A DNA stretch of 63,991 bases, filler included, from Licmophora abbreviata (lineage: Eukaryota): assembly GCA_900291995.1 (NCBI GenBank). It is 12 parts of 12 records of this genome, joined end to end, with 100 filler letters (N's around TTAATTAATTAA, not from the genome) between each part and the next. Parts side by side here need not be neighbours in the genome. Positions count along the whole stretch, not along the records: positions 21,125 to 38,538 come from OLMU01003120.1; positions 38,639 to 41,870 come from OLMU01003121.1; 10 more parts are not named here. One strand, given 5' to 3'. Positions 1 through 63,991 of this stretch are shown here, one piece after another. The notes below the pieces were generated by a model. The model saw only the letters and a list, made by a program, of their open reading frames with translations. It did not search any database and was not told the origin of the DNA. The position numbers and the translations under genes were made by a program. Within the stretch, counting starts at the first letter, position 1. Each line of letters opens with the position of its first letter.

Positions 1-340
1 TTTGATTTGATTGATTCAAGATGGGGTGTGATTTCGAAACTGACAGTCTCGTGACCATGAGCGATGGTCGTGACGCGTGGCGATGTTCGCAACGACAAAC
101 ATCGCGAGTCGCCCCCTCTTATCATCATTTGTACTGCTCTCACCTCGACTACTTTGGAGAGAGTCCACAAAATTCCAAGCGGCGGGCGGGGGTGACGGAG
201 TGACGGCTGAGGACTGAAGATAGGAGCTGTACATGATTGTTTAGAATCGGAGCTCCGCCCGCTCCATCACCGCCACGTAAACCACCTATCGATATAAACT
301 GCTTGCAGGGGATCCGGTCCTGGGACACCGTAATCGGGGA

Positions 341-592
341 TTGGAAGCGTCATTTCAGGACGCCATCGCGTCATTTCTCATCTTGAAAGCGAAAGTCCAG
401 CCTTCATTGGAAGAAGTTGACCGGCTGGTTGCGGAGTTGACCATGCTCTTAGATTGCGGGCATGAAATGGAACAAGGACTATTAGACGAGATCGATAAAG
501 ACAAAGTCCACCCGATTGCAGAAGGCAATCTGATACTGTATTTTCACAAAGAAGCGACCTTGGCCCCGTCGCAACCAGCCAAGATAGTGTAG
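341..592 (+). CDS. Possible short ORF or 3' fragment of a hypothetical protein
   Basis: 83-aa ORF with a TTG start. The frame stays open back to about 281. No recognisable motif. Confidence 0.25.
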   Translation: MEASFQDAIASFLILKAKVQPSLEEVDRLVAELTMLLDCGHEMEQGLLDEIDKDKVHPIAEGNLILYFHKEATLAPSQPAKIV

Positions 593-871
593 CATCGAGG
601 AACGGTCCGGCATCAAAGATAGTTCGGTCGCTTAGTGAATCATTTGCTCGTACATTGTATGGGAGTGAATGGGCAACGATCAAGCTACTTACACACAATT
701 GACGCCATGCACGATACACAATGGTCGCTGACGGCACTCACGCGGATGTGCTGGCTACATCAGTATCGCATGTCAAAGTTAATTCAGTTTGTCGAAGTAC
801 TTCATCCTTGAAGAACCTTTGGCACTACGAATATGGTCTCTCTACAATTCATCAAAATTGTTGTTTAAGAA

Positions 872-2362
872 TTATACAGGAGGAGTAGGAGTCGTTTCCT
901 GACGACGGGCCAACGCAACGGTTCGATCGTTCCTTGCGCCTTCCCCCTCGTCGCTGTCCACAAATTCGTCGGTCGCATCCTCCTCGTCATCCTCCACACT
1001 GCTACAGCAGCTACTATCGTGCAATACATTCGTCTTGCAATCTGGACAGCTTCCCACTCGCTCTGTCAACCATGGGTATATGCAATCGTAATGATAAGCA
1101 TGACGACACCGCGGCAAGACCCGTAGCCGTTCCCCCTCCTCAAAGTCTAGTATGCAAATGGAGCACACGGTGGAAGTAGTACTTGAATTCTGCTCCTTTT
1201 GTACCCTTCGTTCGTCGTCAGGCTCGACCATTGACACATTGTCCTTCTCCACACGGCCATTTTCCTCGTCACCGCTACTAGTTTCCTCCTCGTCGGTCGC
1301 TGAAGTGCTGCCATTGCTACTTGCATCATCATCTTCATCATGATACACCAGTATTGGCAAATCCATGACTTGTTCTTTGGAAAGAACGTTCTTCTTCATT
1401 GTATCCGTAGTTTCCTGTCGCATACGTCGCGCCCTCATGAGTTCCTCCACGGAATTTCCGTCTCCATTGTCGTGCCACCACTTGAATAAGAACATGACAC
1501 AGGGCGTGGCCAGTACAAAGAGAAACATGGACAGAAAGATCGAGTACAAGACAATATGACTGCTGGTGCCATTGCCGTTGTTGAACGAGGAGCCAGCGCT
1601 GTCGTCATTCCGAGTTTCTTCCATATTATTGGAAGGAGTAATGGTGAGATTCAAGTCCCATTGGTTGTTGCCGAGAGTGTCCACATGTGGACTGCTATTT
1701 GTAACGCCGTCCTCGTCGTTTTTCTGGTCCACCGATCGTATGACACTCCGCATCGTCGTTCCGGTAGTGAGACTGACAAAGAGGAGTCCCATGTTATCCG
1801 TATTGCTCGTAGACGGAAGACTCCTGAGGATTGCAGTAGGGTTCGGAAGCGCCTGAGGATTCGTGTTGGAAGGATCGTCGCTGGCTGGATGAAAGATGAG
1901 GTATCGTATCCCCTTGGACTGTTGAAGTCGAGCGACATGCTGAATTTGGGATGCAATACTGCAGTTTGCAGACATGCTGACGAGCAGGGCAATGGGAGTC
2001 GACGAGCCTTGGCTAGCGCTCTGAGGAACGGAAGTAGAAGTAGCCGTATCGGATGGATCGCGGCAGAGGTCGAGATTGGAGTCGGGGGGAAGCATCAAGG
2101 TGACGGTGCGTCCCGCTCCGAGTACGCTGTACTCAGTGCTGGAGACCACAGCCTCGTATTGGCGTATGATTCCAGTCAGTCTCAGTTGGACAATCGCAGT
2201 CGAGCTGCCCCGCAGCCGTCTACGTTCCGTGGTTGTGACGGAAGAATCGTCTGCCGAGACACGTCCCAACAGGGCAGTCACAATGGCTACTACAAGTAGT
2301 AGTAATCGTAGTAGTAACAGGGCATTGGTAGTAGTAGTTCTGTTATGACGCCGATGCCACAT
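872..2362 (-). CDS. Membrane-anchored RING-H2 E3 ubiquitin ligase (signal peptide, PA-like lumenal region, TM, RING-H2; RMR/RNF13-like)
   Basis: N-terminal hydrophobic signal, TM segment (IVLYSIFLSMFLFVLATPCVMFLF) and RING-H2 CSIC...LPRCRHAYHYDCIYPWL...CPDC. Confidence 0.9.
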   Translation of the reverse strand: MWHRRHNRTTTTNALLLLRLLLLVVAIVTALLGRVSADDSSVTTTERRRLRGSSTAIVQLRLTGIIRQYEAVVSSTEYSVLGAGRTVTLMLPPDSNLDLCRDPSDTATSTSVPQSASQGSSTPIALLVSMSANCSIASQIQHVARLQQSKGIRYLIFHPASDDPSNTNPQALPNPTAILRSLPSTSNTDNMGLLFVSLTTGTTMRSVIRSVDQKNDEDGVTNSSPHVDTLGNNQWDLNLTITPSNNMEETRNDDSAGSSFNNGNGTSSHIVLYSIFLSMFLFVLATPCVMFLFKWWHDNGDGNSVEELMRARRMRQETTDTMKKNVLSKEQVMDLPILVYHDEDDDASSNGSTSATDEEETSSGDEENGRVEKDNVSMVEPDDERRVQKEQNSSTTSTVCSICILDFEEGERLRVLPRCRHAYHYDCIYPWLTERVGSCPDCKTNVLHDSSCCSSVEDDEEDATDEFVDSDEGEGARNDRTVALARRQETTPTPPV

Positions 2363-2866
2363 GTTCTCTTTGTTTTCGTTTTTTCGTAAGCTACCAAGCT
2401 GCTTGTCCTGAGTCGCCTCTCTCTATCTAGTTAACCGCCAACAAACTTGCTTTTACAACAGAGGTGTTCTTGTTCCTGCACTTCCAATTCACGATGTAGA
2501 CCATACTGAGTACGTGTCGGACAGCTGCCGTGCTGGTTGTGAGGGGGTCACAATTTGAAGTTTGTGAAAATCAACTTCAAACTTGAAGGTGATGTGTTTT
2601 TGTTTTTTGGGGAGTCGGCATCTATCTTGAATCTGTGTGACCAACATCTGCGGCGAACACAAGACCCGGATCTGTCATGCTTTGCGAGGTATTTTACTAC
2701 AGAGCTCGCACTGTGATGTCACAAAAAACATCCAAGCCGATGACAAAAAAGACGGCGCGATGACCATGACCAAACACACTCCTACAAACACAGCGCATCG
2801 CATCAGTATCACTATACTTTTACTCTTTCGTTTTAAAATAGTGTCCTTTCGAGAGTCAGTCGCATC

Positions 2867-3832
2867 ATGGTGAGCCTTCCAAAGAGTAGCAACAGTCGAA
2901 CGACGAAGAACAATAAGCGAGTCAAGATTTCGATTCCAGTCATCTTTGCGACCGCCTGCGGCTTTGGTATCGGTCTGATGGTGGCGATCCTTTACGCCTC
3001 TTCCTTGGATGACCATGACATTCTACTGCAACGCGAAGGCATCTCCCGTCTTCTTCCTGTCCTATCGACTGATTATACTACCGAACAACAACAACGGAAT
3101 CAACAAGATACTCCCGGCTGGCATCCAATTCATGTCTTTTATGGTGACTCCTTGGGCTTGTTTCACAAGGACACCGAAGAGTCACGGCAAGAGTGGTTCG
3201 CCCAAGTGCATCAGGATCAAGTCGTGGTAGACCTGCTCGGGAGCGATGGATACTTTGTGGATCTGGCGGCCAACGATGCCAAGGACTGGAGCAATACGCT
3301 GGCGTTGGAACGTCATCACGGCTGGAACGGACTGTGCATTGAACCCAATCCAAACTACTGGTACGGACTGTCGCATCGCAAGTGTACTGTTGTGGGAGCC
3401 TTGGTTGGGAGTAGTGTACAACAGGTCGATGTTAAGTTTCGAGGTGTCTTTGGGGGGATTGTGGGCAAAATGGATGAGAAATTGGCCAAGCGCAAGCGTG
3501 AACCCGACACTCTGGTGGAACAGCGGTATACGGCGCCCCTCACGCAAGTCTTTGAAAAGTTCCATGTCCCCACTACCATTGACTATCTCAGTTTGGATGT
3601 AGAGGGAGCAGAATTGCTCATTATGAAAGACTTTCCCTTTCATCTATACAAAATCAAAGTCTTGACGATTGAGAGACCCACGCCGCCGTTGAAACAAATA
3701 TTGGAAGCCAATGACTACGTGCACTTGAAGGATTTCGCCTGGTGGGGCGAGACGCTGTGGGCGCATAAAAGTACAGGACTGACGCCAGATCATCCCAAGA
3801 TTCAAAAGATTCCATATGAAGGCAAGAACTAA
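2867..3832 (+). CDS. FkbM-family (Methyltransf_21) SAM-dependent methyltransferase with a type II membrane anchor
   Basis: Motifs YFVDLAAND..SNT..LE..HGWNGLCIEPNP and IDYLSLDVEGAE, plus an N-terminal TM. Confidence 0.85.
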   Translation: MVSLPKSSNSRTTKNNKRVKISIPVIFATACGFGIGLMVAILYASSLDDHDILLQREGISRLLPVLSTDYTTEQQQRNQQDTPGWHPIHVFYGDSLGLFHKDTEESRQEWFAQVHQDQVVVDLLGSDGYFVDLAANDAKDWSNTLALERHHGWNGLCIEPNPNYWYGLSHRKCTVVGALVGSSVQQVDVKFRGVFGGIVGKMDEKLAKRKREPDTLVEQRYTAPLTQVFEKFHVPTTIDYLSLDVEGAELLIMKDFPFHLYKIKVLTIERPTPPLKQILEANDYVHLKDFAWWGETLWAHKSTGLTPDHPKIQKIPYEGKN

Positions 3833-4416
3833 TGGTATGATACTAGTAGTGCGTCTTGGATAATTTCTTTTTTGTTGTGGTACAGAGATAGAGAGCTACC
3901 GTATCACAACACAGGATAGCTCCAGTATAGCGAGGATAGGAAGCTAAGCATGGACCACCGGCATTCGTTTTTGCCCGTACCGAGATTATTCTCGGATGAT
4001 GCAAGTGCCATGGAGGAAGCAAATGAGTGTTGACTACCTGTACGAGTGAGGTGAATGACTGCGGTGCTTTCCCCATTCTTCATATCGATATCATACCATT
4101 AAGAGCCTTCGTATTGCGACTATGACTCCGCCATAAGAATAGGATGTCATTATGACATAATTCCTTGGGACTTTGAGGTTCTCAGTTTTACATAAGTTTT
4201 GGCATCACATCTCGCGGATCCAAGCACAAGTCGACCCTTCTTGTTTTTCTTGGGATTGCATCATCATTATCAGTCCCGCTGCCCTCTCTGACGTGCTGCC
4301 TGTGCATATCACGTCGCTGTGTATCATAAAAACTTAAGAAAGAGCACAAAAACTCGACGAAACGAGAATCACGAACGAAAACAAGATTAACACCTGCTGC
4401 CTCTCTCAATTTCGGA

Positions 4417-5928
4417 ATGACACCGACCGTTGTCTCTGCTGCCGCTGCTTCCTCGTCGCCATCTACGCATCCAATGACGAACCCCAGTTTTTCATCAACG
4501 AAACCTTCAACCTCATTATTCTTGAATGGCGCCAGCGATGGTGGCTCTCGTCCACAACGTCGACACACGTACATTGCCAGTCTCATTTTGGGAATGAAGT
4601 CGTCGCTCGAGCTCCTCGGTGCGACTCCGACCCACTCGCAGCTGGAACGATGGGCCATTTTTATTCACGAAAGCATGATGATCAGCAGTCGGAACTACCA
4701 CTCCGTACAGCATGTCTTTGATCTGGCTGAGAACCAGACCGATCCCATTCTCATACTGGGAGCCTACTTTCATGACTGCATTTACTACCATGTCGATGGA
4801 GGACTGTCGTCCGATCAAGAAGTGATATTGAAAAACGTTATTGTGCCAGAGGGATCGAGCATAGTGCTGCGAGAACGGAGGGACGACGAGGTTGAGGATA
4901 CGCTCCTTTCCATGGTGAAGTGCATCTTTGGTTTTACACAGGGACAGCCCATGCCGGAGCCTGGACTCAATGAATTCTTGTCGGCCACCATTGCGGTACG
5001 AGAACTCGAACCCGTGTTAGACCGCAAGCAACTCTCCCAGATTGCATGTTGTATTGAAGCGACGATTCCATTTCGTCCAGACTCGCCCATGGATGGCTTG
5101 TACGAGCGTATGGTGCAAGCGAATCAAAAGTACGACTTGGGCATGTCCAATGAGGAACTCGTCGAATCAGTCCAACGCGCCGCCCTGTTGGGCAATCGCG
5201 ACGTTCATAACTTTTGTACCTCCGATCGTGCATACTTTTTGGACAACACGTGGGCACTCCTGCCCGAAACGAACGAATCCTTGCGCAAGTCCTATCTCTA
5301 CACTGCCAAGGAGTTTCAACACGCCATGTTCAAAATGCACGGCTTCTTTCACTTTTTGAAACCCTCGTTGGTATTCACTTACTTTCGGGGTGTACCGACC
5401 GCCAAGGAAGTACAGGAAATGCAGTCGGAAGCGTGTCGGAATCTGGAAATCGGGAGGCAGTACATTGGTGCCAAGTTGTTGGCGCTGAGCGTTCTATCGG
5501 CCTTTGCCGAACTCACAGGAGGCGATGCACCGATGAGTCTGTTCATGGGTGACTTACCTTCTCGTCAACACACTTCCATACGACTCGAAGACATGCTCCC
5601 CACGTTGCCCTACGACAAGGTCAAGGAGAAGTGTGACAAGGACGTGTACAGTATTCTGATGGATGGACGCAAGACGGAGACGGACTTTGATATTCGACAA
5701 TCCCCACTCGCAGCGTACTTGTACGGGTACATGGGGGATGCATATGTGCAACAAGTACTAACAAATGTCAAGGTGTATCCAATGAATGAGAATACGGCCT
5801 GGAAGGTACTTCTGGCCTTGCCGCGAGAGACGGTTTGGCGGATTGCCGAAACAATGATGCAAGTGGCACTGTCGAGAGCCGACAAGATTCAAGCTGTGCT
5901 CGCTAGTTTGCCAAGACAGGAAGAATAG
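4417..5928 (+). CDS. HD-superfamily predicted metal-dependent phosphohydrolase (COG4339-like core with a long C-terminal extension)
   Basis: Intronless 503-aa ORF with motifs RNYHSVQH, AYFHDCIY, NEFLSA, IEATIPF and NRDV. Confidence 0.7.
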   Translation: MTPTVVSAAAASSSPSTHPMTNPSFSSTKPSTSLFLNGASDGGSRPQRRHTYIASLILGMKSSLELLGATPTHSQLERWAIFIHESMMISSRNYHSVQHVFDLAENQTDPILILGAYFHDCIYYHVDGGLSSDQEVILKNVIVPEGSSIVLRERRDDEVEDTLLSMVKCIFGFTQGQPMPEPGLNEFLSATIAVRELEPVLDRKQLSQIACCIEATIPFRPDSPMDGLYERMVQANQKYDLGMSNEELVESVQRAALLGNRDVHNFCTSDRAYFLDNTWALLPETNESLRKSYLYTAKEFQHAMFKMHGFFHFLKPSLVFTYFRGVPTAKEVQEMQSEACRNLEIGRQYIGAKLLALSVLSAFAELTGGDAPMSLFMGDLPSRQHTSIRLEDMLPTLPYDKVKEKCDKDVYSILMDGRKTETDFDIRQSPLAAYLYGYMGDAYVQQVLTNVKVYPMNENTAWKVLLALPRETVWRIAETMMQVALSRADKIQAVLASLPRQEE

Positions 5929-6148
5929 GAAAGTAGCAACGGATCATTTGTTGTGGTAGGTTGAGATAGATTGTAAGAGTAGCTGGTGCCAGGAACTTGA
6001 AACCTTTCTCGCAGAACAAAAGTGTAAGAGTAGCTATATGTGGTCTAACAGGATAATGTACACCTTGAAAGCACCAACGCCGCTACTTTCCTTCCTATCT
6101 GTCACTCCAGCGCCACGGTCACGCCACACCACACTCCTTGCAGCTCCC

Positions 6149-7067
6149 TTACAACTCATCATGCGCTTTTCCACATACGTGCTCAATAACTTTTGGCAAG
6201 GCATCTTGCAAACTGACCGCTGCCGTGTGCAGATTCTCCAAGAACTCATCCTGCGTCGGTCGGTTACCGTCGACAATATCCGTCACGACCTTGACACCCA
6301 AATGAGGCGCCCGATGCAAGTGTGCCGACCAAGCAATAGCTGCCGCTTCCATATCTTTCACACTCGCATCGTTCGCTTGCATGTGCACATCATCCGTCTC
6401 CGTCTTGTCGAGCGAATTTCCCGTCGTACAGACTCCAGTTTTGAAATTGTGCAGGTTGGCCAAGTTTTTGGCCGAGACGCATTCCAAGCGACCCACGCCG
6501 TAGGGGGTAAAGTCGGGAATGGGAATGCGACGATCGTGATTTGCGACAGCGGTGGTGAGAAAGACATCGCCAATGGCGGCTCCCTTGCGTTGAAAGCCTC
6601 CGCAGGTGCCGGCATTGATCAAGAGATCCGTGTCGGGGAGCTTTTGGAGAGCGAGGAAGGTGACGAGAGAGGCTGGGACAGTGCCACAGTTGTCGACGCC
6701 TGTCTCGTATACCGTGTCCTTGCCGTTGGTCACTACCGTGACATCGCAGCTCTCATAGTGGCCGGAAAAGGCGTGAAAGGGAGTTGTATCGGGAAAGAAC
6801 TCGTGGTCGCGATCGAGTTTCAAATGTTGAATGAACGGCATGGCCTCGGCTTCCATGGCAATCACAATAACGACTCTAGCGTACAAATAGAATGATTTGA
6901 GAAATAAAAATGGAGAATTAGAAACGAACAGCAGGTCTTCCTCGGCACTCTCGCTGTGTGCATCATGCTGTCGAAAGTTTGTTCCAAATCTGAGGGCGTC
7001 TTGTATGTAGTCGTACTCACTTTTCAATGGATCTCTTTTCGAGATCGTCGCTTGTCTTTTCCTCCAT
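6149..7067 (-). CDS. MTN: 5'-methylthioadenosine/S-adenosylhomocysteine nucleosidase (plant MTN-type)
   Basis: Exon 1 is 7067-7021, the GT-AG intron is 7020-6876, exon 2 is 6875-6149. Spliced product starts MEEKTSDDLEKRSIEKVVIVIAMEAEA and contains INAGTCGGF, HDRRIPIP, TGNSLD, KDMEAAA and KVVTDIVDG. Confidence 0.92.
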
Positions 7068-7262
7068 GTTACTTTGCTGGAGACGAAAACTTTGTGTGTA
7101 AGGGAGATAGGAAGGCGATAACAACAACAAAAACAGAAACGACGACCACCACAACATCATCGGAGCATTGCCGATGCAAATGGAGGATGAGGTCATCATC
7201 CGTTGATCAGAGAGACGCGCGCAGATCGCGCGACTGCGCGTCCGTCCGTATGTCGCCCAAGT

Positions 7263-7325
7263 TTTGGCGCGCCCAACACATAGTGTCAAAACTCAAAACG
7301 CGTAAGTTGCAATTCGCGCGGGAAA
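7263..7325. promoter_or_regulatory. E2F-like TTTSSCGC motifs in the MTN/HMT divergent promoter
   Basis: TTTGGCGC at 7263-7270 and GCGCGGGAAA at 7316-7325, in opposite orientations. Motif match only. Confidence 0.35.
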
Positions 7326-7569
7326 GCAAGGCTGCTTCTTGCCGTGATGCAAGGTTCGACTCTATACGATTGCACTGGAGCTTTTTGCGATGCTCCGGGA
7401 ACGACCGGGAACCCTGTTCCTAGTCTCCAATCCTACATAGATCCGGACTTGTCGACTGGAGTGTTTTAGAGAGTGAGACAAAGCATCAGTCACAATTTCA
7501 AACCTCATGTAACTTTCTCACCGTGAGTATCTGCGACAGTATCATCATCCTAGTCTTCGCCATAATATC

Positions 7570-8603
7570 ATGTCACCCAAGTACCGCCAGAATATCGCCG
7601 ATGTTCTATCCAGGGATCTCTTTGTCACCGAGGGAGGTATTGAAACCACGTTAATCTTTGATCACGGAGTCGACCTTCCCTACTTTGCCGCTCATACTTT
7701 GTTCAAGAGTGACGAGGGCACAAGGCAGCTCCGCGACGCCTACGCAGTCTATGCCAAGCTGGCCAAAACCTATCAGACTAACATCTTATTGGAAAGTCCC
7801 ACGTGGAGAGCCAGCGAGTATTGGGGTGATCAAATGGGGTATACGAAAGGGCAACTTGAGCAAGCCAATCATGATTCGATCGAGTTGATGGAAAGTATTC
7901 GTGAAGAGTTTGAGGGTGACTCCAACATGATCGTCGTCAGTGGGTGTGTGGGTCCCAAAGGGGATGGCTATGTGGTGGGAGAAGTATTGAGTGCAGACCA
8001 GGCGGAGCAGTATCACTCGCAGCAGATCGAGACACTCTCCAAAACGAACGCTGACTTGGTGTCGGCCTTGACCATGACGTACCCCCAAGAGGCAATTGGC
8101 ATTNNNNNNNNNNNNNNNNNNNNNNNNNNNNNNNNNNNNNNNNNNNNTTAATTAATTAANNNNNNNNNNNNNNNNNNNNNNNNNNNNNNNNNNNNNNNNN
8201 NNNACTCTCGAGACGGATGGCAAGTTACCAAACGGACAAACGTTGAAGAGTGCTATTGAACAGGTTGACGCTGCCACTGACAACTACCCGCTCTACTACA
8301 TGATCAATTGTGCTCACCCGACTCACTTTGAAGGCATCTTTGAGAGTCATGATGACGATGACGTTTCTGCTACAACGTGGACTAGACGCATTCAGGGCAT
8401 TCGTGCCAATGCGTCTTGCAAGAGCCATGCGGAATTGGAAGAGGCGACCGAGCTCGATGCGGGCAATCCGGTGGAGCACGGAGAACAGGCGCGCAGCTTG
8501 CATTCTAAACTGCCCCACTTGACTGTGATGGGGGGCGTGCTGCGGTACTGACCATCGTCACATTGAAGCCATCTGCAAGGAAATTACCCCATTGAAGCAG
8601 TAA
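7570..8603 (+). CDS. Homocysteine S-methyltransferase family protein (bacterial-like), split by a gap and carrying a +1 frameshift near 8537
   Basis: Motifs TEGGIETTLIF, SGCVGPKGDGY, YMINCAHPTH and RANAS.KSHAEL. Removing one base at about 8537 restores the Zn-binding GGCCGTDHRHI motif and reads to TAA at 8601-8603. Confidence 0.88.
8104..8203. other. Artificial scaffolding gap linker (N-run, TTAATTAATTAA, N-run; 100 bp)
   Basis: Identical construct at 8104, 15921, 21025, 38539, 41871, 43254, 46611, 51458, 59149, 60543 and 62684. The 12-mer gives stops in all six frames. Confidence 0.97.
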
Positions 8604-8621
8604 GAGAGAGAGAGAGAGAGA
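8604..8621. repeat. (GA)n microsatellite
   Basis: GA run immediately after the methyltransferase stop codon. Confidence 0.8.
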
Positions 8622-9000
8622 GTGTCGATACATGACAAGAGGGTCATGGTATAGAGTCACGACACCTGACGATGCGTTACGAGCTACTTGGAACGGCATA
8701 CACAATGACAAAGACGCGATCGACTGAATTCATAGAGCAATACAAATGCTGGTGTACAACTACTAAATGCTTGACATATATGATTGAGGAGCGAATGAGC
8801 TACAGACTTTCTATAACGCGATCTTCTTTTGTTCCATTATCTTGCTATCTTCACGTTAATCTATTTTCAGATGGCCATGCCTTTGTTCGATGCAATTTCT
8901 TGCACAGGATTGGCGAAATTGGGATATCCCTTCGTTCACGCTCCTGCAGATGCCTTGACAAGCGTGCGGCCCAACATCCGCTGAAAAGTTCTTTTGGTTC

Positions 9001-9546
9001 CTACCAATCCATTTGGGGAAATTGTACTGTGCTGCTTGTGCAGTTGGTCATGTTCAGCTGTTGTAGCTCTCGCTCCAACTGTGTTTGGCAGTCCATTTCA
9101 GCAAAGTACAGTTGCCTTTCCGTGTAGCCTGACACTTCCTTCAAGCGATTGAGGCGCTCTTGGAATCCAAGTTTTCGAATCCGCCTCTTCTTAGAAGCCG
9201 TCCGTGTCAATTGGTGTCGTGTAACGCTCATCACGGTGGACTCAGCATTATACTTCCAGTCGAGTGACAGTGGGAGAGTCGTAGCGGGATGGACTCCAAG
9301 GACCAGTGAGTATTCGCGTACTTGGACAGTCGAGAAAGACACTCGCTTTCGGGGCTTATCTATATCCAACAATAAGATATCATGGAATTGGGCAAAGAGG
9401 TTAAAATCGGTGGATGTCAGCGTGCGGATAGGATCGTCGACAATACCGTCTAGTAGGTCTACATCTTGGTGTTCGTCGCCAATTAGGTGATTGATTGCGA
9501 CGCGTGTCGTAGTATCGTCGGGAAGAGTATCGATCTTGTTCATCAT
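9001..9546 (-). CDS. Hypothetical protein with an RVxF-VREY-LG.HP-LDW motif (diatom-type family)
   Basis: KRVSFSTVQVREYSLVLGVHPATTLPLSLDWKY followed by ERLNRLKEVSGYT. Confidence 0.65.
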   Translation of the reverse strand: MMNKIDTLPDDTTTRVAINHLIGDEHQDVDLLDGIVDDPIRTLTSTDFNLFAQFHDILLLDIDKPRKRVSFSTVQVREYSLVLGVHPATTLPLSLDWKYNAESTVMSVTRHQLTRTASKKRRIRKLGFQERLNRLKEVSGYTERQLYFAEMDCQTQLERELQQLNMTNCTSSTVQFPQMDW

Positions 9547-9991
9547 CGCTCATATAGTCTTCTACCATTGGAAGTGTGGTTGTGGACTTTGTGAGAAGGG
9601 TGTATGAGATTGGCAAGACTCCAAGGGACCCTTGATGCCGACGTGGTCTTGGCATGGTCGTGCCCTCCAACAGTCGGCGTCCTTTGTTGATTGCACGACC
9701 CGCAAAATGTGGCGGGAAAAAGTCACTCCAACCGCGACTTGCGAGAAATGTCATTCAATGATGACTCAATGTAAATGCAAACCGTCATATGAGACAAGAA
9801 ATGACCAAAGTTAGTGCGTCGTCCGCAATTTGAAATTCGCACGCCACAGAAAAAGAGTGATGCACCACACAGGTGATGCAGTTACAGTCCAACCTTTTGT
9901 TCCAGTTTGACTCTGTTGTGTCTCCGTTTTGTGGGATCTGGGGCAGTCTAGGTGTCAATTGTGACCAATACATTGCTATCGATCATCCAGA

Positions 9992-11192
9992 ATGTCTGAA
10001 AAATCTAAATCTTCTGCCAAGGCGCCACCGTCCGACGCCTTTATGAAACTCATGGCGCCCGACGGCTACTACACCTATCTCGGTATCGACAAGCTAAAAC
10101 TCGATGGAAGTTCACACCATGGAGATTCCTCACCACCGTCTCTTGACGAAGATCTTGTTAGGAAGAATTATAGGAGACTGTCGCTCAAGCATCATCCCGA
10201 CCGGCCTGGAGGAGACAGCGAAACTTTTCATGCTCTGAATCGGGCACACAAGGTGTTGCTGCATCCAAAGCTGCGGGAACAGTACGATTTACTTGGTCTA
10301 GATCTTGACGATGTCGAAGACGAACATGCACAAGAAGACGTGGATAAGAATGACAATACTAAGCAGGATGGTGAGCATAGTGAGGGACCTACGACTGCCG
10401 AATCCATAATTTCGCACATTTTCAGTGCCGCGCTACTTGCCATTATGCAGCTCGGTGTTCGAACCGGTGAGTCTGACTGTCATGAATGCTTTCTCTCTCG
10501 TTTTCGATGTGTCATGTTGTATTGACCTGCTGCCCCCATTGTCCATGCCCACTGAAAAGTGATGATGGGGACGGTCTCGGTGTTTATTTGTCGATATCGA
10601 TGGACGGTGTTTCCCGCGCTCTGCTTTCTCGCCTTCATTGCGTTTCGCATGTACACCATGGCATCCAGCACACCTGGATCATCCAAATTGGACTTACTGT
10701 CGCCCATGAGCATAGCGGCTGGACTATTTTTAATGTACCAAGGACGATCGCCTCCGGATGTTACTTGGACATACAAGTTCTGGGCTGGTACGTCTGACCT
10801 TCTGTGAAGTATTGCATGTTGGCCGTGTCGCCAAAGATGCAATTTCTCATTGTGTTCACTTCTTCTCCTTTCACCGTACACTTCTCCTTGTAGGCGAGGC
10901 GGTGGTCATGACCATGTTTGGTTTCAATTCGTTCTCTACGAAAGCTCCAATGGTTGCGTTGGTCGGCATTTTCGTTGCTGCATTATTGGCGACGTTGTGG
11001 TTGCGAGGCAGTTTCTGGAGGTATGCGACGATACTCGGACTAGAAGGCTTTCTGGCCATTGTGGTCGCATTGGCGTTCCCGCTGATGGAGATGGTGCTGG
11101 AGGAGATTATCAAAGACAAGCTGAGAAAGGTGGGCGAGCAGGTGCGGGCGCACGCGAAACGAACTGAGGAGTACTACGCGGCAAAGCGGTGA
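9992..11192 (+). CDS. DnaJ-domain multi-pass membrane protein
   Basis: J-domain YRRLSLKHHPDRPGG...REQYD. In-frame GT-AG introns at 10467-10559 and 10788-10893. Several TM helices in the C-terminal part. Confidence 0.85.
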
Positions 11193-11251
11193 GGTGGGCA
11201 ACAATTGGTAGTTTTGCGGAGTGGGTTGAGTGGGTCTAGAATAGCATTCCC

Positions 11252-11656
11252 TTACATTGCGAGTGCTACCCATCCAGCGATCATAAGCAGGCCTCCAACA
11301 GGCGTCGTCGGGCCCAGTAGTTTCTTCGGGCCCACTCCCAAGCACAACGCGTAGATACTGCCGGAGAAGAGCACCGATCCAACCGCCATTAGTGTCCCTG
11401 CCGTAAACTCGTTACCAGTTGACTTGTTTTTATGTTGATCGCTCGTTCGACTCGCCGCCAACGCAGATAACCCCACAAGTGCAGTCGCATGGAAACATTG
11501 ATACATGACCGCAGTGCGCCAGTTTTCCAGGGAAGCGCGTTTCGCCAGGACGTCATGCAAGGCATGTGCCCCGAAGGCGCCAGCGGCGATGCCTGTGGCA
11601 CCCAGTGCTGCAGCGTATCGTCTCAACACGTCGGAGTCAGGCATGATCGCAATCAA
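11252..11656 (-). CDS. DUF423/TMEM256-family small membrane protein
   Basis: GAFGAHAL, WRTAVMYQCFHA, LFSGSIYAL and LGPTTPVGG..MIAGW. Confidence 0.9.
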   Translation of the reverse strand: MIAIMPDSDVLRRYAAALGATGIAAGAFGAHALHDVLAKRASLENWRTAVMYQCFHATALVGLSALAASRTSDQHKNKSTGNEFTAGTLMAVGSVLFSGSIYALCLGVGPKKLLGPTTPVGGLLMIAGWVALAM

Positions 11657-12008
11657 CGCCGGACGACTGATGCCTTGAGTTGTGTGTGGTCGCCGCGCAG
11701 CGCTGCGTTTTCGCCATCATCGTCGCGCCGCGTGATGATGCGCTCTGTGCGGCGAGAGCACCTTTAGTGAAACATACCTAGCTCGTATTCTTGTCACGAT
11801 TATGCCGAGCATACCGCCGTACAGAAAAAAGTCCCTCGTCTTATCTCTACAGTACCGGTACGTCGGTCTTGGACTGCGATATCTCATGGGCGTCGTAGAA
11901 ATTATGAACAGCGGCAACTCAGGGCTCTTATAGTCTGTCGCAAGGAGTTACAGCTACTGCCTATTGCAATTACATCTACTAACAGCGAACTGCCGACTAT
12001 AACTGTGC

Positions 12009-13088
12009 CTATAATTCTTCCTTTGACCCGTCATCAGTATCTTTCCTCTCTTTGAACACGAACTCATCCGTACTGTACTGTTTGACAGCCGCCGAAACTC
12101 CAGCATTGGCGTCCTTCGCCACAGTCTGTTGCAAGTACTTGGTGTATAGATTGTTGTAAATAAGCTCGTTGATACCCATTCTGTTGAAGAACGATTGGTG
12201 CATTTCCAGCAGCGCCAACAGATCGGCCGCTGGCACGTACGTCTTGGTCCACTCCCGCTCTTGAATGCTCTTGGACACCACTCCGAAAAACATGGGGAAG
12301 TAACTTGTGGCGATGTCCTTGGCTAACCCCACAAAGCGATCAATCATGTCGCGGGGAGCTCTGTACTTTTCCAAGACAAGCAGGCTTAGTTCGAATCCCG
12401 TCATGCCAAAGTAGAGCGATTGGATCAGTCCAACGACAATCAGTGCTCCATACCCAACATCTCCCGGAAACGTTTCGAGGCGTCCCAATAGCTCTAGTGA
12501 CGGCGTGAGTGCCTCCAGTGTATCCGTGTTGCGTTCAGGAGCACTCACCAACACAACGCCCTGCGGAGTACAGATCGTCTGTGGGACACCAAAGATACTT
12601 CCTGCGAGATGTTTGATCGAAAAATGTTCAAACAACTCGTCCACATATTTCGCCGCAAAAGGTTCGTGATTAACAAAGTTGATAATGGTCTTGTTCTCCC
12701 ACGTACTTTGAGGAATCGACTCGACCAAATCCGAGACAGTTTTGAGATTGGGTTCACTGTTGATGACAAGCATGGTAGTGTCCGTGGCCTCAACCGCAGC
12801 CTCTACTGTATCATGTACTATCACACCCTCTAAATTCAATTCAGCAACCTGCTTTCGATTCTCTTCGCCCCGATTCCAGGCGTGCACTTGGTACCCGTGT
12901 TTGGCGTAGCATTGCAGAATGGCTTTTCCCATGCCGCCCAAGCCGACGAGCGTGATCCGTTTGTCATGGTCGCTGGACGCTGACGATTCCACCAATACTG
13001 ACGATAGGAGGGTCAGGAGGAGCAAGACAAGTCTTCTTCGAGGAGGAGTCATTGCCATTTCTCTCATCCTCGCAGCCCCGGCGTCCAT
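12009..13088 (-). CDS. Imine-reductase-like (beta-hydroxyacid dehydrogenase fold) NAD(P)H oxidoreductase with signal peptide and C-terminal KEEL
   Basis: ITLVGLGGMG..VHAWNR Rossmann motif and GSIFGVPQTICTP. Hydrophobic N-terminus; protein ends SKEEL. Confidence 0.75.
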   Translation of the reverse strand: MDAGAARMREMAMTPPRRRLVLLLLTLLSSVLVESSASSDHDKRITLVGLGGMGKAILQCYAKHGYQVHAWNRGEENRKQVAELNLEGVIVHDTVEAAVEATDTTMLVINSEPNLKTVSDLVESIPQSTWENKTIINFVNHEPFAAKYVDELFEHFSIKHLAGSIFGVPQTICTPQGVVLVSAPERNTDTLEALTPSLELLGRLETFPGDVGYGALIVVGLIQSLYFGMTGFELSLLVLEKYRAPRDMIDRFVGLAKDIATSYFPMFFGVVSKSIQEREWTKTYVPAADLLALLEMHQSFFNRMGINELIYNNLYTKYLQQTVAKDANAGVSAAVKQYSTDEFVFKERKDTDDGSKEEL

Positions 13089-13419
13089 GGTCGAATTCCG
13101 AAGTAATTTTTAACTTGGATTTTCGGCGGATCTTTTTCTTTTTTCTCGTCCATTCCAGTCGACTCCCTCGACTTGAGTACGTCACAGATGAGGCTGGAGT
13201 GTCAAGAGTTGTTCTTTGAGAATTTCCAGAGAAATACTAGTTCCTCTGTACCTTTCTACATACGTGTTGTGTCTATACTGAAATGCCGTAGAATTGACAC
13301 CAATTCAATTCGAAAGCATTTTGCCTTGTTTTCATTCGTCTCACAAAACACTGCTTCGAGCAACAACTGGGAAGAACAAAGCTTCACACTTCAACACAAG
13401 CAAACAACAACAAGTCAAT

Positions 13420-13786
13420 ATGGGTGGAAGCAAGAAGTCGAAGGCCAGCGAGGAAGTAACATTGAGCAAGTAAGTAGAACTTAGATGCCGGTGAACTTGT
13501 TTGTATGTTGAAAGAGCAACGATATCAATTGTTCGATAGCGTATCTTTCTCGATCGGTTGGATCCATGGTCAAGTTTTCCTCGTCATTGGCACGTTACGG
13601 AATACTAACGCATGAACCCTCTCCTTTTTCTCCAACTCGCCCCGCAGGAAGGATCAGAAGAAGGTCACCAAGCTCGAAGCTCAAATCCCTTATCATCAAG
13701 GGCGAGGCAACGACGATGAAGTTGAGAAGATCAAGAACCAAATCGACGCCATTTGGACCAAGGCAAAAGAGGCCGCATACGCCTAA
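13420..13786 (+). CDS. Spliced 62-aa Lys-rich small protein (absent from the ORF track)
   Basis: Exon 1 is 13420-13469. Intron 13470-13647 has a GTAAGT donor, TACTAAC branch point and CAG acceptor. Exon 2 is 13648-13786. Product: MGGSKKSKASEEVTLSKKDQKKVTKLEAQIPYHQGRGNDDEVEKIKNQIDAIWTKAKEAAYA. Confidence 0.8.
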
Positions 13787-14452
13787 ACGGGGTATGGGAG
13801 TTATAGGATCCCTCCGTCTGCAAAAGTCTCTATCGCAGTATAGCAGTGACGTTTTGCTCTTTGAGAATGGATGACGAGAAAGGCGGGAAACGAAACTCGA
13901 GCTGAGCGAGAAAGATCCGAGTGGAAATTCTGTTTGGCGAGGGCCTTATCACGATAGAGATCGTTGTATTATGACTCACCCTAGACTGGTTCATTCGTAT
14001 CGAGCTGTAGTGCGTGAGATTGTTCACACTCCAGTTGTCGCCCGAATTCGGAACAGATCCATCATGGTTCATGTCGCATTTGGATCGCCCAAAGCATTTT
14101 TCGGGTTCGGAACGTATCCATTGTCTGTGTGTCAGCTTGACTGAGAAACGGGCATGTCCTGCGCGGCTGATGTCTGCATCCATTTCCACATCTAAAAACG
14201 TCCGACTCATTCGACTAGAAACTCTGGCGCGCAATTTTTTTCGCCGCCGCTCACAAACATGACGACAAACAAACACACACCACAAACGGCGAGGATCGTT
14301 GCATGATATAGCTTCCATGCGGGAAAGGACAGTGCTGAAGCAAGACGTGCTTCATGTATCACAGTTCCTCACTATGAAGAACTTGGACTCTTGCTGTGTT
14401 CAGGCGAGGTAACCGTTTTCAAAACTAGGATTGGCTTACACACGAAACTAAT

Positions 14453-15709
14453 ATGGTTGATTCATGCAGGATGGCAGATGATGGGCTCCTGCCACAGAAC
14501 AACGAGAACGACTCTTCCAGCTCGTCATGTCTATTTGTGGAACGAATTTGCAAGCCGCAACATTCTCCGAATTCCCTTGCGAAACCTGATCGGATCTCTG
14601 TGTTGGTCAGTCGCGTACAGCCCAAGCACTGCTCCTCGTTGGCCAAGCAGGTTTCGCGACGAGCTCATCGCAACGCAGAGGAGAAAGCAGCGCTGGCTCA
14701 CCTTCGGCGAGTGCGGCGTACAGCTGTTGAGAAAGAAAAGAAAGCTGCACACCAGGATGACTCATCCTCTCCCTCAGTACCCAGCAAGAAGCGGCGAACA
14801 GACGAGGATGGTGAGGATATAACGAAGCATGATGCTACTGTACGGTTGGACGTGCTCCTGATGTTGGCACCCGATGGTAGCGACAAGAACAAGGACGAGA
14901 AATTTGACTGGCTGAATTCGATGGAATGCGAATTTGACCTTTGCATCGAAACGCGTCTCGTTCCAGGTCGATCGGCTTCCTCCAAGAAGGAACTAGAAGA
15001 GTTCAATCGAATCTGGCCAACCATCTACTTTCACGAACAGTCGGAAGAGCACATTCGACAGCAGCTGAAATTGTCGTCGGCGGAAATCACTGCGATGCAG
15101 CGTGGAATGGAATGCGCAATACAAGATGCAAAGACAGATTGTGTGTCAGGAGTGGCTGCAGGTGCGGTGGTTGTCAACCCCGAGACGGGAGCCATTGTGG
15201 CGCGTGCGAGTGCGGAGCTCCGTGAGCATGGAGACAAAGGATATCACCGCATCAATACCACCAACAAGCAACTATGCACGCCGGTTCTACTTGCGATTCA
15301 ACGAGTGAGTCGGATTGAACGCGCAATGGCCATGGGACATGGGATGGACAGTGACGCGTTCAAGAGTGGGCAGTATCTCTGTACTGGGTGAGTCGTATCG
15401 CTGTGCCAGGCCGACTACGCGTCTCTCGGAACCCGCACAGAAACAACTCACATCGTTCAACTTACACCTCACAGCTACGACCTGTACACGACGATTGAAC
15501 CGGATGTCTTTGAAGCAATGGCATGTGTCCATTCTCGATTGCGTCGTGTCGTCTTTGGAGTAGAGAACAAGCATAGCGGTGGACTCGGAGGGACGGGTGA
15601 TGCGACGGCTGTCCATGCGCTTCCAGGAACTAACCATCACTACCGGGCCTTCGGTTGTCAGCCCAACAGTCTCCTTTGGAAAGCATGTAGAGAGATTCAC
15701 TCGAACTAG
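14453..15709 (+). CDS. ADAT3: tRNA adenosine-34 deaminase non-catalytic subunit (Tad3/ADAT3)
   Basis: LAHLRRVR and WPTIY. Intron 15388-15474 joins GQYLCTG|YDLYTTIEP..AMACVHSRLRRVVFG, followed by NHHYRAF. Confidence 0.88.
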
Positions 15710-16104
15710 AGAACGCTGTCTCATCGCAAAATTAGACGTTTATTTATGTGCTATTGAACAACATTAATTTTGTTTATTCAAGTCGCAGTTGTCTGGCAGA
15801 ACTGTTTTCGAAAGGCGCTGATACCGTCCAAATCGACCACGTACATGCCGTTTCCACATCGTGCTTGGATCTCTGGAATCGACAGCCCACCCTCGCCCAC
15901 AGTGTCACTTGCACTGTGTCNNNNNNNNNNNNNNNNNNNNNNNNNNNNNNNNNNNNNNNNNNNNTTAATTAATTAANNNNNNNNNNNNNNNNNNNNNNNN
16001 NNNNNNNNNNNNNNNNNNNNATGATGATGATAGATTGCCCCTTGGTTATTGTTTCTCTTTTGTATTTGCTTCGCCGCTCGCAGCACTAGTGCTTCGTTCT
16101 GAGA

Positions 16105-19100
16105 ATGTCGTTCTCCCTTCACGATTTGATTTATAAAAGTAAGAACACGGCTGAAGATCAAGGCGAAGCTTTCTCAGAAGCAGCAGTGTTGGCCGAGGAC
16201 GATGCATCCACAGTCGTTACTTCTAGTAGGAGCCGAAACAAGAAGCGCCCAAGAGCTCCACCAAACTCTAGCTCCGACTCGGTCCTACTGGAGCAATTCT
16301 ATCAGCAGCAGCGTCATCTTGGCCGTGGTAATTCTGCTGATGACGAGAAGAAGGCAAGGACATCTGCTGCTCCTTCAAAAGTATACAAAAAGAGAAAGAA
16401 AAGACAGCGATGGAAGTATCCAGACACTTTTCATCAGACTTCATTTCATAGTAGCAGCAGCGAATCCGAGACAACTCGAGAAGAATTGGCTGCTGCACGG
16501 ATCAAGAAGAAAAAAATGGTGCAGAGGGAGACGCAACATCGCATTCTACAAAAGCGATGGGCCGCCAAATCTTATTCTCTTCACGACGAGCAAGATCATG
16601 GTGGGGCAGTGAGATATGCAGCGCGGCTTGCATATAAAAGGAAACGACGAAAGCAGCAACAACACGCTTATGCCGAGAAGCGAAAAAGCAATGGAACTGT
16701 CGGCGACGAGTCTACGTTCGATCAAGAAAGAACAGATCCGATGGCTCTGTCATCCGATCATTCGGATGTTTCGTCCGACGAAGATCGTCGACAAAAGGCC
16801 TTGGGGAGCTTAGTATCGATGCCATCCATGACAGCAACACAAGAGTCGATCATGTCGGCCTCATCAAAGAACAATAATAGTACTGCAGAGGACAACCATT
16901 CCGACGATGCCTCTTCTGCATTGCAGCGTGATTACTTTCAGTTGGGCTTTGCCGCTCCGCGACGTCAGGACGTCGGTGACTTTTCGTACGGAACTACCAA
17001 TTTGTTTCGTGGTATTCAGTGGAAGGAGCGGATGCAGCGGAGTAAGGAAATCGCGGAGGAAGCAGTGGTATTCAGGCCGCGTGGTAGAAATACAATGGAC
17101 GCCAAGCATGATCCACAGTACTATGTGAAAATGCCACAAGTGACGGAATCGTGGGCGCGAGTTGGATTCTTTCATCAACGAACTTTTCGGACCCTGGCGG
17201 CGAGGTACTTGATTGGATATGCGTCGGCGCGAAATAAGAGTGAAAGTTCCAAGACGACTGCTCATCGTCTCCTACGACACTTGCCAGTACGTCGTTCCGA
17301 GAAGTTGGGCGAGAGTATCTGCTTATGCAACAGGCAAAGGAAAGGGGTCTGGATTATGTTACGTTTCAGTCGCACCAATGGCAAGACCGCACAGTGGCTG
17401 CTCGCCATTTGGGGATTCCTCCGGATACGGTTGCACCACCGAATCGTATCGGATACACGCTCGAGAAGGATCCATTGCAGGATAGCGCCATCCGGCATCG
17501 TAAGAGAGTCGTCACATACCTGAGCGAACGCAAAGTACCGCTACTTGACGTCAATTCCACAGGAAATCAGAGCGCCGTGTCATCCAAGAGGATTCTCTTG
17601 AACATTGACAGCTCGGACGAGGAAGCCGAGGAAAATAGCAGCGCCTCTCGTCGTCGGAGCCCGCCGGTGCTTAGAAGCGATGAAGAGAAAAAGCCATCAG
17701 CGATTGATGATACATTTGTGGACGCGTCATTCTTTGTGGAATCTCTCGTGAATGAATGCGACTATGTTCATACACCGGGAACGACGCCACCCGTGCCGTC
17801 CTTCCCTCTCGATGAGTCCAATATCATTCTTGGCGGCGCGGATAAGAATGCACAGGTCGCTCATGTTGGAAAAGTCGACGAAGCAACATTTACAGTAATC
17901 CTGTCGAGTCTATTGGGGAGACTTGGGGATGCGGAACGATCTGGAGATCAGGAGTCCATGCGAAAAGCCGATGCTTTGGTTTCGACTTACCTGGAACAGG
18001 TCGTTGCTAGGAACACGAATGAGCTGTCCTCCATGGACGCCATGCGGCGCAAGAGAGCTGAACAACCGTCGAAGCCCCTCTATGTTGCGTTGATGGGATC
18101 CTGTAGCTACATGGCAAACGCCGGGGAGCTCACTCTTCCGGATTCAGCTGCAGTCACCAGAAGAGAAATGGTTGACAGTGACAGTGACGAATCTTTGTCA
18201 AGCGCGACAGGTGGCAATGGGACGGCAATGACTGACCTGAGACTGGATCGGATCGCCGATGGTCTCTACCAAAGATGTGAAGCTTGCCCTAAGTCTTCCA
18301 GTCTTACCATGTTTCCTCGGATCCACATCATCACGGGCGTTGCGCTTGTTGCCAAGCATCTTCCTGCCGCCGCTGCTGAAATACTGTCCCGTCCGCTGGA
18401 TGACCTCGACCATCGTACGTGTTTTGATCTTCTACGATCGACGCTCGAGTACCTGGAAACAAATCAGCTGCTAGTGGACTCCCGTTCCGTCGACTCTGAG
18501 GGGCAGTTAGTGAATGCTCGCCATTTGGAGCACATCGTGCACGAAGCGACACGTATTTGGCGCCGATGCATCGACATGGATCCAATTCAGGCGAATCATC
18601 ACGCCTGGTACATTGGCGGATTGGCGACATCGCTTCTGCTGTGTTCTGGAAATCGAATCAGTTCCAGAGCTCGCGTTCTTCCTTCTTCCAAACAGATGGG
18701 TAGCAGGTATGAAACCTTCTTCTCTTCGAAGGACAACGAGAGCGCCGCCGACCAAGATGAAGTACGACAGAAGTTGCCAAAGTTTGATCCAGTCCGAAAG
18801 GACTTGGCAGAAGCGGCTCGCGAGCTCCTAGAACCTATGCTCGGTTCTACTAGAATGCATATGACCGCCGCGTCGTTTTTGGAATGGAAGCAGGTCGTTG
18901 CTCTTCTCGTTGGTCCGGACGGTGCGTTGCAGGCATGGAGCGATATTAGACGATTGCACGCACACCACACCATTCAATGGGCATTACAGGAAAAGTCGCT
19001 ACTCGCATACCAGCAGGTGGAGCACCTTTCCGCTACCGGACGATATTTTGTTTCAAGGGACGTAATATTGTCCATGTTGGCAACGACACTGGAGAACGAT

Positions 19101-19931
19101 CCAAGTGTCATGAATCATTGGCGAGCGCTCGTCGACAGACTGGGTGCGTTCGGCACACACGTCACTGACCAGCAGAAACAGGAATGTAAGAGCAACGAGT
19201 GCCTTCACTGTCCACGGCTACGAGGAGAACTTCATGTGGATCATGCCATAATGTCGTTACGGCAAGGGAGAGAGTGGTGGGGCACAAATCGCTCCTCGTG
19301 GTGGAATCCTCAGTTGTTGATGGCATCGCACGCAGCGGTCACCAAACACACTCGAGCGCGAATCCTGAAGCTGTGTGATGCCGTAGAAACGGAACTGACA
19401 AAAGAGGAAGAAGAGAATGTGGGCTTGACGCGAGTTCTAAATGTACAAGACCGTGAACGTGTGTTGGAAGGTGACGAGCTGAATGCGTCTCGAGAAGTAT
19501 CGCTCAATCTGAATTGGCTCGAATCGACGAGTGAAGAGTCAGACAACGACAACTCGGCGGATCAAGCTTCGTCGACGAGGTCCGGCAAGTACGATTCGGA
19601 GCTTCCAGTAGCATTTCAAGACGTCATTGCCAGTTCCAAGTTACAGGAACCGAAATCGCAGCCCGCTTGTTTGATTCCGGGACTGTCCACGACGGATCAA
19701 CACCTCGAACTCCTCTCCTACCAACTGGCAATTCTATGTCACCTATACAGTCCGCATGACGAAACACTTCGTAGCTGGGGTGTGGTTTCTGAGCTCTAGT
19801 TGCTACAAGCACACAGCAACCGAATCACGATTTTGAGGGAGCGCCAAGAATGGAAGTGTCTGCTTTGGCTTTACGGACGAGGACTCGACATTGTTCAGAT
19901 TTTGCACGATGTTGCCAGCGATCATTCGTAG
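16105..19931 (+). CDS. Large hypothetical, probably nuclear protein (frameshift near 17296; likely compensating shifts near 19770-19810)
   Basis: ORFs 16105-17523 and 17325-19799 join by adding one base (LPVRR|FREVGREYLLMQQ). K/R-rich NLS-like N-terminus. Protein-like sequence continues to TAG at about 19931. Confidence 0.6.
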
Positions 19932-20177
19932 TACCGAAAGTGTAGCAAAACATAGAAACTAGCGAGCACACACGCTATTGTCTGTCCTCTAGCTGGTTCT
20001 CTTCTTATCTCTCTATCTTCTACGAAGTACAATCTAAAGAGAGCAGGGCCCTAAAAGAAGTTACGAATTTGATTCATTCAACATGGCTCAGAACCCGCCC
20101 ACTCTCGCCCGCGCAAAACGTACAAGACAAACACTTTTTTCTTAATTCTATACAATGATGAGCGCGTCGTCGGTGCA

Positions 20178-21327
20178 ATGATGGCCAGTTTGCTTCAGTA
20201 CTACTTCTCCATCATGCTTATAGTGTCGAGATGGGGCTTGGTATCCGGGAGCTTTCTAAGAAGTCGAAGCCTTTCATTCTTGGGGAAAAGTCGATCCATA
20301 AGACCCATCAGCGCAGCGACATCAGCCACCACAGAATCTGATGGGTTCCTTCGAATACGGCAGCAGGGAGGACCGGCGTCAAGACTGTCGTACTCTGCCT
20401 CTGTTTTACCCCATCATGACTCTTATAGATCAAAGACATCGACGATAGTCCGATTCCAGTCGTCAGGGGCTTCTTCTTCCTCCTCCTCTTCCGTACATCA
20501 GCAGCTAGTAGACTTGAAACAGCTCGTTCAAGAGTCCCTCGACTTGATGGAACGGAATTGCGAAACTGCACCGGATAGAACGAAACTCAAACGAGCTATT
20601 GCCGACTTGGAACAAGAATCTTCCGACCCTGCCTTTTGGGAGGACAGGAACGCGCAACGCAATCAATTCGTAACGTCGCAGCTCTCCCAGCAGTCGCGCT
20701 TGCTGTCACGCCTCTTCCAGTGGGACGAATGGAGGGGTGACATTCGTGCGGCAATGGAAATGTTGCAAGAAGGTGGTGACGCGATTAACAACAGTCATGG
20801 GGCTGCTCCGTCTGCTTTCATTATTATGAGTACAGAAGAAAGGACGCTGCTCATGGAAGAGTGTCAGTCCGCCGCGACTCTGTTGTTGGAAGACTCGCGA
20901 CGCTATGAACTGGAATCGCTCTTGAGTGGTCCCTACGATGCTCGTCCTGCATCGCCTCGTCATTACAGCCGGGGCCGGTGGCACCGAAGCCAACGACTGG
21001 GTCAATGACCTCAAACGCATGTACNNNNNNNNNNNNNNNNNNNNNNNNNNNNNNNNNNNNNNNNNNNNTTAATTAATTAANNNNNNNNNNNNNNNNNNNN
21101 NNNNNNNNNNNNNNNNNNNNNNNNACGCTGTCGAAGCGGCGTGGGGTGCACAGATTCGAAATTACGTTTTGCATCCGTACAAGATGATCAAAGACCAAAG
21201 AACGAATTGGGAATCTAGTGATACGCAAGGATTTCTGGACGGCGATCTCGAAGACTGTATTGGTGAGTTGTTGCGATATCGGGCCAAGGAAGAACAAGAG
21301 ACTATGGAAAAGCAAGCGTTATCCTAG
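20178..21327 (+). CDS. prfB: Peptide chain release factor 2, organellar (probably plastid); frameshift near 20952 and an internal gap
   Basis: DPAFWED and LLSGPYD. The shifted frame reads [24 protein letters not shown]. After the gap it reads [30 protein letters not shown]-terminal signal followed by SF. Confidence 0.9.
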
Positions 21328-21401
21328 CACTATTTAAAGTATCTTTTCAAGTTGAGGAAGCTTGAATGCAGTATAGCCCACTCGTACTACGGATGTTATC
21401 T

Positions 21402-23306
21402 CTATTTGTTCTTGATAGCCTCTCGAATCGCCTTGAACCTTTGTACACACTCCTTCTTCGTTCTTCCGTCAACTCCCTTGGCAATCGAGGACCATCGTTC
21501 ATTCTTATCCATGGAAGCTGGATACTTAGAGAGTCCGACTTGCAGTTGCTTGTTCTGCTCATCCGTCCATGTAGCGGCGGTATCTAGGTCTTCATTGCTG
21601 ACAGTGGAGGACTGCTTCACCACAGCCGGCGCTTTTGACCGAGACATCTGATTGTACTTTTCAATGCACTCTTCTTTCGTTCGAGGTTCCTCGGGTCTGC
21701 ACAGATTGTTGACAAACAGAGCAATGGTATCCCAACGGTTCGCGCCTCCAGCTGGGTACTTTCGAATTGCTTTGGCCAGAGCCGATAGCTCCTCCTTGGA
21801 CCAGGGTTTCATCGCCTTTGCGGCCTGCGCTTTCCGAAGCTTTTCTGCGTCAGCCTTGCGTGCCTCGTCGCGCTGTCGCTCCGCCATGCGTTCCGCATCT
21901 GACAAGCCAGCCTTGGTCTTGGCCACCCAGGCCTGTACCGCCTCGTCCAATGCGGAGCTGTTGGGGGAGTCGGATGCGTCTGGACCTCCCAGGGCATCCG
22001 TCAACTCTGTGATTTGTGCGACTGACAGCTTGTCGCACAACAGCTCAATATCGTCATTGAGCTCTTCAAGATTCGACCACACCTTGCTTTTGGAACCAGC
22101 GTTGCGATACGCCGCTATCGACATCTTTCGAAATAGCTGGCGAGCCTTGCGCAACTGCTTCTTTTCCTTTTCTTTTTCCATCTTGGCGACGGCTCTGGCC
22201 TGTCGATCTTTCTCATCTTGCTGCGCTTTTTCTTTCGCCAGCCGTTCCGATTCCTTTTGCTGTTGCCGCTTTTCCTCCTCGGCACGCTCCTTCTTTTCTC
22301 TCACCAGTCGTTCCTTGTCTTCTCGCTCCCGCTGCCGTTCTCTCTTGAGTCTCGGATCCGCCGCCATGGCTCGTTCCACCAGTAAATTGAGCCGCGCCAT
22401 TTCTTCTCGTTTGAGAGCCTTCGCCTTCTTGTCAATCTCTTTTGCATAGTAGCGCTTCTCGTAGCGACTGTCGGCAGCCTCCACATCGTGTTTAAGCTCG
22501 TTGGCTGCTTGCAGCGTAAAGTCCCTCCAAGATTCAAAGTGAATCCAATATTCATAAAAGGCATGTACTTTTTCCATGGGAGTAGCATCAGTACCGAGCG
22601 TTGGTGGTTTGTCAAAGGTAGAAGACTGTGCTGCTGCACTGGACCGTCGTCGTCCCTTCTTTCCATTCGAACCTCCACCACTAGTACTACTGGGGCGACT
22701 TTTCTCTGGATCATTGGTTGCATCAAAGCGCAGATTCCGTTCAAAGACCGGTCCGTATGCTTCATAGAATTCGTCCGCATCCTCGTCGCCCTTGGGAATA
22801 GTCTCATCAAAGTCGACAGTACTGTCGTAGGCTTTTCGCTTGCCCACATCTATTCCGAGAGTATCATAGGCTGCCTTGACTTTTAGAAAGACTTCATCCT
22901 CTTCCCCCCGTCCCGTCTTGTCTGGATGATAGAGCAAACAAGCCTTGCGGTAAGCTTTCTTGATTTGATCGAATGTCGAGTGCATGGGAATGTCACCGAG
23001 GACTTGGTAGTAGGTGAGGTCGTCCAAGTCAGAGGGTGATAAGGAAAACAAGTCAATGGACAACGACGACGAGTCGTCTTCGTCTTCTTCTATCAGTGAT
23101 GAGACAGTAGTATCATTGTTGTTTCCTTGGTAAAAAGATGATCCATGTCTCAAATCACGCAATTCCATGCGTCGAAGTTCATAGTCGAGAAAGGCATTGC
23201 CGGCACAGAGAATTCGAGTCGTTTGGAGCGGCGAAGCGTCGTCATTTTCATGTGCGCATGATGCGATAGGCCAATCGAGAGTCGCGACTGGGACAATGCG
23301 AGTCAT
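21402..23306 (-). CDS. DNAJC2: Zuotin/MPP11 J-protein with two SANT/Myb domains
   Basis: J-domain YHPDK, zuotin-homology FYEYWIHFESWRDF, a coiled coil, and SANT repeats PWSKEELSAL and WTDEQNKQL..ERWSSIA. Confidence 0.93.
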   Translation of the reverse strand: MTRIVPVATLDWPIASCAHENDDASPLQTTRILCAGNAFLDYELRRMELRDLRHGSSFYQGNNNDTTVSSLIEEDEDDSSSLSIDLFSLSPSDLDDLTYYQVLGDIPMHSTFDQIKKAYRKACLLYHPDKTGRGEEDEVFLKVKAAYDTLGIDVGKRKAYDSTVDFDETIPKGDEDADEFYEAYGPVFERNLRFDATNDPEKSRPSSTSGGGSNGKKGRRRSSAAAQSSTFDKPPTLGTDATPMEKVHAFYEYWIHFESWRDFTLQAANELKHDVEAADSRYEKRYYAKEIDKKAKALKREEMARLNLLVERAMAADPRLKRERQREREDKERLVREKKERAEEEKRQQQKESERLAKEKAQQDEKDRQARAVAKMEKEKEKKQLRKARQLFRKMSIAAYRNAGSKSKVWSNLEELNDDIELLCDKLSVAQITELTDALGGPDASDSPNSSALDEAVQAWVAKTKAGLSDAERMAERQRDEARKADAEKLRKAQAAKAMKPWSKEELSALAKAIRKYPAGGANRWDTIALFVNNLCRPEEPRTKEECIEKYNQMSRSKAPAVVKQSSTVSNEDLDTAATWTDEQNKQLQVGLSKYPASMDKNERWSSIAKGVDGRTKKECVQRFKAIREAIKNK

Positions 23307-23648
23307 AGTCGACGGGTGGTGTTTTTCGTTCTATACGTTCGCCGTTGCTCCCCTGCTGTCATGGTCCGGTGGCGTCATACTGTGACGAATGTCGTGTGTA
23401 TTTTGAATTTTGCAATGACAAACATTCTCATTTGGATGGCAGCCGTGACTCGAGATTGTCCGTCGTCCGTTTTCTCATAATAACCCGGACATTGTGACGT
23501 GTTCTTTGGCGCGCGCAATAGCCGAGATGAGGTTTCCCGCCATCACTGCAAAACATGGCGTCCGTGTCATCGAGCAGCAGCTGTTCGCTTCCGTTCTCTC
23601 TCTCTCTCTGTATTTTGCCTTTATAATTCTCGAGTCCGAGTACGAAAC

Positions 23649-24753
23649 CATGACTTTACGTTCTCATCCGACCGAAAAGCCGAAACGGCAAAGAAGGACG
23701 GCGACATCCCTCATCACGTGCCTGACAGCGGCCATCGCCTCTAGCTCGACTATGCAGCCTGTCCATGCCTTTGTCGTCGCTCCTTCCGCACTGACTACTA
23801 GTAGTCCAACTCGTCTCCCCTCTCCCTCTTCTCGGTCCATGACGACGAATTGGGAAGAGCTCTTGTACCACGCCGAGAGCACCGCCTCTGCCTTTGCACG
23901 ACAATCGCTCGACAACAATCCTGCCAATTTGGTCACGGCCCTCCCCATCATGTACGGCGCAGGCTTGTTGACGAGTATATCCCCCTGTGTCTGGGGCCTG
24001 CTGCCCCTCACGATGAGTTATATCAGTACAGCTGCAGGAGAACGTGCCGACAAGAAGGCCACACTTCCCACACTCTTCTTTGCAGCAGGACTGGCGTCGG
24101 TCTTTTGCACTTTGGGCATTGTGGCGGCCACAGTGGGGGGTGTGCTAGGGAGTACCACCACAGCGGACACTGTTTTGAGTGGAGTCGCAGTGACGCTTTT
24201 GTCCTCTGGAGTCTGCTTGGCCATGGGTCTTCAGCTACTCGACTTTGTCCAATTGCCATTGTTGAACTTGTCTGCTACTAGCTTTTCGAAAGGACCTTCC
24301 TCCGTACTCCAACAAGAAGAAGTACTGTTGGACAGCACGGGTGCAACTGTCGTTCTTGGTGAAACCAACGAGGATACCAAGAAAAAGCAACAAGAAGGTT
24401 CGCTCGTTCGAACTTTTTTACTGGGCGGCAGCAGCGCCCTCGTCGCATCCCCCTGTGCCACACCCGTTTTGACATCCATCTTGGCCTTTGTGGCCAACTC
24501 GAACGACCCGCTCCTCGGTGCTATACTGCTCTTTGGGTACACATTAGGCTACTCGACGCCTCTCTTGTTGGTGGCAGCCACGGGTGGACAAGCTCTGGCG
24601 AATCTCCGGGGCGACGATGGAATCTACAGCAAGTTTGGGCCGTGGGTGTCCCCATTGACGGGAGGAATCTTATTGTGGTACGGGACGAATGGACTCCTCA
24701 TGGCTGTCTTTGGAGATCCGTCTCTGGCTGGATTGGCACCGATATTATTGTAA
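23649..24753 (+). CDS. ccdA: Cytochrome c biogenesis protein CcdA (DsbD TM domain), plastid-targeted
   Basis: AGLLTSISPCVWGLLPLT and LVASPCATPVL. Bipartite presequence ..VHA-FVVAP. Confidence 0.9.
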
Positions 24754-24816
24754 GGTCGTGCAGTATTATAAAGTAGTACTAGTAGCACTGTGCTGTGAGT
24801 GTCGTCTTGATTGTCT

Positions 24817-25579
24817 TTAGTCTGAAGTTAGTTTCTCCACGGCCAAAACTCCCTTTTGATACATGACTTCGGATCGTTCCAGTACTTGTACTACCCCAGG
24901 TGTGACATGTCCTTTGTCGAATTCCGATTGCACGCGTTCCAGATTCCACCATTGCGCATCGTCCGCATCGTCCGACGGCACCAATGTCGGTGGCACGAAA
25001 GTGTCAGTCACACAAAAGATGTGTGAAATGACATAGTGAAAGTGCACGTGTCCATTGCTACTCTTTGTATGTATCGAGTCTGTACTACGAAAGGGTCCAT
25101 CTGTGTGCCAGAGCAAGTTGAGATGAGTGCAACTGGGTTTCTTCGAACAGTTCTCTCTGTGCTGCATCGAGAGTACCTTCTCCGACATCAATTTTGCCTC
25201 CCGGGAGGGACCAGAGACCTTTGCTGGGTTCCTTGCCGCGTTGGACGAGGACATAGCGGGGTGTGGATGACGACGACGACGATGATGAGTCTGACCATCG
25301 AACGATGACTGACACGGCAGCACGAGGATGAACCACGGAAGACGACGATGACATGCTGGTTGTCGTGAGTCTGCGCCGTTTGGTGCGGGCGGCGTTGCTA
25401 TTTTGAGGCGATGGCAACGACGAAGTTCGTTCTTTTGTAATTTGGAAGGCCGGAGCACGAACGAGGTTCCACGTGCGAGTATAGTAGCTCCTACTAAACG
25501 CTACTACAGGGGAGGAGGACAGTATCGCTGAAAGAGCCATGAGAAAGAGCAGATTCGACAACATGGCGACATTCAACAT
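24817..25579 (-). CDS. Nudix hydrolase (ADP-ribose pyrophosphatase-like), probably organelle-targeted; frameshift near 25115
   Basis: LVQRGKEPSKGLWSLPGGKIDVGE...RELFEET Nudix box. The shifted frame continues HFHYVISH..SDDADDAQW. N-terminal signal ..VVA-F. Confidence 0.85.
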
Positions 25580-25746
25580 GGACGGCGGATGTGTTGCAGT
25601 GATTGCAGTTTGAAGTTTGGAATGTCATATCGTACGGTGACGTGTCAAAGTGTCATGACATTTTCGAAACTCGAGGTTCATCCCGCCAAACTTCGCACAA
25701 CAACTTTTGTCATCTCGTCGCTGCTTGCCAGCATATCATACAAACC

Positions 25747-26197
25747 ATGACGACGACGACAATGTCCTCGAACGCCATCCGGATACAAGTCCTGTTCTTT
25801 GCTTCAGCACGAGAAGCGGCTGGTAACGTATCATCGGCCGAGTTGGAATTAGAAAGTGCAGGAGCAGATACGGGTGTGCTTCGGTAAGGTATTGTGTGAG
25901 AGTGTAATAAATAGCCTTTGTCACTCTTGAATAATGTTTTCGTCACAGTGTGTGTAGCCACCTCGCGTACCGTATCACACACTTACAAAAGATTGAACTG
26001 GTGTTTGTTTCTCACATGCTTTGGTGTGCAATATCAGTAAACTGCTTGCCGAAAAGTATCCCATGTTGGCCTCCATGGTACTCGACGAAGATAATTTGAC
26101 CCTGGCACTGAATGAAGAGTACGTGCCGACGGGTGCCATATTGCCTCTGAAGTCGGGCGACACAGTAGCGTTGATTCCTCCGATAAGTGGTGGGTAA
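25747..26197 (+). CDS. MOCS2A: Molybdopterin synthase sulfur carrier subunit (MoaD/MOCS2A)
   Basis: IQVLFFASAREAAG, intron 25884-26037, then LALNEEYV...GDTVALIPPISGG stop (C-terminal GG). Confidence 0.93.
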
Positions 26198-26384
26198 GGT
26201 CGTAAGGAATAGTAATGTACTTAAATACTTGATATGCGATGAAATCTGAAAGAAAAGAAGGCTGATGCTGTGAATATGTCCACAGCGCCTACAAGAAAAA
26301 TATCAAATCACAATCTGTTGTCAGTTATTGCTGTTGATCAACAATTCTATCTCTGTGTTCACTGTAGTACAAATCGCTCATTGT

Positions 26385-28998
26385 CTAGTGCATTCTCGGA
26401 GTAATGGTCTGTTCCATCTCGCACATGTAGTCTTGGTATCCACCCGTCTCGGAAAGTTTGTTCAATATCCGTCCATAGCTTCGATTGCTGTCGCTGCTCG
26501 CTTTAGAATCTGGTGATGAGGTATCCTCCCGCTCATCCTCGCCGCCCTCTTCGTAATCATTGCTTCCGATAATACGACGGAGGTCATCATCGTACGTAGT
26601 ACTGTCATCTTCAATCCGCACACTGATGGTACTCTTCATATCGTCGGTCGTGGGAGAGAACATGTCGTTCGCCGTCGTCGACTCTTCATCAAACTTGGAA
26701 AGTAGCTGTTGCTTCGATGAGACACGAGGCACGGTCGAGCGAATGAGTCTAGGCGGCATGGACGTATTTTTGTGGTCATTGTTCTGCTCGTCGTCTTCGG
26801 ACACTTTGCGCGTCAGTCCTGGCGCCACTTCCCCGTCGGCGTTGTTCTCAGAGTCTTGCGTAATGAATGCGTCTAGGACACTGTGCAGGTCACACGTCGG
26901 CAACGCGACGAGCTGCAAGTAGTTGCGCTTGATGGCTTCTGTAGCAAGAATGGTTTCTTCTGCGCTACACTTTGCACCCAGCAGCGTGTCACAGGCCAAC
27001 GTCATGCGTTGCAACAAGGTCGTCATAACCTCAATCGTGTACCGAATCTGGCCCGCCTCGTTCGTTGTTGGCTTGGAGGAAGCACGAGGCGACGCAACAG
27101 CACCTTTGTATGGGGACGGCTTGGACGTGATGGTAGTTGCCATGCTTCGGTTGGAAGTATGAGGCGTCGTGGAGCATTCGGAAGGAAGGGAGAAGAGTGA
27201 CGTATCGCCCCCGCGAACAGTCTCAGGACCTGTGGATCGAGACAGAGGCAACCCATGCACGGACGCGTTAGCTGGTTCAGTCATTTCATATGCAAAGACC
27301 TCCCGTGTAAAAAGTGCACTTACTCTCTGGAATGCTCTGCATCCCCATGGCGTCACGAATGCTACTCTTGCACTTCCATGCGGGTTGTAGCTGCTGAAAC
27401 TCGTCTTTTGGAAAAGCCTGCTGCACCAACCGGCAGACAAAGGTCATGGCCTCACGAAGGTCATGATGGGTCTCACCCACCACGCCCTGAAACTGCGAGG
27501 GCGACAAAAAGAACTCATCCGTCCGAGCAACGTCCATTTCACTCAGGATGGCATCCAAATAACCAGTGAGGCGTTGTCGCTTGTCGATCCCAAATCCCAC
27601 AACGAGTCCTTCGCGATCGACCGGTGTCCTCAAAAAGCAGGCGTCGTCATCGCGCATCGACTCGACGGTTTGCACAAGCTCCATGTCCTGCTGTAGACGC
27701 TGAATGATTCCCAGTAAAAGCTGTTCCTTCGCGCGTCGCTGTTGTTGTGATTTACGCCGCAAAAGCGCATTCTCCAAGAGATCCTCGCTGTACTGGGGCT
27801 GATACAATGACGAATACTGTTGGTCGAGTCGGTCTGGAGAAGTAGATGTAGTGCGACTGTCCTGGATCGAATCTAGACTGTGAATTGAGTCATTGTGAGA
27901 CGTGTTCGTCGGATTCGTACTGTGACTCATAGCACTGACGGTCGTCATGTGATCGTCCGCAGCTACCACGTAATGTTGCTGATGATCGCTCGGTGGCTGG
28001 TCGACTTGGATGGAATCAAAGTTGTAGACGCAGTCTGTCGGTAGGTCCTCCACAAGCCCACGACGGGACGAAAAGCTCAAGTCATCGGCAAAAGAGACAT
28101 GTCTACTCTGCTGTTGCATTTCCCAATCATCGTGACGCGGATGATGCCAGGATGAGGCTTCCGACCCGCGAAAAGAGGAACTGGCGTCGGTAGAGACGGG
28201 ACTACTGCTTCGGAGCACGAGGTGACTTTCCTGGGCGAGATCGTGGCTGTCGTTGAGCTGATGGTAGGGCAGTGGTTCATACTTGGTCTCGTCTTCCTCG
28301 TCGTCCTCCTGGTCGTTCCTGTGTCCGTCTTGCACTAGTAGTTCTTGTTCCTGTTCATCGTCGTCATCGTTCGTCCCATCACTGCTTTGCCACATGCTCC
28401 GCGGAGGCAGGACTCGCATCGTGGATTCCGTGTTTCGCAGCAGCAGCTTCGGAGGAAGAATGTCGACAGTTCTCCGAGGCTTCGTTTCCCCCACAAGCGC
28501 CCCTACCGCAGTCTTGGCAGTGCCCAAGTCGGGAGACTCTGCAATCCGAATGGTGGATGACGAAGAGCGCGAGTAAAAGGAGGAATTCGTCACTTTGGGG
28601 GAAATGACGCCGACGGCGGCCGTGTTGTTGTGGTTCGTTGTAGCAGCGGGGTGGTAGAGAACGTTCTGTGGATAGCGTGGTAGCTGCTGCAGTACATCGA
28701 ATGGGAGGTGCAGCTCCTCTCGGATGACCTCGAGTGCTTTGCGAGGTCGGAGGCCTTCTGGCGTGCGTGGCGCTTTCGTTTTGCAAGCAGAAGAAAGAGG
28801 CATCGTCGTTGGAGAGTGCGAGTCGGATGCAGAGTCCCCACTGCCGCTGGTCGTCAGTACTGGCATCATCATCCGTGAGGGAGAAGCATCGTGATGGCGC
28901 GTATTGCTGTCGTTGGAAGTACCGTATACGGAAGGAGCAGCTTGGCTCTGAGTCTGGCGCCGTCGCCACGCAAGGCCTATCTGATGGAGGGACGTCAT
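26385..28998 (-). CDS. Hypothetical low-complexity protein, two exons
   Basis: The 570-aa and 351-aa ORFs are joined in frame by GTAAGT...CAG intron 27323-27230 (MQSIPE-S-PETVRGG). Confidence 0.7.
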
Positions 28999-29509
28999 GA
29001 CGCGGGGAACTCACTACTGGCTGGCTACTCCAAGAGGGCTGCCGCAGATCAATCAGTCGCTTGTCTCAACAGATCGACAGACAATGGTGTGATGTCGTTG
29101 CCGCCGCCGCTGTGTGTGTGGATCATCCTACACTAGTATCATATCTCATCATGTGATTGGGGATGCCGAGTGCCGAGTGCTGAGTGAGAATTTGAATCCT
29201 TGCTAGGGAAAAATCAACGTATTTCTACCTACGTATAGTTGGTACCAACGTACGTACAAAGACGCTGGCCGGCTTCGAGTGAGTCGAGTCGAGTCGATTC
29301 TAGAGTCGAGTGAGTTAGTCTGTTTCATAAGTGTCTGTCTCTCTGTACGAGAAAGTACATTTTGAAACCATTTTCGTGCGGTGGACAAGACAAACTCGAA
29401 ACTTCATTCGTCGCCAAGCCTTTGTACCAACACTGTTATTACAATTCATTCTCTTGACACAAACGAAGAGTCCGAGACGAGTCATTTCCGCACACCGTTG
29501 TTGTTCATC

Positions 29510-31953
29510 ATGAATCGACCTGTAATCGTTCGAACAAACTCATGGCAATGGTCTTGGGGGACTACTGCACCCTCCAAGAAAAAGGTACATCAATAGAATG
29601 GGATTTGTCTTGTTTGGTGCCATACATCAGTCTTGCGATCGAAGTAACACACGATTGGGAAAAATCACGCTTGTAAAAAACACTCACACATTTATTTCCA
29701 TTACTTCTTCTTGGAATGTTCCATTGTTACGTACAGACCCTCGCGGAGACGCTACGCCCCAACAGCGCCATCAGCAATACGAAAGGAAAACGAATGGCAG
29801 TTCCATTCACAAAGCGCAAGATTGTCGATGAGCTCGACGAGCAGCGCAGTGAACGATCAACCACTAGCAGCTCCAAGAGTATCATGACTTTTCTCGAAAC
29901 GATTGATGAGTATCAAGAGGAAGAGTCTCATGAGGAATCGTCGTGGGAGGACGGTGACTTGAAACCAACACCATTAGCTGACGATGAGCCATCCGATTCT
30001 TCCAAAACACCTCCAAGAACGCTCTCGGATATTGTACATGCAGATATCATGTCTTCGCAAGATGTGGCAGACTACTTTCACGAGCAGTACACTGCCTTTG
30101 TGACTCGCCAGGCTGAAACGGAACATCGTCTGCCTTTGGACGTGGTCCTCGATGCCTCCACCAGGTTGCTGGAAGAGTTTGTGTCTGTGTGCCCGCAGAA
30201 TCGCATGGACCGCGAAATGATTCACTGTGAGCTTGACGCCTACGTCTTTCCGCGCATTTCGCTCGTGTACGCTGACATTTCCAAGCTCAAGACATCCGAG
30301 GTGGCCAAGCTGATTTCGTGGGCGCACCACTACCAGTCGTCGCTTACGCCCATGGGAATCGATATTCCCAAGGCCCGTCTCTGCGACTTTGAAGAGCTTG
30401 TCACCGAGTATCTCAAAAGAGGTGTACATGATCAGATGAACCTCATGATTCAAAACAGTCTTCTCCTGCTCAAGAAGGAACAAGTCAAAGAGGATGAGAA
30501 CGGTCAGCTCGTCACTTGCCATCCTGAAGACATAGCCTTCATGGTGGAGATGCAAATGAGCGTCGCACGCGAGTCTCTTCCACGCTGTTTTTGGTCTGAG
30601 GTATTGACTGCTTGTAACGAAGAAGTCTTCAATATGATTGCGGACATTATGCTCGATGTCGAATCCCGTTGGAAGGACATGGGTGTCGAACGTCTGTGCT
30701 CGATCATCAACGATGCCTCTCGATTGTCCGAACAATGTGACGAGCGAAACGAGGAAATACTCGATACGTCCAACCTCAATCACGTCAAGACTGGCAACGA
30801 TCTCTGTAAGGATCTTACAGAGCTGGCGTTGCATGCCACTCGCTATTTGTGTGAGCGCATCATGCTGGACTTGCGCGACCCCGACCGTATCCTGACCCGC
30901 GTCGGTGATCCATGCTGGGAAAGCGAACAAGATGTGTCGGTCGTCGATACGACCATTGTCACGCTCAAGGACTATTTTGAGGACATCCATGAATGGCTCC
31001 CCCATGACTACTTCTTTCCCAAGTGTGTCAAACACTGCTTTGACATGACGATGCAAATGTACGTCCACTCCTTCTTCTCCAATACCATGGCTCATGGCAT
31101 GGACGACCCGGTTCAAGCTTCGCATGTCTTGCAAAAGGACTGGCGGAAACTGCTCAAGTTCTTTCAGGGGGACACCGGCGAGTACGCTGGTCAGGCAGGC
31201 CATTACACCCGACAAGCCATGATGGCCCGGCTCGATCTCCTCCAAGCCCTTGCTCATCTTTTGACCCCGACCACTCCACCGGATCAGCTCGAGATGGAGC
31301 TCCAGACAGTCGTTGTGCAGCTGGGTGGTGTGGACTCCGCCAGTCCGGCGCTCTTGCACATTGCGGGTTTGCGTCAACGGGGCATCACGACGAAAAAGGC
31401 ACGAGCCAAGGAAGCCATGTGGCACGAGACTCTGGAGCGAGTCACGACTCATCTCGACGAGATGCTGCCATCGAACCAAGAGTCATCGTCGACGTTTGCC
31501 TACAAGCTTCCAGATGTGCGCAATTCGGAGTACCTCCGCCGCATTCAGCTCTCAGGCAAAAGTGCAAGTAGCCGTACACTTTCCAGCACTAAATCAGCAT
31601 CCAACAGAAGCAACAAGAACAACAACAAGTCCACCAAGAAGCTTTCTCGCTGGAATTCTCTTGTGAAACGTCCTGGTCTTGGTCAGTCGATCGGCGCTTC
31701 GTTCCGTGCCTCCCGTCGTCGCATGGGATGGATTCCCACATCTGATCGAGACTTGATTTCCACCTGGCGTCCTCATGACGAGCAGCAACAACAACAACAA
31801 CAACAACAACAGCAGGATGAGCGCGACGGCTCATCTTTATCTAGTGCAACAGACTCTACTTCTTCTTCGTCTTCTTCGACAGAATCAAAGTCGCCTTCGC
31901 GTCGACAAGAGTTTCGACTGAATGGCTCCAAGCTGTCACAGCGTGCCAAGTAG
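29510..31953 (+). CDS. Exocyst subunit Sec6/EXOC3-like protein
   Basis: Exon 1 is 29510-29584, intron 29585-29736. Sec6-like segments ENGQLVT..PEDIAFMV..Q, LCSIINDASRL and TIVTLKDYFEDI.EWL. PolyQ tail. Confidence 0.7.
31785..31810. repeat. (CAA)n coding microsatellite (polyQ)
   Basis: CAA run within the Sec6-like ORF. Confidence 0.8.
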
Positions 31954-32013
31954 TGTCGCCTGATTGTCGCAGTACATGTTACATATATGCACCCATCCTG
32001 CAAGACACAGTTC

Positions 32014-33042
32014 TCATTGTACTTTCGTCTTTTTGTTGTGGTGGTAGTTGTAGCGCACTCGTTTCCACCACCATGCCTTGTGCGATCGCCGTTTGGACAC
32101 GAGTGAAGAGGATGACATTGCGCATCCCTCGCTCCTGCACTTTCCCACAAAGTACAAACCATACAGGAACAGCATCAGACACAACACTGTGAGGACCACC
32201 CACCCACTCCTTCCTATCACGATTGCGTGTACCGTTGCATGTCGATCCCACTGTTCCTCGACAGCTCCCCAAATGGTCCGATGATGGATACTACTACTAC
32301 TACTACTGCTTCTACTCAAAGCAGTATCTTCCAACGCCACAAACAGATGCCTCGCATGCAGTCGATGAGCACACGTAAACGACCCACAAATAGTGGAGAG
32401 CATCTTTCGTACGTCGTCCGAATCATCCCAATACGAACACTCTTGCAAGAGGTGTCGACACTTGGGTTGGAGTACTTGTTCCAAGAATGTGTCATTGCAG
32501 GGCTCTCGATCCAGCCTGTCTCGGTAGGCCGCTTGCACGTGCGGTGCATCCCTCCCAATCCCCCCACTGCCACGGCCATAGTAGGGTTCCAGTTCCAGTG
32601 CCACACGATCGCAGCCATCGAATGCCTCGCAGTAGGATACTGCAGGACAAAAGAGTGGCTGGTCGGTAGTACTAGTAGTCCTTGCATGTTTGGTTTCCAG
32701 ATGGACATCCATGTAGTATTGCGATACAAAGGTCTTGCCGCAGTGCAGACACTGGAACCACGCCGACACGTTTCGTGTGCTTGTCCTTGCGGGACGATTA
32801 TACGAGGAGGGTCGAAAGGAGTACTTGGGTATGGCCTTGACTCGTGTATAGGAGGAGTCTTGTTGGGAGGATAGTAGGTTTCGATGCAGCAAGCACAGCG
32901 AGGAGGATGTCGGTGATAGTGCTTTGGATGGGGCCATCCTCTTGGACCACACCAAGCGCCTCACAAGTTCGATGGCGGCACGAGATCTTCGTCGATCGCA
33001 GGGGAAGTCGTAAAGATCATCGATCAGTATCATTGTCATCAT
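32014..33042 (-). CDS. Cys-rich C2H2 zinc-finger membrane protein (true start probably further upstream via a frameshift near 33022)
   Basis: FQCLHCGKTFVSQYYMDVHLETKH, multiple Cys residues and a C-terminal TM (WVVLTVLCLMLFLYGLYFV). Confidence 0.7.
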   Translation of the reverse strand: MMTMILIDDLYDFPCDRRRSRAAIELVRRLVWSKRMAPSKALSPTSSSLCLLHRNLLSSQQDSSYTRVKAIPKYSFRPSSYNRPARTSTRNVSAWFQCLHCGKTFVSQYYMDVHLETKHARTTSTTDQPLFCPAVSYCEAFDGCDRVALELEPYYGRGSGGIGRDAPHVQAAYRDRLDREPCNDTFLEQVLQPKCRHLLQECSYWDDSDDVRKMLSTICGSFTCAHRLHARHLFVALEDTALSRSSSSSSSIHHRTIWGAVEEQWDRHATVHAIVIGRSGWVVLTVLCLMLFLYGLYFVGKCRSEGCAMSSSSLVSKRRSHKAWWWKRVRYNYHHNKKTKVQ

Positions 33043-33388
33043 CTAAGGGTCGTTGCAAGATAAGAGAAGCGATGACCCTGTGTGTAGTAAGTACACTTGC
33101 ACGAATGTTGTAGTATAGTAGTGCCATCACCATCGTCGTCGTGATCATACATACTCGTACCGGTATCGTACATCTGTTTGTCCTCGCGCACTGCCGTCTG
33201 TCTGTATGTCTCGCCAAAATAGGGAGTAACAGCGTTCCCAACTTACGAACCACAACACGACGCAAGGTGTGGTCATGTTGTTGTTGTTGTTGTTGTTTGG
33301 AAAGGCGACGCTGGACCACCATTTTATATAATTACAGCATCAGACGGCTCCTAAATCACCAGGTAGAGTCGGCAAAAGTCCGAATAGG

Positions 33389-36300
33389 ATGAGTCAACCC
33401 GCCCTGGACCAAGAGGAGCGTGAACCGGAAGAAACTGCTGCAAACACCATCATGACTTCTAGTTCCACTCCTCCTGCTGCTGCTCAAGAAGAAGAGAGTG
33501 CACTTTTACCGACTACTGCTCTGGATTCCCATGATACCTCGTACTCTCGCAGTTTGACTTCCGCGCAGACCTTCAAGGAAGGCGGGAATGCACACTTTTC
33601 CGCCAAACGATACGAACCAGCTCAAGTCAGTTACGAAGAAGGATTGAAGGAATGTGCACAGATACAAAGTACACAGAATGGGAGTAGCGACGCAGCAGCA
33701 GCGCTCCAGACGGCACTGCTTTCCAATTTGGCCATGGTCTTGTTGAAACGAAAGGACTACGAACAAGCTTTGCAACGATGTCATCAAGCGCAAGCGCTGG
33801 ATCCTTCCAATCCAAAAGGTGACTTTCATTGTGCTGTGTTCTTGGAGTTTTTTATATTCATTGTACCAACTTATTCTTGTTGTTGTTGTTGTTGTTGTTG
33901 TAGTGTACTATCGACGAGCCTTGGCCAGGGAGGGCATTTTCAATCAGTCTCAAACGACCAACAGAAACAACCACACAGAAACAGCACAGCTGGAGTTGTT
34001 GAGAGAGGCCATGGATGATTTACGAACGTGTTTGGAACTGTCCGACGAGGAAGATGCCGGTGCCAAGCAACATTTGAGACGACTCGAGGCCTTGGAACAA
34101 TCGAAAAGACCATCGTTCTCCTTGTCTGGATCCCTCCCTACTGCTGTCGTCACGTCAAATGAGACACAAACCAATGGTAGTATACATGCTTCCACAGCAC
34201 TATCATCCTCTACAACCAAACTCGATGCCATGCCATCGGCGCAACAACAACGAACTGATGTCGTTCGACTGCTCTTGGCACATGCCACCGCCTGCACACC
34301 CACCAAGCACGAAGCATACTTTTTGATTCAATACGATTGGTGGACCGACTGGTGTCGTCATGTCGACTTCTTTTACTGCATAGAAAATCCAAACAATCTG
34401 CAGGAACGGCAAGAGCAAATTTTGTCGTGGCTGCCAACCGGAGCGTGGCTGGTCGAATATGACGGCGATGAAAAGAAACAGCAGGTGCATTCGGAAGACA
34501 GCAGCGATGACGATGAAGAGGACGGATTTCCATTTCCCCGACAGCTAGACAACTCCAACTTGTTGCTATCCGGAAGGAGAACTTGGGAGAAGCATTGGTA
34601 TCCAGCACTCGGTGAAATGCCACGTTTGAAACCCAGCTTGACGAGAAGTCATGACTACGAAGTGCTGCCGCGGGAGGTCTATCATGCGTTGCGGTTCTGG
34701 TACGGTGAAGTGACGCCTCCTATCTGTCGACGCGTCGTCGAGTTCACGAAGAATGGCGAAAAACGACTGGTGCTACCATTGTACGCTTCTGACGTACTTG
34801 CACGAGGACGGATGGAACGGGAAACGGAAGGAAATAGATGTGGAGCATGCTTTGCTCCTTACGCCAAGGCGAGATGCAAACAGTGTATGGTGCGATATTA
34901 TTGCAATCGGAGCTGTCAAGAAAGTCATTGGGCGTTTCATAAAGCAGAGTGCAAGCAGTTTCGACTTGAGGGGAAAGAGTTGGACAACCCAAATTACAAC
35001 AACATAGCATCGAAGCGAGTACATGTGGGAGGCCGCGTTGGACTGCACAATTTGGGAAATACATGGTATGTTATCTGGTGTGCTGCGTTATGCAACAACG
35101 TGACATAGGCGAACTTTGTCTCACTTGATGCACTCGCCTTAGCTTTATGAACTCGGCGTTGATTTGCATGAGCCATGCGACGCCCCTCACGAGGCACTTT
35201 TTGTCGAACCAATTTCTCGCGGATGTCAACACTACGAATCCTTTGGGGACAGGTGGCAAGCTCGCCATGGCGTACGAGCAGGTCATCAAGGAGCTTTGGC
35301 GCAAGTCGTCGCCTGTAAGCCCCACTAGTCTCAAACGAGCGATTGCCATGTTTGCACCTCGATTTGCCGGTGTCAACCAGCACGATGCGCAAGAGTTCTT
35401 GGCATATCTGTTGGATGGACTCCATGAAGATTTGAATCGCATTCGAAAGGCTCCTTACGTCGTAACTCCTGATGTAACTGGGTCCAATATGCGTGTGGCG
35501 GGAGCGGAAGCCTGGGGTGCACATCGGCGTCGCAATGATAGCTTGGTGATGGACACCTTCTACGGTCAGTTCAAGAGCACTTGCGTCTGTCCCCAATGCG
35601 ACCGCGTTTCAGTTTCGTTTGACGCATTCAACCATGTGAGCCTGGAAATTCCGTCCCGGCTCAGCATGACGAGGACGATCCCCGTGTTGCTTTTCCCTGA
35701 CGGTCACGGCGCCGAAGCAGAGATTCCTGTACGATATGCGATCACTGTGCAACGTGGAGCGTTGGTAGGGGATTTGCGAAAGGGTCTGTCGGAGCTGTGT
35801 AGAATTCCCACAGCGTGTCTTGCATTTTGCGACGTGTACGAGCATTCAATTTACGAGATATTTCAAGATTCCAAGCCTCTCACTCTGATTCGAAACTCGG
35901 ACGTGGTTGCCGCATACGAAGTGAGTCCTTATACGAATGGTTCAGTGCATGCATTTTGCCATCACGTGCGAGTCGAGGACTCGACTAAAGGAGTCGACCC
36001 CGAATATGATGGCCTCGCGGCGCCTGACGAGACAGGAAATCGATTCGGATTTCCTTTTATGACTTCTTTTGGTGTCGAGAGTACCTGCATGAACGTCTGG
36101 GAGCAGGTGTGGCAACAAGTATCCAAGATGGCCGACGCAAGCACAGTGCGTGCCAGCCGAAAAGAAGATAGCCCCGAAAATTGTGTCAGGAACCTGCTTC
36201 AGATTCGAGTCGTTGATAGTCAGGGAAATGCGAGGCCTGTATTTCTAGACGATGCCGTCGGGGAAGAGGTCGTCGAAATGGATACACTTGACAAAGCATC

Positions 36301-37006
36301 GATACTCCCACCCAATTTGGACAACGTACTTGCTGAATACTTGGGTAGAGACTGTGCTGAGCGTTTCTTATTTCTGCGTTTGGAATGGCTGAACTCAACC
36401 ACAGAATTATTGACAATGGACGAGGCACGGTTCATGACACATTCTGAACACCCAAGTCTGGTGGAAGCCATCAAGAAAGAGAAAAGCGTGAACGGGAGAA
36501 GCGGCGTCTCACTGGACCAGTGTTTTGAGACGTTCACAAGACCAGAGCGACTGGATGAGCACAACAAGTGGTATTGTTCTGCTTGCAAGGATCACGTGCA
36601 AGCCATGAAAACGATGGAGTTGTGGAGACTCCCTAACATTCTTGTGGTACATCTCAAGCGATTTGAATTCAAGCACGCCTTGCGTCGAGATAAGCTTGAT
36701 ACGTTTGTGGAGTGTCCTTTGGAAGGACTCGACATGACGAAACACTGTGCATCGACTCGTGTAGGGCGCGACGCTTTTGTTGTCGACGGAGTTCCTGCTG
36801 CGTACGATTTGTTCGCTGTTACGAATCACTACGGTCGAATGGGTTTTGGCCACTATACTGCTTTCGCCCGGCGCTGGGACGAAGAGGGTTTGTCAAAGGA
36901 GTGGCTTGTCTTTGACGATTCGAGCGTTCAAAGCATGGGAACTGGCGATGGGGTGATAACTCCTGCAGCGTATGTTCTTTTTTACCGTAGGCGCATATTC
37001 CATTAG
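33389..37006 (+). CDS. Ubiquitin-specific protease with TPR, DUSP and MYND domains (USP4/15-like catalytic domain)
   Basis: TPR FKEGGNAHF..SNLA..KVYYRRA, DUSP YFLIQYDWW..DYEVLP..WYG, and MYND CGAC..CKQC..YCNRSCQ..HW..HK..C. Cys box GLHNLGNTC|FMNS spans intron 35066-35142. His box NHYGRMGFGHYTA. First intron is 33819-33903. Confidence 0.93.
33877..33901. repeat. (TGT)n microsatellite in the USP intron
   Basis: TGT run just before the acceptor site. Confidence 0.8.
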
Positions 37007-37044
37007 TGCGTCGGCAACTGCGGAAGATGACGATATTGTATATT

Positions 37045-40000
37045 CTAAAATTGATTGTAGAGAAACAACGCTGCGATCTCTTTGCCACAATCGAGAGCTT
37101 CGTACACCGACTGCGCCTCGTCCAGCGACGCCCTTCTCGTTACAAGCCGTGAGGGTTGAATACGCTTTACAAGCTCCCACGTAAGCGCGAATCTTCGATT
37201 TTTAGTCCATATTCCGCGAAGCTCTGCGGGGATCTCACTGACTTGTGAGGTGCGAATCATTTTGTGGCTCCGATGGAAGTCAATCCCAAGCTTTAAATTG
37301 ACTTTTCCGTTGCCATACCACGACCCGACGATTGTCCGACCTCCCGAGCGGGTATTGTCGATGGCGGACTGAAGAGCCTGGGCGCTTCCGCTTATTTCAA
37401 CAGTCACATCAAAGGGCCCAGAGCGTGACGCAGAAGACGGAAGAATGGCCTGCGATGCCCCCATGTCAGCGGCTGCTGCCAATCTGTCAGGTATTGTGTC
37501 AAATGCAGTAATGGGAGCGATATGGTCGGCAAACGAAGGTTGTAAACGGAGAATCGCTGTGACAAGAAGACCGATTAGCCCCTGACCAAATACAGCAACC
37601 TTCTCTCCAGCTCTGACATGTGCATCGTGAACTAGTGACAATGCAGTCTCGACCGATGGCATGAACGTGGCGTCTTCGGGGTCGATACCTTCGGGAACCA
37701 CCTGAATAGCACCTCGGTCAACCAGCGCATGGGACGCATGAGGTGAGAAGCAAAAGACAAGTCGCCCAAGTAATCTTTCTGCATCCGTGACATCCGAGCC
37801 ACACCGAGTTACGCGTCCCACGAGGCTGTAGCCATACGCAAGTGGATAGGTCATTCGTTCTTCCGCCATTCCTTCTATATTCAAATCTAGCGCGGCATCG
37901 TCGAACAACCCCTTGAATATTTTCAGCTCGGTACCGGAACTTATCAAAGATGCAACTGAAGTAACTGAAATAAGAACGACAAGGCTTGAGTCAGAAGATG
38001 GCACGAGCTGACGCGCTACACACAAGTCAACTTTACCTTCGACATCATTGGGCTCTAGGTCTCTTGATCTCTTGTAGGATGTATGGATTGTCGTGACTTT
38101 GTATGGTGATGTAAACTGGATCTCTTGTATAGATCGTGCACCGCCCAATCTTTCTCCGGTCCTTTCAGGCACAGCGCTTAAATATTGAGCTTCTTTTCTC
38201 ACCGCTGTGTCACCTCGCAACTTGAATAGCAGGTCGACATTGGTAACATGAATCTTCGGTCGGTTACGACGGGCTCTGCGGATCCAGTCAGTCGAGTCCC
38301 ATTGGCTCTTCAATATTTCCAGTCCTGCGGTCGTCCCAAAGAAGTAGAGCATGGTCTCCCACAAATAACCATTCTTGTTGGGATCGATCCACCAATTCGA
38401 CGGTCCCTTGCGAAGTAACCTCGCTCCATGACCCTCGAACGCCGTGATGAGTGCCAATGGATCCAAGTTGTGCCCGTGTTTCTTACTCAGCGCATTGGAA
38501 TACAGACGAAACGCTACCGTGTCGGATGGTAGACGACGNNNNNNNNNNNNNNNNNNNNNNNNNNNNNNNNNNNNNNNNNNNNTTAATTAATTAANNNNNN
38601 NNNNNNNNNNNNNNNNNNNNNNNNNNNNNNNNNNNNNNACTCAGCGCATTGGAATACAGACGAAACGCTACCGTGTCGGATGGTAGACGACGCCTTGTCA
38701 CCGCAGAACTATCATTCTTCTCCTCTCCAAACGGTTCCGGTGGCCAAAACTGAGTCGTCCCCGAAAATGTGATGGGAAAGTACACGAGTGTATTGTCATC
38801 GGTCGCTTGGTCACTACTCTTTGACGTTCGCTTGATGAACGCCAACAGATCCTGTACAAGCCGATATGGGTCCATCAAGTCAGCAAAGCAACAGCCCACA
38901 ATGAGATGTGGCCTCGGAGGCGGTTCATCGTAATGTGCTCCACTGGCAATGGTAGCAAAGTCATACATGTGTAAGTGCACCGTCACGGGGTTAGTCACAT
39001 GCGCAAAGACGAGGGCATCATCATGGTTCTTGTCCTGTGGCACAAATCCCAACCTCAGCATGGTCTCTCGGCATGCCGCCAACAAGCCAATATTCGGTTC
39101 ATATGCGTGGTACACAATCGTGTCACCAGTGGCTTGTTCCCCGCCCGTGTCACTATTGAGCAATACTTCCGCCACCAACGGTCGCTTGTCACTCGTACCC
39201 TTCAACAGGAGCTCCAACATCGACAAGGCTCCTGCTCCAAGATCCACAATACAAAGTGTATTCTTTGTAGTGTTGCAAGTGTGTCGTCGTAGGCGTTGTT
39301 CGTTCACGACATGTTCAATCATGTCATTCCATGTCGATGCATGTATCGACTCGGCATCGACTTTGTTTTTCGCAGCAAGATATCGGACATCGGAAAATGT
39401 GTAGTTCCTATCGATATGTCGGAAGGCAAGATTCAAAGCATGTTGCAATGTTCTGCCATCATCTTTATCATCACCATCACCACGATGACACACCCGAATG
39501 GCATCGATACCAACACTTCGAGCCGCGTGCACGTTGCGAGAGGAATCGTCCAAGAGGATAATGCGATGAGTGCGGATGGAGTGCTCTGCGATCACCTTTT
39601 GATAGAATATGTTTGGATGTACCTTGGTGGGATATTCCATTGTCGTTTGGTCCTCATCATCATTATCACTCTGGATCAAATCGGGGGTCAATAGTCCGGT
39701 CCAGGGCACACGCGAGAGTCCCAACGCACACAATACTTTTCGTACATGCCAAGACGGAGAGTTGGATGCCAAATAGACAGGACATGGAAGGCTTGGACTG
39801 CCATTGGTCTCAAACCACGAGCGGAGTTCGGAGCAAGATATCATCTTTGGGAGCGCCGTATCTGAATGGAAATCGTTATCGGAATGCGTGTAGCCTGTCG
39901 TCGTCACTGTATCTTGATAGGAGGACGATCCTTCCTTTTTAAAAGTACAATGCAACAATCCAGAAACGTCAATCGGTGTATACACTTGTTCGTAGTAGTC

Positions 40001-40504
40001 CTTCATTTGAGCAGGACTCATGCGGGATCGCAATCCTTCGATCGTTGATCCATGCGACCGAAAGAGATCATCTGCTTGTTGGGGTGACATTTGAAAATGT
40101 TTGTGGCAATAGGCATGCGTATTTTCCACAATCTGTCGTTCGATGCCAGCACAAGTACCATTTTTTGTTCTCAGAACTAATGCTTCTTCATTGTAGAGCG
40201 TATTGTCGACATCAATAATCAAGACCAATGAACGATCATCATCATCATCATCATCGTCGAAAGTGTTGCGAGCACCACCACGCATGGACATTGCTACTCC
40301 TAATGGCAGTCGATTCATGTTTGGAGGAGGCCCGAGTGATGGATGACATGATGCTACTACGAATGACGGCGATGGAAAGGGTAATAGAAACTGTAGTATT
40401 GAAACAGCAACGACCGTCCATCCGCTCCTTGCCAAAATTGCTGCCGAGGCCGCAAGCATTATCATCATGGAGTCTCTTCTCTCCCGTCGTCGTTGTTGTT
40501 GCAT
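37045..40504 (-). CDS. Trifunctional fusion: HAD hydrolase + class I SAM methyltransferase-like + MDR dehydrogenase (~1100 aa after closing the false gap)
   Basis: 38485-38538 duplicates 38639-38692, and merging the two is in frame (RLYSNALSKKHGHNLDP). HAD: IIDVDNTLY and LLDDSSRNV. MTase: RYLAAKNKVD and IVDLGAG. MDR: ISSGTE, YGYSLVGRV and VFGQGLIG. Confidence 0.85.
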
Positions 40505-40911
40505 CCACTCTAGTGCAGCTGGACTGTGGCTTTACCGATGTAATTTTTCTCTGTAGAGCAGTCCTTGAATGTGTTCGAAGTTTGTGGGCTGATGTGATCA
40601 TCGGCATCATCCGTAGTTCATGTGAGACAATGCACCCATCATCACAAAAAGTCCAAATCCAAATCCAAAAATCAAAAATCCATTCTCCGCGCGGCGAAAA
40701 TAGTGTGTCCACGACTGACTTCGGTTTGAGTCACGAGAGAGAATAACGTCACCCGGATCCAGTTGAACTTTGGTACGTACGTAGCTGCTATACTGAAAGT
40801 TGTGTATGTAGAACCCAGTAGCTGTCCAGTGCAAACTCCAAAGAGCAAAGAACGCAGTCGCGTCGAACTGAAATTGGCCTCACATCCAAGATACCTCTCG
40901 CGACGACGACC

Positions 40912-42252
40912 ATGGACGACGACAACGCCATCCAGAACGAGGCGCCTCTGGAGTCTGGCGTGTCTCCAGAAGAGCAGAACGGCTCTTCTTCTACTTCAGC
41001 CGTGATCGGGAGCTCCGCCATGCGGCCGGTCTTTCTTGGAAATCTGAATTCGAACTACACGGCCGAGCAAGTCCAAGAGATCTTTGAGCGTCCCATGCTT
41101 CCTCCTTCTCTGGAAGACGCAGACAGCTCGTTTCCTCCCATCCCCGTCGAGAGGGTGGACCTAAAGAGAGGATACTGCTTCGTCTTTCTCAAAGACGCTC
41201 AGACGCAGCAAGACAAGGAGACGGCCGAGCGATTCGTCTCGGACATCAACGGCATGTAAGCACCCACCACACGATTGGATTCACGTCTTCGTACAGTTCT
41301 ACGTCTCGTCACTACCTGCGAAAAACGTAAATGACCCGACTCGCCCTGTGGCAGTGGCCATCCAACAGACGACCACCACGACATGCCTCATTCACTCCTC
41401 CATAAAAATCATCAGTTTTCGTCGTCCCCTTCGTTCGCTCTCTTCGACACAACACAGATCTACACAAAATCATCCTATATACTGACTTCCCTACTCTTCC
41501 TTCTTCTCCCTATCATACTACTCTCTACCTCTTGCTCTCTCTCTCTACCAGGGCCGTCCCCAACGTTTCCAACGCGCTTCGCGCCGAGTTCGCCCGCGGC
41601 GATGGCCGTACCAAGCGCAAGGAGGACGAGCGTCGCAAGAGGATCCAGCCCAGCGACACGCTCTTCGTCGTCAACTTTCACGAAGAAACCACCAAACAGG
41701 AAGACTTGCGCATGCTCTTTGAACCCTACGGAGAACTTGTTAGGATTGACATGAAACGCAACTATGCCTTTGTGCAGTTCCGAACCATTGAGGAGGCCAC
41801 GCGGGCCAAGGAAGTTACCAACGGAGGCAAGTTGGATCAAAGTGTCTTGACGGTGGAGTATGTTGCGAGGNNNNNNNNNNNNNNNNNNNNNNNNNNNNNN
41901 NNNNNNNNNNNNNNTTAATTAATTAANNNNNNNNNNNNNNNNNNNNNNNNNNNNNNNNNNNNNNNNNNNNCGTCGAGGACCTCGCGACTACGGGCGTCGC
42001 GACGATCGTTATTACGATCGCCGTTCTCCTCCTCGGTACCGAGGACGGAGTCGTTCTCGCAGTCGTAGTCCTCCGCCGCGGTATCATCGCAGTCGTAGTC
42101 CACCCCCGAGGCGGGATTCTTATGATGATGATCGTCGTTACTCGGATCGAGGAGGACGCAGTAGTCCGGATGGATATCGGGGACGTGGACGATCGTCGGA
42201 TCGTGACTCCTACAGTCGTGGTGGAGACCGGGATCGTGGGTATCGTGCGTAG
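40912..42252 (+). CDS. SR-type splicing factor with two RRMs and an RS domain
   Basis: RRM1 PVFLGNL..KRGYCFV, intron 41256-41551, RRM2 TLFVVNF..KRNYAFVQF. After the gap it reads RGRSRSRSRSPP..GYRA stop. Confidence 0.9.
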
Positions 42253-42704
42253 GAATAACTACCCTGGAGTGTGCCTGTGAACGGGACAACGCACGGGACG
42301 AACAACGGTGTATGCAGTGTAGGGTTGCATGAGCATCATCATCGTATTGCGGCTACGAGAGGGTGGATTCGTAGAACAACAACTGCATGGATGATGGACA
42401 CTAGATACTGAAAACTAAAAGTTGGTTGTGTGAATCTGCTTCGTTTGGTTTTATTGCGTGTGCGGTGCGTCGCCGCTATTATCGTTACGAGTAATCTCGA
42501 ACCAAATACGCATGGTGACCCAGACAATGGCACTTTCGTTTGGATTGACAAGTTAGTCTATTATAATCTGGTGCTGGAAGTATAGTGCCGATTTGAACTT
42601 TCATTCGTAATGAATTGAAACGGTTATGTCCCGTGCAATGAAGGATGGCATGAATTGCGTGTAGTCTTTGAGCCATTTGTTGTTCCCGGTTGGCGCCACC
42701 CCCC

Positions 42705-43951
42705 TTATTGGCGCCGCAGTTTGGACGAGCAAGTCATTCCTAGGCGATCCTGTAAGGAAATGTATGTTTCATCCGACATGTGCAGGATGTTCTTGCGAAA
42801 GTTGTTGACGGCCTCACGAACGTACGTGCCATAGTCCGGGATGTCGAAGTCGTCGGCAACGCGCATGGTACGGATCGAAGTTGGTGACGCGCAGGGCTGG
42901 CACGGATCGAACTTGTCTGCTGCTGTAGACGCTGCATCTTCCAAGGATGTCAGGGCCGACCACCCTTGCATTCCGAGACGAAGTTTCCCAATGATCTCTT
43001 CCATGGATGTGCGGCCGCGGAGGCCTTCTGGAGTTGCGTCGTCGTCGTCAAAAGCTTCTTCGAGATTTCGTGTGAGCGACACCGGCAGTGGACTGGTCAA
43101 AAGGTCCGTGATGCTCTTTTCCTCGCTGCCCGGTGACATTGAATCCATCGTCCACACCTCTACAGCATCCGAAATCTCGCTGACGGTATCGAACGCGTCT
43201 TCGAGTTCGTCCGTCGGATTCAGACTGAGACTCCACGTGCCCTTGGACGATGCNNNNNNNNNNNNNNNNNNNNNNNNNNNNNNNNNNNNNNNNNNNNTTA
43301 ATTAATTAANNNNNNNNNNNNNNNNNNNNNNNNNNNNNNNNNNNNNNNNNNNNCACTCTTGTGCTTTCGGAGCGAACGAAAGGCACGTTTGACGAGTCCT
43401 ACGGTGGTGCCATCGCGGCGGCGGTCACCCCGCTTGGAAGGATGTTGCGGCTTTGATCTTCGACGACGCATCGGCCGGGAGATGCATCTAGCGATCCGAC
43501 GGCCTCTCGCCTGCTGCCTGCTTCTCTTGTTAACCGTCATCTCATCACAAAGCGACGAAGATATCGAGTCGTCCTTAATGTTCGCAGGTCCCGGCACGCA
43601 GAGAGGATCTTGAAAGTACTGATCGAAAAGCAGCAAGGACGACTCTTCACTCTTGATAGACTGACAATCAAAAGGAAGGCTGGATTCATCGTCAAAGGAA
43701 GACTTTTCCTTACGACCCGCGTCAGACGCTATGTCGTCCTCGGAATACATCATGCTCCCAGATGCCGTCGACGACGACACGTCCAAGCCGATCAAGGACG
43801 ACACGGCCGAGACGATTCCCGACGATGTTGTGGAGATTTCGTCTTCTTTTCCTGTTTCTCGGCTTCCGTGACTGGTTGCTTGAACGTATGCTCCTCTCAT
43901 GTATGCCATGGATGCCTCGCGGTCCAAGGAGGCCGCCGTTGTCGTCGCCAT
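42705..43951 (-). CDS. Hypothetical Ser-rich protein interrupted by a gap
   Basis: Same-strand open frames on either side of the gap at 43254-43353. No recognisable motif. Confidence 0.5.
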
Positions 43952-44341
43952 GATGGTCGAGGCGTCCTCTGGGTACCGGCACCGCGGCGAGTCGAGGCTG
44001 ATGTGGGCATCATCATCACGGCACCACTTTGCGTTTGAACCATGGCAACGATTTTTTATCAGTTTTGAATAAGATTATAACAGGTAATATTCAATAACGT
44101 ATATACGTATAAGCATCATATACTCCGATGTTTGTGCAGACGGCGCGCGAGGCCCCTTGATGTTGTTATTCGATACTACCTCGTATACCGCCGGTGCTCG
44201 GTACCATGGTACAGGTAGACTAAAAAGGACGATTCATCAATCGTCTAGTCTACTAGATTGCAGTCGTCGCTCTGAGAGAGCCTCTTAAATCATGATCCTA
44301 GTAGCCTTACCACCTAAGCGTACTTGTTGTACCTTCCACCC

Positions 44342-45559
44342 TCATTGGCATTGAAGTCCGATTCGAAAGTCAGGCTGCTTCAACGCGGAGCCAAGATCAC
44401 ACACAATGCCTCTTGCCTTTTTCTCCTGCATGTCCCTTATCATCTCGTCAAACAAAGGCTCCGCCTCCTCTAAGAGTAATGCGTCTAACTTGAAACGCTC
44501 CTTCACAATCTCATCCAACTCGCTGGTAACCACCCGATCTTTCTTGTGCGACAGTTCCTTTACCGCAACAGGTACACAAAATCGAAAGCCCATGAGTGCA
44601 AAGGTTTCCGCCAATCGATGATGGAATCCGAACAGTGGCATTTCCTTGAGTTGCTGCAAAGCATTCTGAAACCAAATAGATTCTCTACCAAGCGCATTTT
44701 CGCGGTCGCTCTCCTCTTTGGTCGGCAAAAGAGGTTTGTCTGTGGCGCGTGGTGTACCCGCCCAGATTACTTCCGTGTCCGTGGCCAGAAGTTTGGTAAA
44801 GAGATTATGTCGCCACCATGCCTTTTCTACCCACTCCTCTACTGAGATTGTATCGAGAGTTTGTCCGGGGTATATAACTGGGAACTGCTTATCCCATGTT
44901 TTTCGCATTCCATACTGACTCATGACAAATTGCCCTGAGTTCCGAAGAACCGTGAAGACCTCCCCTCCTTGATATTTCTTCAGCCTCATGTAATTGGTAT
45001 GTGATTTGGAAGTGTATTGAAAGCTGTTAAGAATACATGGTACCAGACTGCTGGATGAAGGACAGCTGCTGTACTCGACGATCGTCTGGTTTCCTGGACA
45101 CCGAAAGCCTTGATCTTCGTAGCTGAGCGTTGTATTGTGCCACGCCAGAGCGGTCTCCCGAAACAATCGATCGGTTGACGTAGAAGCCGTGTGCGGGATC
45201 GCAGCCATTTTGAAGACGGTCGATTTCGTAGGACACCGCTCGGGACACGCAGGCGCTTCTTGTATGCTGCCAAGCTCGTCGCGCACCTCCTCCAGATGGT
45301 CTTTCTTGAGAGGACGCACAGTACCTGTGGTGACGACCACAGTCCGCTTCCGTTTCACTTCCGTATGTTCCACTTTATTGCTATTTTCAAGAATAGCATT
45401 GTTTGGAAAGAGAGGAGAACTGGAGGAAGTCGGATCTCTCAGAACGAGAGTCACGACCACGGCCAGAGTAGCAGTACAACAGACGACGAGCAACAAGCCG
45501 CGAGCATTCTTGCGACGAAGAGCAGCATGTGCTCGAGATTTTGCTCGTGGCGTGGTCAT
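44342..45559 (-). CDS. Type II membrane sulfotransferase-like protein (Sulfotransfer_2-like, divergent)
   Basis: N-terminal TM. IPHTASTS resembles the 5'-PSB IPKxAxTS, FTVLRN..VMSQY resembles the 3'-PB, and ALQQL...FG...RLAETF is present. Confidence 0.6.
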   Translation of the reverse strand: MTTPRAKSRAHAALRRKNARGLLLVVCCTATLAVVVTLVLRDPTSSSSPLFPNNAILENSNKVEHTEVKRKRTVVVTTGTVRPLKKDHLEEVRDELGSIQEAPACPERCPTKSTVFKMAAIPHTASTSTDRLFRETALAWHNTTLSYEDQGFRCPGNQTIVEYSSCPSSSSLVPCILNSFQYTSKSHTNYMRLKKYQGGEVFTVLRNSGQFVMSQYGMRKTWDKQFPVIYPGQTLDTISVEEWVEKAWWRHNLFTKLLATDTEVIWAGTPRATDKPLLPTKEESDRENALGRESIWFQNALQQLKEMPLFGFHHRLAETFALMGFRFCVPVAVKELSHKKDRVVTSELDEIVKERFKLDALLLEEAEPLFDEMIRDMQEKKARGIVCDLGSALKQPDFRIGLQCQ

Positions 45560-46033
45560 GGCAACACTGATGCTCCTTGTCAGTTTCGTTTTAGAGGGAA
45601 ACGCCTGACTGTCGGAAGAGAAAAGGATTGCGAGATAACGTCAAGTAAAAGGCAACAGGGATAACTGATACGAAGTAGTAAACTCTAGTAGCTGCGGGTC
45701 TAGTGTTTGATGTTGTACCGGTAAGTATAGCAAGTGTCGCTGTGCTTGTCATCAGCTTCATTTCATGGCGCGGATGGGAGCGGACGCGCTGCCAAACATG
45801 TGAGTGAGACTCATACAATAAGTAGAAATGTCCCCAAGACAGTTCCTCAGCTGCAAACTGTACAAATACAGCTGTGCATTGGCTTACCAGGTATTTCGTA
45901 TATTCATATCCCTGATCGAACAGCACTGAAAATGAATGAATCTCTTTGACGCCTGATTGTACATCGGTGATGGCACGAGAATCTTTTCCTTGTCTTCTTG
46001 AAAGCTCGTTCGTTCTATTCCCAGAACAGAAGA

Positions 46034-46447
46034 ATGGAAAAAGAGATTGTCGAAAAGCTGGAATGCTCTTGGAAGGAAGCGCAGGAATTGATCTACGAGG
46101 CCAAGAATGACCTTCACTTGTTCGACGATGATGTGATAAACGACGAGAATCATGACAAGATCTTGCAGCGTGTGTCCGAACTGTGGGAGAAGCGAAAGCC
46201 CTCGGACGAAGAGAAACTAGAAAAGAAACAGATGGCCAAAGAGAAAAATACCAGGGCGAAGGCACGAAAAGAAAAAGAGTATGAACATGCTCGAAAAAAC
46301 GCTGCCAAAGAAGATGACGCGGCGTTCCGTCGGAATTTTCTCAGGTGCATTACTTGTGGGTTGATGCTGTGGTGCACCAAAGGCACCGGAATTATTAATA
46401 AAGAAGGTGAGAATGTGACAGGAGAAGAGCGACCTGATGAGAACTAG
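46034..46447 (+). CDS. Small charged coiled-coil hypothetical protein
   Basis: ORF from MEKEIVEK; K/E-rich with a CITC..WC patch. Confidence 0.55.
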   Translation: MEKEIVEKLECSWKEAQELIYEAKNDLHLFDDDVINDENHDKILQRVSELWEKRKPSDEEKLEKKQMAKEKNTRAKARKEKEYEHARKNAAKEDDAAFRRNFLRCITCGLMLWCTKGTGIINKEGENVTGEERPDEN

Positions 46448-46752
46448 AGTGCCATGCCATACTTGGACTGTCACATCATGGATAGAGCGTGACGTTGAGA
46501 GATTGTTGCTTTCCTCTTGCATCATCGAACGCTATTCTATTCTACCATTAAATCATTTCAATTCACAGAACACATGCGATATGGTCAGCACATTACTTAG
46601 CGAGACTGCCNNNNNNNNNNNNNNNNNNNNNNNNNNNNNNNNNNNNNNNNNNNNTTAATTAATTAANNNNNNNNNNNNNNNNNNNNNNNNNNNNNNNNNN
46701 NNNNNNNNNNCATTACTTAGCGAGACTGCCCGCTCTTACTGTAAAACCCTAG

Positions 46753-49116
46753 CTAGTACGAACAAGAGTCTCGCAAGCCTTCTTTGATGCGAGCAGGTGC
46801 TCGTGCGTACATGCGACAGAACTCCACTGCATCTATCCTGGATGGAACGACTTGATGGAGCCAAATGTCTATGTCTTGGACTTCATCATCACTGGGTAAG
46901 CCCGCATTCGACTTGCTGAGAATGTCCACAAGTTCGTCAGCATTAATCAGTCCTGTTCCTTCCTGGTCGACACACGCAAATATTTCTAGCAGTCCGTCGA
47001 CTTCGCCTAGGGGGATCTTGGCTGCTGCTGCGGCAGCTTCTCGTAAGTCGTCGGGAAAGATAGGAGTGGACGCAGACTTGAAGTGCGGAAGAGCAAGGGC
47101 GCTTCGAATTAATGCTGGTGCCGATCTGGGAAGTTCGTCGGATTCCACAATGACTTCAGTGGCTCCTGCGGATTGTAGAGATTGGGCTTCGGAACGTGTC
47201 TGGGCGCGAGTGTAAATGGGAGTGTCGCCGAAGGATATGTGAAGTCGTGACGTTGCCGAGAGAACAAGCTCGTGCTGCTCGTATGTCACAAATATAGCCG
47301 TCGGCTGGGAGACACCACTCGATCGAATCACTTCTGGATTCGACGGGTCGCCGTACAATACAAGGACATCAGACGTCATGACAGAATCAAACATGGCAGG
47401 GTCTGAATCAAACACAACCAAGGGAGGAAAGCGATCTGGCGAAGCAGCTGACCTAGCAGTGAGTGCAGTGAACAGGGACTGTCCAATCTCCCCGAATCCG
47501 CACACGACAATGGAATTCGCAGCAACGACGCCTTGCTCAACTTCAATTGGCTCCCCGTCTTCCAGTCTGAGTTTCGGTTTGACGAATGGCGCAGACGCAG
47601 CCGCAGCAAGTTCTCCCAGGATTGGGGTAACACTCATGGTGATGAGAATGATTGCGGTCAAGAGACCACCGAGTTCGGGCGGCAAGACTTCCAACTTCTC
47701 TGCCGCCGCGAGCACCACAAAGGCGAACTCGCCTCCTCCTGCCAACAGGAACGCGACACGTATGCCCTCGGAAACTGAGAGTCGGTTAGGCTCGAATTCC
47801 CTTGGGATACGTGTAGCGAACCCCAAGGTTACCGCTTTGATAGCAGTCAAGGCTAACGAGCCAGCAATGATTGTGGGCCATTCTTGTACCACCAATTCTG
47901 TATCGAAGCTTGACCCCGCCCCCATGAAGAAGATTCCTAGAAGAATGCCCTTGAAGGGGAGTATATCCGCTTGTATCTGAGACCGATAGTTAGTATTGGC
48001 CAATAGCATACCAGCTGCAAAAGCACCTGCTGTATCCGTCAGTCCAAAGGTTTTTGCAATTGCCCCCATTCCAACCGAAACCAACAAAGAGAGTGCCACA
48101 AACGTCTCGGTTGACCGTGTCTGTGCCACAAGTCGAAATAGACGACTTAGTAGGCGAGATCCCAAAAATACGACAAAGCCGAAGCCCAGTGTGGCCTTGA
48201 TAGTTAGGAATCCAATAGCGGCATAATCAGTCACCCCTTGTCCCACAACATACGGCATCAGAACTAGCAATGGAGCAACGAAAAGATCCTGCAGGAGAAG
48301 AATGGAAGTAGCCGCCTGGCCTGAGTCTTCTTCTTCCCATTCGCGTTCCTTGAGCACTGGAAAGACAAACGCCGATGTCGACAGCGTTCCTGCGAGTGCC
48401 AAGACCAAGGCTTCTATGGGATTTCGCACGTCAATCAGTCCCGCATCCAGTGGAACGAAACGTTGAAACGTATACGGATCAACGAGTAGGATACAGGCAG
48501 TAAGAGCTCCTGTACACAACGCGATCTGGGCGCACCCTAGTGGGAGATAGTTCGCAAGCTTAGCCAACCGTGCTTTCGAAACTTCCAAGCCTTCAGAAAA
48601 CAGCAGAAACAGAATCCCAAAATCTCCAAGCTCGACGTCTGCCTCGGTGTTCGAAAACTCATCCAAGCCGTGAGGACCGAGCAGCGCACCAGCCAGCAGG
48701 TAGCCTAAAATTGGAGTTACACCCACTGTTCGAGCCACAGGAGTCACGATCACGGATGCGAACAGAAAAACCAGCAAATCTCGGCCAATTGAGGCTAAAA
48801 CCATGCTCGTGGCCGCCTCGGGTACTCGAGCGCCGCCAATGGTCAGCGCCTGTGAGAGTTCCTTTCCCAGGTCACTGAACGGGATGTCATGCGGGAGGAG
48901 AGAATACACATCTGGGAAAGCTGTGAGCGATGTGTGGGTTCGACAGCTCTCTCCTGGTCTTGTTGTCACACATGGCGACAGAAAGGAGGATGCCTGATGT
49001 CTTCGTATTCTTCGTTCGGCCAGGTGAGGAACTTGAAAACTGTGGCAAAATCCGACGACCAACGCAAAATCGAACCATCGCTTCCGTCTCCGCCCATAGT
49101 GTGCCCTCGACCTCAT
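46753..49116 (-). CDS. KEA3: K+/H+ antiporter (CPA2, KEA3-like) with RCK/KTN domain and C-terminal EF-hand
   Basis: Plastid-type presequence (..CHS-FQV), LGDFGILFLLFSEGLE, ILLLQD, GGEFAFVV, VVCGFGEIGQ and EF-hand DQEGTGLINADE. Confidence 0.88.
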   Translation of the reverse strand: MRSRAHYGRRRKRWFDFALVVGFCHSFQVPHLAERRIRRHQASSFLSPCVTTRPGESCRTHTSLTAFPDVYSLLPHDIPFSDLGKELSQALTIGGARVPEAATSMVLASIGRDLLVFLFASVIVTPVARTVGVTPILGYLLAGALLGPHGLDEFSNTEADVELGDFGILFLLFSEGLEVSKARLAKLANYLPLGCAQIALCTGALTACILLVDPYTFQRFVPLDAGLIDVRNPIEALVLALAGTLSTSAFVFPVLKEREWEEEDSGQAATSILLLQDLFVAPLLVLMPYVVGQGVTDYAAIGFLTIKATLGFGFVVFLGSRLLSRLFRLVAQTRSTETFVALSLLVSVGMGAIAKTFGLTDTAGAFAAGMLLANTNYRSQIQADILPFKGILLGIFFMGAGSSFDTELVVQEWPTIIAGSLALTAIKAVTLGFATRIPREFEPNRLSVSEGIRVAFLLAGGGEFAFVVLAAAEKLEVLPPELGGLLTAIILITMSVTPILGELAAAASAPFVKPKLRLEDGEPIEVEQGVVAANSIVVCGFGEIGQSLFTALTARSAASPDRFPPLVVFDSDPAMFDSVMTSDVLVLYGDPSNPEVIRSSGVSQPTAIFVTYEQHELVLSATSRLHISFGDTPIYTRAQTRSEAQSLQSAGATEVIVESDELPRSAPALIRSALALPHFKSASTPIFPDDLREAAAAAAKIPLGEVDGLLEIFACVDQEGTGLINADELVDILSKSNAGLPSDDEVQDIDIWLHQVVPSRIDAVEFCRMYARAPARIKEGLRDSCSY

Positions 49117-49411
49117 GAGAATATTCTTTGCGTTGTAATGTCATCGCCAAGCCACTCCATCAACTTCGGAAGGGTCTGGCATCACATCGCAAAGCACACA
49201 CCACGGCTCGGCATCACTGCGATGTTGAGATCTGACGTACGTGAATTTTTGCCGCCGCGCGTGCGCCGTACAGACTCCGCGAGCTTTCCGAGTCTTGCAT
49301 TGCATTCCTGGTGCATGCTTGCCATCGATCGCATCTGCTAAGCGACTACCAGTACGAACAATCTATCATACGTAGACCTAGCACTACAGTGACTTACTGT
49401 ACTCATTTGAG

Positions 49412-50700
49412 CTATACTTCTGGAACACGGAGTCCACACGCCACGAGAAACAATACAACAAAACCGCCTTGCACCGCGTCAGCGATCGAGGGCGTCATGT
49501 GAAAGTTACCGAAGTGCAGTTGAATGGGAGCCAAAACGAATGTCTGTGCCAGCATGTCCAAACCCTTTCCCGAAGTGCGTTCCCCAGAACGCGACTGTTT
49601 TGCCGCCAGGATGCACATGTTCGGTCCCACATGGTGAGTGCACATGGTGGTAGGAAACGCAATGTGATGAAAGGCAATCGATAACACCGCAGCATTCACC
49701 AGATAGACAACCAACAGTAACGTCACATCCAACAGTGATACATCACCTCGTATCAACGTTCCTGCTTTGATGGCGACGTTAAAGACTTCCATAGATACAG
49801 CATCAACCCTGCAAGCATGATGGCACCGAATCGATCGGACAACTGATGCATATTCTCTCTCATTGATTGGTAGTAGTGCAACCACTTTTGAGCTAGTGCT
49901 TCAGCCTTGAGTGTCTCCACGGAAGCGTACTGTTGATTTTGTTTCTTTTGTGCTCGCATTTTTGGCATTGCCACTGACGAATGGGCACTCTTGTGCAGTC
50001 TCAATTCGGCCGTCACTTCTCCTTCTACGAGCTCGAGAGGCATGACAATAACTCGAAAGCTCAGTGTGGCAAGTAGAATACTTGTGTAAATAGTCAATAT
50101 GTTGATCAGCACCGACACGACGTAGTAAAGTATCAGAACTGGCGGTACCCTTTGTTGCCGGTTGACAAAGAAACTGCACTCGCAAGCGGTCGAGAGCAGT
50201 ACTGCCAACCCATAAACCATTGTAGTTTTCTGGGACACGCCATCTTCCACGAACATTCGCATGTGTTGTTGACAATTTTCAATCGATCGATCGTCTGTAA
50301 AGTATCCGAGTGCTGTATGAATGGGTGCAACAAGCCAGAAACTCAGTAGGAGAGGCAACAGTAGGAGGTCCAGAATTCCAAACAAGTCAATGATCTTTTC
50401 CTCGCCTTTTGTGGAGTTGGAAAGTTCGAAGTCAGCATGACACACGTAGTAGCCCGCTTCCAAGAGAATGAGCAGTACGACTACTGATATCCTTATGATG
50501 ATGCGTAGGATCTGGGAGGAGGTTGAATCTTCAGAAGCTTCTTCTTCTTCTGCTGAACGAAGCGCGAGGAGGGGTCGCCGCTCGTTGTCGTTGGTCTCTG
50601 GTCGAAGCTGTCGCCGACTCCCGGTAAGTTCTACAGCCGCTACTTCAATTTTCAGAATCAATTCTAAAATCGAGCGGGGGAGGGTCTGAAGATAATCCAT
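49412..50700 (-). CDS. Seven-TM membrane protein, candidate gustatory-receptor-like/7TMIC (frameshift near 49799)
   Basis: Adding one base joins ORFs 49753-50706 and 49412-49885 (AGLML|VSMEVFN) into about 429 aa with seven hydrophobic segments. Confidence 0.6.
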
Positions 50701-51029
50701 TGTCACTGTAGTAGCGTTAGACCAAAAGAGGCTTTGATCGCCTCATGGTGTAAGAGTACAGCAGTTCGGGTTGACATCACATTTGTGAGAGATTTTTTGC
50801 GACGCCAGAAAAGATAGTGCCGCGGCGCGCGCACGGGGGTGCGCGTTCAGATGCCACAACGAGACAGTTTTGTGAGTGCGACCAACACATCAACGCCCCA
50901 TGCCACATTGAACATGGGACGAGCGGCGACAGCAGTGAGAAGTTGGGTGTTCACGGTATCAGGGCACAAAGGCATAATTACCCGCCCTCATCGATAGGAC
51001 GATAGTTTTCTACTCATTGTCCCCTCATT

Positions 51030-52382
51030 ATGACACAAGTTCAACTTTTCCTAGTGTCCGCCCCCAGCACCAAACCTGAGTTTCTCGCAACCATTGAATC
51101 AGTCAATCACATCAGTCATGGTGATACGGGCGACATCCGCTCCGACGACGACGACCTACTCGCACGTATACGCTCTCCTCAGCTTGTGTTGGAAGGTTAC
51201 ACGCGCGATGCCTGGGCATGGAAGCCACATCCATGTTGGACGAACGTGACAGTAAAGTCAACGGATGGTCGTAACAAGGTTCCAAGATTCATCCAGTACC
51301 TGAAGGACCGACAAAAGAGCGCATATGCGAAAATCAAAGCAAAAAGTGATGATAGTGGCGGCGGTGGACTGCTGTGTGTCACATATATTCAACCGAAAAC
51401 AAAGGGTGACGATCCAAATATATTTCACTGCAAGATCGCGTGGGATATTCCCAAAATNNNNNNNNNNNNNNNNNNNNNNNNNNNNNNNNNNNNNNNNNNN
51501 NTTAATTAATTAANNNNNNNNNNNNNNNNNNNNNNNNNNNNNNNNNNNNNNNNNNNNTGTTCGTTGGTAGTCGCATCCAACAACAAAGCAACACTCCCAT
51601 CGACGACTGCTTCTTCTGGCAGCAAACAGTCATCAGCATCGAAACTATCTGCACAAGCAGCTCCCGCATCAAAGTCATCGGGGATGCTAGGGAATCTCTT
51701 GGCTGGTCAGGCGAGAACTTATGAGCAGTACCGAAGCTCCATACCTGTACGAAAGGCTTCCAATGAAGCTGCTACTGGTAATGCTGCTAGTAGCGACTCT
51801 GCCCCGAATGCTGTCGGCAAGACGTCGCAGGATGTCTTGAACGCTTTTCGGGCGTCTTTGGAGCAAAAATTTCTCGATTTTGACATTTCTAGTGACAACC
51901 ACCTGCAAATCCCCATTTCGCTGGCGACACAGACCAAGAGTATTGTAGGGGAAGAAGAAAAGTCCAAAGTCACCATGGAAGTGCTTAAATACATTGTCTA
52001 CGAGCAAGCCGAAGAAATCAATGAAGAGTGGGTGGCGCACAAGGAGCCGGGCGAGTTCATGGATGAAATTGTCATGAGTGTTTACAAAGAGGCGCCACCA
52101 GACGTGCTGGAAGATGTGCAGCGTGCCGACTTACCGGACGAAATGCGAGGACAGCAGCGCGCGTTACAGGAAGCGTCGCAACGACGCGTTGCGTTGAACG
52201 AGGCCAAGCTGGATGCGGAGCGAGAACGAAACGTGGCATTGTCGTTGAATCAGGATGATGAAGAGTTCGCGGTGTTGAATGTCAACAAGCGTGATCGACG
52301 AACGATTGAAGAGATCGAACGGGAAATGAGGGGAACGGATGAACCAGACGGAACAAGCAAGAAACAAAAAATGTCGAAGTGA
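51030..52382 (+). CDS. Hypothetical nuclear protein with a possible SPOC-like N-terminal domain; interrupted by a gap
   Basis: RFIQYLKDRQKSAYAKI resembles the SPOC helix. C-terminal KRDRRTIEEI and an NLS-like KKQK. Confidence 0.55.
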
Positions 52383-52424
52383 CTATAGTGACGCCGACAA
52401 ACAACTATATTATGTCTCGTTAAC

Positions 52425-52946
52425 TTACTGACCACCATTACGCTTGCAACTGGTCTTTTCAAATGACACGCCTTCCGATTCTAGCAAACGTTCCTTTAAA
52501 TCCACGCCTCCTGCGAATCCGCCTATCGTTCCATCGCTGCCAATAACACGATGACATGGAACAATAATGGGAATCGGGTTCTTGGAGTTGGCCGAGCCCA
52601 CCGCTCGCACAGCGCAAGCGTTGCCAATACCTACAGCGACATCTTTGTAGCTGCATACAGTTCCATAGGGGATACGGCAAAGCTGTTTCCAGACCGATCT
52701 CTGAAATGCTGTGCCTTTCTCAGTATTCGTTAGATCCACCGGAACCTCGAACTCTTGGCGGGTCCCATGAAAATACTGCTGGAGCTCGCGTTCTGCCTGG
52801 TCCAGCACGGCATCGCAAACTTCTTGTTTGCCTTCATCGCTATGGCGTCCGGGAAATTCAATTCGCGTCAGAGCATGGCCGTTGGAAAGCAAGCGCAGTG
52901 GACCGTGAGGAGACGACACAACACGAGCGTGACATGGAACCGTCAT
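52425..52946 (-). CDS. MGMT: Methylated-DNA--protein-cysteine methyltransferase (Ogt/MGMT)
   Basis: GTAFQRSVW..IPYG..SY..RAVGSANSKNPIPIIVPCHRVIG. Confidence 0.95.
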   Translation of the reverse strand: MTVPCHARVVSSPHGPLRLLSNGHALTRIEFPGRHSDEGKQEVCDAVLDQAERELQQYFHGTRQEFEVPVDLTNTEKGTAFQRSVWKQLCRIPYGTVCSYKDVAVGIGNACAVRAVGSANSKNPIPIIVPCHRVIGSDGTIGGFAGGVDLKERLLESEGVSFEKTSCKRNGGQ

Positions 52947-53146
52947 GGTCTCTTCTGCGACAGATGATGAGAGCTATTCTTCTGATGTTTTGTGAAAAAA
53001 TCATTTCAAAAACATTGCAATTCCGGATTCCGAATCTTTCTAGGTGAAGATTTATGATGCGATCTTTTCTTTCGACGCAAATGCGAAGCATCCGACCATG
53101 GTCCCAAACACCCACAGTTCATTGACTCGGTAGCTTTCTGAGAACA

Positions 53147-54058
53147 ATGAGAGCCTACACATTCCTACTAGTGAGTCTGATGTGCGCCTGGGCCGATGCC
53201 TTTGCGATTTTTCCTGGAAAACAAGGCACATCGGCATCACTGACCGCACCGCGTAGCGCCATCAGTAGAATCGGTGTCCCAGCACGGTCGCCGCAATCCC
53301 CGGCACTCCATTCCTCTCCGGACGACGACGTCTCTGCAGAAGGCTCGGGGTCGTCTGGAATCGACTTGTCCTTGGATGACCGTCTGTACAAGATTCGACT
53401 GCCACGAACGACGGGCATTGAGTGGGGGACCGACTTGAGCTTTTCCTTTGTCTATGTGCGAGACATGGATCCGACCGGGTCGGCCAGTATGTCCGGCCAG
53501 GTGAAAAAAGGGGATCAGTTGTGTGAGATGAAGGCTGTAACTTCCGATCCGTCGGGAGATCCCGTCAACTTGCTTGGCGCTTCGTTCGATTACGTCATGA
53601 CGGCACTTGCGAGTCTTGACAAGACAACTACCGATGTAGAGCTGGTCTTCTTTCGTGGCACCAAGGAGGAACTGAAACAAGCTTGTACGGGAGTAGAACA
53701 AGAAGAGTCGGACACCATCACTATCACAGTTATTGAAAACAAGGGATCGCCGAAAGAAGCGACCAAGACTCTTACGGCACCCGCAGGCTGCAATGTGCGA
53801 CAAGTCTGTGTCGACAATGGAATCAACGTATATCAGAGTGTGACGCGATGGACCAATTGCAAGGGAAAGCAGCTTTGCGGCACGTGTATTGTAGATGTTT
53901 CGGATGGAGCCTTCAATACCAACCGCAAGAGCATGGACGAGGCTTCGACCCTGCGTGACAACCCAGATAGCTACCGATTGTCCTGTGTGACATTTGCATA
54001 TGGCGACGTGACCGTCGAGACCTTCCCAGCCGTCAATGCAGATCAATGGACCAGATAG
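53147..54058 (+). CDS. Plastid-targeted PDZ-like + 2Fe-2S ferredoxin domain protein
   Basis: Presequence ..ADA-F, PDZ-like GSASMSGQVKKGDQL..VELVFFR, and NCKGKQLCGTC...RLSC. Confidence 0.85.
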   Translation: MRAYTFLLVSLMCAWADAFAIFPGKQGTSASLTAPRSAISRIGVPARSPQSPALHSSPDDDVSAEGSGSSGIDLSLDDRLYKIRLPRTTGIEWGTDLSFSFVYVRDMDPTGSASMSGQVKKGDQLCEMKAVTSDPSGDPVNLLGASFDYVMTALASLDKTTTDVELVFFRGTKEELKQACTGVEQEESDTITITVIENKGSPKEATKTLTAPAGCNVRQVCVDNGINVYQSVTRWTNCKGKQLCGTCIVDVSDGAFNTNRKSMDEASTLRDNPDSYRLSCVTFAYGDVTVETFPAVNADQWTR

Positions 54059-54527
54059 AAGCGATGTAGTTAGCCTTGCCAATGCTATTTTATGGAAAGC
54101 AGGCTCCCTCTATCAGGTTATTTGCTGCCATCTGGCTTGCTCGAGGGACAAATGCAGTGGAGATAGTACTCTGCCCGGCGGAGCTCAGTCGTGTAGTTCT
54201 ATCTACTTCTAAAGCATGGGCGCGAAAGTCAGTAGTACCTGGTACACGACAGGAGCATCCACAACTTCAGAATGCTTCGACACATCCATCCGCGGACGGG
54301 TATAGTACTCCTGTGGCAATCGAAACGGGTCGAGACGGGAGCGTCATGGATGCATGACGGACGGTGCCTCTAAAGTTCTCGCACCAATAAGTAAATTGCG
54401 AACACAGATCATCCCTTTCGAAAAAGCGGGGGGAGGTTTTCCGACAGAAGATGACAAAGATACCCGAACGCAACGAGTGCCAACCTCACTGCTCCCGACA
54501 CCCCTGTTACCCGTATCAACATACAGA

Positions 54528-54857
54528 ATGCGTCTCTCTGTAGAGCTTGTAACCTTGCTATTTATCTTGAAACTTCCCCGAGTCGCTGGTATTCAGGTGG
54601 AGGCGAGACAGATCATTATGCATAGCCATCGTGAGGAAGAACTCAAACAACAGTCCAAGGAAGGACGACTCCGCCGAGCCAATCGTGACGACTTCAAGAA
54701 AGAATCGATGGTGAAACGCAATCCAGTGGTACACCAAGGGTGGGGCCTACCGAAACATCTTGATGACAAAGAGGATTCAGGGGAGAAATTGTCGTTGCTC
54801 AGGATGTACCTTGAATCTGCGTCTACCGAGCACAATGCCATGTTTTCACCGCCATAG
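54528..54857 (+). CDS. Putative small secreted protein (109 aa)
   Basis: MRLSVELVTLLFILKLPRVAG is signal-like, followed by a charged mature part. Confidence 0.4.
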   Translation: MRLSVELVTLLFILKLPRVAGIQVEARQIIMHSHREEELKQQSKEGRLRRANRDDFKKESMVKRNPVVHQGWGLPKHLDDKEDSGEKLSLLRMYLESASTEHNAMFSPP

Positions 54858-55338
54858 GGAAAGACCGGAACTGATTGCCTATGAAAGAAGAAAGAACATG
54901 CATTACATCATACACAAACTTATCATTGCAATACTAAATCTCTCTATACACTTCAAACCGAACCCATGCCTTGCTTCAGCTCGACGTAGCTGCTGCCATC
55001 TGCCATCCATCACCTGCATTCAACCGGGGTGACGGCATTTCCTCGTCCAACGAAGGTACATAGTGGAGTCAGATTCTACCACTCTAATAGTACCAGGTAC
55101 ATTAGATCTTCCAACTTGACCCTGCACGATCCAGCTACGCAAAGAACAACCGCTCTGAGGTTCGCAGCATCAGCTAACATACTCGCCCGAACCGAACCGG
55201 TGTCAAGATTACTTATGCTTCGACACCTCCGACGTCAGCTTTTGTTATCGCATGTCCAAGGAACAATCTTAACATCAGCTCTCACTTTCTCAAAACAAAA
55301 AAAGACATCACAAGACCGACGCGATCCCTGTAATCACC

Positions 55339-55554
55339 ATGAAATTCACCCTTTTCCTTCTCACTTCCACGGCTTTCGCCGCCACTGCTTCGTCTATGTC
55401 TCGCAGCTTCGGACCTGCGTTTATTCGAAAAGCCGATAAGAAGGAAGCTGTCGATGTTACAAGCCGACGCAAGTCGGGAGGCGGCGACAAGATCAAGACT
55501 GTATCCAACAAGAAAGTTGGTCCAGTGGCGGACGGTACGTTGGAATCGACATAA
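55339..55554 (+). CDS. Putative small signal-peptide protein (71 aa)
   Basis: ACC-ATG context, MKFTLFLLTSTAFAATASS signal and a Lys-rich tail. Confidence 0.5.
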   Translation: MKFTLFLLTSTAFAATASSMSRSFGPAFIRKADKKEAVDVTSRRKSGGGDKIKTVSNKKVGPVADGTLEST

Positions 55555-56017
55555 TTCGATTGTGTTAGTAGATCCTAGTTTCTCACTCTGTAATGGTTGT
55601 CCTTCTCCTCCACCTGAGTCCCAGATAAGAAAGCGAAGAAGAACGTCGGCTGCGAAGAGGAGCGCCACTGGGGCCTCCCGTACATGCATTCGTGCGACGA
55701 TATTGAGGATGCTTTCGACGGCTTTGAGTAGATCAAAGTTTGACGGATGCGCTAGCCGATGTATGTAGCACCCATCGCATCTGAAACCTGTTTGTACATT
55801 CACTGATCTCAAGCTATCATTCTACTATCCCAAGCTTCATTGCACATACGAAACTACAATAACTCCTAGCTGCACAAAATTTAGCCTCGCGATGACTAAC
55901 TTATTTAAATGGTTGGCTGCTCTCTAGTAGGTGGAAGTCGATTGCTATTATCGATTTCTAATATTACCTGGTAGTTTCTAGAGAGTAGGACGATACATTT
56001 GGAGAAAGCAGCATAGG

Positions 56018-57199
56018 CTACGGCTTTCCAGCGGGCTGCTGCTGAGTCACGCAGTGCACAAGGCCGCCATCTTTGTACAACTCGACAAAGTCAATGCCAA
56101 CAATCTCTCGGAAAGGGTAGAGACCCTGCAAGACCTTCTTGGCGACAGCGTCGTTCGGGTCGTCAAAGACAGGGACGATCACAACATCATTGCCAACGTA
56201 GTAGTTGATATAGATGCCAAAGTCGTTCACTCCTGGGACTTTCTTTTGAGTAATTGGCAGATGAACCAACTTATAGCTGTCGCCATTGGCATTTTTAGCT
56301 TTCTTGAGAACGTCGTACTCGGTTGGATTGATAAAGTCTTGTCGACGATACGTAACAATAGTGTCTCCATTGGCGAATCGTGCAGTTCCGTCAATGTGAT
56401 CATCTGTAATATCGAGACCTTTCTCACCTTTCAACCAGATAAAGTTGGTGACACCAAGGTACTTGCGAAAGTACGCTTCAGCATCTGCTTGTTTCCAACG
56501 TCGATTCCGATTTCGGTTGAGAATGGATGATCGTTTCGCCATGAGAGTGCCATTCCCATCAACTTCGACTGATCCCCCTTCATTTGTCATGCGAACCTTA
56601 GTCAGGGGAAGACCAGTGGCACGGGCCACGTCAACGGGGATATAGTCGTCATACCAGAAGTCGGCCTTGAAACCCCAACCGTTGAACTTCCAGTCTTCGA
56701 CCCGAAGACGATTGTTCTTGTCGTAGACAAAAATCGGTCCGTTGTCTCGTACCCAGACATCATCTAGAAAAGAGATTCACGATCGAGACACAGAAGGAAT
56801 GAGTGAACGTATGCAATCAGTGGCAGCACACGCCTTCACGGTGGACATTTGCTTGCTCGTACCTGTTGGCCACTCGTAAAAGTCAAGCTGTGACATGTCA
56901 AGACCACGAGCCGCCAGCTTCTTTTGTACGCGTGTCCTTTCTTTTTTATTGTAGAGAATAATGTGAACTCGCTCGCCATGATGGAGTGCTTCGGTCAGCT
57001 GAATCCAACTTTCTTCGTAGCGTTTCACGTGCTTTGCATCCCATCCGTAATCATGTGGCCACTGGAGCCAAGTTCCTTCGTGAGGTTCCTCCTCGGAAGG
57101 CATGTAGTAGATATTGTCGGGATCTTTGATTGGAGGAACACGCACAGAAATGACGGCAGTGCAAAATGATACGCAAAGAAGAACGGAAGGGATTTTCAT
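56018..57199 (-). CDS. aguA: Agmatine deiminase / PPAD-family amidinohydrolase with a signal peptide
   Basis: MPSEEEPHEGTWLQWP. Intron 56862-56764 joins WPT-DDVWVRDNGP. Also EGGSVEVDGNGT, TDDHIDG, YINYY and GGLVHCVTQQQP. Confidence 0.92.
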
Positions 57200-57727
57200 G
57201 ATGTGTATTGGTCTGTATGAGCGGCGAGCGATGAGCGGACGCAGTTTGTAGGTATTGTTACTAGGGATCTGACTTCCAAAGTTCAGTCCTGGTTGACTCG
57301 TGGTTGCGTTGAGATTAGAAGGGATGCCGTGTTGTTATAGAAGCGATCAACAAAGGCAGCACTCCTCAGCCTTAGACTATGTTGTGGCGAATCTTCGGAT
57401 TTGTTTGGATGTGAATCGCGGTTCGTGCGAATGATTTAGCGTTCGAGTCGTGTTTTGAGAAGGCCTGGCATGCGCGAGCTCTGATTCCTGGAGCTCGAGA
57501 CTAAGTTTACCGATGCGCGCGCGAAATCCATCCACGCGCGAGTGGACGGAGCCATCGAGTTTCAATCAAAAGCTGAGGACAATGGCGCCGTGACGGGTCT
57601 TTGTTGGCGTGTAAATTGTCGGTCCTTTGGTCCTCTTTTGCAGCCTGGGTGCTCCAATATCGTGTGGTAATTTTTATTTCTCCTGATATATTTGATTCGA
57701 TCTAATTTTGGCGAAGAAACCATCAAA

Positions 57728-59352
57728 ATGGAGCAATTTGTGCTTGGTATCTTTCAGGAGCATCTTTCCAAGGTACGATATCCTATCTTGCACTTTGTGG
57801 ATGCTAGACTTGCGCTTTCTTTCAGACTTCTCATTTTGTCTCCCTTCTGATGTCTTCATTTCTCTAGTTCATTGTTGGCTTTCATAAAGAGCAAGTCAAT
57901 GCCAACTTACTGAATGGAAAGGGCGAAATCACGGACGTCGAGTTGAACTGCGACTTTCTCAATGGCGTCTTGAAAACCATTACCCCCTACGTGCAGTTGG
58001 AGAGTGTCCACGTTTCCAAACTTTCATTTCACGTCACAGCATGGGCCAATATACGGAAAGCTCCCATTCTGGTGGATGTACAGGATGTCCGTGCTAGTTT
58101 GGTTGAACCGCTCGACTATCTGGACAAGACAAAACGACGGGGTATGCAGCAAATAACGCAAGCAGAGTTCACTGACCTGATCCAGAAGGGTATCCAAAAG
58201 CTACGAGGCTCCTATAACCTCTTCGATCGCATTGTGGACAATCTGGCGGTTGAAATACGGAGTGTCCACATTCAGTTTCAGACTCGTGGCAAGTTCAAGA
58301 CTACACGGGTGGGCGACTGGACGCCGCCGACGCTGCTCGCGACGCTCAAACACATCCGGTATTTTAGTGTCGACGAGTTTGGCAATGATGCGTCACCAGA
58401 AGAAGTCTGGAGACACAACAAGCACCCTCATGGACAGCCGTCACATTTGCGGACCTTTACGATATTCAAAAAACTGTCCATGCAATGCAGTGTTGGATTG
58501 TGTCGTCCGGGGGAATTGGAAAATATGCCGCCGCCTTTGGTGCGGGAGGCAAATGTTGTTGTGCATTTGTGCTTTAAAAAGAGACTCCGAGATGCTGCAA
58601 TTCTAGCGGTTCAATGCGATGCGAGTGTATCGCGGGCCGAAGTTCACGTGGATCAAGATGCGGTACCCATGTTGGCGCACGCTTTGGCCGGCATGCAATA
58701 CTGTCTTGCCAAGGACCGGGCATTTGACGATCCTCTTGTCCCCGAATCACACGACCCTATGACTGTTGAAGTAGGATTCGAAGCGCCATTGGGATCAGCT
58801 CCAGAAGTAGTGGAGGAAGTGGCCGAACCGATAGAGAAAATTGAGGAAGGGGATGCCGAGAGTGGAGAGGACGAAGCGGCTCCTTCAATACCAACGACTG
58901 GCGACATGGAGGACAATGCGTCCGACATTTCATCTTTCAATGATGATGAGTTTGATATGAGTATCGATGGCGACAGTACTCATTCGGGCATGTCCGGTGC
59001 CAAGGCAGCCACCGGCGGGGATAGACCCATTCTTCTGCTACCCAGCGGTATCGTCATCCAGGAGGCTCTTACGATCACGTTGTCGGTAGAGCACTGCACT
59101 ATGAGAGGTACCTATCCGACTAAGCTTGATGGATATGTACAACTAACCNNNNNNNNNNNNNNNNNNNNNNNNNNNNNNNNNNNNNNNNNNNNTTAATTAA
59201 TTAANNNNNNNNNNNNNNNNNNNNNNNNNNNNNNNNNNNNNNNNNNNNAACTTCTGGCTGCTTCTGAGCGAAAGGGTGTCTTGGAGGCGACGTCGGCTAC
59301 AACACCTTTAGGGCGTACGGGGGAGGAGCAAGACGCACATCGACCTGACTAG
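57728..59352 (+). CDS. Chorein_N (VPS13/BLTP-like) domain protein; large internal part missing in the gap
   Basis: Exon 1 is 57728-57772, intron 57773-57867, giving MEQFVLGIFQEHLSKFIVGFHKEQVNANLLNGKGEITDVELN. Also IVDNLAVEIRSVHIQF. Confidence 0.65.
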
Positions 59353-59661
59353 AGTAGAGAAAGGACGCCCACTAGAATTAGAAACTGATTTTGCAATGGC
59401 CTCTTTGCATTGTCCTATGGAGTGCTGTTATAGCAGGTACCAGAAAGCAAAAACTGTAGATAGAAACAGAGCATCTTTCCGGTGGCCCTTAGCCAATAGA
59501 TTCCTCAAATAAACTATCATTAGTGCCTAAAAGAACAATTTTTTCTTTGAGTTGGTCTAGCGAGTGTATTTTATCTTACAGACGACGTCTATGCAGTGTA
59601 CATAGCATTCTACAAGCACCCAAGTCTTCGTCACGTCCATCACTCGCGCCAACCTACTCGT

Positions 59662-60308
59662 TTACTCTTCTGGAATTTCGATTTCACCATCGTCGATTCC
59701 AGACTGAATATCACGAGGAGATTCGCCATTGACGGAGCACCCAATCGAGTTGCACGTTCCAAGAATCTCCTTGACGGTGCCCGACAACTTGCGCGCCATG
59801 CTGCGTTCGCGCATCTGCCGAGCCACGTCAATGACCTGATCGAGGGTCAAATTTCCGTCATGCTTGACGTTCTTGACCTTTTTGCGATCGCGGACCGGCT
59901 CGTTAAGAGCCTTCATGATCAAGGAAGAGGAGGAAGGAATCATGCTGACGGTCGCCTGGCGATTAACGACGGTCAACTTGACGGTGACATTGAGACCCTT
60001 CCAGTCCATGGTGGCCTTTTGGATATCTTCGCCAACCTTTTTGGGAGACAAACCGAGGGGACCAATCTTGGGCGCCAGGGAGGAAGCCGAACCGACTTCG
60101 CCACCCACGGTGCGCATAATCACTGTGTGGATGCAGAGAGACCAAATAGTAGAAGCAGGAGAAGTGAGAACGAGGCCCGCGGTGCTAGTACACGAGTTCC
60201 CGCTCGGCAATCTCAGGATCGATTTTTCACGCGCATTCCTGAACTCCCTGCTGCTCGTGTCCAATGCAACATACCAATTTTGACATCATCAGAAGGAGGG
60301 GGGCCCAT
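59662..60308 (-). CDS. RPL12: 60S ribosomal protein L12 (uL11)
   Basis: Exon 1 is 60308-60275, intron 60274-60123. [38 protein letters not shown]. Confidence 0.97.
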
Positions 60309-60796
60309 GGTGTTTATAGACGATGTACTGCGTTAGAATACGGAAGAGGTAGTAGTCTGTTGCAGACGACGACGGCCCAGATTTCAGTTTGTGAACGCTG
60401 TGTGGTGTGCGGCTGTGCGGCCTGGTCGCTCGTCGTAGGATTTCTACGCCGCAAGTAAGGAGTAAGAAGATCGTGACTCAGACTTCGAAATGAGTCATGA
60501 ATGAAAACATTGGAATCATCATTCTATCTCACTTTTTTCACGNNNNNNNNNNNNNNNNNNNNNNNNNNNNNNNNNNNNNNNNNNNNTTAATTAATTAANN
60601 NNNNNNNNNNNNNNNNNNNNNNNNNNNNNNNNNNNNNNNNNNCTAGTTCTGAAGGTAACATCGGAGGAAGGGAATGCGTCAGCATCGCGATAAGAGTGTC
60701 AACGATGGACGACATCCTCACACGACGCACGGCTTCTTTGCTGTGGTCGTTCCTCCCACCAGTGTCTTCGTTGAGACCACACAGACCATCCTTAGG

Positions 60797-61672
60797 ATGA
60801 ACGATCATCGCTTCGTGTTTCTGCTCGCCACAGTGCTGCTGGTACCGTCCGCAACGAGTCTGGCGACCCCTGTCTCTCGCCGCTCCGCGGTCGAGTGGGT
60901 CATCGGCGCTGTCGGGACGATGGGCATCTCCTCGCCACTAATCGCCTCGTCTCGGCCCGCATGGGCCGAGACTCCAGATTCGCTCGACATTGACGCGTAT
61001 CTCAAGCGCGGTGCAGCGAGCAACCCCATGGGGGTCAGTGGGCAGGCTGGAAAGAGTCGACCCGAAACTGGTATTTTGCTGAGGGACGGCAGCGAGGTAT
61101 TCCGCGATGAACGCACTGGAGATGTACTTGCCGAAATCTTGCTCGAGTCGTCCGATGACCAGTCGGGAAAGACTCCCGTACTGGCTAGCTACTCCTCGCC
61201 TTGGCCGCTTGCTAGAGGGACTGTCTTTGATGTGGAGTGTCGTGATGCGAAGACAGGCGATGGTGCCTTTCTCTCAGTCACACCTCCCACCAAGGGCAAA
61301 TCGATTGCTGACTTGAAAGATTCCTTCTTTCTGGACAGTCTCTTGTCCCCGACTGGTCGATTTTCCTTTTACGGTCCACCGACAGATGTCAAAATTCAGA
61401 AGAGTGTGGTCACTGGCGACAGGAGGGTAATGGACTTGTCTTTTTCCACCATCTCGCAAGCTACTCAAACGGAGATTCCAAGGAAAGCCCGATTGATTGC
61501 CACAGTACCGCCAGGATCCACCCAGGCCGTCATGCTGGTTGCTAGTGCATCGGCATTACGTTGGAAGAAGGGGTCCGAACAAGCTATTGGAGCCACAGTG
61601 GACTCATTCCGAGCCATACCGGCACCCAAGACGGCCATGAAGGTGCGCGCAAAGGAACGTCGAGGCGGCTGA
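60797..61672 (+). CDS. Thylakoid-lumen-targeted protein, PsbP-like domain probable
   Basis: Signal peptide, twin-Arg SRR, hydrophobic stretch and AWA cleavage site. PsbP-like end RWKK..I..TVDSFRA. Confidence 0.7.
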   Translation: MNDHRFVFLLATVLLVPSATSLATPVSRRSAVEWVIGAVGTMGISSPLIASSRPAWAETPDSLDIDAYLKRGAASNPMGVSGQAGKSRPETGILLRDGSEVFRDERTGDVLAEILLESSDDQSGKTPVLASYSSPWPLARGTVFDVECRDAKTGDGAFLSVTPPTKGKSIADLKDSFFLDSLLSPTGRFSFYGPPTDVKIQKSVVTGDRRVMDLSFSTISQATQTEIPRKARLIATVPPGSTQAVMLVASASALRWKKGSEQAIGATVDSFRAIPAPKTAMKVRAKERRGG

Positions 61673-62510
61673 TGCTCCTTCGCGGGCTTGCATAGCTAGT
61701 TTCAGTACGTATAGTATCTGTGAAGCAAGTCTCGATCATAGATAGGGAATTGGAAAACATAAACCACAGGCGAACGTGGCGGTGATGGAGCGGCTGGAGT
61801 GTATTAGCTCCGATTCCAAAGTCATGGCCAGCCATGCGGCGTGTTTCGGTGGGCGTCCAAAAGCAGCCAGCCACCCCCTCCCCCGTCCGCACGTATCCGC
61901 TGCTATCATGGGAATTTCAAATAGTCGAACGTCGTGAGGCGAACGCAAGAATAGCGACGATCAGTCTAAGAGTAGAGGGGCTGGTATCGTTAGGATTTCC
62001 TATTTCTAAATTGCCGTTATCATCATGACATAATGAATAATGACCACCCCCGGGGTAGGATTTGATGATATTACTATTATCTTTATTCAGTCGTGGATGT
62101 CAATTTTATGAATCTCTTCGTTGACATTAAAGTTTTTGTACACTCAGTTATGTATTTAGTGTCCTACATTGTTGGCTAGACACTTATGTTGTTACATGTG
62201 TGACACAACCGACAGGCGCTCAATGTAAAATAGATAGAAAAGGCTTGTCTCATCATTTTGCCGCGGCGCGCCAAAAAAGCCATTGGCGTGAAGCTAAAAT
62301 CCGAAAAAAGCGCGCGAAACATCTCTTTGCATCATCACTGCCAAAAAAGACAATGATTGCGTGATGCTCAAGAGATTCCCGGGATCACTTTCTTTTGCCA
62401 TATTATACCGCCGCCGAAAAAACCGCTGAGTGAATCTCAGGCCCCATTCGAAAGGCCCCGGGGGTCACGTTAACTGTTTGCCTCACCCGACTAGCAGACC
62501 CACTTAGACA

Positions 62511-63991
62511 ATGAGAGCCTGGTTCTCTAGTCTCCTCAAGCTGAAAACGGTCGTCTTTCTCGCTGCCGCCGTCAGTAATCTCGGCACCGCTGCAGCACGT
62601 AACTTTCAAAAGGGCGTGCCTCTTTACTCGGCACAGTCGTGCGACGCGCTCACTCCGCACACGTCCTCGCAATGGTGGTATTCNNNNNNNNNNNNNNNNN
62701 NNNNNNNNNNNNNNNNNNNNNNNNNNNTTAATTAATTAANNNNNNNNNNNNNNNNNNNNNNNNNNNNNNNNNNNNNNNNNNNNAATCTCGGCACCGCTGC
62801 AGCACGTAACTTTCAAAAGGGCGTGCCTCTTTACTCGGCACAGTCGTGCGACGCGCTTACTCCGCACACGTCCTCGCAATGGTGGTATTCGTGGTCCACG
62901 ACAACTGGCTTCACTGGTAAAAAACGTTCTTTGTGTGATCGTCCCGAGCAAGCGGTAAGCAAGATAAGGGATGCCGGGATGGAATTCGTTCCCATGTTTT
63001 GGGGCTCTGTTCCTTCTCTACCGCTCGATAGCGAGACCGAGACGAACCTACAGGAGGCAAGCTACTTGCTGACCTTCAACGAGCCTGACCGCACAGATCA
63101 GTCCAATATCCTGCCCGCAGATGCGGCGCAGCTGTGGCCTCAAATCGAGAAGATCGCGGGTGACTACGGTCTTGAACTGGTAGCTCCATGCACGACGGGC
63201 AATAGAATAGGACTGGACTGGTATGACGAGTGGCTCGGGAATTGTACTATGCTGTACGGTTCAAGCTCTTGCGTCTTTGATTACACGTGTGCACATCTTT
63301 ATTATCAGCCCTGGGATGATGCCCTTGGATCCTGCGGCCCTGACGTGGTCGAATGGGCCTGCATTGGCAACCAAGCAATCAAGGCGTCCACAAGGATCAA
63401 CCAGTGGTATGATAGGTACGGAAAAGAGATGTGGCTCACTGAGTTTGCCTGTGGGTTTGGCATCGAAGGTGAAACGGGCTGCCCCGAAGCACGGCAGTTA
63501 GCTCTTATGGAGCAAATGCTGCCGATACTGCACGACAATCCAGCTGTATTTCGCTACTCTTGGTATAGTGCATTCAATATCGATTGGGTGCACAACAGTC
63601 TCAATGAGCTGGTCTGGGACGTATCTAAAGCACAGATCTGTCGCAACACAGAATGGCTCAACCACTTCGGAACTCAAGACGGACATTTTAAGGACTTGCA
63701 CGAGTGCATTACAGCCGCTGATGATAGACCTGACTGCGCGTCGCCACTTTCACTGTCAATGAGCAATAGCAACTGTTTTTGCGCCACCGATAGATGCGAT
63801 GTCCTGGATAGCGCTCACAGTTCAATGTGGACCTTCAAAGAGGTCGGGCCAAGGAGTCCATCTGCCTTGACGCCCCTGGGTGAGTACTACAACAACTACG
63901 ATGGAGAGACCGAAGAAGAGGACGCCGGTGAGGATGGCTTTCGGTCGCCTGCACGCTGCTTCTCAGGACACACTACTGTTGTGGTAAGGGG
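62511..63991 (+). CDS. Secreted GH128 (Glyco_hydro_cc) beta-1,3-glucanase-like protein with a Cys-rich insert and the start of a probable Hint domain (runs off the window)
   Basis: 62577-62683 duplicates 62784-62890, so the gap is false. The merged frame is open to the window end: WWYSW, EFVPMFWG, LTFNEPD, WLTEFA, RYSWY, LTPLGEYY, then CFSGHTTVVVR. Confidence 0.85.

Follow-up and report, generated by a model that had tools for sequence, protein, structure and literature searches.

A Putative Phosphatase-Methyltransferase-Dehydrogenase Fusion Gene of Diatoms, Mis-Split in the Licmophora abbreviata Assembly, and Its Relationship to a Prokaryotic Orphan Gene Cluster

Introduction

BchC, the 3-hydroxyethyl bacteriochlorophyllide a dehydrogenase, carries an I-S-T-G-T-E-type motif at the position that is occupied by a Cys ligand in zinc MDRs. 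Phosphatases of the HAD superfamily dephosphorylate a ribitylamino-pyrimidine phosphate in riboflavin synthesis, as described in one report (PMC13151069). Among the PTPS-like proteins, another report gives "FGPAQ" as the signature of PTPS-IV (PMC5445326), and PTPS-IV is said to act in F420 synthesis in a single paper, which cites unpublished work.

The locus considered here, from the diatom Licmophora abbreviata, lies in a window of 63,991 nt (the whole stretch of DNA analysed, filler included) and, like its relatives, encodes a protein in which a HAD phosphatase, a SAM methyltransferase and an MDR dehydrogenase are joined. Public diatom genomes name this gene only "alcohol dehydrogenase" or "hypothetical protein", many of the database entries are exon- or contig-fragments that resemble standalone bacterial dehydrogenases, and full-text literature searching for the diatom fusion returned nothing relevant. 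The explanation that best fits the data overall, to which we give a probability of roughly 0.6, is a genuine fused gene whose product belongs to a diatom version of a pathway otherwise encoded by an orphan prokaryotic gene cluster.

A Single Gene Across Two Contig Ends

Two open frames lie on the minus strand of the window, one of 622 stop-free codons (40504..38639) and one of 497 codons followed by a stop (38538..37045; stop codon at 37045..37047). Between them is an artificial, non-biological linker (38539..38638), composed of N44 + TTAATTAATTAA + N44, and the window contains this same 100-nt string 11 times. When the flanks of the gap were compared, positions 38485-38538 and 38639-38692 were found to be identical over exactly 54 nt, as the sequence-only reading had stated. 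At the other ten linkers of the window the contig ends overlap by 0 or 20 nt, such that a long exact overlap is found only at this one. The 18 C-terminal residues of the upstream ORF are likewise the 18 N-terminal residues of the downstream ORF, and with the second copy of the overlap (38485..38538, minus strand) counted once, a 3306-nt minus-strand open frame results, comprising 1101 codons and a stop.

That the two ORFs merge into this frame had been proposed from the sequence, and the proposal is upheld by homologues that are collinear across the join. In the uninterrupted 1063-aa ORF of the metagenome locus L024, residues 30-600 match one half of the gene and residues 583-1060 the other, with exactly 18 residues shared; both copies of the 54-nt overlap correspond to L024 residues 583-600. 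An alignment of 26 full-length homologues is free of indels at the join position.

A competing explanation holds that two separate genes are present (HAD plus part of the methyltransferase, and the rest of the methyltransferase plus MDR), or that wrong scaffolding has made a chimera; the repeated 54 nt would then be a true duplication with intervening sequence. Metagenome sequence searched for a bridge across the join yielded two short matching contigs from one run, neither of which spans it; the best-matching DNA run contained only 0.21 of the sampled words, and a 153-nt metagenome contig that covers 38451-38538 extends 65 nt past the contig end. Database gene callers have also produced many "standalone" MDR entries of ~300 aa, a point in favour of this explanation. 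However, one such entry, the 316-aa P0088, falls into a 90%-identity cluster together with a protein of 946 aa, and short entries can therefore be fragments. The halves share 18 residues of one unbroken L024 ORF, a convergent UCH gene lies downstream in both loci, the bacterial methyltransferase aligns as a single domain across the gap, and the 26 full-length homologues are joined in their collinearity by one MMETSP transcript. Two genes or a chimera are thus very improbable. Read from its sequence, the minus-strand segment 40504..37045 constitutes a single nuclear gene of diatom type, interrupted only by a linker between overlapping contig ends and mis-split in the present Licmophora assembly, and a single gene encoding a leader, HAD, methyltransferase and MDR, in that order, is close to certain.

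The gene had been described as intronless, and in this respect the earlier description is probably wrong. A 72-nt, in-frame and stop-free segment (37965..38036, minus strand) begins with GTAAAG, ends with TTTCAG and would constitute a phase-1 intron. The 24 residues that it would encode are absent from relatives, forming a clean gap in L024 and in the transcript-derived proteins P0002, P0010 and P0013, while at this position P0001 contains an in-frame insert of its own. These alignments suggest that the segment is probably an intron; the protein would be 1077 aa in length without it and 1101 aa if it were unspliced.

The first 47 residues (40364..40504, minus strand), which comprise the start and the N-terminal leader, overlap a hydrophobic segment at approximately residues 23-50, where Kyte-Doolittle hydropathy over 15 residues peaks at 1.89, at residue 29. 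Of the 28 family members examined, 23 have a similar stretch ahead of the HAD motif, in agreement with the hydrophobic leader claimed previously, and such a profile probably reflects a signal peptide or signal anchor; the organelle targeting proposed earlier goes beyond it. Proteins bound for the diatom plastid begin with a signal peptide, after which comes a cleavage motif of the ASAFAP type whose +1 residue is aromatic. In some centric homologues, small residues and then G-W follow the hydrophobic core.

The Three Domains

All of the motifs that the sequence-only reading had quoted for the three domains are found in the translation. Domain coordinates given for the parts were derived from residue numbers and are approximate to a few residues. 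For all three domains, every family match falls short of the curated cut-off.

The HAD-IA phosphatase domain (approximately residues 91-342; 39479..40234, minus strand) resembles Sdt1 and the pyrimidine-5'-nucleotidases. Its four HAD motifs (DxDxT, SN, K and DD) are all present, with DVDNTLY at residue 98, placing it in HAD superfamily IA, and the corresponding residues D84, D86, S214, N215, K253 and D281 (P0300 numbering) are invariant in 26/26 homologues. The TIGR01993 model matches in two stretches (E 2.8e-14), at 53.4 bits against the 142.9 bits set for membership in this pyrimidine 5'-nucleotidase equivalog; Pfam HAD_2 matches weakly, and the closest PDB sequence match is the Arabidopsis XMP phosphatase 7ef6.

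The methyltransferase domain is the one divided by the linker. Its N-terminal part (residues 366-622; 38639..39409, minus strand) contains a YL.AKN.VD helix, a D.GAG SAM loop, Y.A.E, GCCFADL and YFPITF.G.T, while the C-terminal part (joined residues 623-713; 38212..38484, minus strand) contains HGHNLD, S.W.I, YLW..M..F and N.DLLF and lies inside the hhalign match described below. The D.G.G of the SAM loop and the Y..E are invariant in 26/26 homologues, as are the residues D389, G391, G393 and E425. A Pfam scan of the window's own domain gave no match; its bacterial homologues match Methyltransf_12, Methyltransf_25 and Methyltransf_11, and profile matches of the middle domain include the CurJ, PsoF and OvsM methyltransferases. 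An AF2 model of the orthologous L024 domain (pLDDT 91, pTM 0.90) was submitted to Foldseek, and the top matches listed were all SAM methyltransferases, the best being histamine N-methyltransferase 1jqd (E 1.1e-8, probability 1.00), with TM-scores of 0.43-0.46 on the query and identity of ~10%. The ESM Atlas returned just generic methyltransferase clusters and short Zn-ADH clusters. Judged from the model, its matches and the invariant residues, the middle domain is a class I SAM-dependent methyltransferase, a class marked by a Rossmann-like fold of seven strands, a D/E-x-G-x-G SAM loop and an acidic residue where beta-2 ends.

Finally, the third domain (joined residues ~743 to the end; 37048..38124, minus strand) is a predicted zinc-less, BchC-like MDR, with SSGTELK, YGYS in place of GHE, a GQGLIG loop followed by an NAD-type Asp, FHRSH and SQVS. 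Pfam ADH_zinc_N (E 1e-5) and Glu_dehyd_C both match, PDB MDRs are matched at E 3e-8, and a profile aligns both MDR domains (Rossmann and GroES-like) to 4oh1 and 6ie0; the bacterial MDR homologue in locus L015 matches ADH_N. By its sequence features the domain is an MDR superfamily member. In the same alignments, GYS falls on the GHE of these two zinc MDRs, in N-terminal stretches that are weak (4.0 and -1.6 bits) and mutually consistent. The claimed replacement of GHE thus stands, and at the position of that ligand motif the domain does not read as a zinc-dependent alcohol dehydrogenase. Both Y751-G752-Y753 and the G.G..G motif with its Asp are invariant in 26/26 homologues, and the Asp that follows beta-2 lines up with its counterpart in L-iditol 2-dehydrogenase. 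The NCBIfam model with the widest coverage is BchC (TIGR01202; E 8.7e-9, profile positions 19-255 of 308), although neither the window domain (34.9 bits) nor the bacterial cluster MDR (54.3 bits) reaches the 291 bits required of the equivalog.

The Fusion Family in Diatoms and Metagenomes

Full-length relatives with named sources have been found in Skeletonema marinoi, S. potamos, Thalassiosira profunda, Thalassiosira sp., Nitzschia inconspicua, Mayamaea and Mediolabrus, and in Skeletonema, Thalassiosira, Nitzschia and Mayamaea the fusion is annotated and uncharacterised. Several family members bear the JGI label "FMN phosphatase YigB". The MDR is 62-72% identical to that of aligned diatom-type relatives and ~40-46% identical to that of divergent relatives of ~1000 aa, and the architecture is kept in ~1000-aa relatives that are only ~30% identical. 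A partial family protein was also found in Phaeothamnion, a non-diatom ochrophyte. The MMETSP transcript P0272 (945 aa, "type:complete") covers all three domains, and MMETSP transcripts show that the fusion is transcribed as a single mRNA in other diatoms. In 31 of 45 fusion-type metagenome loci, HAD, methyltransferase and MDR are collinear on one strand, at least the methyltransferase and MDR are present in 40, and the remaining five are contigs that begin at the MDR. A Pfam scan of unusually long members revealed a single extra domain, a RING finger in P0141, which is probably a merged gene call. The three-domain single gene proposed at the outset is thereby confirmed.

Because the nearest non-fused relatives of two of the three domains reside in prokaryotic operons, contamination of the eukaryotic assembly with bacterial DNA has to be considered. 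Yet the closest relatives of the gene are named diatom proteins, the flanking ORF encodes a eukaryotic UCH/USP protein in conserved synteny, the gene contains the GT..AG intron-like segment, and neither a fused form nor a relative above 40% identity turned up when 185,579 prokaryote species genomes were scanned twice. The probability of contamination is accordingly negligible. The neighbours of four fusion-type loci are eukaryotic (protein kinase, SET+MYND, DAGAT, bZIP and UCH).

Relationship to a Prokaryotic Gene Cluster

The sequence-only reading had placed homologues of the methyltransferase and MDR in a prokaryotic cluster with PTPS, GTP cyclohydrolase II/RibD and glycosyltransferase genes. 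That cluster is real. A search with an alignment of diatom MDRs only, the patterns of which were too strict, found no prokaryote relative; with divergent members added, 23 loci matched the MDR profile among the same 185,579 prokaryote species genomes, one per species-representative genome and distributed over six phyla. Around the MDR, these loci encode a PTPS-like protein (22/23), GTP cyclohydrolase II (GCHII) or RibD_C (19/23), a GT4 glycosyltransferase (17/23) and an RYLAAK-type methyltransferase (12/23), often accompanied by a CDP-alcohol phosphatidyltransferase and a flippase-like membrane protein, and PTPS adjoins the MDR in 33 of 35 prokaryote-type metagenome loci. The co-location of prokaryotic homologues, on which the earlier proposal depended, was thereby checked: those of the methyltransferase and MDR are separate genes that are often adjacent. 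Bacterial fusions were also found (MDR+PTPS, PTPS+GT4, MT+PTPS, GCHII+PTPS and PTPS+phosphatase; MT, methyltransferase), which implies that the activities of the cluster work together.

Over ~300 residues, identity between the diatom MDR and the cluster MDRs amounts to 31-40%. The cluster methyltransferase, a protein of ~308 aa, has an RYLAAK..D-type motif at its start, and the Y, L, K and D of this N-terminal helix are invariant both in the eukaryote set and in the cluster set. An hhalign comparison of 26 eukaryote proteins with nine cluster methyltransferases gave a probability of 99.8% and E 7.3e-29 over template columns 6-310 of 311, and BLASTP gave collinear local matches to the cluster gene L001:4101-5024 on both sides of the gap. 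On these alignments, the middle domain is a full-length homologue of the operon's RYLAAK-type methyltransferase, and we are nearly certain that both the methyltransferase and the MDR are homologous to the cluster genes.

The HAD is another matter. It is present in only one of the 23 cluster loci, where it belongs to a subfamily other than that of the diatom domain, so that the phosphatase step does not descend from the cluster; a BLASTP comparison of the window HAD with this sole cluster-linked HAD was not significant (E 0.21). As for the identity of the cluster itself, the L001 PTPS has SCO6650 (3d7j) as its best PDB match (E 5e-10), which would suggest a cluster of the SCO6650/PTPS-IV type, and "FGPAQ" occurs in the cluster PTPS of 3/23 prokaryote loci and 0/35 prokaryote-type metagenome loci.

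In a midpoint-rooted tree of MDRs, the fused sequences (29 rows) form one group, with SH-aLRT support of 96, against 56 prokaryotic rows. Horizontal acquisition had been suggested, and the nesting of a single fused clade among prokaryotic MDRs is consistent with it, although the root is a midpoint root only and the tree singles out no donor. The notion of a pathway on a single polypeptide holds in part: three activities do occur in one protein, but only three. Neither the 64-kb window nor the surroundings of any of the 45 fusion-type metagenome loci contain PTPS-like, GT4, GCHII or RibD_C genes. A word-based search for longer, fused forms of the cluster PTPS, which is weak for absence, returned 12 proteins; each shares 58-73% identity with the bacterial query, and no source name among them is eukaryotic. 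The genes that most regularly accompany the MDR in bacteria are thus missing from the sequence examined, and the diatom module may therefore act on another substrate.

Proposed Function

Under the explanation favoured here, the trifunctional protein would catalyse three reactions in the diatom counterpart of the cluster pathway. Since a literature search found no paper naming the product of the bacterial cluster, we infer the class of its substrate, GTP-derived, from the GCHII and RibD_C genes. The diatom enzyme might act on an aminopyrimidine that derives from GTP and bears a phosphorylated ribityl or ribosyl side chain, or on a pterin-like compound formed from it by ring closure. Its HAD would take off the side-chain phosphate; the MDR, with NAD+, would oxidise a secondary alcohol of the side chain, as BchC does on its own substrate; the resulting ketone, beside the 5-amino group, could permit closure of a pyrazine ring; and the methyltransferase would transfer a methyl group from SAM. 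Fusion may serve to channel labile intermediates, and the leader may route the enzyme to the secretory or plastid-import path. The chance that the diatom enzyme shares the substrate class of the bacterial pathway is a little below even, and this specific order of reactions is quite doubtful.

It is also conceivable, if unlikely, that the fusion is real and that diatoms recruited its methyltransferase and MDR, along with a eukaryotic phosphatase of the Sdt1 type, to work on some unrelated compound outside the GTP-derived pathway. Candidates for that compound are a nucleotide, the phosphate of a sugar or polyol, and a precursor of a pigment or of a lipid head group. The missing PTPS, GT4, GCHII and RibD_C genes in the window and the 45 loci would fit such co-option, as would a HAD like the pyrimidine-5'-nucleotidases and XMP phosphatase and unlike that of the cluster, the rank of a pigment enzyme, BchC, as top family of the MDR by coverage, and the supported branch that divides the fused clade from all prokaryotic MDRs. 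Against this, pathway genes of eukaryotes are usually unlinked, and absent neighbours therefore say little. The methyltransferase and MDR retain cluster-specific family motifs over their full length, the high conservation of the MDR at the identities given above suggests a constrained, retained substrate, and the keeping together of two cluster genes argues for retained joint chemistry.

In its fullest form, the favoured explanation states that ochrophytes, including diatoms, took the methyltransferase and MDR of a widespread bacterial pathway, putatively of the PTPS-IV type, and fused them to a phosphatase. The trifunctional product would enter the secretory path or the plastid and would make a methylated metabolite, so far undescribed, of the pteridine or ribitylaminopyrimidine type. 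This statement is tentative and more likely wrong than right. If it is true, major marine primary producers make an undescribed metabolite, and the pathway, or a derivative of it, extends to diatoms, which are ecologically dominant and transformable. The fusion would then name three co-acting activities, and tractable diatoms could reveal the product class of the bacterial cluster. By analogy with a "Rosetta stone", methylation, NAD-linked oxidation and dephosphorylation would share one molecule.

Comparison with Known Systems

Each of the three domains has a described counterpart. The HAD domain shares its HAD-IA membership and its DxDxT, S/T, K and DD motifs with the Sdt1-type nucleotidases (TIGR01993) and XMP phosphatase 7ef6, whereas in the diatom protein it forms the first, N-terminal domain of three. 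E. coli YigB and YbjI and plant PyrP2 are also HAD enzymes, which dephosphorylate 5-amino-6-ribitylamino-uracil 5'-phosphate according to the report cited above (PMC13151069), and they resemble the diatom domain only at the level of superfamily and inferred substrate class. Histamine N-methyltransferase and other small-molecule class I SAM methyltransferases are the closest structural matches of the methyltransferase model, and the acceptor atom and substrate of the diatom domain are not readable from such matches. BchC is, like the MDR, a short dehydrogenase of ~300 aa, and the cluster MDR matches its model over profile positions 3-294; it differs in genomic and domain context.

The bacterial cluster resembles the diatom gene in two of its enzymes. 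Its MDR is the 31-40% identical relative already described, and its methyltransferase is homologous from end to end, including the YL.AK..D helix and the C-terminal S.W and D.L motifs. In contrast to the cluster, there is no membrane transferase near the diatom gene, which is eukaryotic and in which the hydrophobic leader and the HAD phosphatase precede the fused methyltransferase and MDR, in that order.

Two half-genes and one reading frame

The fused gene at window 40504..37045 (minus strand) is real, and the join of its two halves is supported by homology at a level graded here as strong evidence. Read directly, window bases 38539-38638 are a non-biological linker (N44 + TTAATTAATTAA + N44), present in 11 copies across the window, and the 54 nt on either side of it (38485-38538 and 38639-38692) are identical at 54 of 54 positions; the ends overlap by 54 nt at one of the 11 linkers, by 20 nt at another and not at all at the other nine. 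On the minus strand, 40504..38639 provides 622 sense codons and 38538..37045 a further 497 plus a stop, with 18 residues common to both translations, and collapsing the overlap yields 3306 nt, or 1101 codons and a stop. An uninterrupted 1063-aa ORF in the metagenome locus L024 matches the first half over residues 30-600 and the second over 583-1060, the 18 common residues mapping to it once, and an alignment of 26 full-length homologues contains no indel at the join. The join rests on homology since the metagenome contigs aligned to the region do not bridge the junction. The sequence-only reading, which had merged the two ORFs across the gap, is thus upheld by the 54-nt identity, the L024 ORF and the 26 collinear homologues.

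Conserved synteny adds to the evidence for the join: a convergent ubiquitin-hydrolase gene follows the fused gene in both the window and L024. In the former it is a 619-aa ORF (35147-37006, plus strand) that corresponds to the C-terminal portion of a UCH/USP ubiquitin hydrolase, and in the latter a UCH/DUSP/zf-MYND gene (5866-9750, minus strand). Upstream and divergent in the window lies a 115-aa ORF (40912-41259, plus strand) that looks RNA-recognition-motif-like by eye. Two more linkers, at 46611-46710 and 62684-62783, may likewise conceal joins that can be collapsed. The ends overlap exactly by 20 nt at one, and at the other the final 25 nt of the left flank occur again 82 nt into the right flank.

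The gene had also been described as intronless, which is probably incorrect. A 72-nt segment (38036..37965, minus strand) that starts GTAAAG and ends TTTCAG encodes 24 residues in the N-terminal part of the MDR domain, and these are absent from L024 and from the transcript-derived homologues P0002, P0010 and P0013. The segment is probably a small phase-1 intron, the removal of which would leave a mature protein of 1077 aa. The fused frame is open throughout, candidate intron included, and the closest database relative, P0001, has an in-frame insert of its own at this site.

Domain architecture of the fused protein

Database models recognize the protein poorly: Pfam returned a weak HAD_2 match and ADH_zinc_N, and NCBIfam a pyrimidine 5'-nucleotidase model at 53 bits, below its cut-off, with BchC (35 bits) the widest-covering dehydrogenase model. 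All four HAD motifs are invariant in the alignment of 26 full-length proteins. The middle region has no Pfam match, and the same 26 proteins share an invariant Y-L-x-x-K-x-x-x-D helix, a D-x-G-x-G loop, Y-x-x-x-E, A-D-L and several later positions. The orthologous L024 domain was modelled with AlphaFold from 32 aligned sequences (pLDDT 91, pTM 0.90), and the best PDB matches of the model are small-molecule SAM methyltransferases, led by histamine N-methyltransferase (E 1e-8); the TM-scores are low, at 0.43-0.46. The C-terminal domain is an MDR in which, by profile alignment, Y-G-Y-S stands opposite the F/M-G-H-E of two solved zinc enzymes, and the Asp after the GxGxxG loop aligns with that of NAD-dependent iditol dehydrogenase. 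Because of this alignment to solved enzymes, the replacement of GHE by GYS noticed at first reading is correct, and the cofactor is more probably NAD(H).

Ahead of the HAD motif, 23 of 28 family members carry a hydrophobic N-terminal segment, and this predicted leader resembles a signal peptide or anchor. Between leader and HAD domain lies a short, conserved (P)RGG motif (window about 40290-40270, minus strand), also seen in the N-termini of L024 and of the database proteins P0297, P0279, P0296 and P0135, with eight Asp residues in a row behind it in the window; the motif could represent a processing site or the mature N-terminus. A single polypeptide carries three domains that are, by their sequences, catalytically intact, and the anatomy first proposed (leader, HAD, methyltransferase, MDR) is correct save for the one small candidate intron.

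Distribution and origin of the fusion

With the first half as query, phmmer searched 1.84 billion representatives exhaustively and returned only 172 proteins, mostly of 600-1100 aa. Full-length proteins named by a word-indexed search come from Skeletonema, Thalassiosira, Nitzschia, Mayamaea and Mediolabrus and are annotated "hypothetical" or "alcohol dehydrogenase"; the fusion is therefore already present in public diatom annotations, with no function assigned. The family also includes MMETSP transcripts of 945 aa and a partial protein from the ochrophyte Phaeothamnion. The many "standalone" dehydrogenases of about 300 aa at 62-73 % identity are likely to be fragments: P0088 (316 aa), for instance, clusters with a 946-aa protein at 90 % identity. 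In P0141 (955 aa), a RING finger stands ahead of the HAD-methyltransferase part, probably through the merging of two neighbouring genes by the gene caller.

In 45 of the 80 metagenome loci retrieved with the dehydrogenase alignment, the MDR reaches at least 45 % identity (fusion-type loci). The methyltransferase lies on the same strand in 40 of the 45, the remaining five being contigs that start at the MDR; all three domains occur in 31, and four of the longer loci have eukaryotic gene neighbours. A quick maximum-likelihood tree of 85 MDR domains sets the 29 fused-type rows apart from the 56 prokaryotic ones as one group, with an SH-aLRT of 96. Fifteen fusion-type loci were chosen for this tree and the others left out, as were HSPs shorter than 250 residues and those with stops, hence also L026 and L060. 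The grouping is consistent with the fusion having arisen once. The suggested horizontal acquisition is plausible, although the midpoint-rooted tree names no donor.

The prokaryotic gene cluster

A diatom-only alignment found no relative in 185,579 prokaryote species genomes; with fused relatives of about 30 % identity added to the query, 23 loci were recovered from the same genomes, spanning Chloroflexota, Myxococcota, Thermodesulfobacteriota, Spirochaetota, Bacteroidota and two archaeal families. Across the full domain the identity of their MDRs is 26-40 %, or 31-40 % once L023 is set aside. Pfam scans and tblastn over all 23 loci placed beside the MDR a PTPS-like gene (22/23), GTP cyclohydrolase II and/or a reductase-type RibD_C (19/23), a GT4 glycosyltransferase (17/23) and a methyltransferase of about 308 aa with a RYLAAK..D-type motif at its start (12/23). 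Less frequent are a flippase-like LPG_synthase_TM protein (8/23), a CDP-alcohol phosphatidyltransferase (7/23), DUF7475 (7/23) and a HAD hydrolase (1/23, in L001). The prokaryotic cluster that the sequence-only reading had described therefore exists, and PTPS recurs in 33 of 35 prokaryote-type metagenome loci, which show the same neighbourhood.

A profile of the 26 eukaryotic proteins matches a profile built from nine cluster methyltransferases (99.8 % probability, E 7.3e-29, columns 6-310 of 311), so that the middle region in its entirety, on either side of the gap, is one domain homologous to the cluster enzyme. Bacterial fusion proteins (from the set P0346-P0357) tie the cluster activities to each other: MDR+PTPS (P0349, P0350, P0352), PTPS+GT4 (P0348, P0354, P0355), methyltransferase+PTPS (P0347), GCHII+PTPS (P0356) and PTPS with a ComB-like phosphatase, PF04029 (P0351). 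No NCBIfam model names any specific cluster protein, and the best solved relative of the cluster PTPS is SCO6650 (3d7j). "FGPAQ", quoted as a signature for PTPS-IV (PMC5445326), is present in only 3 of the 23 prokaryote loci and in none of the 35 prokaryote-type metagenome loci; the cluster PTPS may form a broader group than this signature covers. CDP-alcohol phosphatidyltransferase and flippase-like (LPG_synthase_TM/HpnL-like) genes flank the cluster in L004, L006-L008, L010-L013 and many of L064-L103, which hints that the bacterial product ends on a membrane lipid; neither gene accompanies the eukaryotic fusion.

A three-step module

The methyltransferase and MDR are homologous to enzymes encoded in prokaryotes with GTP cyclohydrolase II and pyrimidine reductase. 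From this company we infer, with a probability of roughly 45 %, that the protein acts on a phosphorylated ribosyl- or ribityl-aminopyrimidine made from GTP, or on a pterin-like ring-closure product of it. PTPS-like, GT4, GCHII, RibD_C and membrane-transferase genes were found neither in the 64-kb window nor in the 45 fusion-type loci. The main rival, in which the methyltransferase-MDR pair was re-used in algae for a different substrate, is somewhat less likely. The diatom HAD is an Sdt1/XMP-phosphatase-like enzyme, with no relation beyond superfamily level to the single cluster-linked HAD. Two cluster-type enzymes are thus joined to a differently sourced phosphatase, and the protein is therefore a chimera and not a whole pathway: of the proposed "single-polypeptide pathway", a three-step module survives and the full pathway does not.

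With a GTP-derived substrate, the HAD domain would remove a phosphate; HAD enzymes are described as dephosphorylating the analogous riboflavin intermediate (PMC13151069). The NAD-type, zinc-free MDR would then oxidize a side-chain hydroxyl and the methyltransferase domain methylate the product, though this particular order is rather improbable. Fusion could channel unstable intermediates, and the predicted leader would direct the chemistry to the endomembrane or plastid route. Literature searches found no published account linking the diatom fusion to the orphan GTP-derived cluster.

Follow-up and report, generated by a model that had tools for sequence, protein, structure and literature searches.

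The 7TMIC superfamily brings together the gustatory and odorant receptors of insects, the GRLs of animals and protists, and the DUF3537 proteins of plants (PMC7746228; PMC9998090; 10.1101/2023.08.30.555482). Its members have been recognized by seven helices in a typical packing, an N-terminus on the inside, short outside loops, long TM4 to TM6, and a split TM7 (10.1101/2023.08.30.555482; PMC7746228; PMC9998090), and a peak of conservation at TM7 has been described as a pattern of the superfamily (10.1101/2023.08.30.555482). TM0, an N-terminal re-entrant loop, does not serve as a criterion in Himmel et al. 2023 (10.1101/2023.08.30.555482), and the TM7 motif has been called "diagnostic, but not definitive" (PMC7746228). 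Thousands of 7TMICs have been reported from unicellular eukaryotes (10.1101/2023.08.30.555482), and those of SAR have been suggested to be closer to DUF3537 (Benton & Himmel 2023, PMC9998090).

In this study, we analyzed a receptor-like locus on the minus strand of a 63,991-nt stretch of DNA, here called the window. We conclude that the locus is, with high probability, one gene, probably from a diatom, of a small family of marine protist proteins that belongs to the 7TMIC superfamily. The 7TMIC kind is already known, and the window gene adds a member to it. As assembled, the gene is interrupted by a frame error, and much of the analysis below concerns where that error lies, what might have produced it, and what the intact relatives reveal about the protein.

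RESULTS

A single gene read in two frames

The minus strand from 50700 to 49412 holds one gene in two frames, a part of 302 codons followed by a part of 127 codons. ORF A (50742..49753) is opened by an ATG at 50700 and stops at 49755-49753; its product, P0001, has 315 aa, the final 13 being an out-of-frame tail. ORF B is open on the same strand from 49900 to 49412 (162 codons, stop at 49414-49412), and P0002 (49798..49415, 128 aa) represents the last 128 codons of this frame. Reading through with one base added at 49793 yields a protein of 429 aa.

Residues W273, F291, and G292, which hardly vary across the family, lie in frame A down to 49825, and the frame A stop is at 49755-49753, so the frame error must fall within 49756-49824. 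Several lines of evidence narrow this zone. When candidate repairs were scored with a family HMM built from 19 relatives only, with the window sequence left out, a 1-base repair at 49790-49795 gave the best score (305 bits, E 6e-92), and a repair anywhere in 49776-49799 came within ~5 bits of it. The two tblastn pieces of the relative P0016 meet at 49792, where residue 272 is directly followed by residue 273. Codon usage, scored with nine further ORFs of the window as the training set, favours frame A in intervals centred as far as 49845 and frame B in those centred from 49800 onward. Seven public sequencing runs were identified, marine metagenomes and one presumed RNA run; contigs nearly identical to the locus came from four of them as seven pieces, none of which spans 49300-49878. 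The earlier note had predicted a protein of about 429 aa after a one-base repair near 49799; the length is reproduced, the site lies within the resolution of the HMM placement, and both peptide strings that the note quoted are present in the translations of ORF A and ORF B.

At 49796-49811 (-), one stretch of 15-16 bases reads LMLYL in frame A and VDAVS in frame B, and these two readings resemble two successive segments in relatives, LFLFV and then VDTTS. The loss of a 16-base direct repeat at the break was tried as an account of the error and is not supported, as a 16-base repair scores no better with the family HMM than a 1-base repair (305.0 versus 306.0 bits).

Separate transcripts for the two ORFs had been named in the earlier note as a finding that would overturn its proposal. 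We found instead that they are parts of one gene, collinear with its relatives. That the locus could consist of two separate genes, or of two exons and an intron with no frameshift at all, is extremely unlikely: the genome does use canonical short introns, such as that at 35066-35142 (77 nt, GTATGT...TTAG), but none of the 40 frame-keeping GT/GC-AG candidates has a good donor, and the four strong-donor candidates, all starting from 49978, would shift W273...F291-G292 out of frame. The relatives, moreover, align through the junction with no room for an intron, as the abutting pieces of P0016 illustrate. At the level of sequence, 50700..49412 (-) is confirmed as a single frameshifted gene (Table 1).

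Table 1. Features of the receptor-like gene, of the model of its relative P0004, and of the surrounding window. Positions are window coordinates except in the P0004 rows, which give residue numbers.
Feature	Position	Strand	Comment
Whole gene, read through	49412..50700	-	Start codon 50700-50698, stop 49414-49412; 429 codons with one base added near 49792
Frame-A part, residues 1 to ~303	49793..50700	-	N-terminal helix, TM1-TM4, variable inside loop, first half of TM5
Zone holding the frame error	49756..49824	-	Missing base or length change of 3k+1; best estimate 49790-49795
Frame-B part, ~126 residues	49415..49792	-	Second half of TM5, TM6, TM7a, loop, TM7b, short C-terminus
N-terminal helix, residues 3-26	50623..50694	-	Family-conserved; aligns with N-terminal segment of GR/OR structures; may be TM0
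TM1, residues 59-95	50416..50526	-	Hydrophobicity and model
TM2, residues 101-131	50308..50400	-	Ends in the conserved APxHxALG motif
TM3, residues 154-181	50158..50241	-	Hydrophobicity and model
TM4, residues 187-241	49978..50142	-	55-residue helix; extends beyond the membrane part
TM5, long helix from residue 249	49751..49956	-	Conserved W..Y..R.D.H..S..FG; interrupted by the frame error
TM6 and inside extension, P0002 residues 22-67	49598..49735	-	Placed by alignment to P0004 345-395
TM7a, P0002 residues 78-93	49520..49567	-	Placed by alignment to P0004 399-414
TM7a/TM7b break, LHFGNFHMT	49493..49519	-	Most conserved family stretch, mean pairwise identity 0.56
TM7b, P0002 residues 103-124	49427..49492	-	Presumed pore-lining; mean pairwise identity 0.53; followed by only 4 residues
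P0004 N-terminal helix	14-37		AF2
P0004 TM1	109-134		AF2
P0004 TM2	139-168		AF2
P0004 TM3	191-218		AF2
P0004 TM4	226-278		AF2
P0004 TM5	288-339		AF2
P0004 TM6	345-395		AF2
P0004 TM7a	399-414		AF2
P0004 TM7a/TM7b break	415-427		AF2
P0004 TM7b	428-449		AF2
Linkers, first six	8104-8203, 15921-16020, 21025-21124, 38539-38638, 41871-41970, 43254-43353		Six-frame stop spacers
Linkers, last five	46611-46710, 51458-51557, 59149-59248, 60543-60642, 62684-62783		Six-frame stop spacers
K+/H+ antiporter-like gene	46753-49140	-	Na_H_Exchanger, TrkA_N, and C-terminal EF-hand; same contig as the receptor-like gene
Cut ORF	51006-51457		Same contig as the receptor-like gene

A family of relatives in environmental sequence data

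A phmmer search with P0001 against 1,835,955,588 representative proteins returned 20 matches at E<=1e-3, four of them at E<=1e-10 (best, 6.8e-18), and these relatives are 290-624 aa long (n=20). The best-matching stretch ends at P0001 residues 298-307 in 14 of the 20, namely those that reach the break. P0002, in turn, aligns with the C-terminal 93-101 residues of P0003 (E 2e-15) and P0004 (E 3e-19). With tblastn, all 24 family proteins match the window at the receptor-like locus only, 17 of the 24 in both frames, and a frame-B piece was obtained for 20 of the 24 relatives; both parts of the window gene are collinear with the relatives.

Ten relatives were looked up, and all of their clusters derive from ENA, Logan, or JGI; none includes a record of NCBI or UniRef. 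Word-index protein searches returned no match for P0001, P0004 and P0019 only for alignment A1 (21 rows), and nothing but the query itself for P0005 residues 335-415, and tblastn searches of metagenome contigs with P0001 and P0004 found no relative. Judged by these searches, the family is a small, unnamed group of marine protist proteins known so far only from environmental sequence data.

Two motifs mark the family, APxHxALG after TM2 and APIRxHVGNFE between TM7a and TM7b. The regions that carry them echo each other: the sequence where TM2 ends on the inside, SFxFxAPLHxALGY, is similar to the one that closes TM7a, FLLAPIRxHVGNF; the echoed stretches lie at 50308-50330 and 49493-49530 (-) in the window and are weakly paired by BLASTP as well.

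Predicted fold and topology

Because the full protein of the window is broken by the frame error, the whole-fold comparison was carried out on P0004, a relative 28-40% identical to the window, with TM6 and TM7 of the window placed by alignment only. The AlphaFold2 weights that we used predate the first solved 7TMIC structure. The AF2 model of P0004, computed from alignment A1 (21 sequences, a shallow alignment) without templates, has a pLDDT of 81.6 and a pTM of 0.82, and its TM4, TM5, and TM6 helices span 51-53 residues each. The AF2 model of P0001 has a pLDDT of 81.2 and contains two long helices at residues 187-241 and 249-308.

In a Foldseek search of the PDB with the P0004 model, 16 of 16 matches at E<=1e-3 were insect GR, OR, or Orco structures, and the next family followed at E 0.18 with a TM-score of 0.10. 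A structure comparison over 48,161 chains gave Z scores of 17-22 for GR/OR/Orco, against no more than 9.5 for all else. The window's own N-terminal model likewise matches insect GR/OR/Orco structures only, and its aligned range on GR/OR chains starts at residues 2-13, taking in the conserved helix 3-26. Alignment to the Orco/GR fold was one of three tests that the earlier note had named for its receptor-like proposal, and both models align with that fold.

A Kyte-Doolittle scan finds four hydrophobic segments in part A and two in part B. The seventh segment, TM5, is weakly hydrophobic and straddles the break. The seven hydrophobic segments claimed earlier are therefore recovered as six by hydropathy, with TM5 weak and seven helices present in the models. 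Called by the positive-inside rule alone, the topology fits an N-terminus on the inside and a C-terminus on the outside: among 10 full-length members, K+R per protein comes to 17.8 in the proposed inside loops and to 1.2 in the outside loops, in line with the N-in, seven-helix arrangement expected from the window sequence. The outside loops of these members (EL1, EL2, and EL3, with means of 3.1, 5.4, and 5.0 residues) are shorter than the inside loops, of which IL1 has 28 residues and the segment TM4ext+IL2+TM5ext has 87.

The split of TM7 into 7a and 7b, which had been suspected from the C-terminal sequence, appears in the P0004 model as two helices separated by a break, and the window aligns with this region column for column. 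Mean pairwise identity is highest at the 7a-7b break and in TM7b (Table 1), compared with 0.24 in TM1, TM3, and IL1. The family thus shows every one of the published 7TMIC features, that is, the helices, the inside N-terminus, the loop lengths, the long TM4 to TM6, and the split TM7.

Sequence signal to known families

At E<=1, four of the 21 members match the Pfam family 7tm_7 (PF08395), and every other family was matched by no more than two. Three of these matches share one register: P0011 226-480 to profile positions 106-341 (E 2.3e-5, 24.3 bits), P0004 189-401 to positions 118-319 (E 3.2e-4, 20.5 bits), and P0005 31-345 to positions 18-297 (E 5e-3, 16.6 bits). The 7tm_7 gathering cut-off of 26.6 bits is reached by none of the 21 members (best, 24.3). 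P0001 and P0002 match no Pfam family, with no 7tm_7 match at E<=10, and a search of PDB sequences with the family profile returned no GR/OR chain even at E<=10 and nothing below E 0.33. Among the 21 members there was no match at E<=1 to 7tm_6, nor any to DUF3537, whose model we presume to be included in the Pfam copy searched. The earlier note had listed insect GR/OR proteins, protist GRLs, and plant DUF3537 as sharing the topology; the structure matches uphold the likeness to GR/OR, and no link to DUF3537 was seen, the sequence signal leading to 7tm_7.

The ESM Atlas features of P0004 gave a related result, in that its ten best family-bearing matches all fall in the same family or clan as the top match. 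The named clusters among them, from arthropods and nematodes, carried 7tm_7, Trehalose_recp, DUF267, or SRR, with scores of 0.94-0.95; the recognition value of 2118 for P0004 lies below the 2300 mark, so this evidence is weak.

The animal TM7 motif, (T/S)Yhhhhh(Q/K/E)(F/L/M), is matched at no more than one of its four positions when the family alignment is read by eye. Most members have EYANA...WF at this site (Y only), and the window has PSIADAVQGGF (S only). The absence of the animal TYxxxxxQF motif, remarked on before, therefore extends to the family as a whole.

These sequence results bear on whether the family might be an unrelated seven-helix protein whose fold has merely converged on that of the 7TMICs. 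We regard such convergence as very unlikely. Benton & Himmel caution that some structural matches may be convergent (PMC9998090), and the 8-14% sequence identity to solved receptors, the lack of a Pfam match above the curated cut-off, and the missing TM7 motif speak for convergence; against this, the Z scores of the receptors stand far above those of all other chains compared, the match is full-length and extends to the split of TM7, a rare feature, three 7tm_7 matches below the cut-off independently fall in one register, and language-model features lead to the same clan. We therefore proceed with membership in the 7TMIC superfamily as the preferred reading.

Assembly error or recent mutation

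We put the odds between an error of the assembly and a real, recent mutation at about even. If the error is an artefact of low-coverage metagenome assembly, a reading to which we give slightly less than an even chance, the gene in the organism itself is unbroken and codes for a functional 429-aa 7TMIC. The window consists of 12 joined contigs, and the gene's piece, 46711-51457, is only 4747 nt long. Frame B remains open for 162 codons, keeps the most conserved family motifs with 33-40% identity (versus 21-29% in the frame-A part), and has codon usage as good as that of frame A. The changes seen in related environmental contigs also speak for an intact gene, since they fall mostly at third positions: in the coding region there are nine differences from the window, eight of them at third codon positions and five silent, with each variant coming from single contigs at a depth of 2-5.5. 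This bias hints, though only weakly, at selection that maintains the gene in close relatives. An artefact is harder to reconcile with the site itself, which has no homopolymer run, with the long end branch of the window row in the tree, and with the absence of one-base indels over the ~900 bases covered by other contigs, from which we conclude that the assembly is not indel-rich.

Alternatively, the frame error could be real and the copy either a pseudogene that lost its function recently or a null allele carried in the population, which we consider a substantial possibility, though clearly short of even. Pseudogenes and null alleles are common in chemoreceptor families. The break is present in the sequence as given and has no homopolymer, the end branch of the window is long (1.7 versus a median of 0.89), and in the alignment the TM5 region is 4-5 residues short at the break compared with most relatives. 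The long branch could reflect relaxed constraint, and the near-equal HMM scores of the 16-base and 1-base repairs are consistent with a small deletion. However, the 429 codons contain no other stop or frame error and retain the conserved motifs unbroken, which means that any inactivation must have been very recent. The copy as assembled would give a 315-aa product that ends inside TM5 and, because it would be without TM6, TM7a, and TM7b, could form no pore. If the frame error is real, the window copy is dead.

One environmental contig carries a 6-base insertion at 50782, upstream of the gene, together with a C>G substitution at 50706, immediately ahead of the start codon, pointing to population variation in the 5' region.

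Contig context

The window contains 11 identical linkers, each made of 44 N, TTAATTAATTAA, and another 44 N (968 N in all). Because the window is 12 contigs joined by these spacers, a practice used for binned metagenome assemblies, gene order across linkers is without meaning. On its own contig, the receptor-like gene is accompanied by two other features only, the K+/H+ antiporter-like gene and the cut ORF. For the antiporter-like gene, Bacillariophyta is the commonest phylum of the nearest ESM Atlas clusters (scores, 0.97 and 0.91), and this one lead suggests that the receptor-like gene is probably of diatom origin.

Genes of a plainly eukaryotic kind lie on other contigs of the window (RING, zuotin, Sec6, and DUSP-MYND-UCH). 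At 33747-37006 (+), a DUSP + MYND ORF and a UCH ORF are joined by the canonical 77-nt intron at 35066-35142 cited above and as joined make up one ubiquitin-specific protease gene. Two further genes were recognized on other contigs, an agmatine deiminase-type PAD_porph gene at 56018-56776 (-) and a gene for a DsbD/CcdA-type membrane protein at 23449-24753 (+).

DISCUSSION

What the family does can be proposed by analogy with the insect receptors. On that model, intact members would form tetramers via the inside extensions of TM4 to TM6 and TM7a, TM7b would line a central cation pore, and the pore would open when a small ligand binds within the outer half of the bundle of helices. That the family forms an oligomeric ion channel is, by this analogy, roughly a coin toss, and a chemosensory role is less probable than channel formation. 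A broader possibility, which we think unlikely, is that diatoms and their relatives keep GR-like ligand-gated cation channels as cell-surface chemoreceptors for pheromones, nutrients, or cues from grazers and bacteria, and that these channels are nearer in sequence to the gustatory receptors of animals than to DUF3537. If this were true, chemical sensing in diatoms would gain its first candidate receptors from the family. Its nearness to animal gustatory receptors would also go against the expectation for SAR 7TMICs and could mean an old split or a gene transfer.

To our knowledge, no receptor has been assigned to most of the chemical cues to which diatoms respond, and we are aware of no non-animal 7TMIC whose function has been settled. 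The family offers concrete genes to express and record from, with intact relatives such as P0004 being better candidates than the broken window copy. With it, the map of the superfamily gains a stramenopile-type lineage as well. Our literature search found no paper that pairs diatoms with 7TMICs or with DUF3537. The main texts of PMC7746228, PMC9998090, and 10.1101/2023.08.30.555482 do not mention diatoms or stramenopiles by name, and 'SAR' occurs once. No diatom genus name was found in the part of the 52 supplementary files of PMC9998090 that was searched, and the family may already be included in supplement lists.

Among the known systems, the plant DUF3537 proteins are placed in this superfamily by the papers cited above, and a sequence match to them is absent from the family (0/21 at E<=1). 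A long IL3 is described as a feature of DUF3537 (PMC7746228) and is likewise absent from the family, in which TM6 to TM7b takes up ~60 residues. The insect odorant receptors and Orco (6c70, 7lic, 8v00, 8v3c, and 8z9a) match slightly less well than the gustatory receptors, with 8-13% identity and no 7tm_6 match.

The insect gustatory receptors (PF08395; Gr43a 8jm9/8zdz, BmGr9 8vc2/8uvt, and Gr64a 8jme) have in common with the family the helix order, the long TM4 to TM6, the split TM7, and a very short C-terminus, and 7tm_7 is the top Pfam family, matched in one register. The differences are also clear. Identity is 9-12%, and no member attains the 7tm_7 gathering score. The family lacks the TY...QF motif of TM7b, whereas it has its own motifs, APxHxALG and APIRxHVGNFE, and its N-terminal helix is separated from TM1 by an acidic, disordered stretch. 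Its host, unlike that of the insect receptors, is a protist.

The GRLs and Class-A Euk7TMICs of unicellular eukaryotes (PMC7746228; 10.1101/2023.08.30.555482), which were compared by description only, share with the family a size of 350-500 aa and a protist origin. The family fits the published description of these proteins in its seven helices, its inside N-terminus, and its inside loops that are longer than the outside loops (PMC7746228; 10.1101/2023.08.30.555482). It also resembles them, as described in the same sources, in having few introns and a TM7 motif that is largely unrecognizable.

Follow-up and report, generated by a model that had tools for sequence, protein, structure and literature searches.

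A predicted secreted GH128 glucanase of Licmophora abbreviata with the probable start of a Hedgehog-type Hint domain at its C-terminus

The window analysed here is a stretch of 63,991 nucleotides from the genome assembly of Licmophora abbreviata (GCA_900291995.1; 29.2 Mb in 7734 contigs), in which 12 contigs are joined end to end. The gene of interest lies on the plus strand at the 3′ end of the window. It begins with an ATG at 62511 in contig C3132 (window 60,643–62,683; OLMU01003132.1) and continues into contig C3133 (window 62,784–63,991; OLMU01003133.1). Between the two lies a 100-nt assembly spacer (62684–62783), composed of 44 N, a 12-nt linker and a further 44 N, and identical spacers occur at 11 places in the window. 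There is no real gap at this position: the flanks of the spacer overlap, 62577–62683 being a duplicate of 62784–62890 over 107 nt with 1 mismatch, which is an assembly artefact. The overlap is in frame with the ATG and starts 22 codons downstream of it, and the frame from 62784 to 63989 remains open up to the end of the window (402 aa). The gene as it can be read thus includes 22 codons, a further 402 codons and a final incomplete Gly codon. A preliminary description of this DNA had proposed that closing the false gap gives one open frame, and the in-frame overlap together with a frame open to the last base confirms this. Base 63991 is the final base both of C3133 and of the window.

The N-terminus includes a basic stretch and then a hydrophobic core, in which the KD mean over 9 residues reaches 2.66, with Ala-Ala-Ala ending at residue 29. 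As judged by eye from the translation and hydropathy, these features constitute a predicted signal peptide (residues 1–29; 62511–62597), in agreement with the earlier reading. Similar hydrophobic N-termini are present in all three of the paralogs on contigs C3114, C3103 and C3104, and the glucanase is predicted to be secreted. A plastid-type bipartite leader, which carries a Phe after the cleavage site as its motif, was considered and rejected since there is no Phe behind the predicted cleavage site.

The region 62805–63899 encodes a GH128 barrel, which is closed by a last helix (LTPLG..Y). The Pfam profile PF11790 matches with 144.4 bits against a cut-off of 21 (E 5.6e-42), and the best PDB sequence matches (E 6.5e-18) are 6UAW, 6UAV and 6UAX, entries titled GH128 subgroup II endo-beta-1,3-glucanases. 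The first catalytic Glu, in the NEP motif (63081–63083; E122 of the full chain), aligns to a position occupied by Glu in 8J3X and, in the E168Q mutant 8J3Y, by Gln. The second, in the TEF motif (63441–63443; E242 of the full chain), aligns to the conserved W-x-T-E motif of 6UAV, 6UAW, 6UAX and 8J3X. In the accessible text of PMC10956234, E168 and E272 are given as the catalytic residues of the enzyme in 8J3X/8J3Y. An AlphaFold model obtained from a 48-row alignment has a mean pLDDT of 91. The ten best matches of a structure search with this model (VIA, 48,161 chains) belong to GH128 without exception (Z 28.1–21.9, the next family reaching 18.1), and Foldseek concurs with the assignment to a GH128 barrel. 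The assignment of the protein to GH128 is therefore supported by the profile, by two catalytic Glu in register and by the predicted fold; the FNEPD and WLTEFA motifs lie where they had been placed. Since the structural matches span model residues from about 5 to 377, the barrel is complete ahead of the linker which follows it.

By both sequence and fold, the nearest known enzymes are those of GH128 subgroup II (PvGH128_II, 6UAV/6UAW; ScGH128_II, 6UAX; Saccharophagus CBM6E, 8J3X/8J3Y), with Z values of 27–28, an rmsd of 2.2–2.8 Å over 244–250 residues and both catalytic Glu in register; at just 27–29% identity, this closeness denotes a best match and implies neither a subgroup nor an endo or exo mode of action. 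In contrast to these enzymes, the window protein is eukaryotic and includes an insert of about 80 residues with six Cys as well as a probable C-terminal Hint domain. Judged by its family, its predicted substrate would be beta-1,3-glucan, in a wall, mucilage or storage compartment.

The insert (63612–63854; model residues 277–357) appears in the model as a separate unit within the barrel, located ahead of the last helix and composed of strands and one helix, with a pLDDT of about 90–98. The structural alignments of the barrel span the insert yet align only about 245–250 residues. Among homologs, more than 55 residues align over the insert in 27 of 46, and five of its Cys are at least 90% conserved in the homolog alignment; the insert is typical of this algal GH128 subfamily. 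A Pfam scan of the insert retrieved no family. The insert may be PAN/apple-like, and it is possibly a glucan-binding module.

The barrel is followed by an acidic linker of 19 residues (63900–63956), as had been described, across which pLDDT falls to 54–38. Immediately behind it, at 63957, the sequence R|CFSGHTTVVVR reads as reported, and the last two bases of the window fix a Gly at position 12. These last 12 codons (63957–63991), which are cut by the contig end, had been proposed to begin a Hint domain. Two verified Hint genes are present elsewhere in the genome, on contigs C5723 and C6980 (PF01079, E 8.2e-29 and 2.5e-27), and the Hint of C6980 aligns from Cys1 onwards to the Drosophila HhC structures 6TYY/1AT0. 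Over their first 12 residues the two share C1, F2, G4, V8, V10 and G12, and the last 12 codons of the window carry all six of these invariant residues. When written as a codon pattern (C-F-[SP]-G-x3-V-x-V-x-G), this signature occurs at exactly three sites in 29.2 Mb: C5723, C6980 and 63957–63991. The reversed control gave none, and on base composition 0.11 sites are expected genome-wide and 8e-7 in one frame of 435 codons; these figures apply to a pattern for which two of the three matches are the training set, which was composed when the fit of 63957 was already known, and in which Ser was allowed as TCN only. An alternative pattern built from the two contig ends was set aside as circular, and with one mismatch it gave 8 matches versus 7 in the control. 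The site is in frame and begins 19 residues behind the closure of the barrel, at the place where homologs attach a variable C-terminal module.

Taken together, the last 12 codons are very likely, as far as can be judged from their sequence, the start of a Hog-type Hint domain. The block-A part of the earlier proposal stands, as all three genome-wide matches are either Hint starts or this site, while beyond codon 12 no sequence of the domain was found in the assembly. PF01079 did not match 20- and 30-residue pieces of the window end, but the profile has no power on pieces this short, since for the two true Hints 30 residues yielded E 0.18 in one case and no match in the other. The residue ahead of Cys1 is Arg here and Ile in the C5723 and C6980 Hints, and in Hedgehog a Gly lies directly ahead of Cys1. 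An intein was also considered and rejected: the barrel is complete ahead of Cys1, which leaves no split host domain for splicing to restore.

The homologs, a set of 59 proteins obtained from two homolog searches and one search for representatives, include many fragments. Those with a named source come from diatoms, P0008 from Nitzschia and P0009 from Epithemia, with 42% identity to the window protein. An Atlas search with the whole protein retrieved PF11790 clusters (best 0.83); with the last 25 residues it gave nothing usable. After the shared core, homologs carry a linker at the same place, mostly rich in P, T and S, and then a variable module. A Hint is absent from all 59 (39 were scanned with Pfam and the remaining 20 were judged from precomputed domains), and none of the 59 matches a loose block-A pattern, so that these relatives lend no support to the Hint reading. 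C-terminal modules are thus swapped within this GH128 family, and the Hint of the window gene would be lineage-specific.

What became of the body of the domain is in part a question of assembly. Searches of the assembly with PF01079 and with two Hint protein queries retrieved only C5723 and C6980 (two of two candidates each), a search with the Vint profile PF14623 gave no match, and tblastn of both genome Hints over the collected loci found nothing better than E 0.07 elsewhere. The window ends where C3133 ends and no Hint was found in the next contig, C3134; extension into the next window therefore does not yield it. The assembly includes four GH128 paralog contigs (identity about 83–87%), all of which end at a contig edge ahead of any Hint body, and C3103 and C3104 break off at one and the same homologous base. 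Only C3133 and C3114 include the C-terminal half of the glucanase. Contig C3134, which follows the window gene, and C3113, which follows the paralog C3114 in reversed orientation, share homology that starts at their first base and extends over about 275 nt, with a score of 120.5 against 51 ± 7.6 for shuffled sequences, none of 1000 shuffles reaching 120.5. Contig ends thus converge or diverge at shared points, which suggests sequence common to the copies that was split out by the assembler. Both genome Hints have 450 nt between codon 13 and the P-x-R motif and contigs in this assembly stop at 500 nt, so a Hint interior of this size would be dropped. We infer that the remainder of the domain is located in DNA which was left unassembled and which the paralog shares.

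Metagenome data also point to missing sequence. A 562-nt contig from run X1 covers 63899–63991 with 1 synonymous difference and continues for 469 nt past the break. A contig from run X3 represents a third 3′ variant with a different linker, which has only 2 of the 14 listed differences in common with C3114 and whose linker has no match in the assembly. These contigs indicate that the assembly is incomplete here. Four further searches did not extend the gene: a homolog search with the last 40 residues (1 candidate, no match), a pattern scan of JGI metagenomes (none), a search for related loci (584 candidate stretches, none confirmed) and the search for representatives, where none of the 29 matches reached past query residue 118 of 143.

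The beginnings of C3134 and C3113 may provide the other end of the gene. In one frame, C3134 begins A-P-R-I-Y and reaches a stop after 10 codons; C3113 likewise begins A-P-R-V-Y with a stop after 23 codons. At position 163 the genome Hints have P-L-R-V-Y and P-I-R-L-W, followed by at least 87 and by 99 residues, respectively, with a hydrophobic segment. A-P-R-[IV]-Y resembles P-x-R suggestively but differs in spacing, and the start of C3134 is taken here as a presumed tail; more than a single piece may be missing from the gap ahead of it. This presumed tail includes neither the hydrophobic segment nor the 87–99 further residues of the genome Hints.

We consider it likely that the gene encodes an intact, self-cleaving fusion of a GH128 glucanase and a Hint domain, only a minor share of this confidence falling to a version which includes lipid ligation. 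The precursor would be a secreted GH128 glucanase ending in a Hedgehog-type Hint and would enter the secretory route by means of its predicted signal peptide. By analogy with Hedgehog chemistry, the Cys1 thiol would attack the preceding peptide bond at Arg413|Cys414 in an N-to-S shift. Resolution of the thioester by water or a small nucleophile would then release a mature enzyme of about 384 residues, and this freed enzyme would be expected, judged by its family, to hydrolyse beta-1,3-glucan. For the window gene, no block B His, HMM-level match or sterol region was seen within the contig or in the assembly searches.

A special case of this reading, and the stronger form of the earlier proposal, is that a complete Hint with a working sterol/adduct region ligates a lipid to the C-terminus of the glucanase and tethers it to the cell surface. 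The alga would then use Hedgehog chemistry to put a sterol or another lipid onto a beta-1,3-glucanase, a case of a lipid-anchored polysaccharide hydrolase outside animals. We regard this as rather unlikely. It is favoured by the two genome Hint genes, both of which include H-x4-P-x-R, a loop and then a further conserved stretch, as in the first helix of Hedgehog, where the accessible text of PMC7242414 places H374/P379/R381 of the sterol-recognition region (SRR). However, nothing of this region is seen for the window gene and, should its tail be the sequence that opens C3134, translation would end 10 codons on. According to the same text, loss of the second helix in human SHH leaves cleavage without cholesterol ligation. 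If the presumed tail includes the first SRR helix, it has no second one and would resemble SHH in this state, and no complete sterol-recognition region was seen; for these reasons plain release is ranked above lipid anchoring. In the literature searched, no algal Hog was reported to ligate a sterol.

Somewhat less probable than the lipid tether is a real Hint start followed by a degenerate or truncated domain, which would leave an ordinary secreted glucanase with an inert tail. That all four paralog contigs end ahead of any Hint body is consistent with such decay, as is the third 3′ variant of run X3 with its other linker, which shows that 3′ ends are labile; the presumed tail is also short. 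Nevertheless, neither Cys1 nor any of the six block-A positions is altered and no stop interrupts the frame before the contig ends, while the first codons of the presumed tail differ between paralogs by synonymous third-position changes. These features argue against an inert tail.

It is improbable that the motif is a coincidence and that the gene continues into a different C-terminal module, for instance the small Cys-rich one seen in the nearest homologs, or into an intron from 63984. Four of the 59 homologs, including the close P0002–P0005, do start their post-linker module with a similar sequence, C-[FL]-x-x-G-[ED]-G-x-G-C. The window ending does not fit this module: the homologs have a second Cys nine residues on together with G-[ED]-G, where the window has Val and no such motif. 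The GTAAG at 63984–63988 lies in a canonical donor context (G|GTAAG); were it used, the pattern would be cut short at this point, with 28 matches expected genome-wide and 2e-4 per frame. However, this is one of four GT[AG]AG words in the uninterrupted open frame, of which another GTAAG, at 62955, lies within conserved coding sequence; it is probably not a splice site, and for the full pattern the single-frame chance is that given above. Least probable is an assembly chimera in which the glucanase contig was joined to the beginning of a Hint gene that has nothing to do with it. In favour of a chimera, the assembly is fragmented, contig ends overlap and there are four paralogs; the X1 contig starts at 63899 and no independent contig bridges barrel and linker by at least 31 letters on each side. 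Against it, the frame is continuous, the linker lies where homologs have one and there is no other copy of the Hint start in the assembly which could act as donor (1 match at up to 2 mismatches).

The preferred reading, a secreted glucanase released by its own Hint, belongs to a known type of architecture. The accessible text of Burglin 2008 (PMC2362128) describes proteins with a secreted N-terminus followed by Hog across protists, and Hog genes which readily take new N-termini. Recognisable cargos in that text are choanoflagellate Hoglet, with a cellulose-binding-like N-terminus, and fungal GmGIN1 (GTPase-Hog). Like these protist and algal Hog proteins, the window gene would combine a signal peptide, a lineage-specific N-terminus, often Cys-containing in that group, and Hog; it differs in that its cargo is GH128, while that part of the text names no glycoside hydrolase cargo and no diatom example. 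Compared with Hedgehog Hog itself (PF01079; 1AT0/6TYY), both have a secreted N-terminal cargo and then a module initiated by Cys-Phe, but the cargo in the window is an enzyme and not a ligand, and block B and SRR were not seen in the window gene, whose Hint is read only to codon 12.

Expansions of Hint genes are known from diatoms: the accessible part of PMC12803021 gives over 290 in Pleurosigma pacificum and 112 in Seminavis robusta, as counts and not as cargos, and that of PMC3879662 reports Hint transcripts in Ectocarpus and Seminavis. A fungal AIG1-Hint is described in the corresponding part of PMC8778642, where no fusion of Hint with a glycosyl hydrolase in eukaryotes was found. Our literature search, with subscription papers mostly outside its scope, likewise retrieved no GH128-Hint pairing.

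A further Hint gene of this genome also concerns a hydrolase. Contig C5724 carries a frame on the minus strand (L018:1-1485) with a hydrophobic N-terminus, a GDSL lipase and a vWA domain. It faces, across a contig gap, a minus-strand frame of C5723 (L009:1138-2478) with a weak PKD match, the Hint and a hydrophobic tail. No overlap between the two contigs was found. As judged from their sequences, they are likely to represent one secreted GDSL-lipase/vWA...PKD-Hint gene, so that the genome likely fuses Hint to another secreted hydrolase. This gene and the diatom Hint expansions share the module, and likely the lineage, of the window gene. The Hints of C5723 and C6980 have long tails that include a hydrophobic segment, whereas the presumed tail of the window gene is short. 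The remaining Hint is found on C6980 (L010:1-837, minus strand), a contig of 837 nt open at both ends, which includes a Pro-rich linker, a complete Hint and a hydrophobic tail.

The pairing had been called unusual. This holds in that GH128-Hint is found in none of the 59 homologs; the architecture as such is described in many eukaryotes in the accessible text of PMC2362128 and is likely repeated here with the GDSL hydrolase. GH128 is thus a probable new cargo on a known architecture of secreted cargo and Hog. In the literature searched, we found no test of the effect of non-animal Hog domains on their cargo, and a glucanase cargo with its simple assay could show whether an algal Hog just frees its partner or lipidates it as well. 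Should the lipid-anchored version be true, the Hint would have been grafted recently, and in this lineage specifically, onto an algal GH128 subfamily which has its own unclassified six-Cys insert, and glucanase activity would provide an easy read-out of what algal Hog domains ligate.

Several observations concern the neighbourhood. Seven contigs numbered between those of the window (C3117, C3118, C3126 and C3128–C3131) are missing from it, at the spacers 15921–16020, 59149–59248 and 60543–60642. C3126 and C3127 have an overlap of 354 nt (96%), C3131 and C3132 one of 79 nt (97%), so spacers can conceal whole contigs. The identity of the paralogs L002 (C3114), L011 (C3104) and L012 (C3103) to the window gene varies along the gene, that of C3114 being 96% in one 100-nt bin and 78% in another, and this uneven identity may reflect exchange between gene copies. 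A segment of C3102 (L013:2835-3138) is 68–70% identical to regions upstream of the glucanase paralogs on C3103 and C3104; the gene downstream of it is, judging by motifs, presumably RtcB-like. Finally, window 976–2201 and L006:5392-6460 (C3113) share three homologous segments with 70–80% identity and another copy is present in C3118, which points to a second small gene family duplicated nearby.
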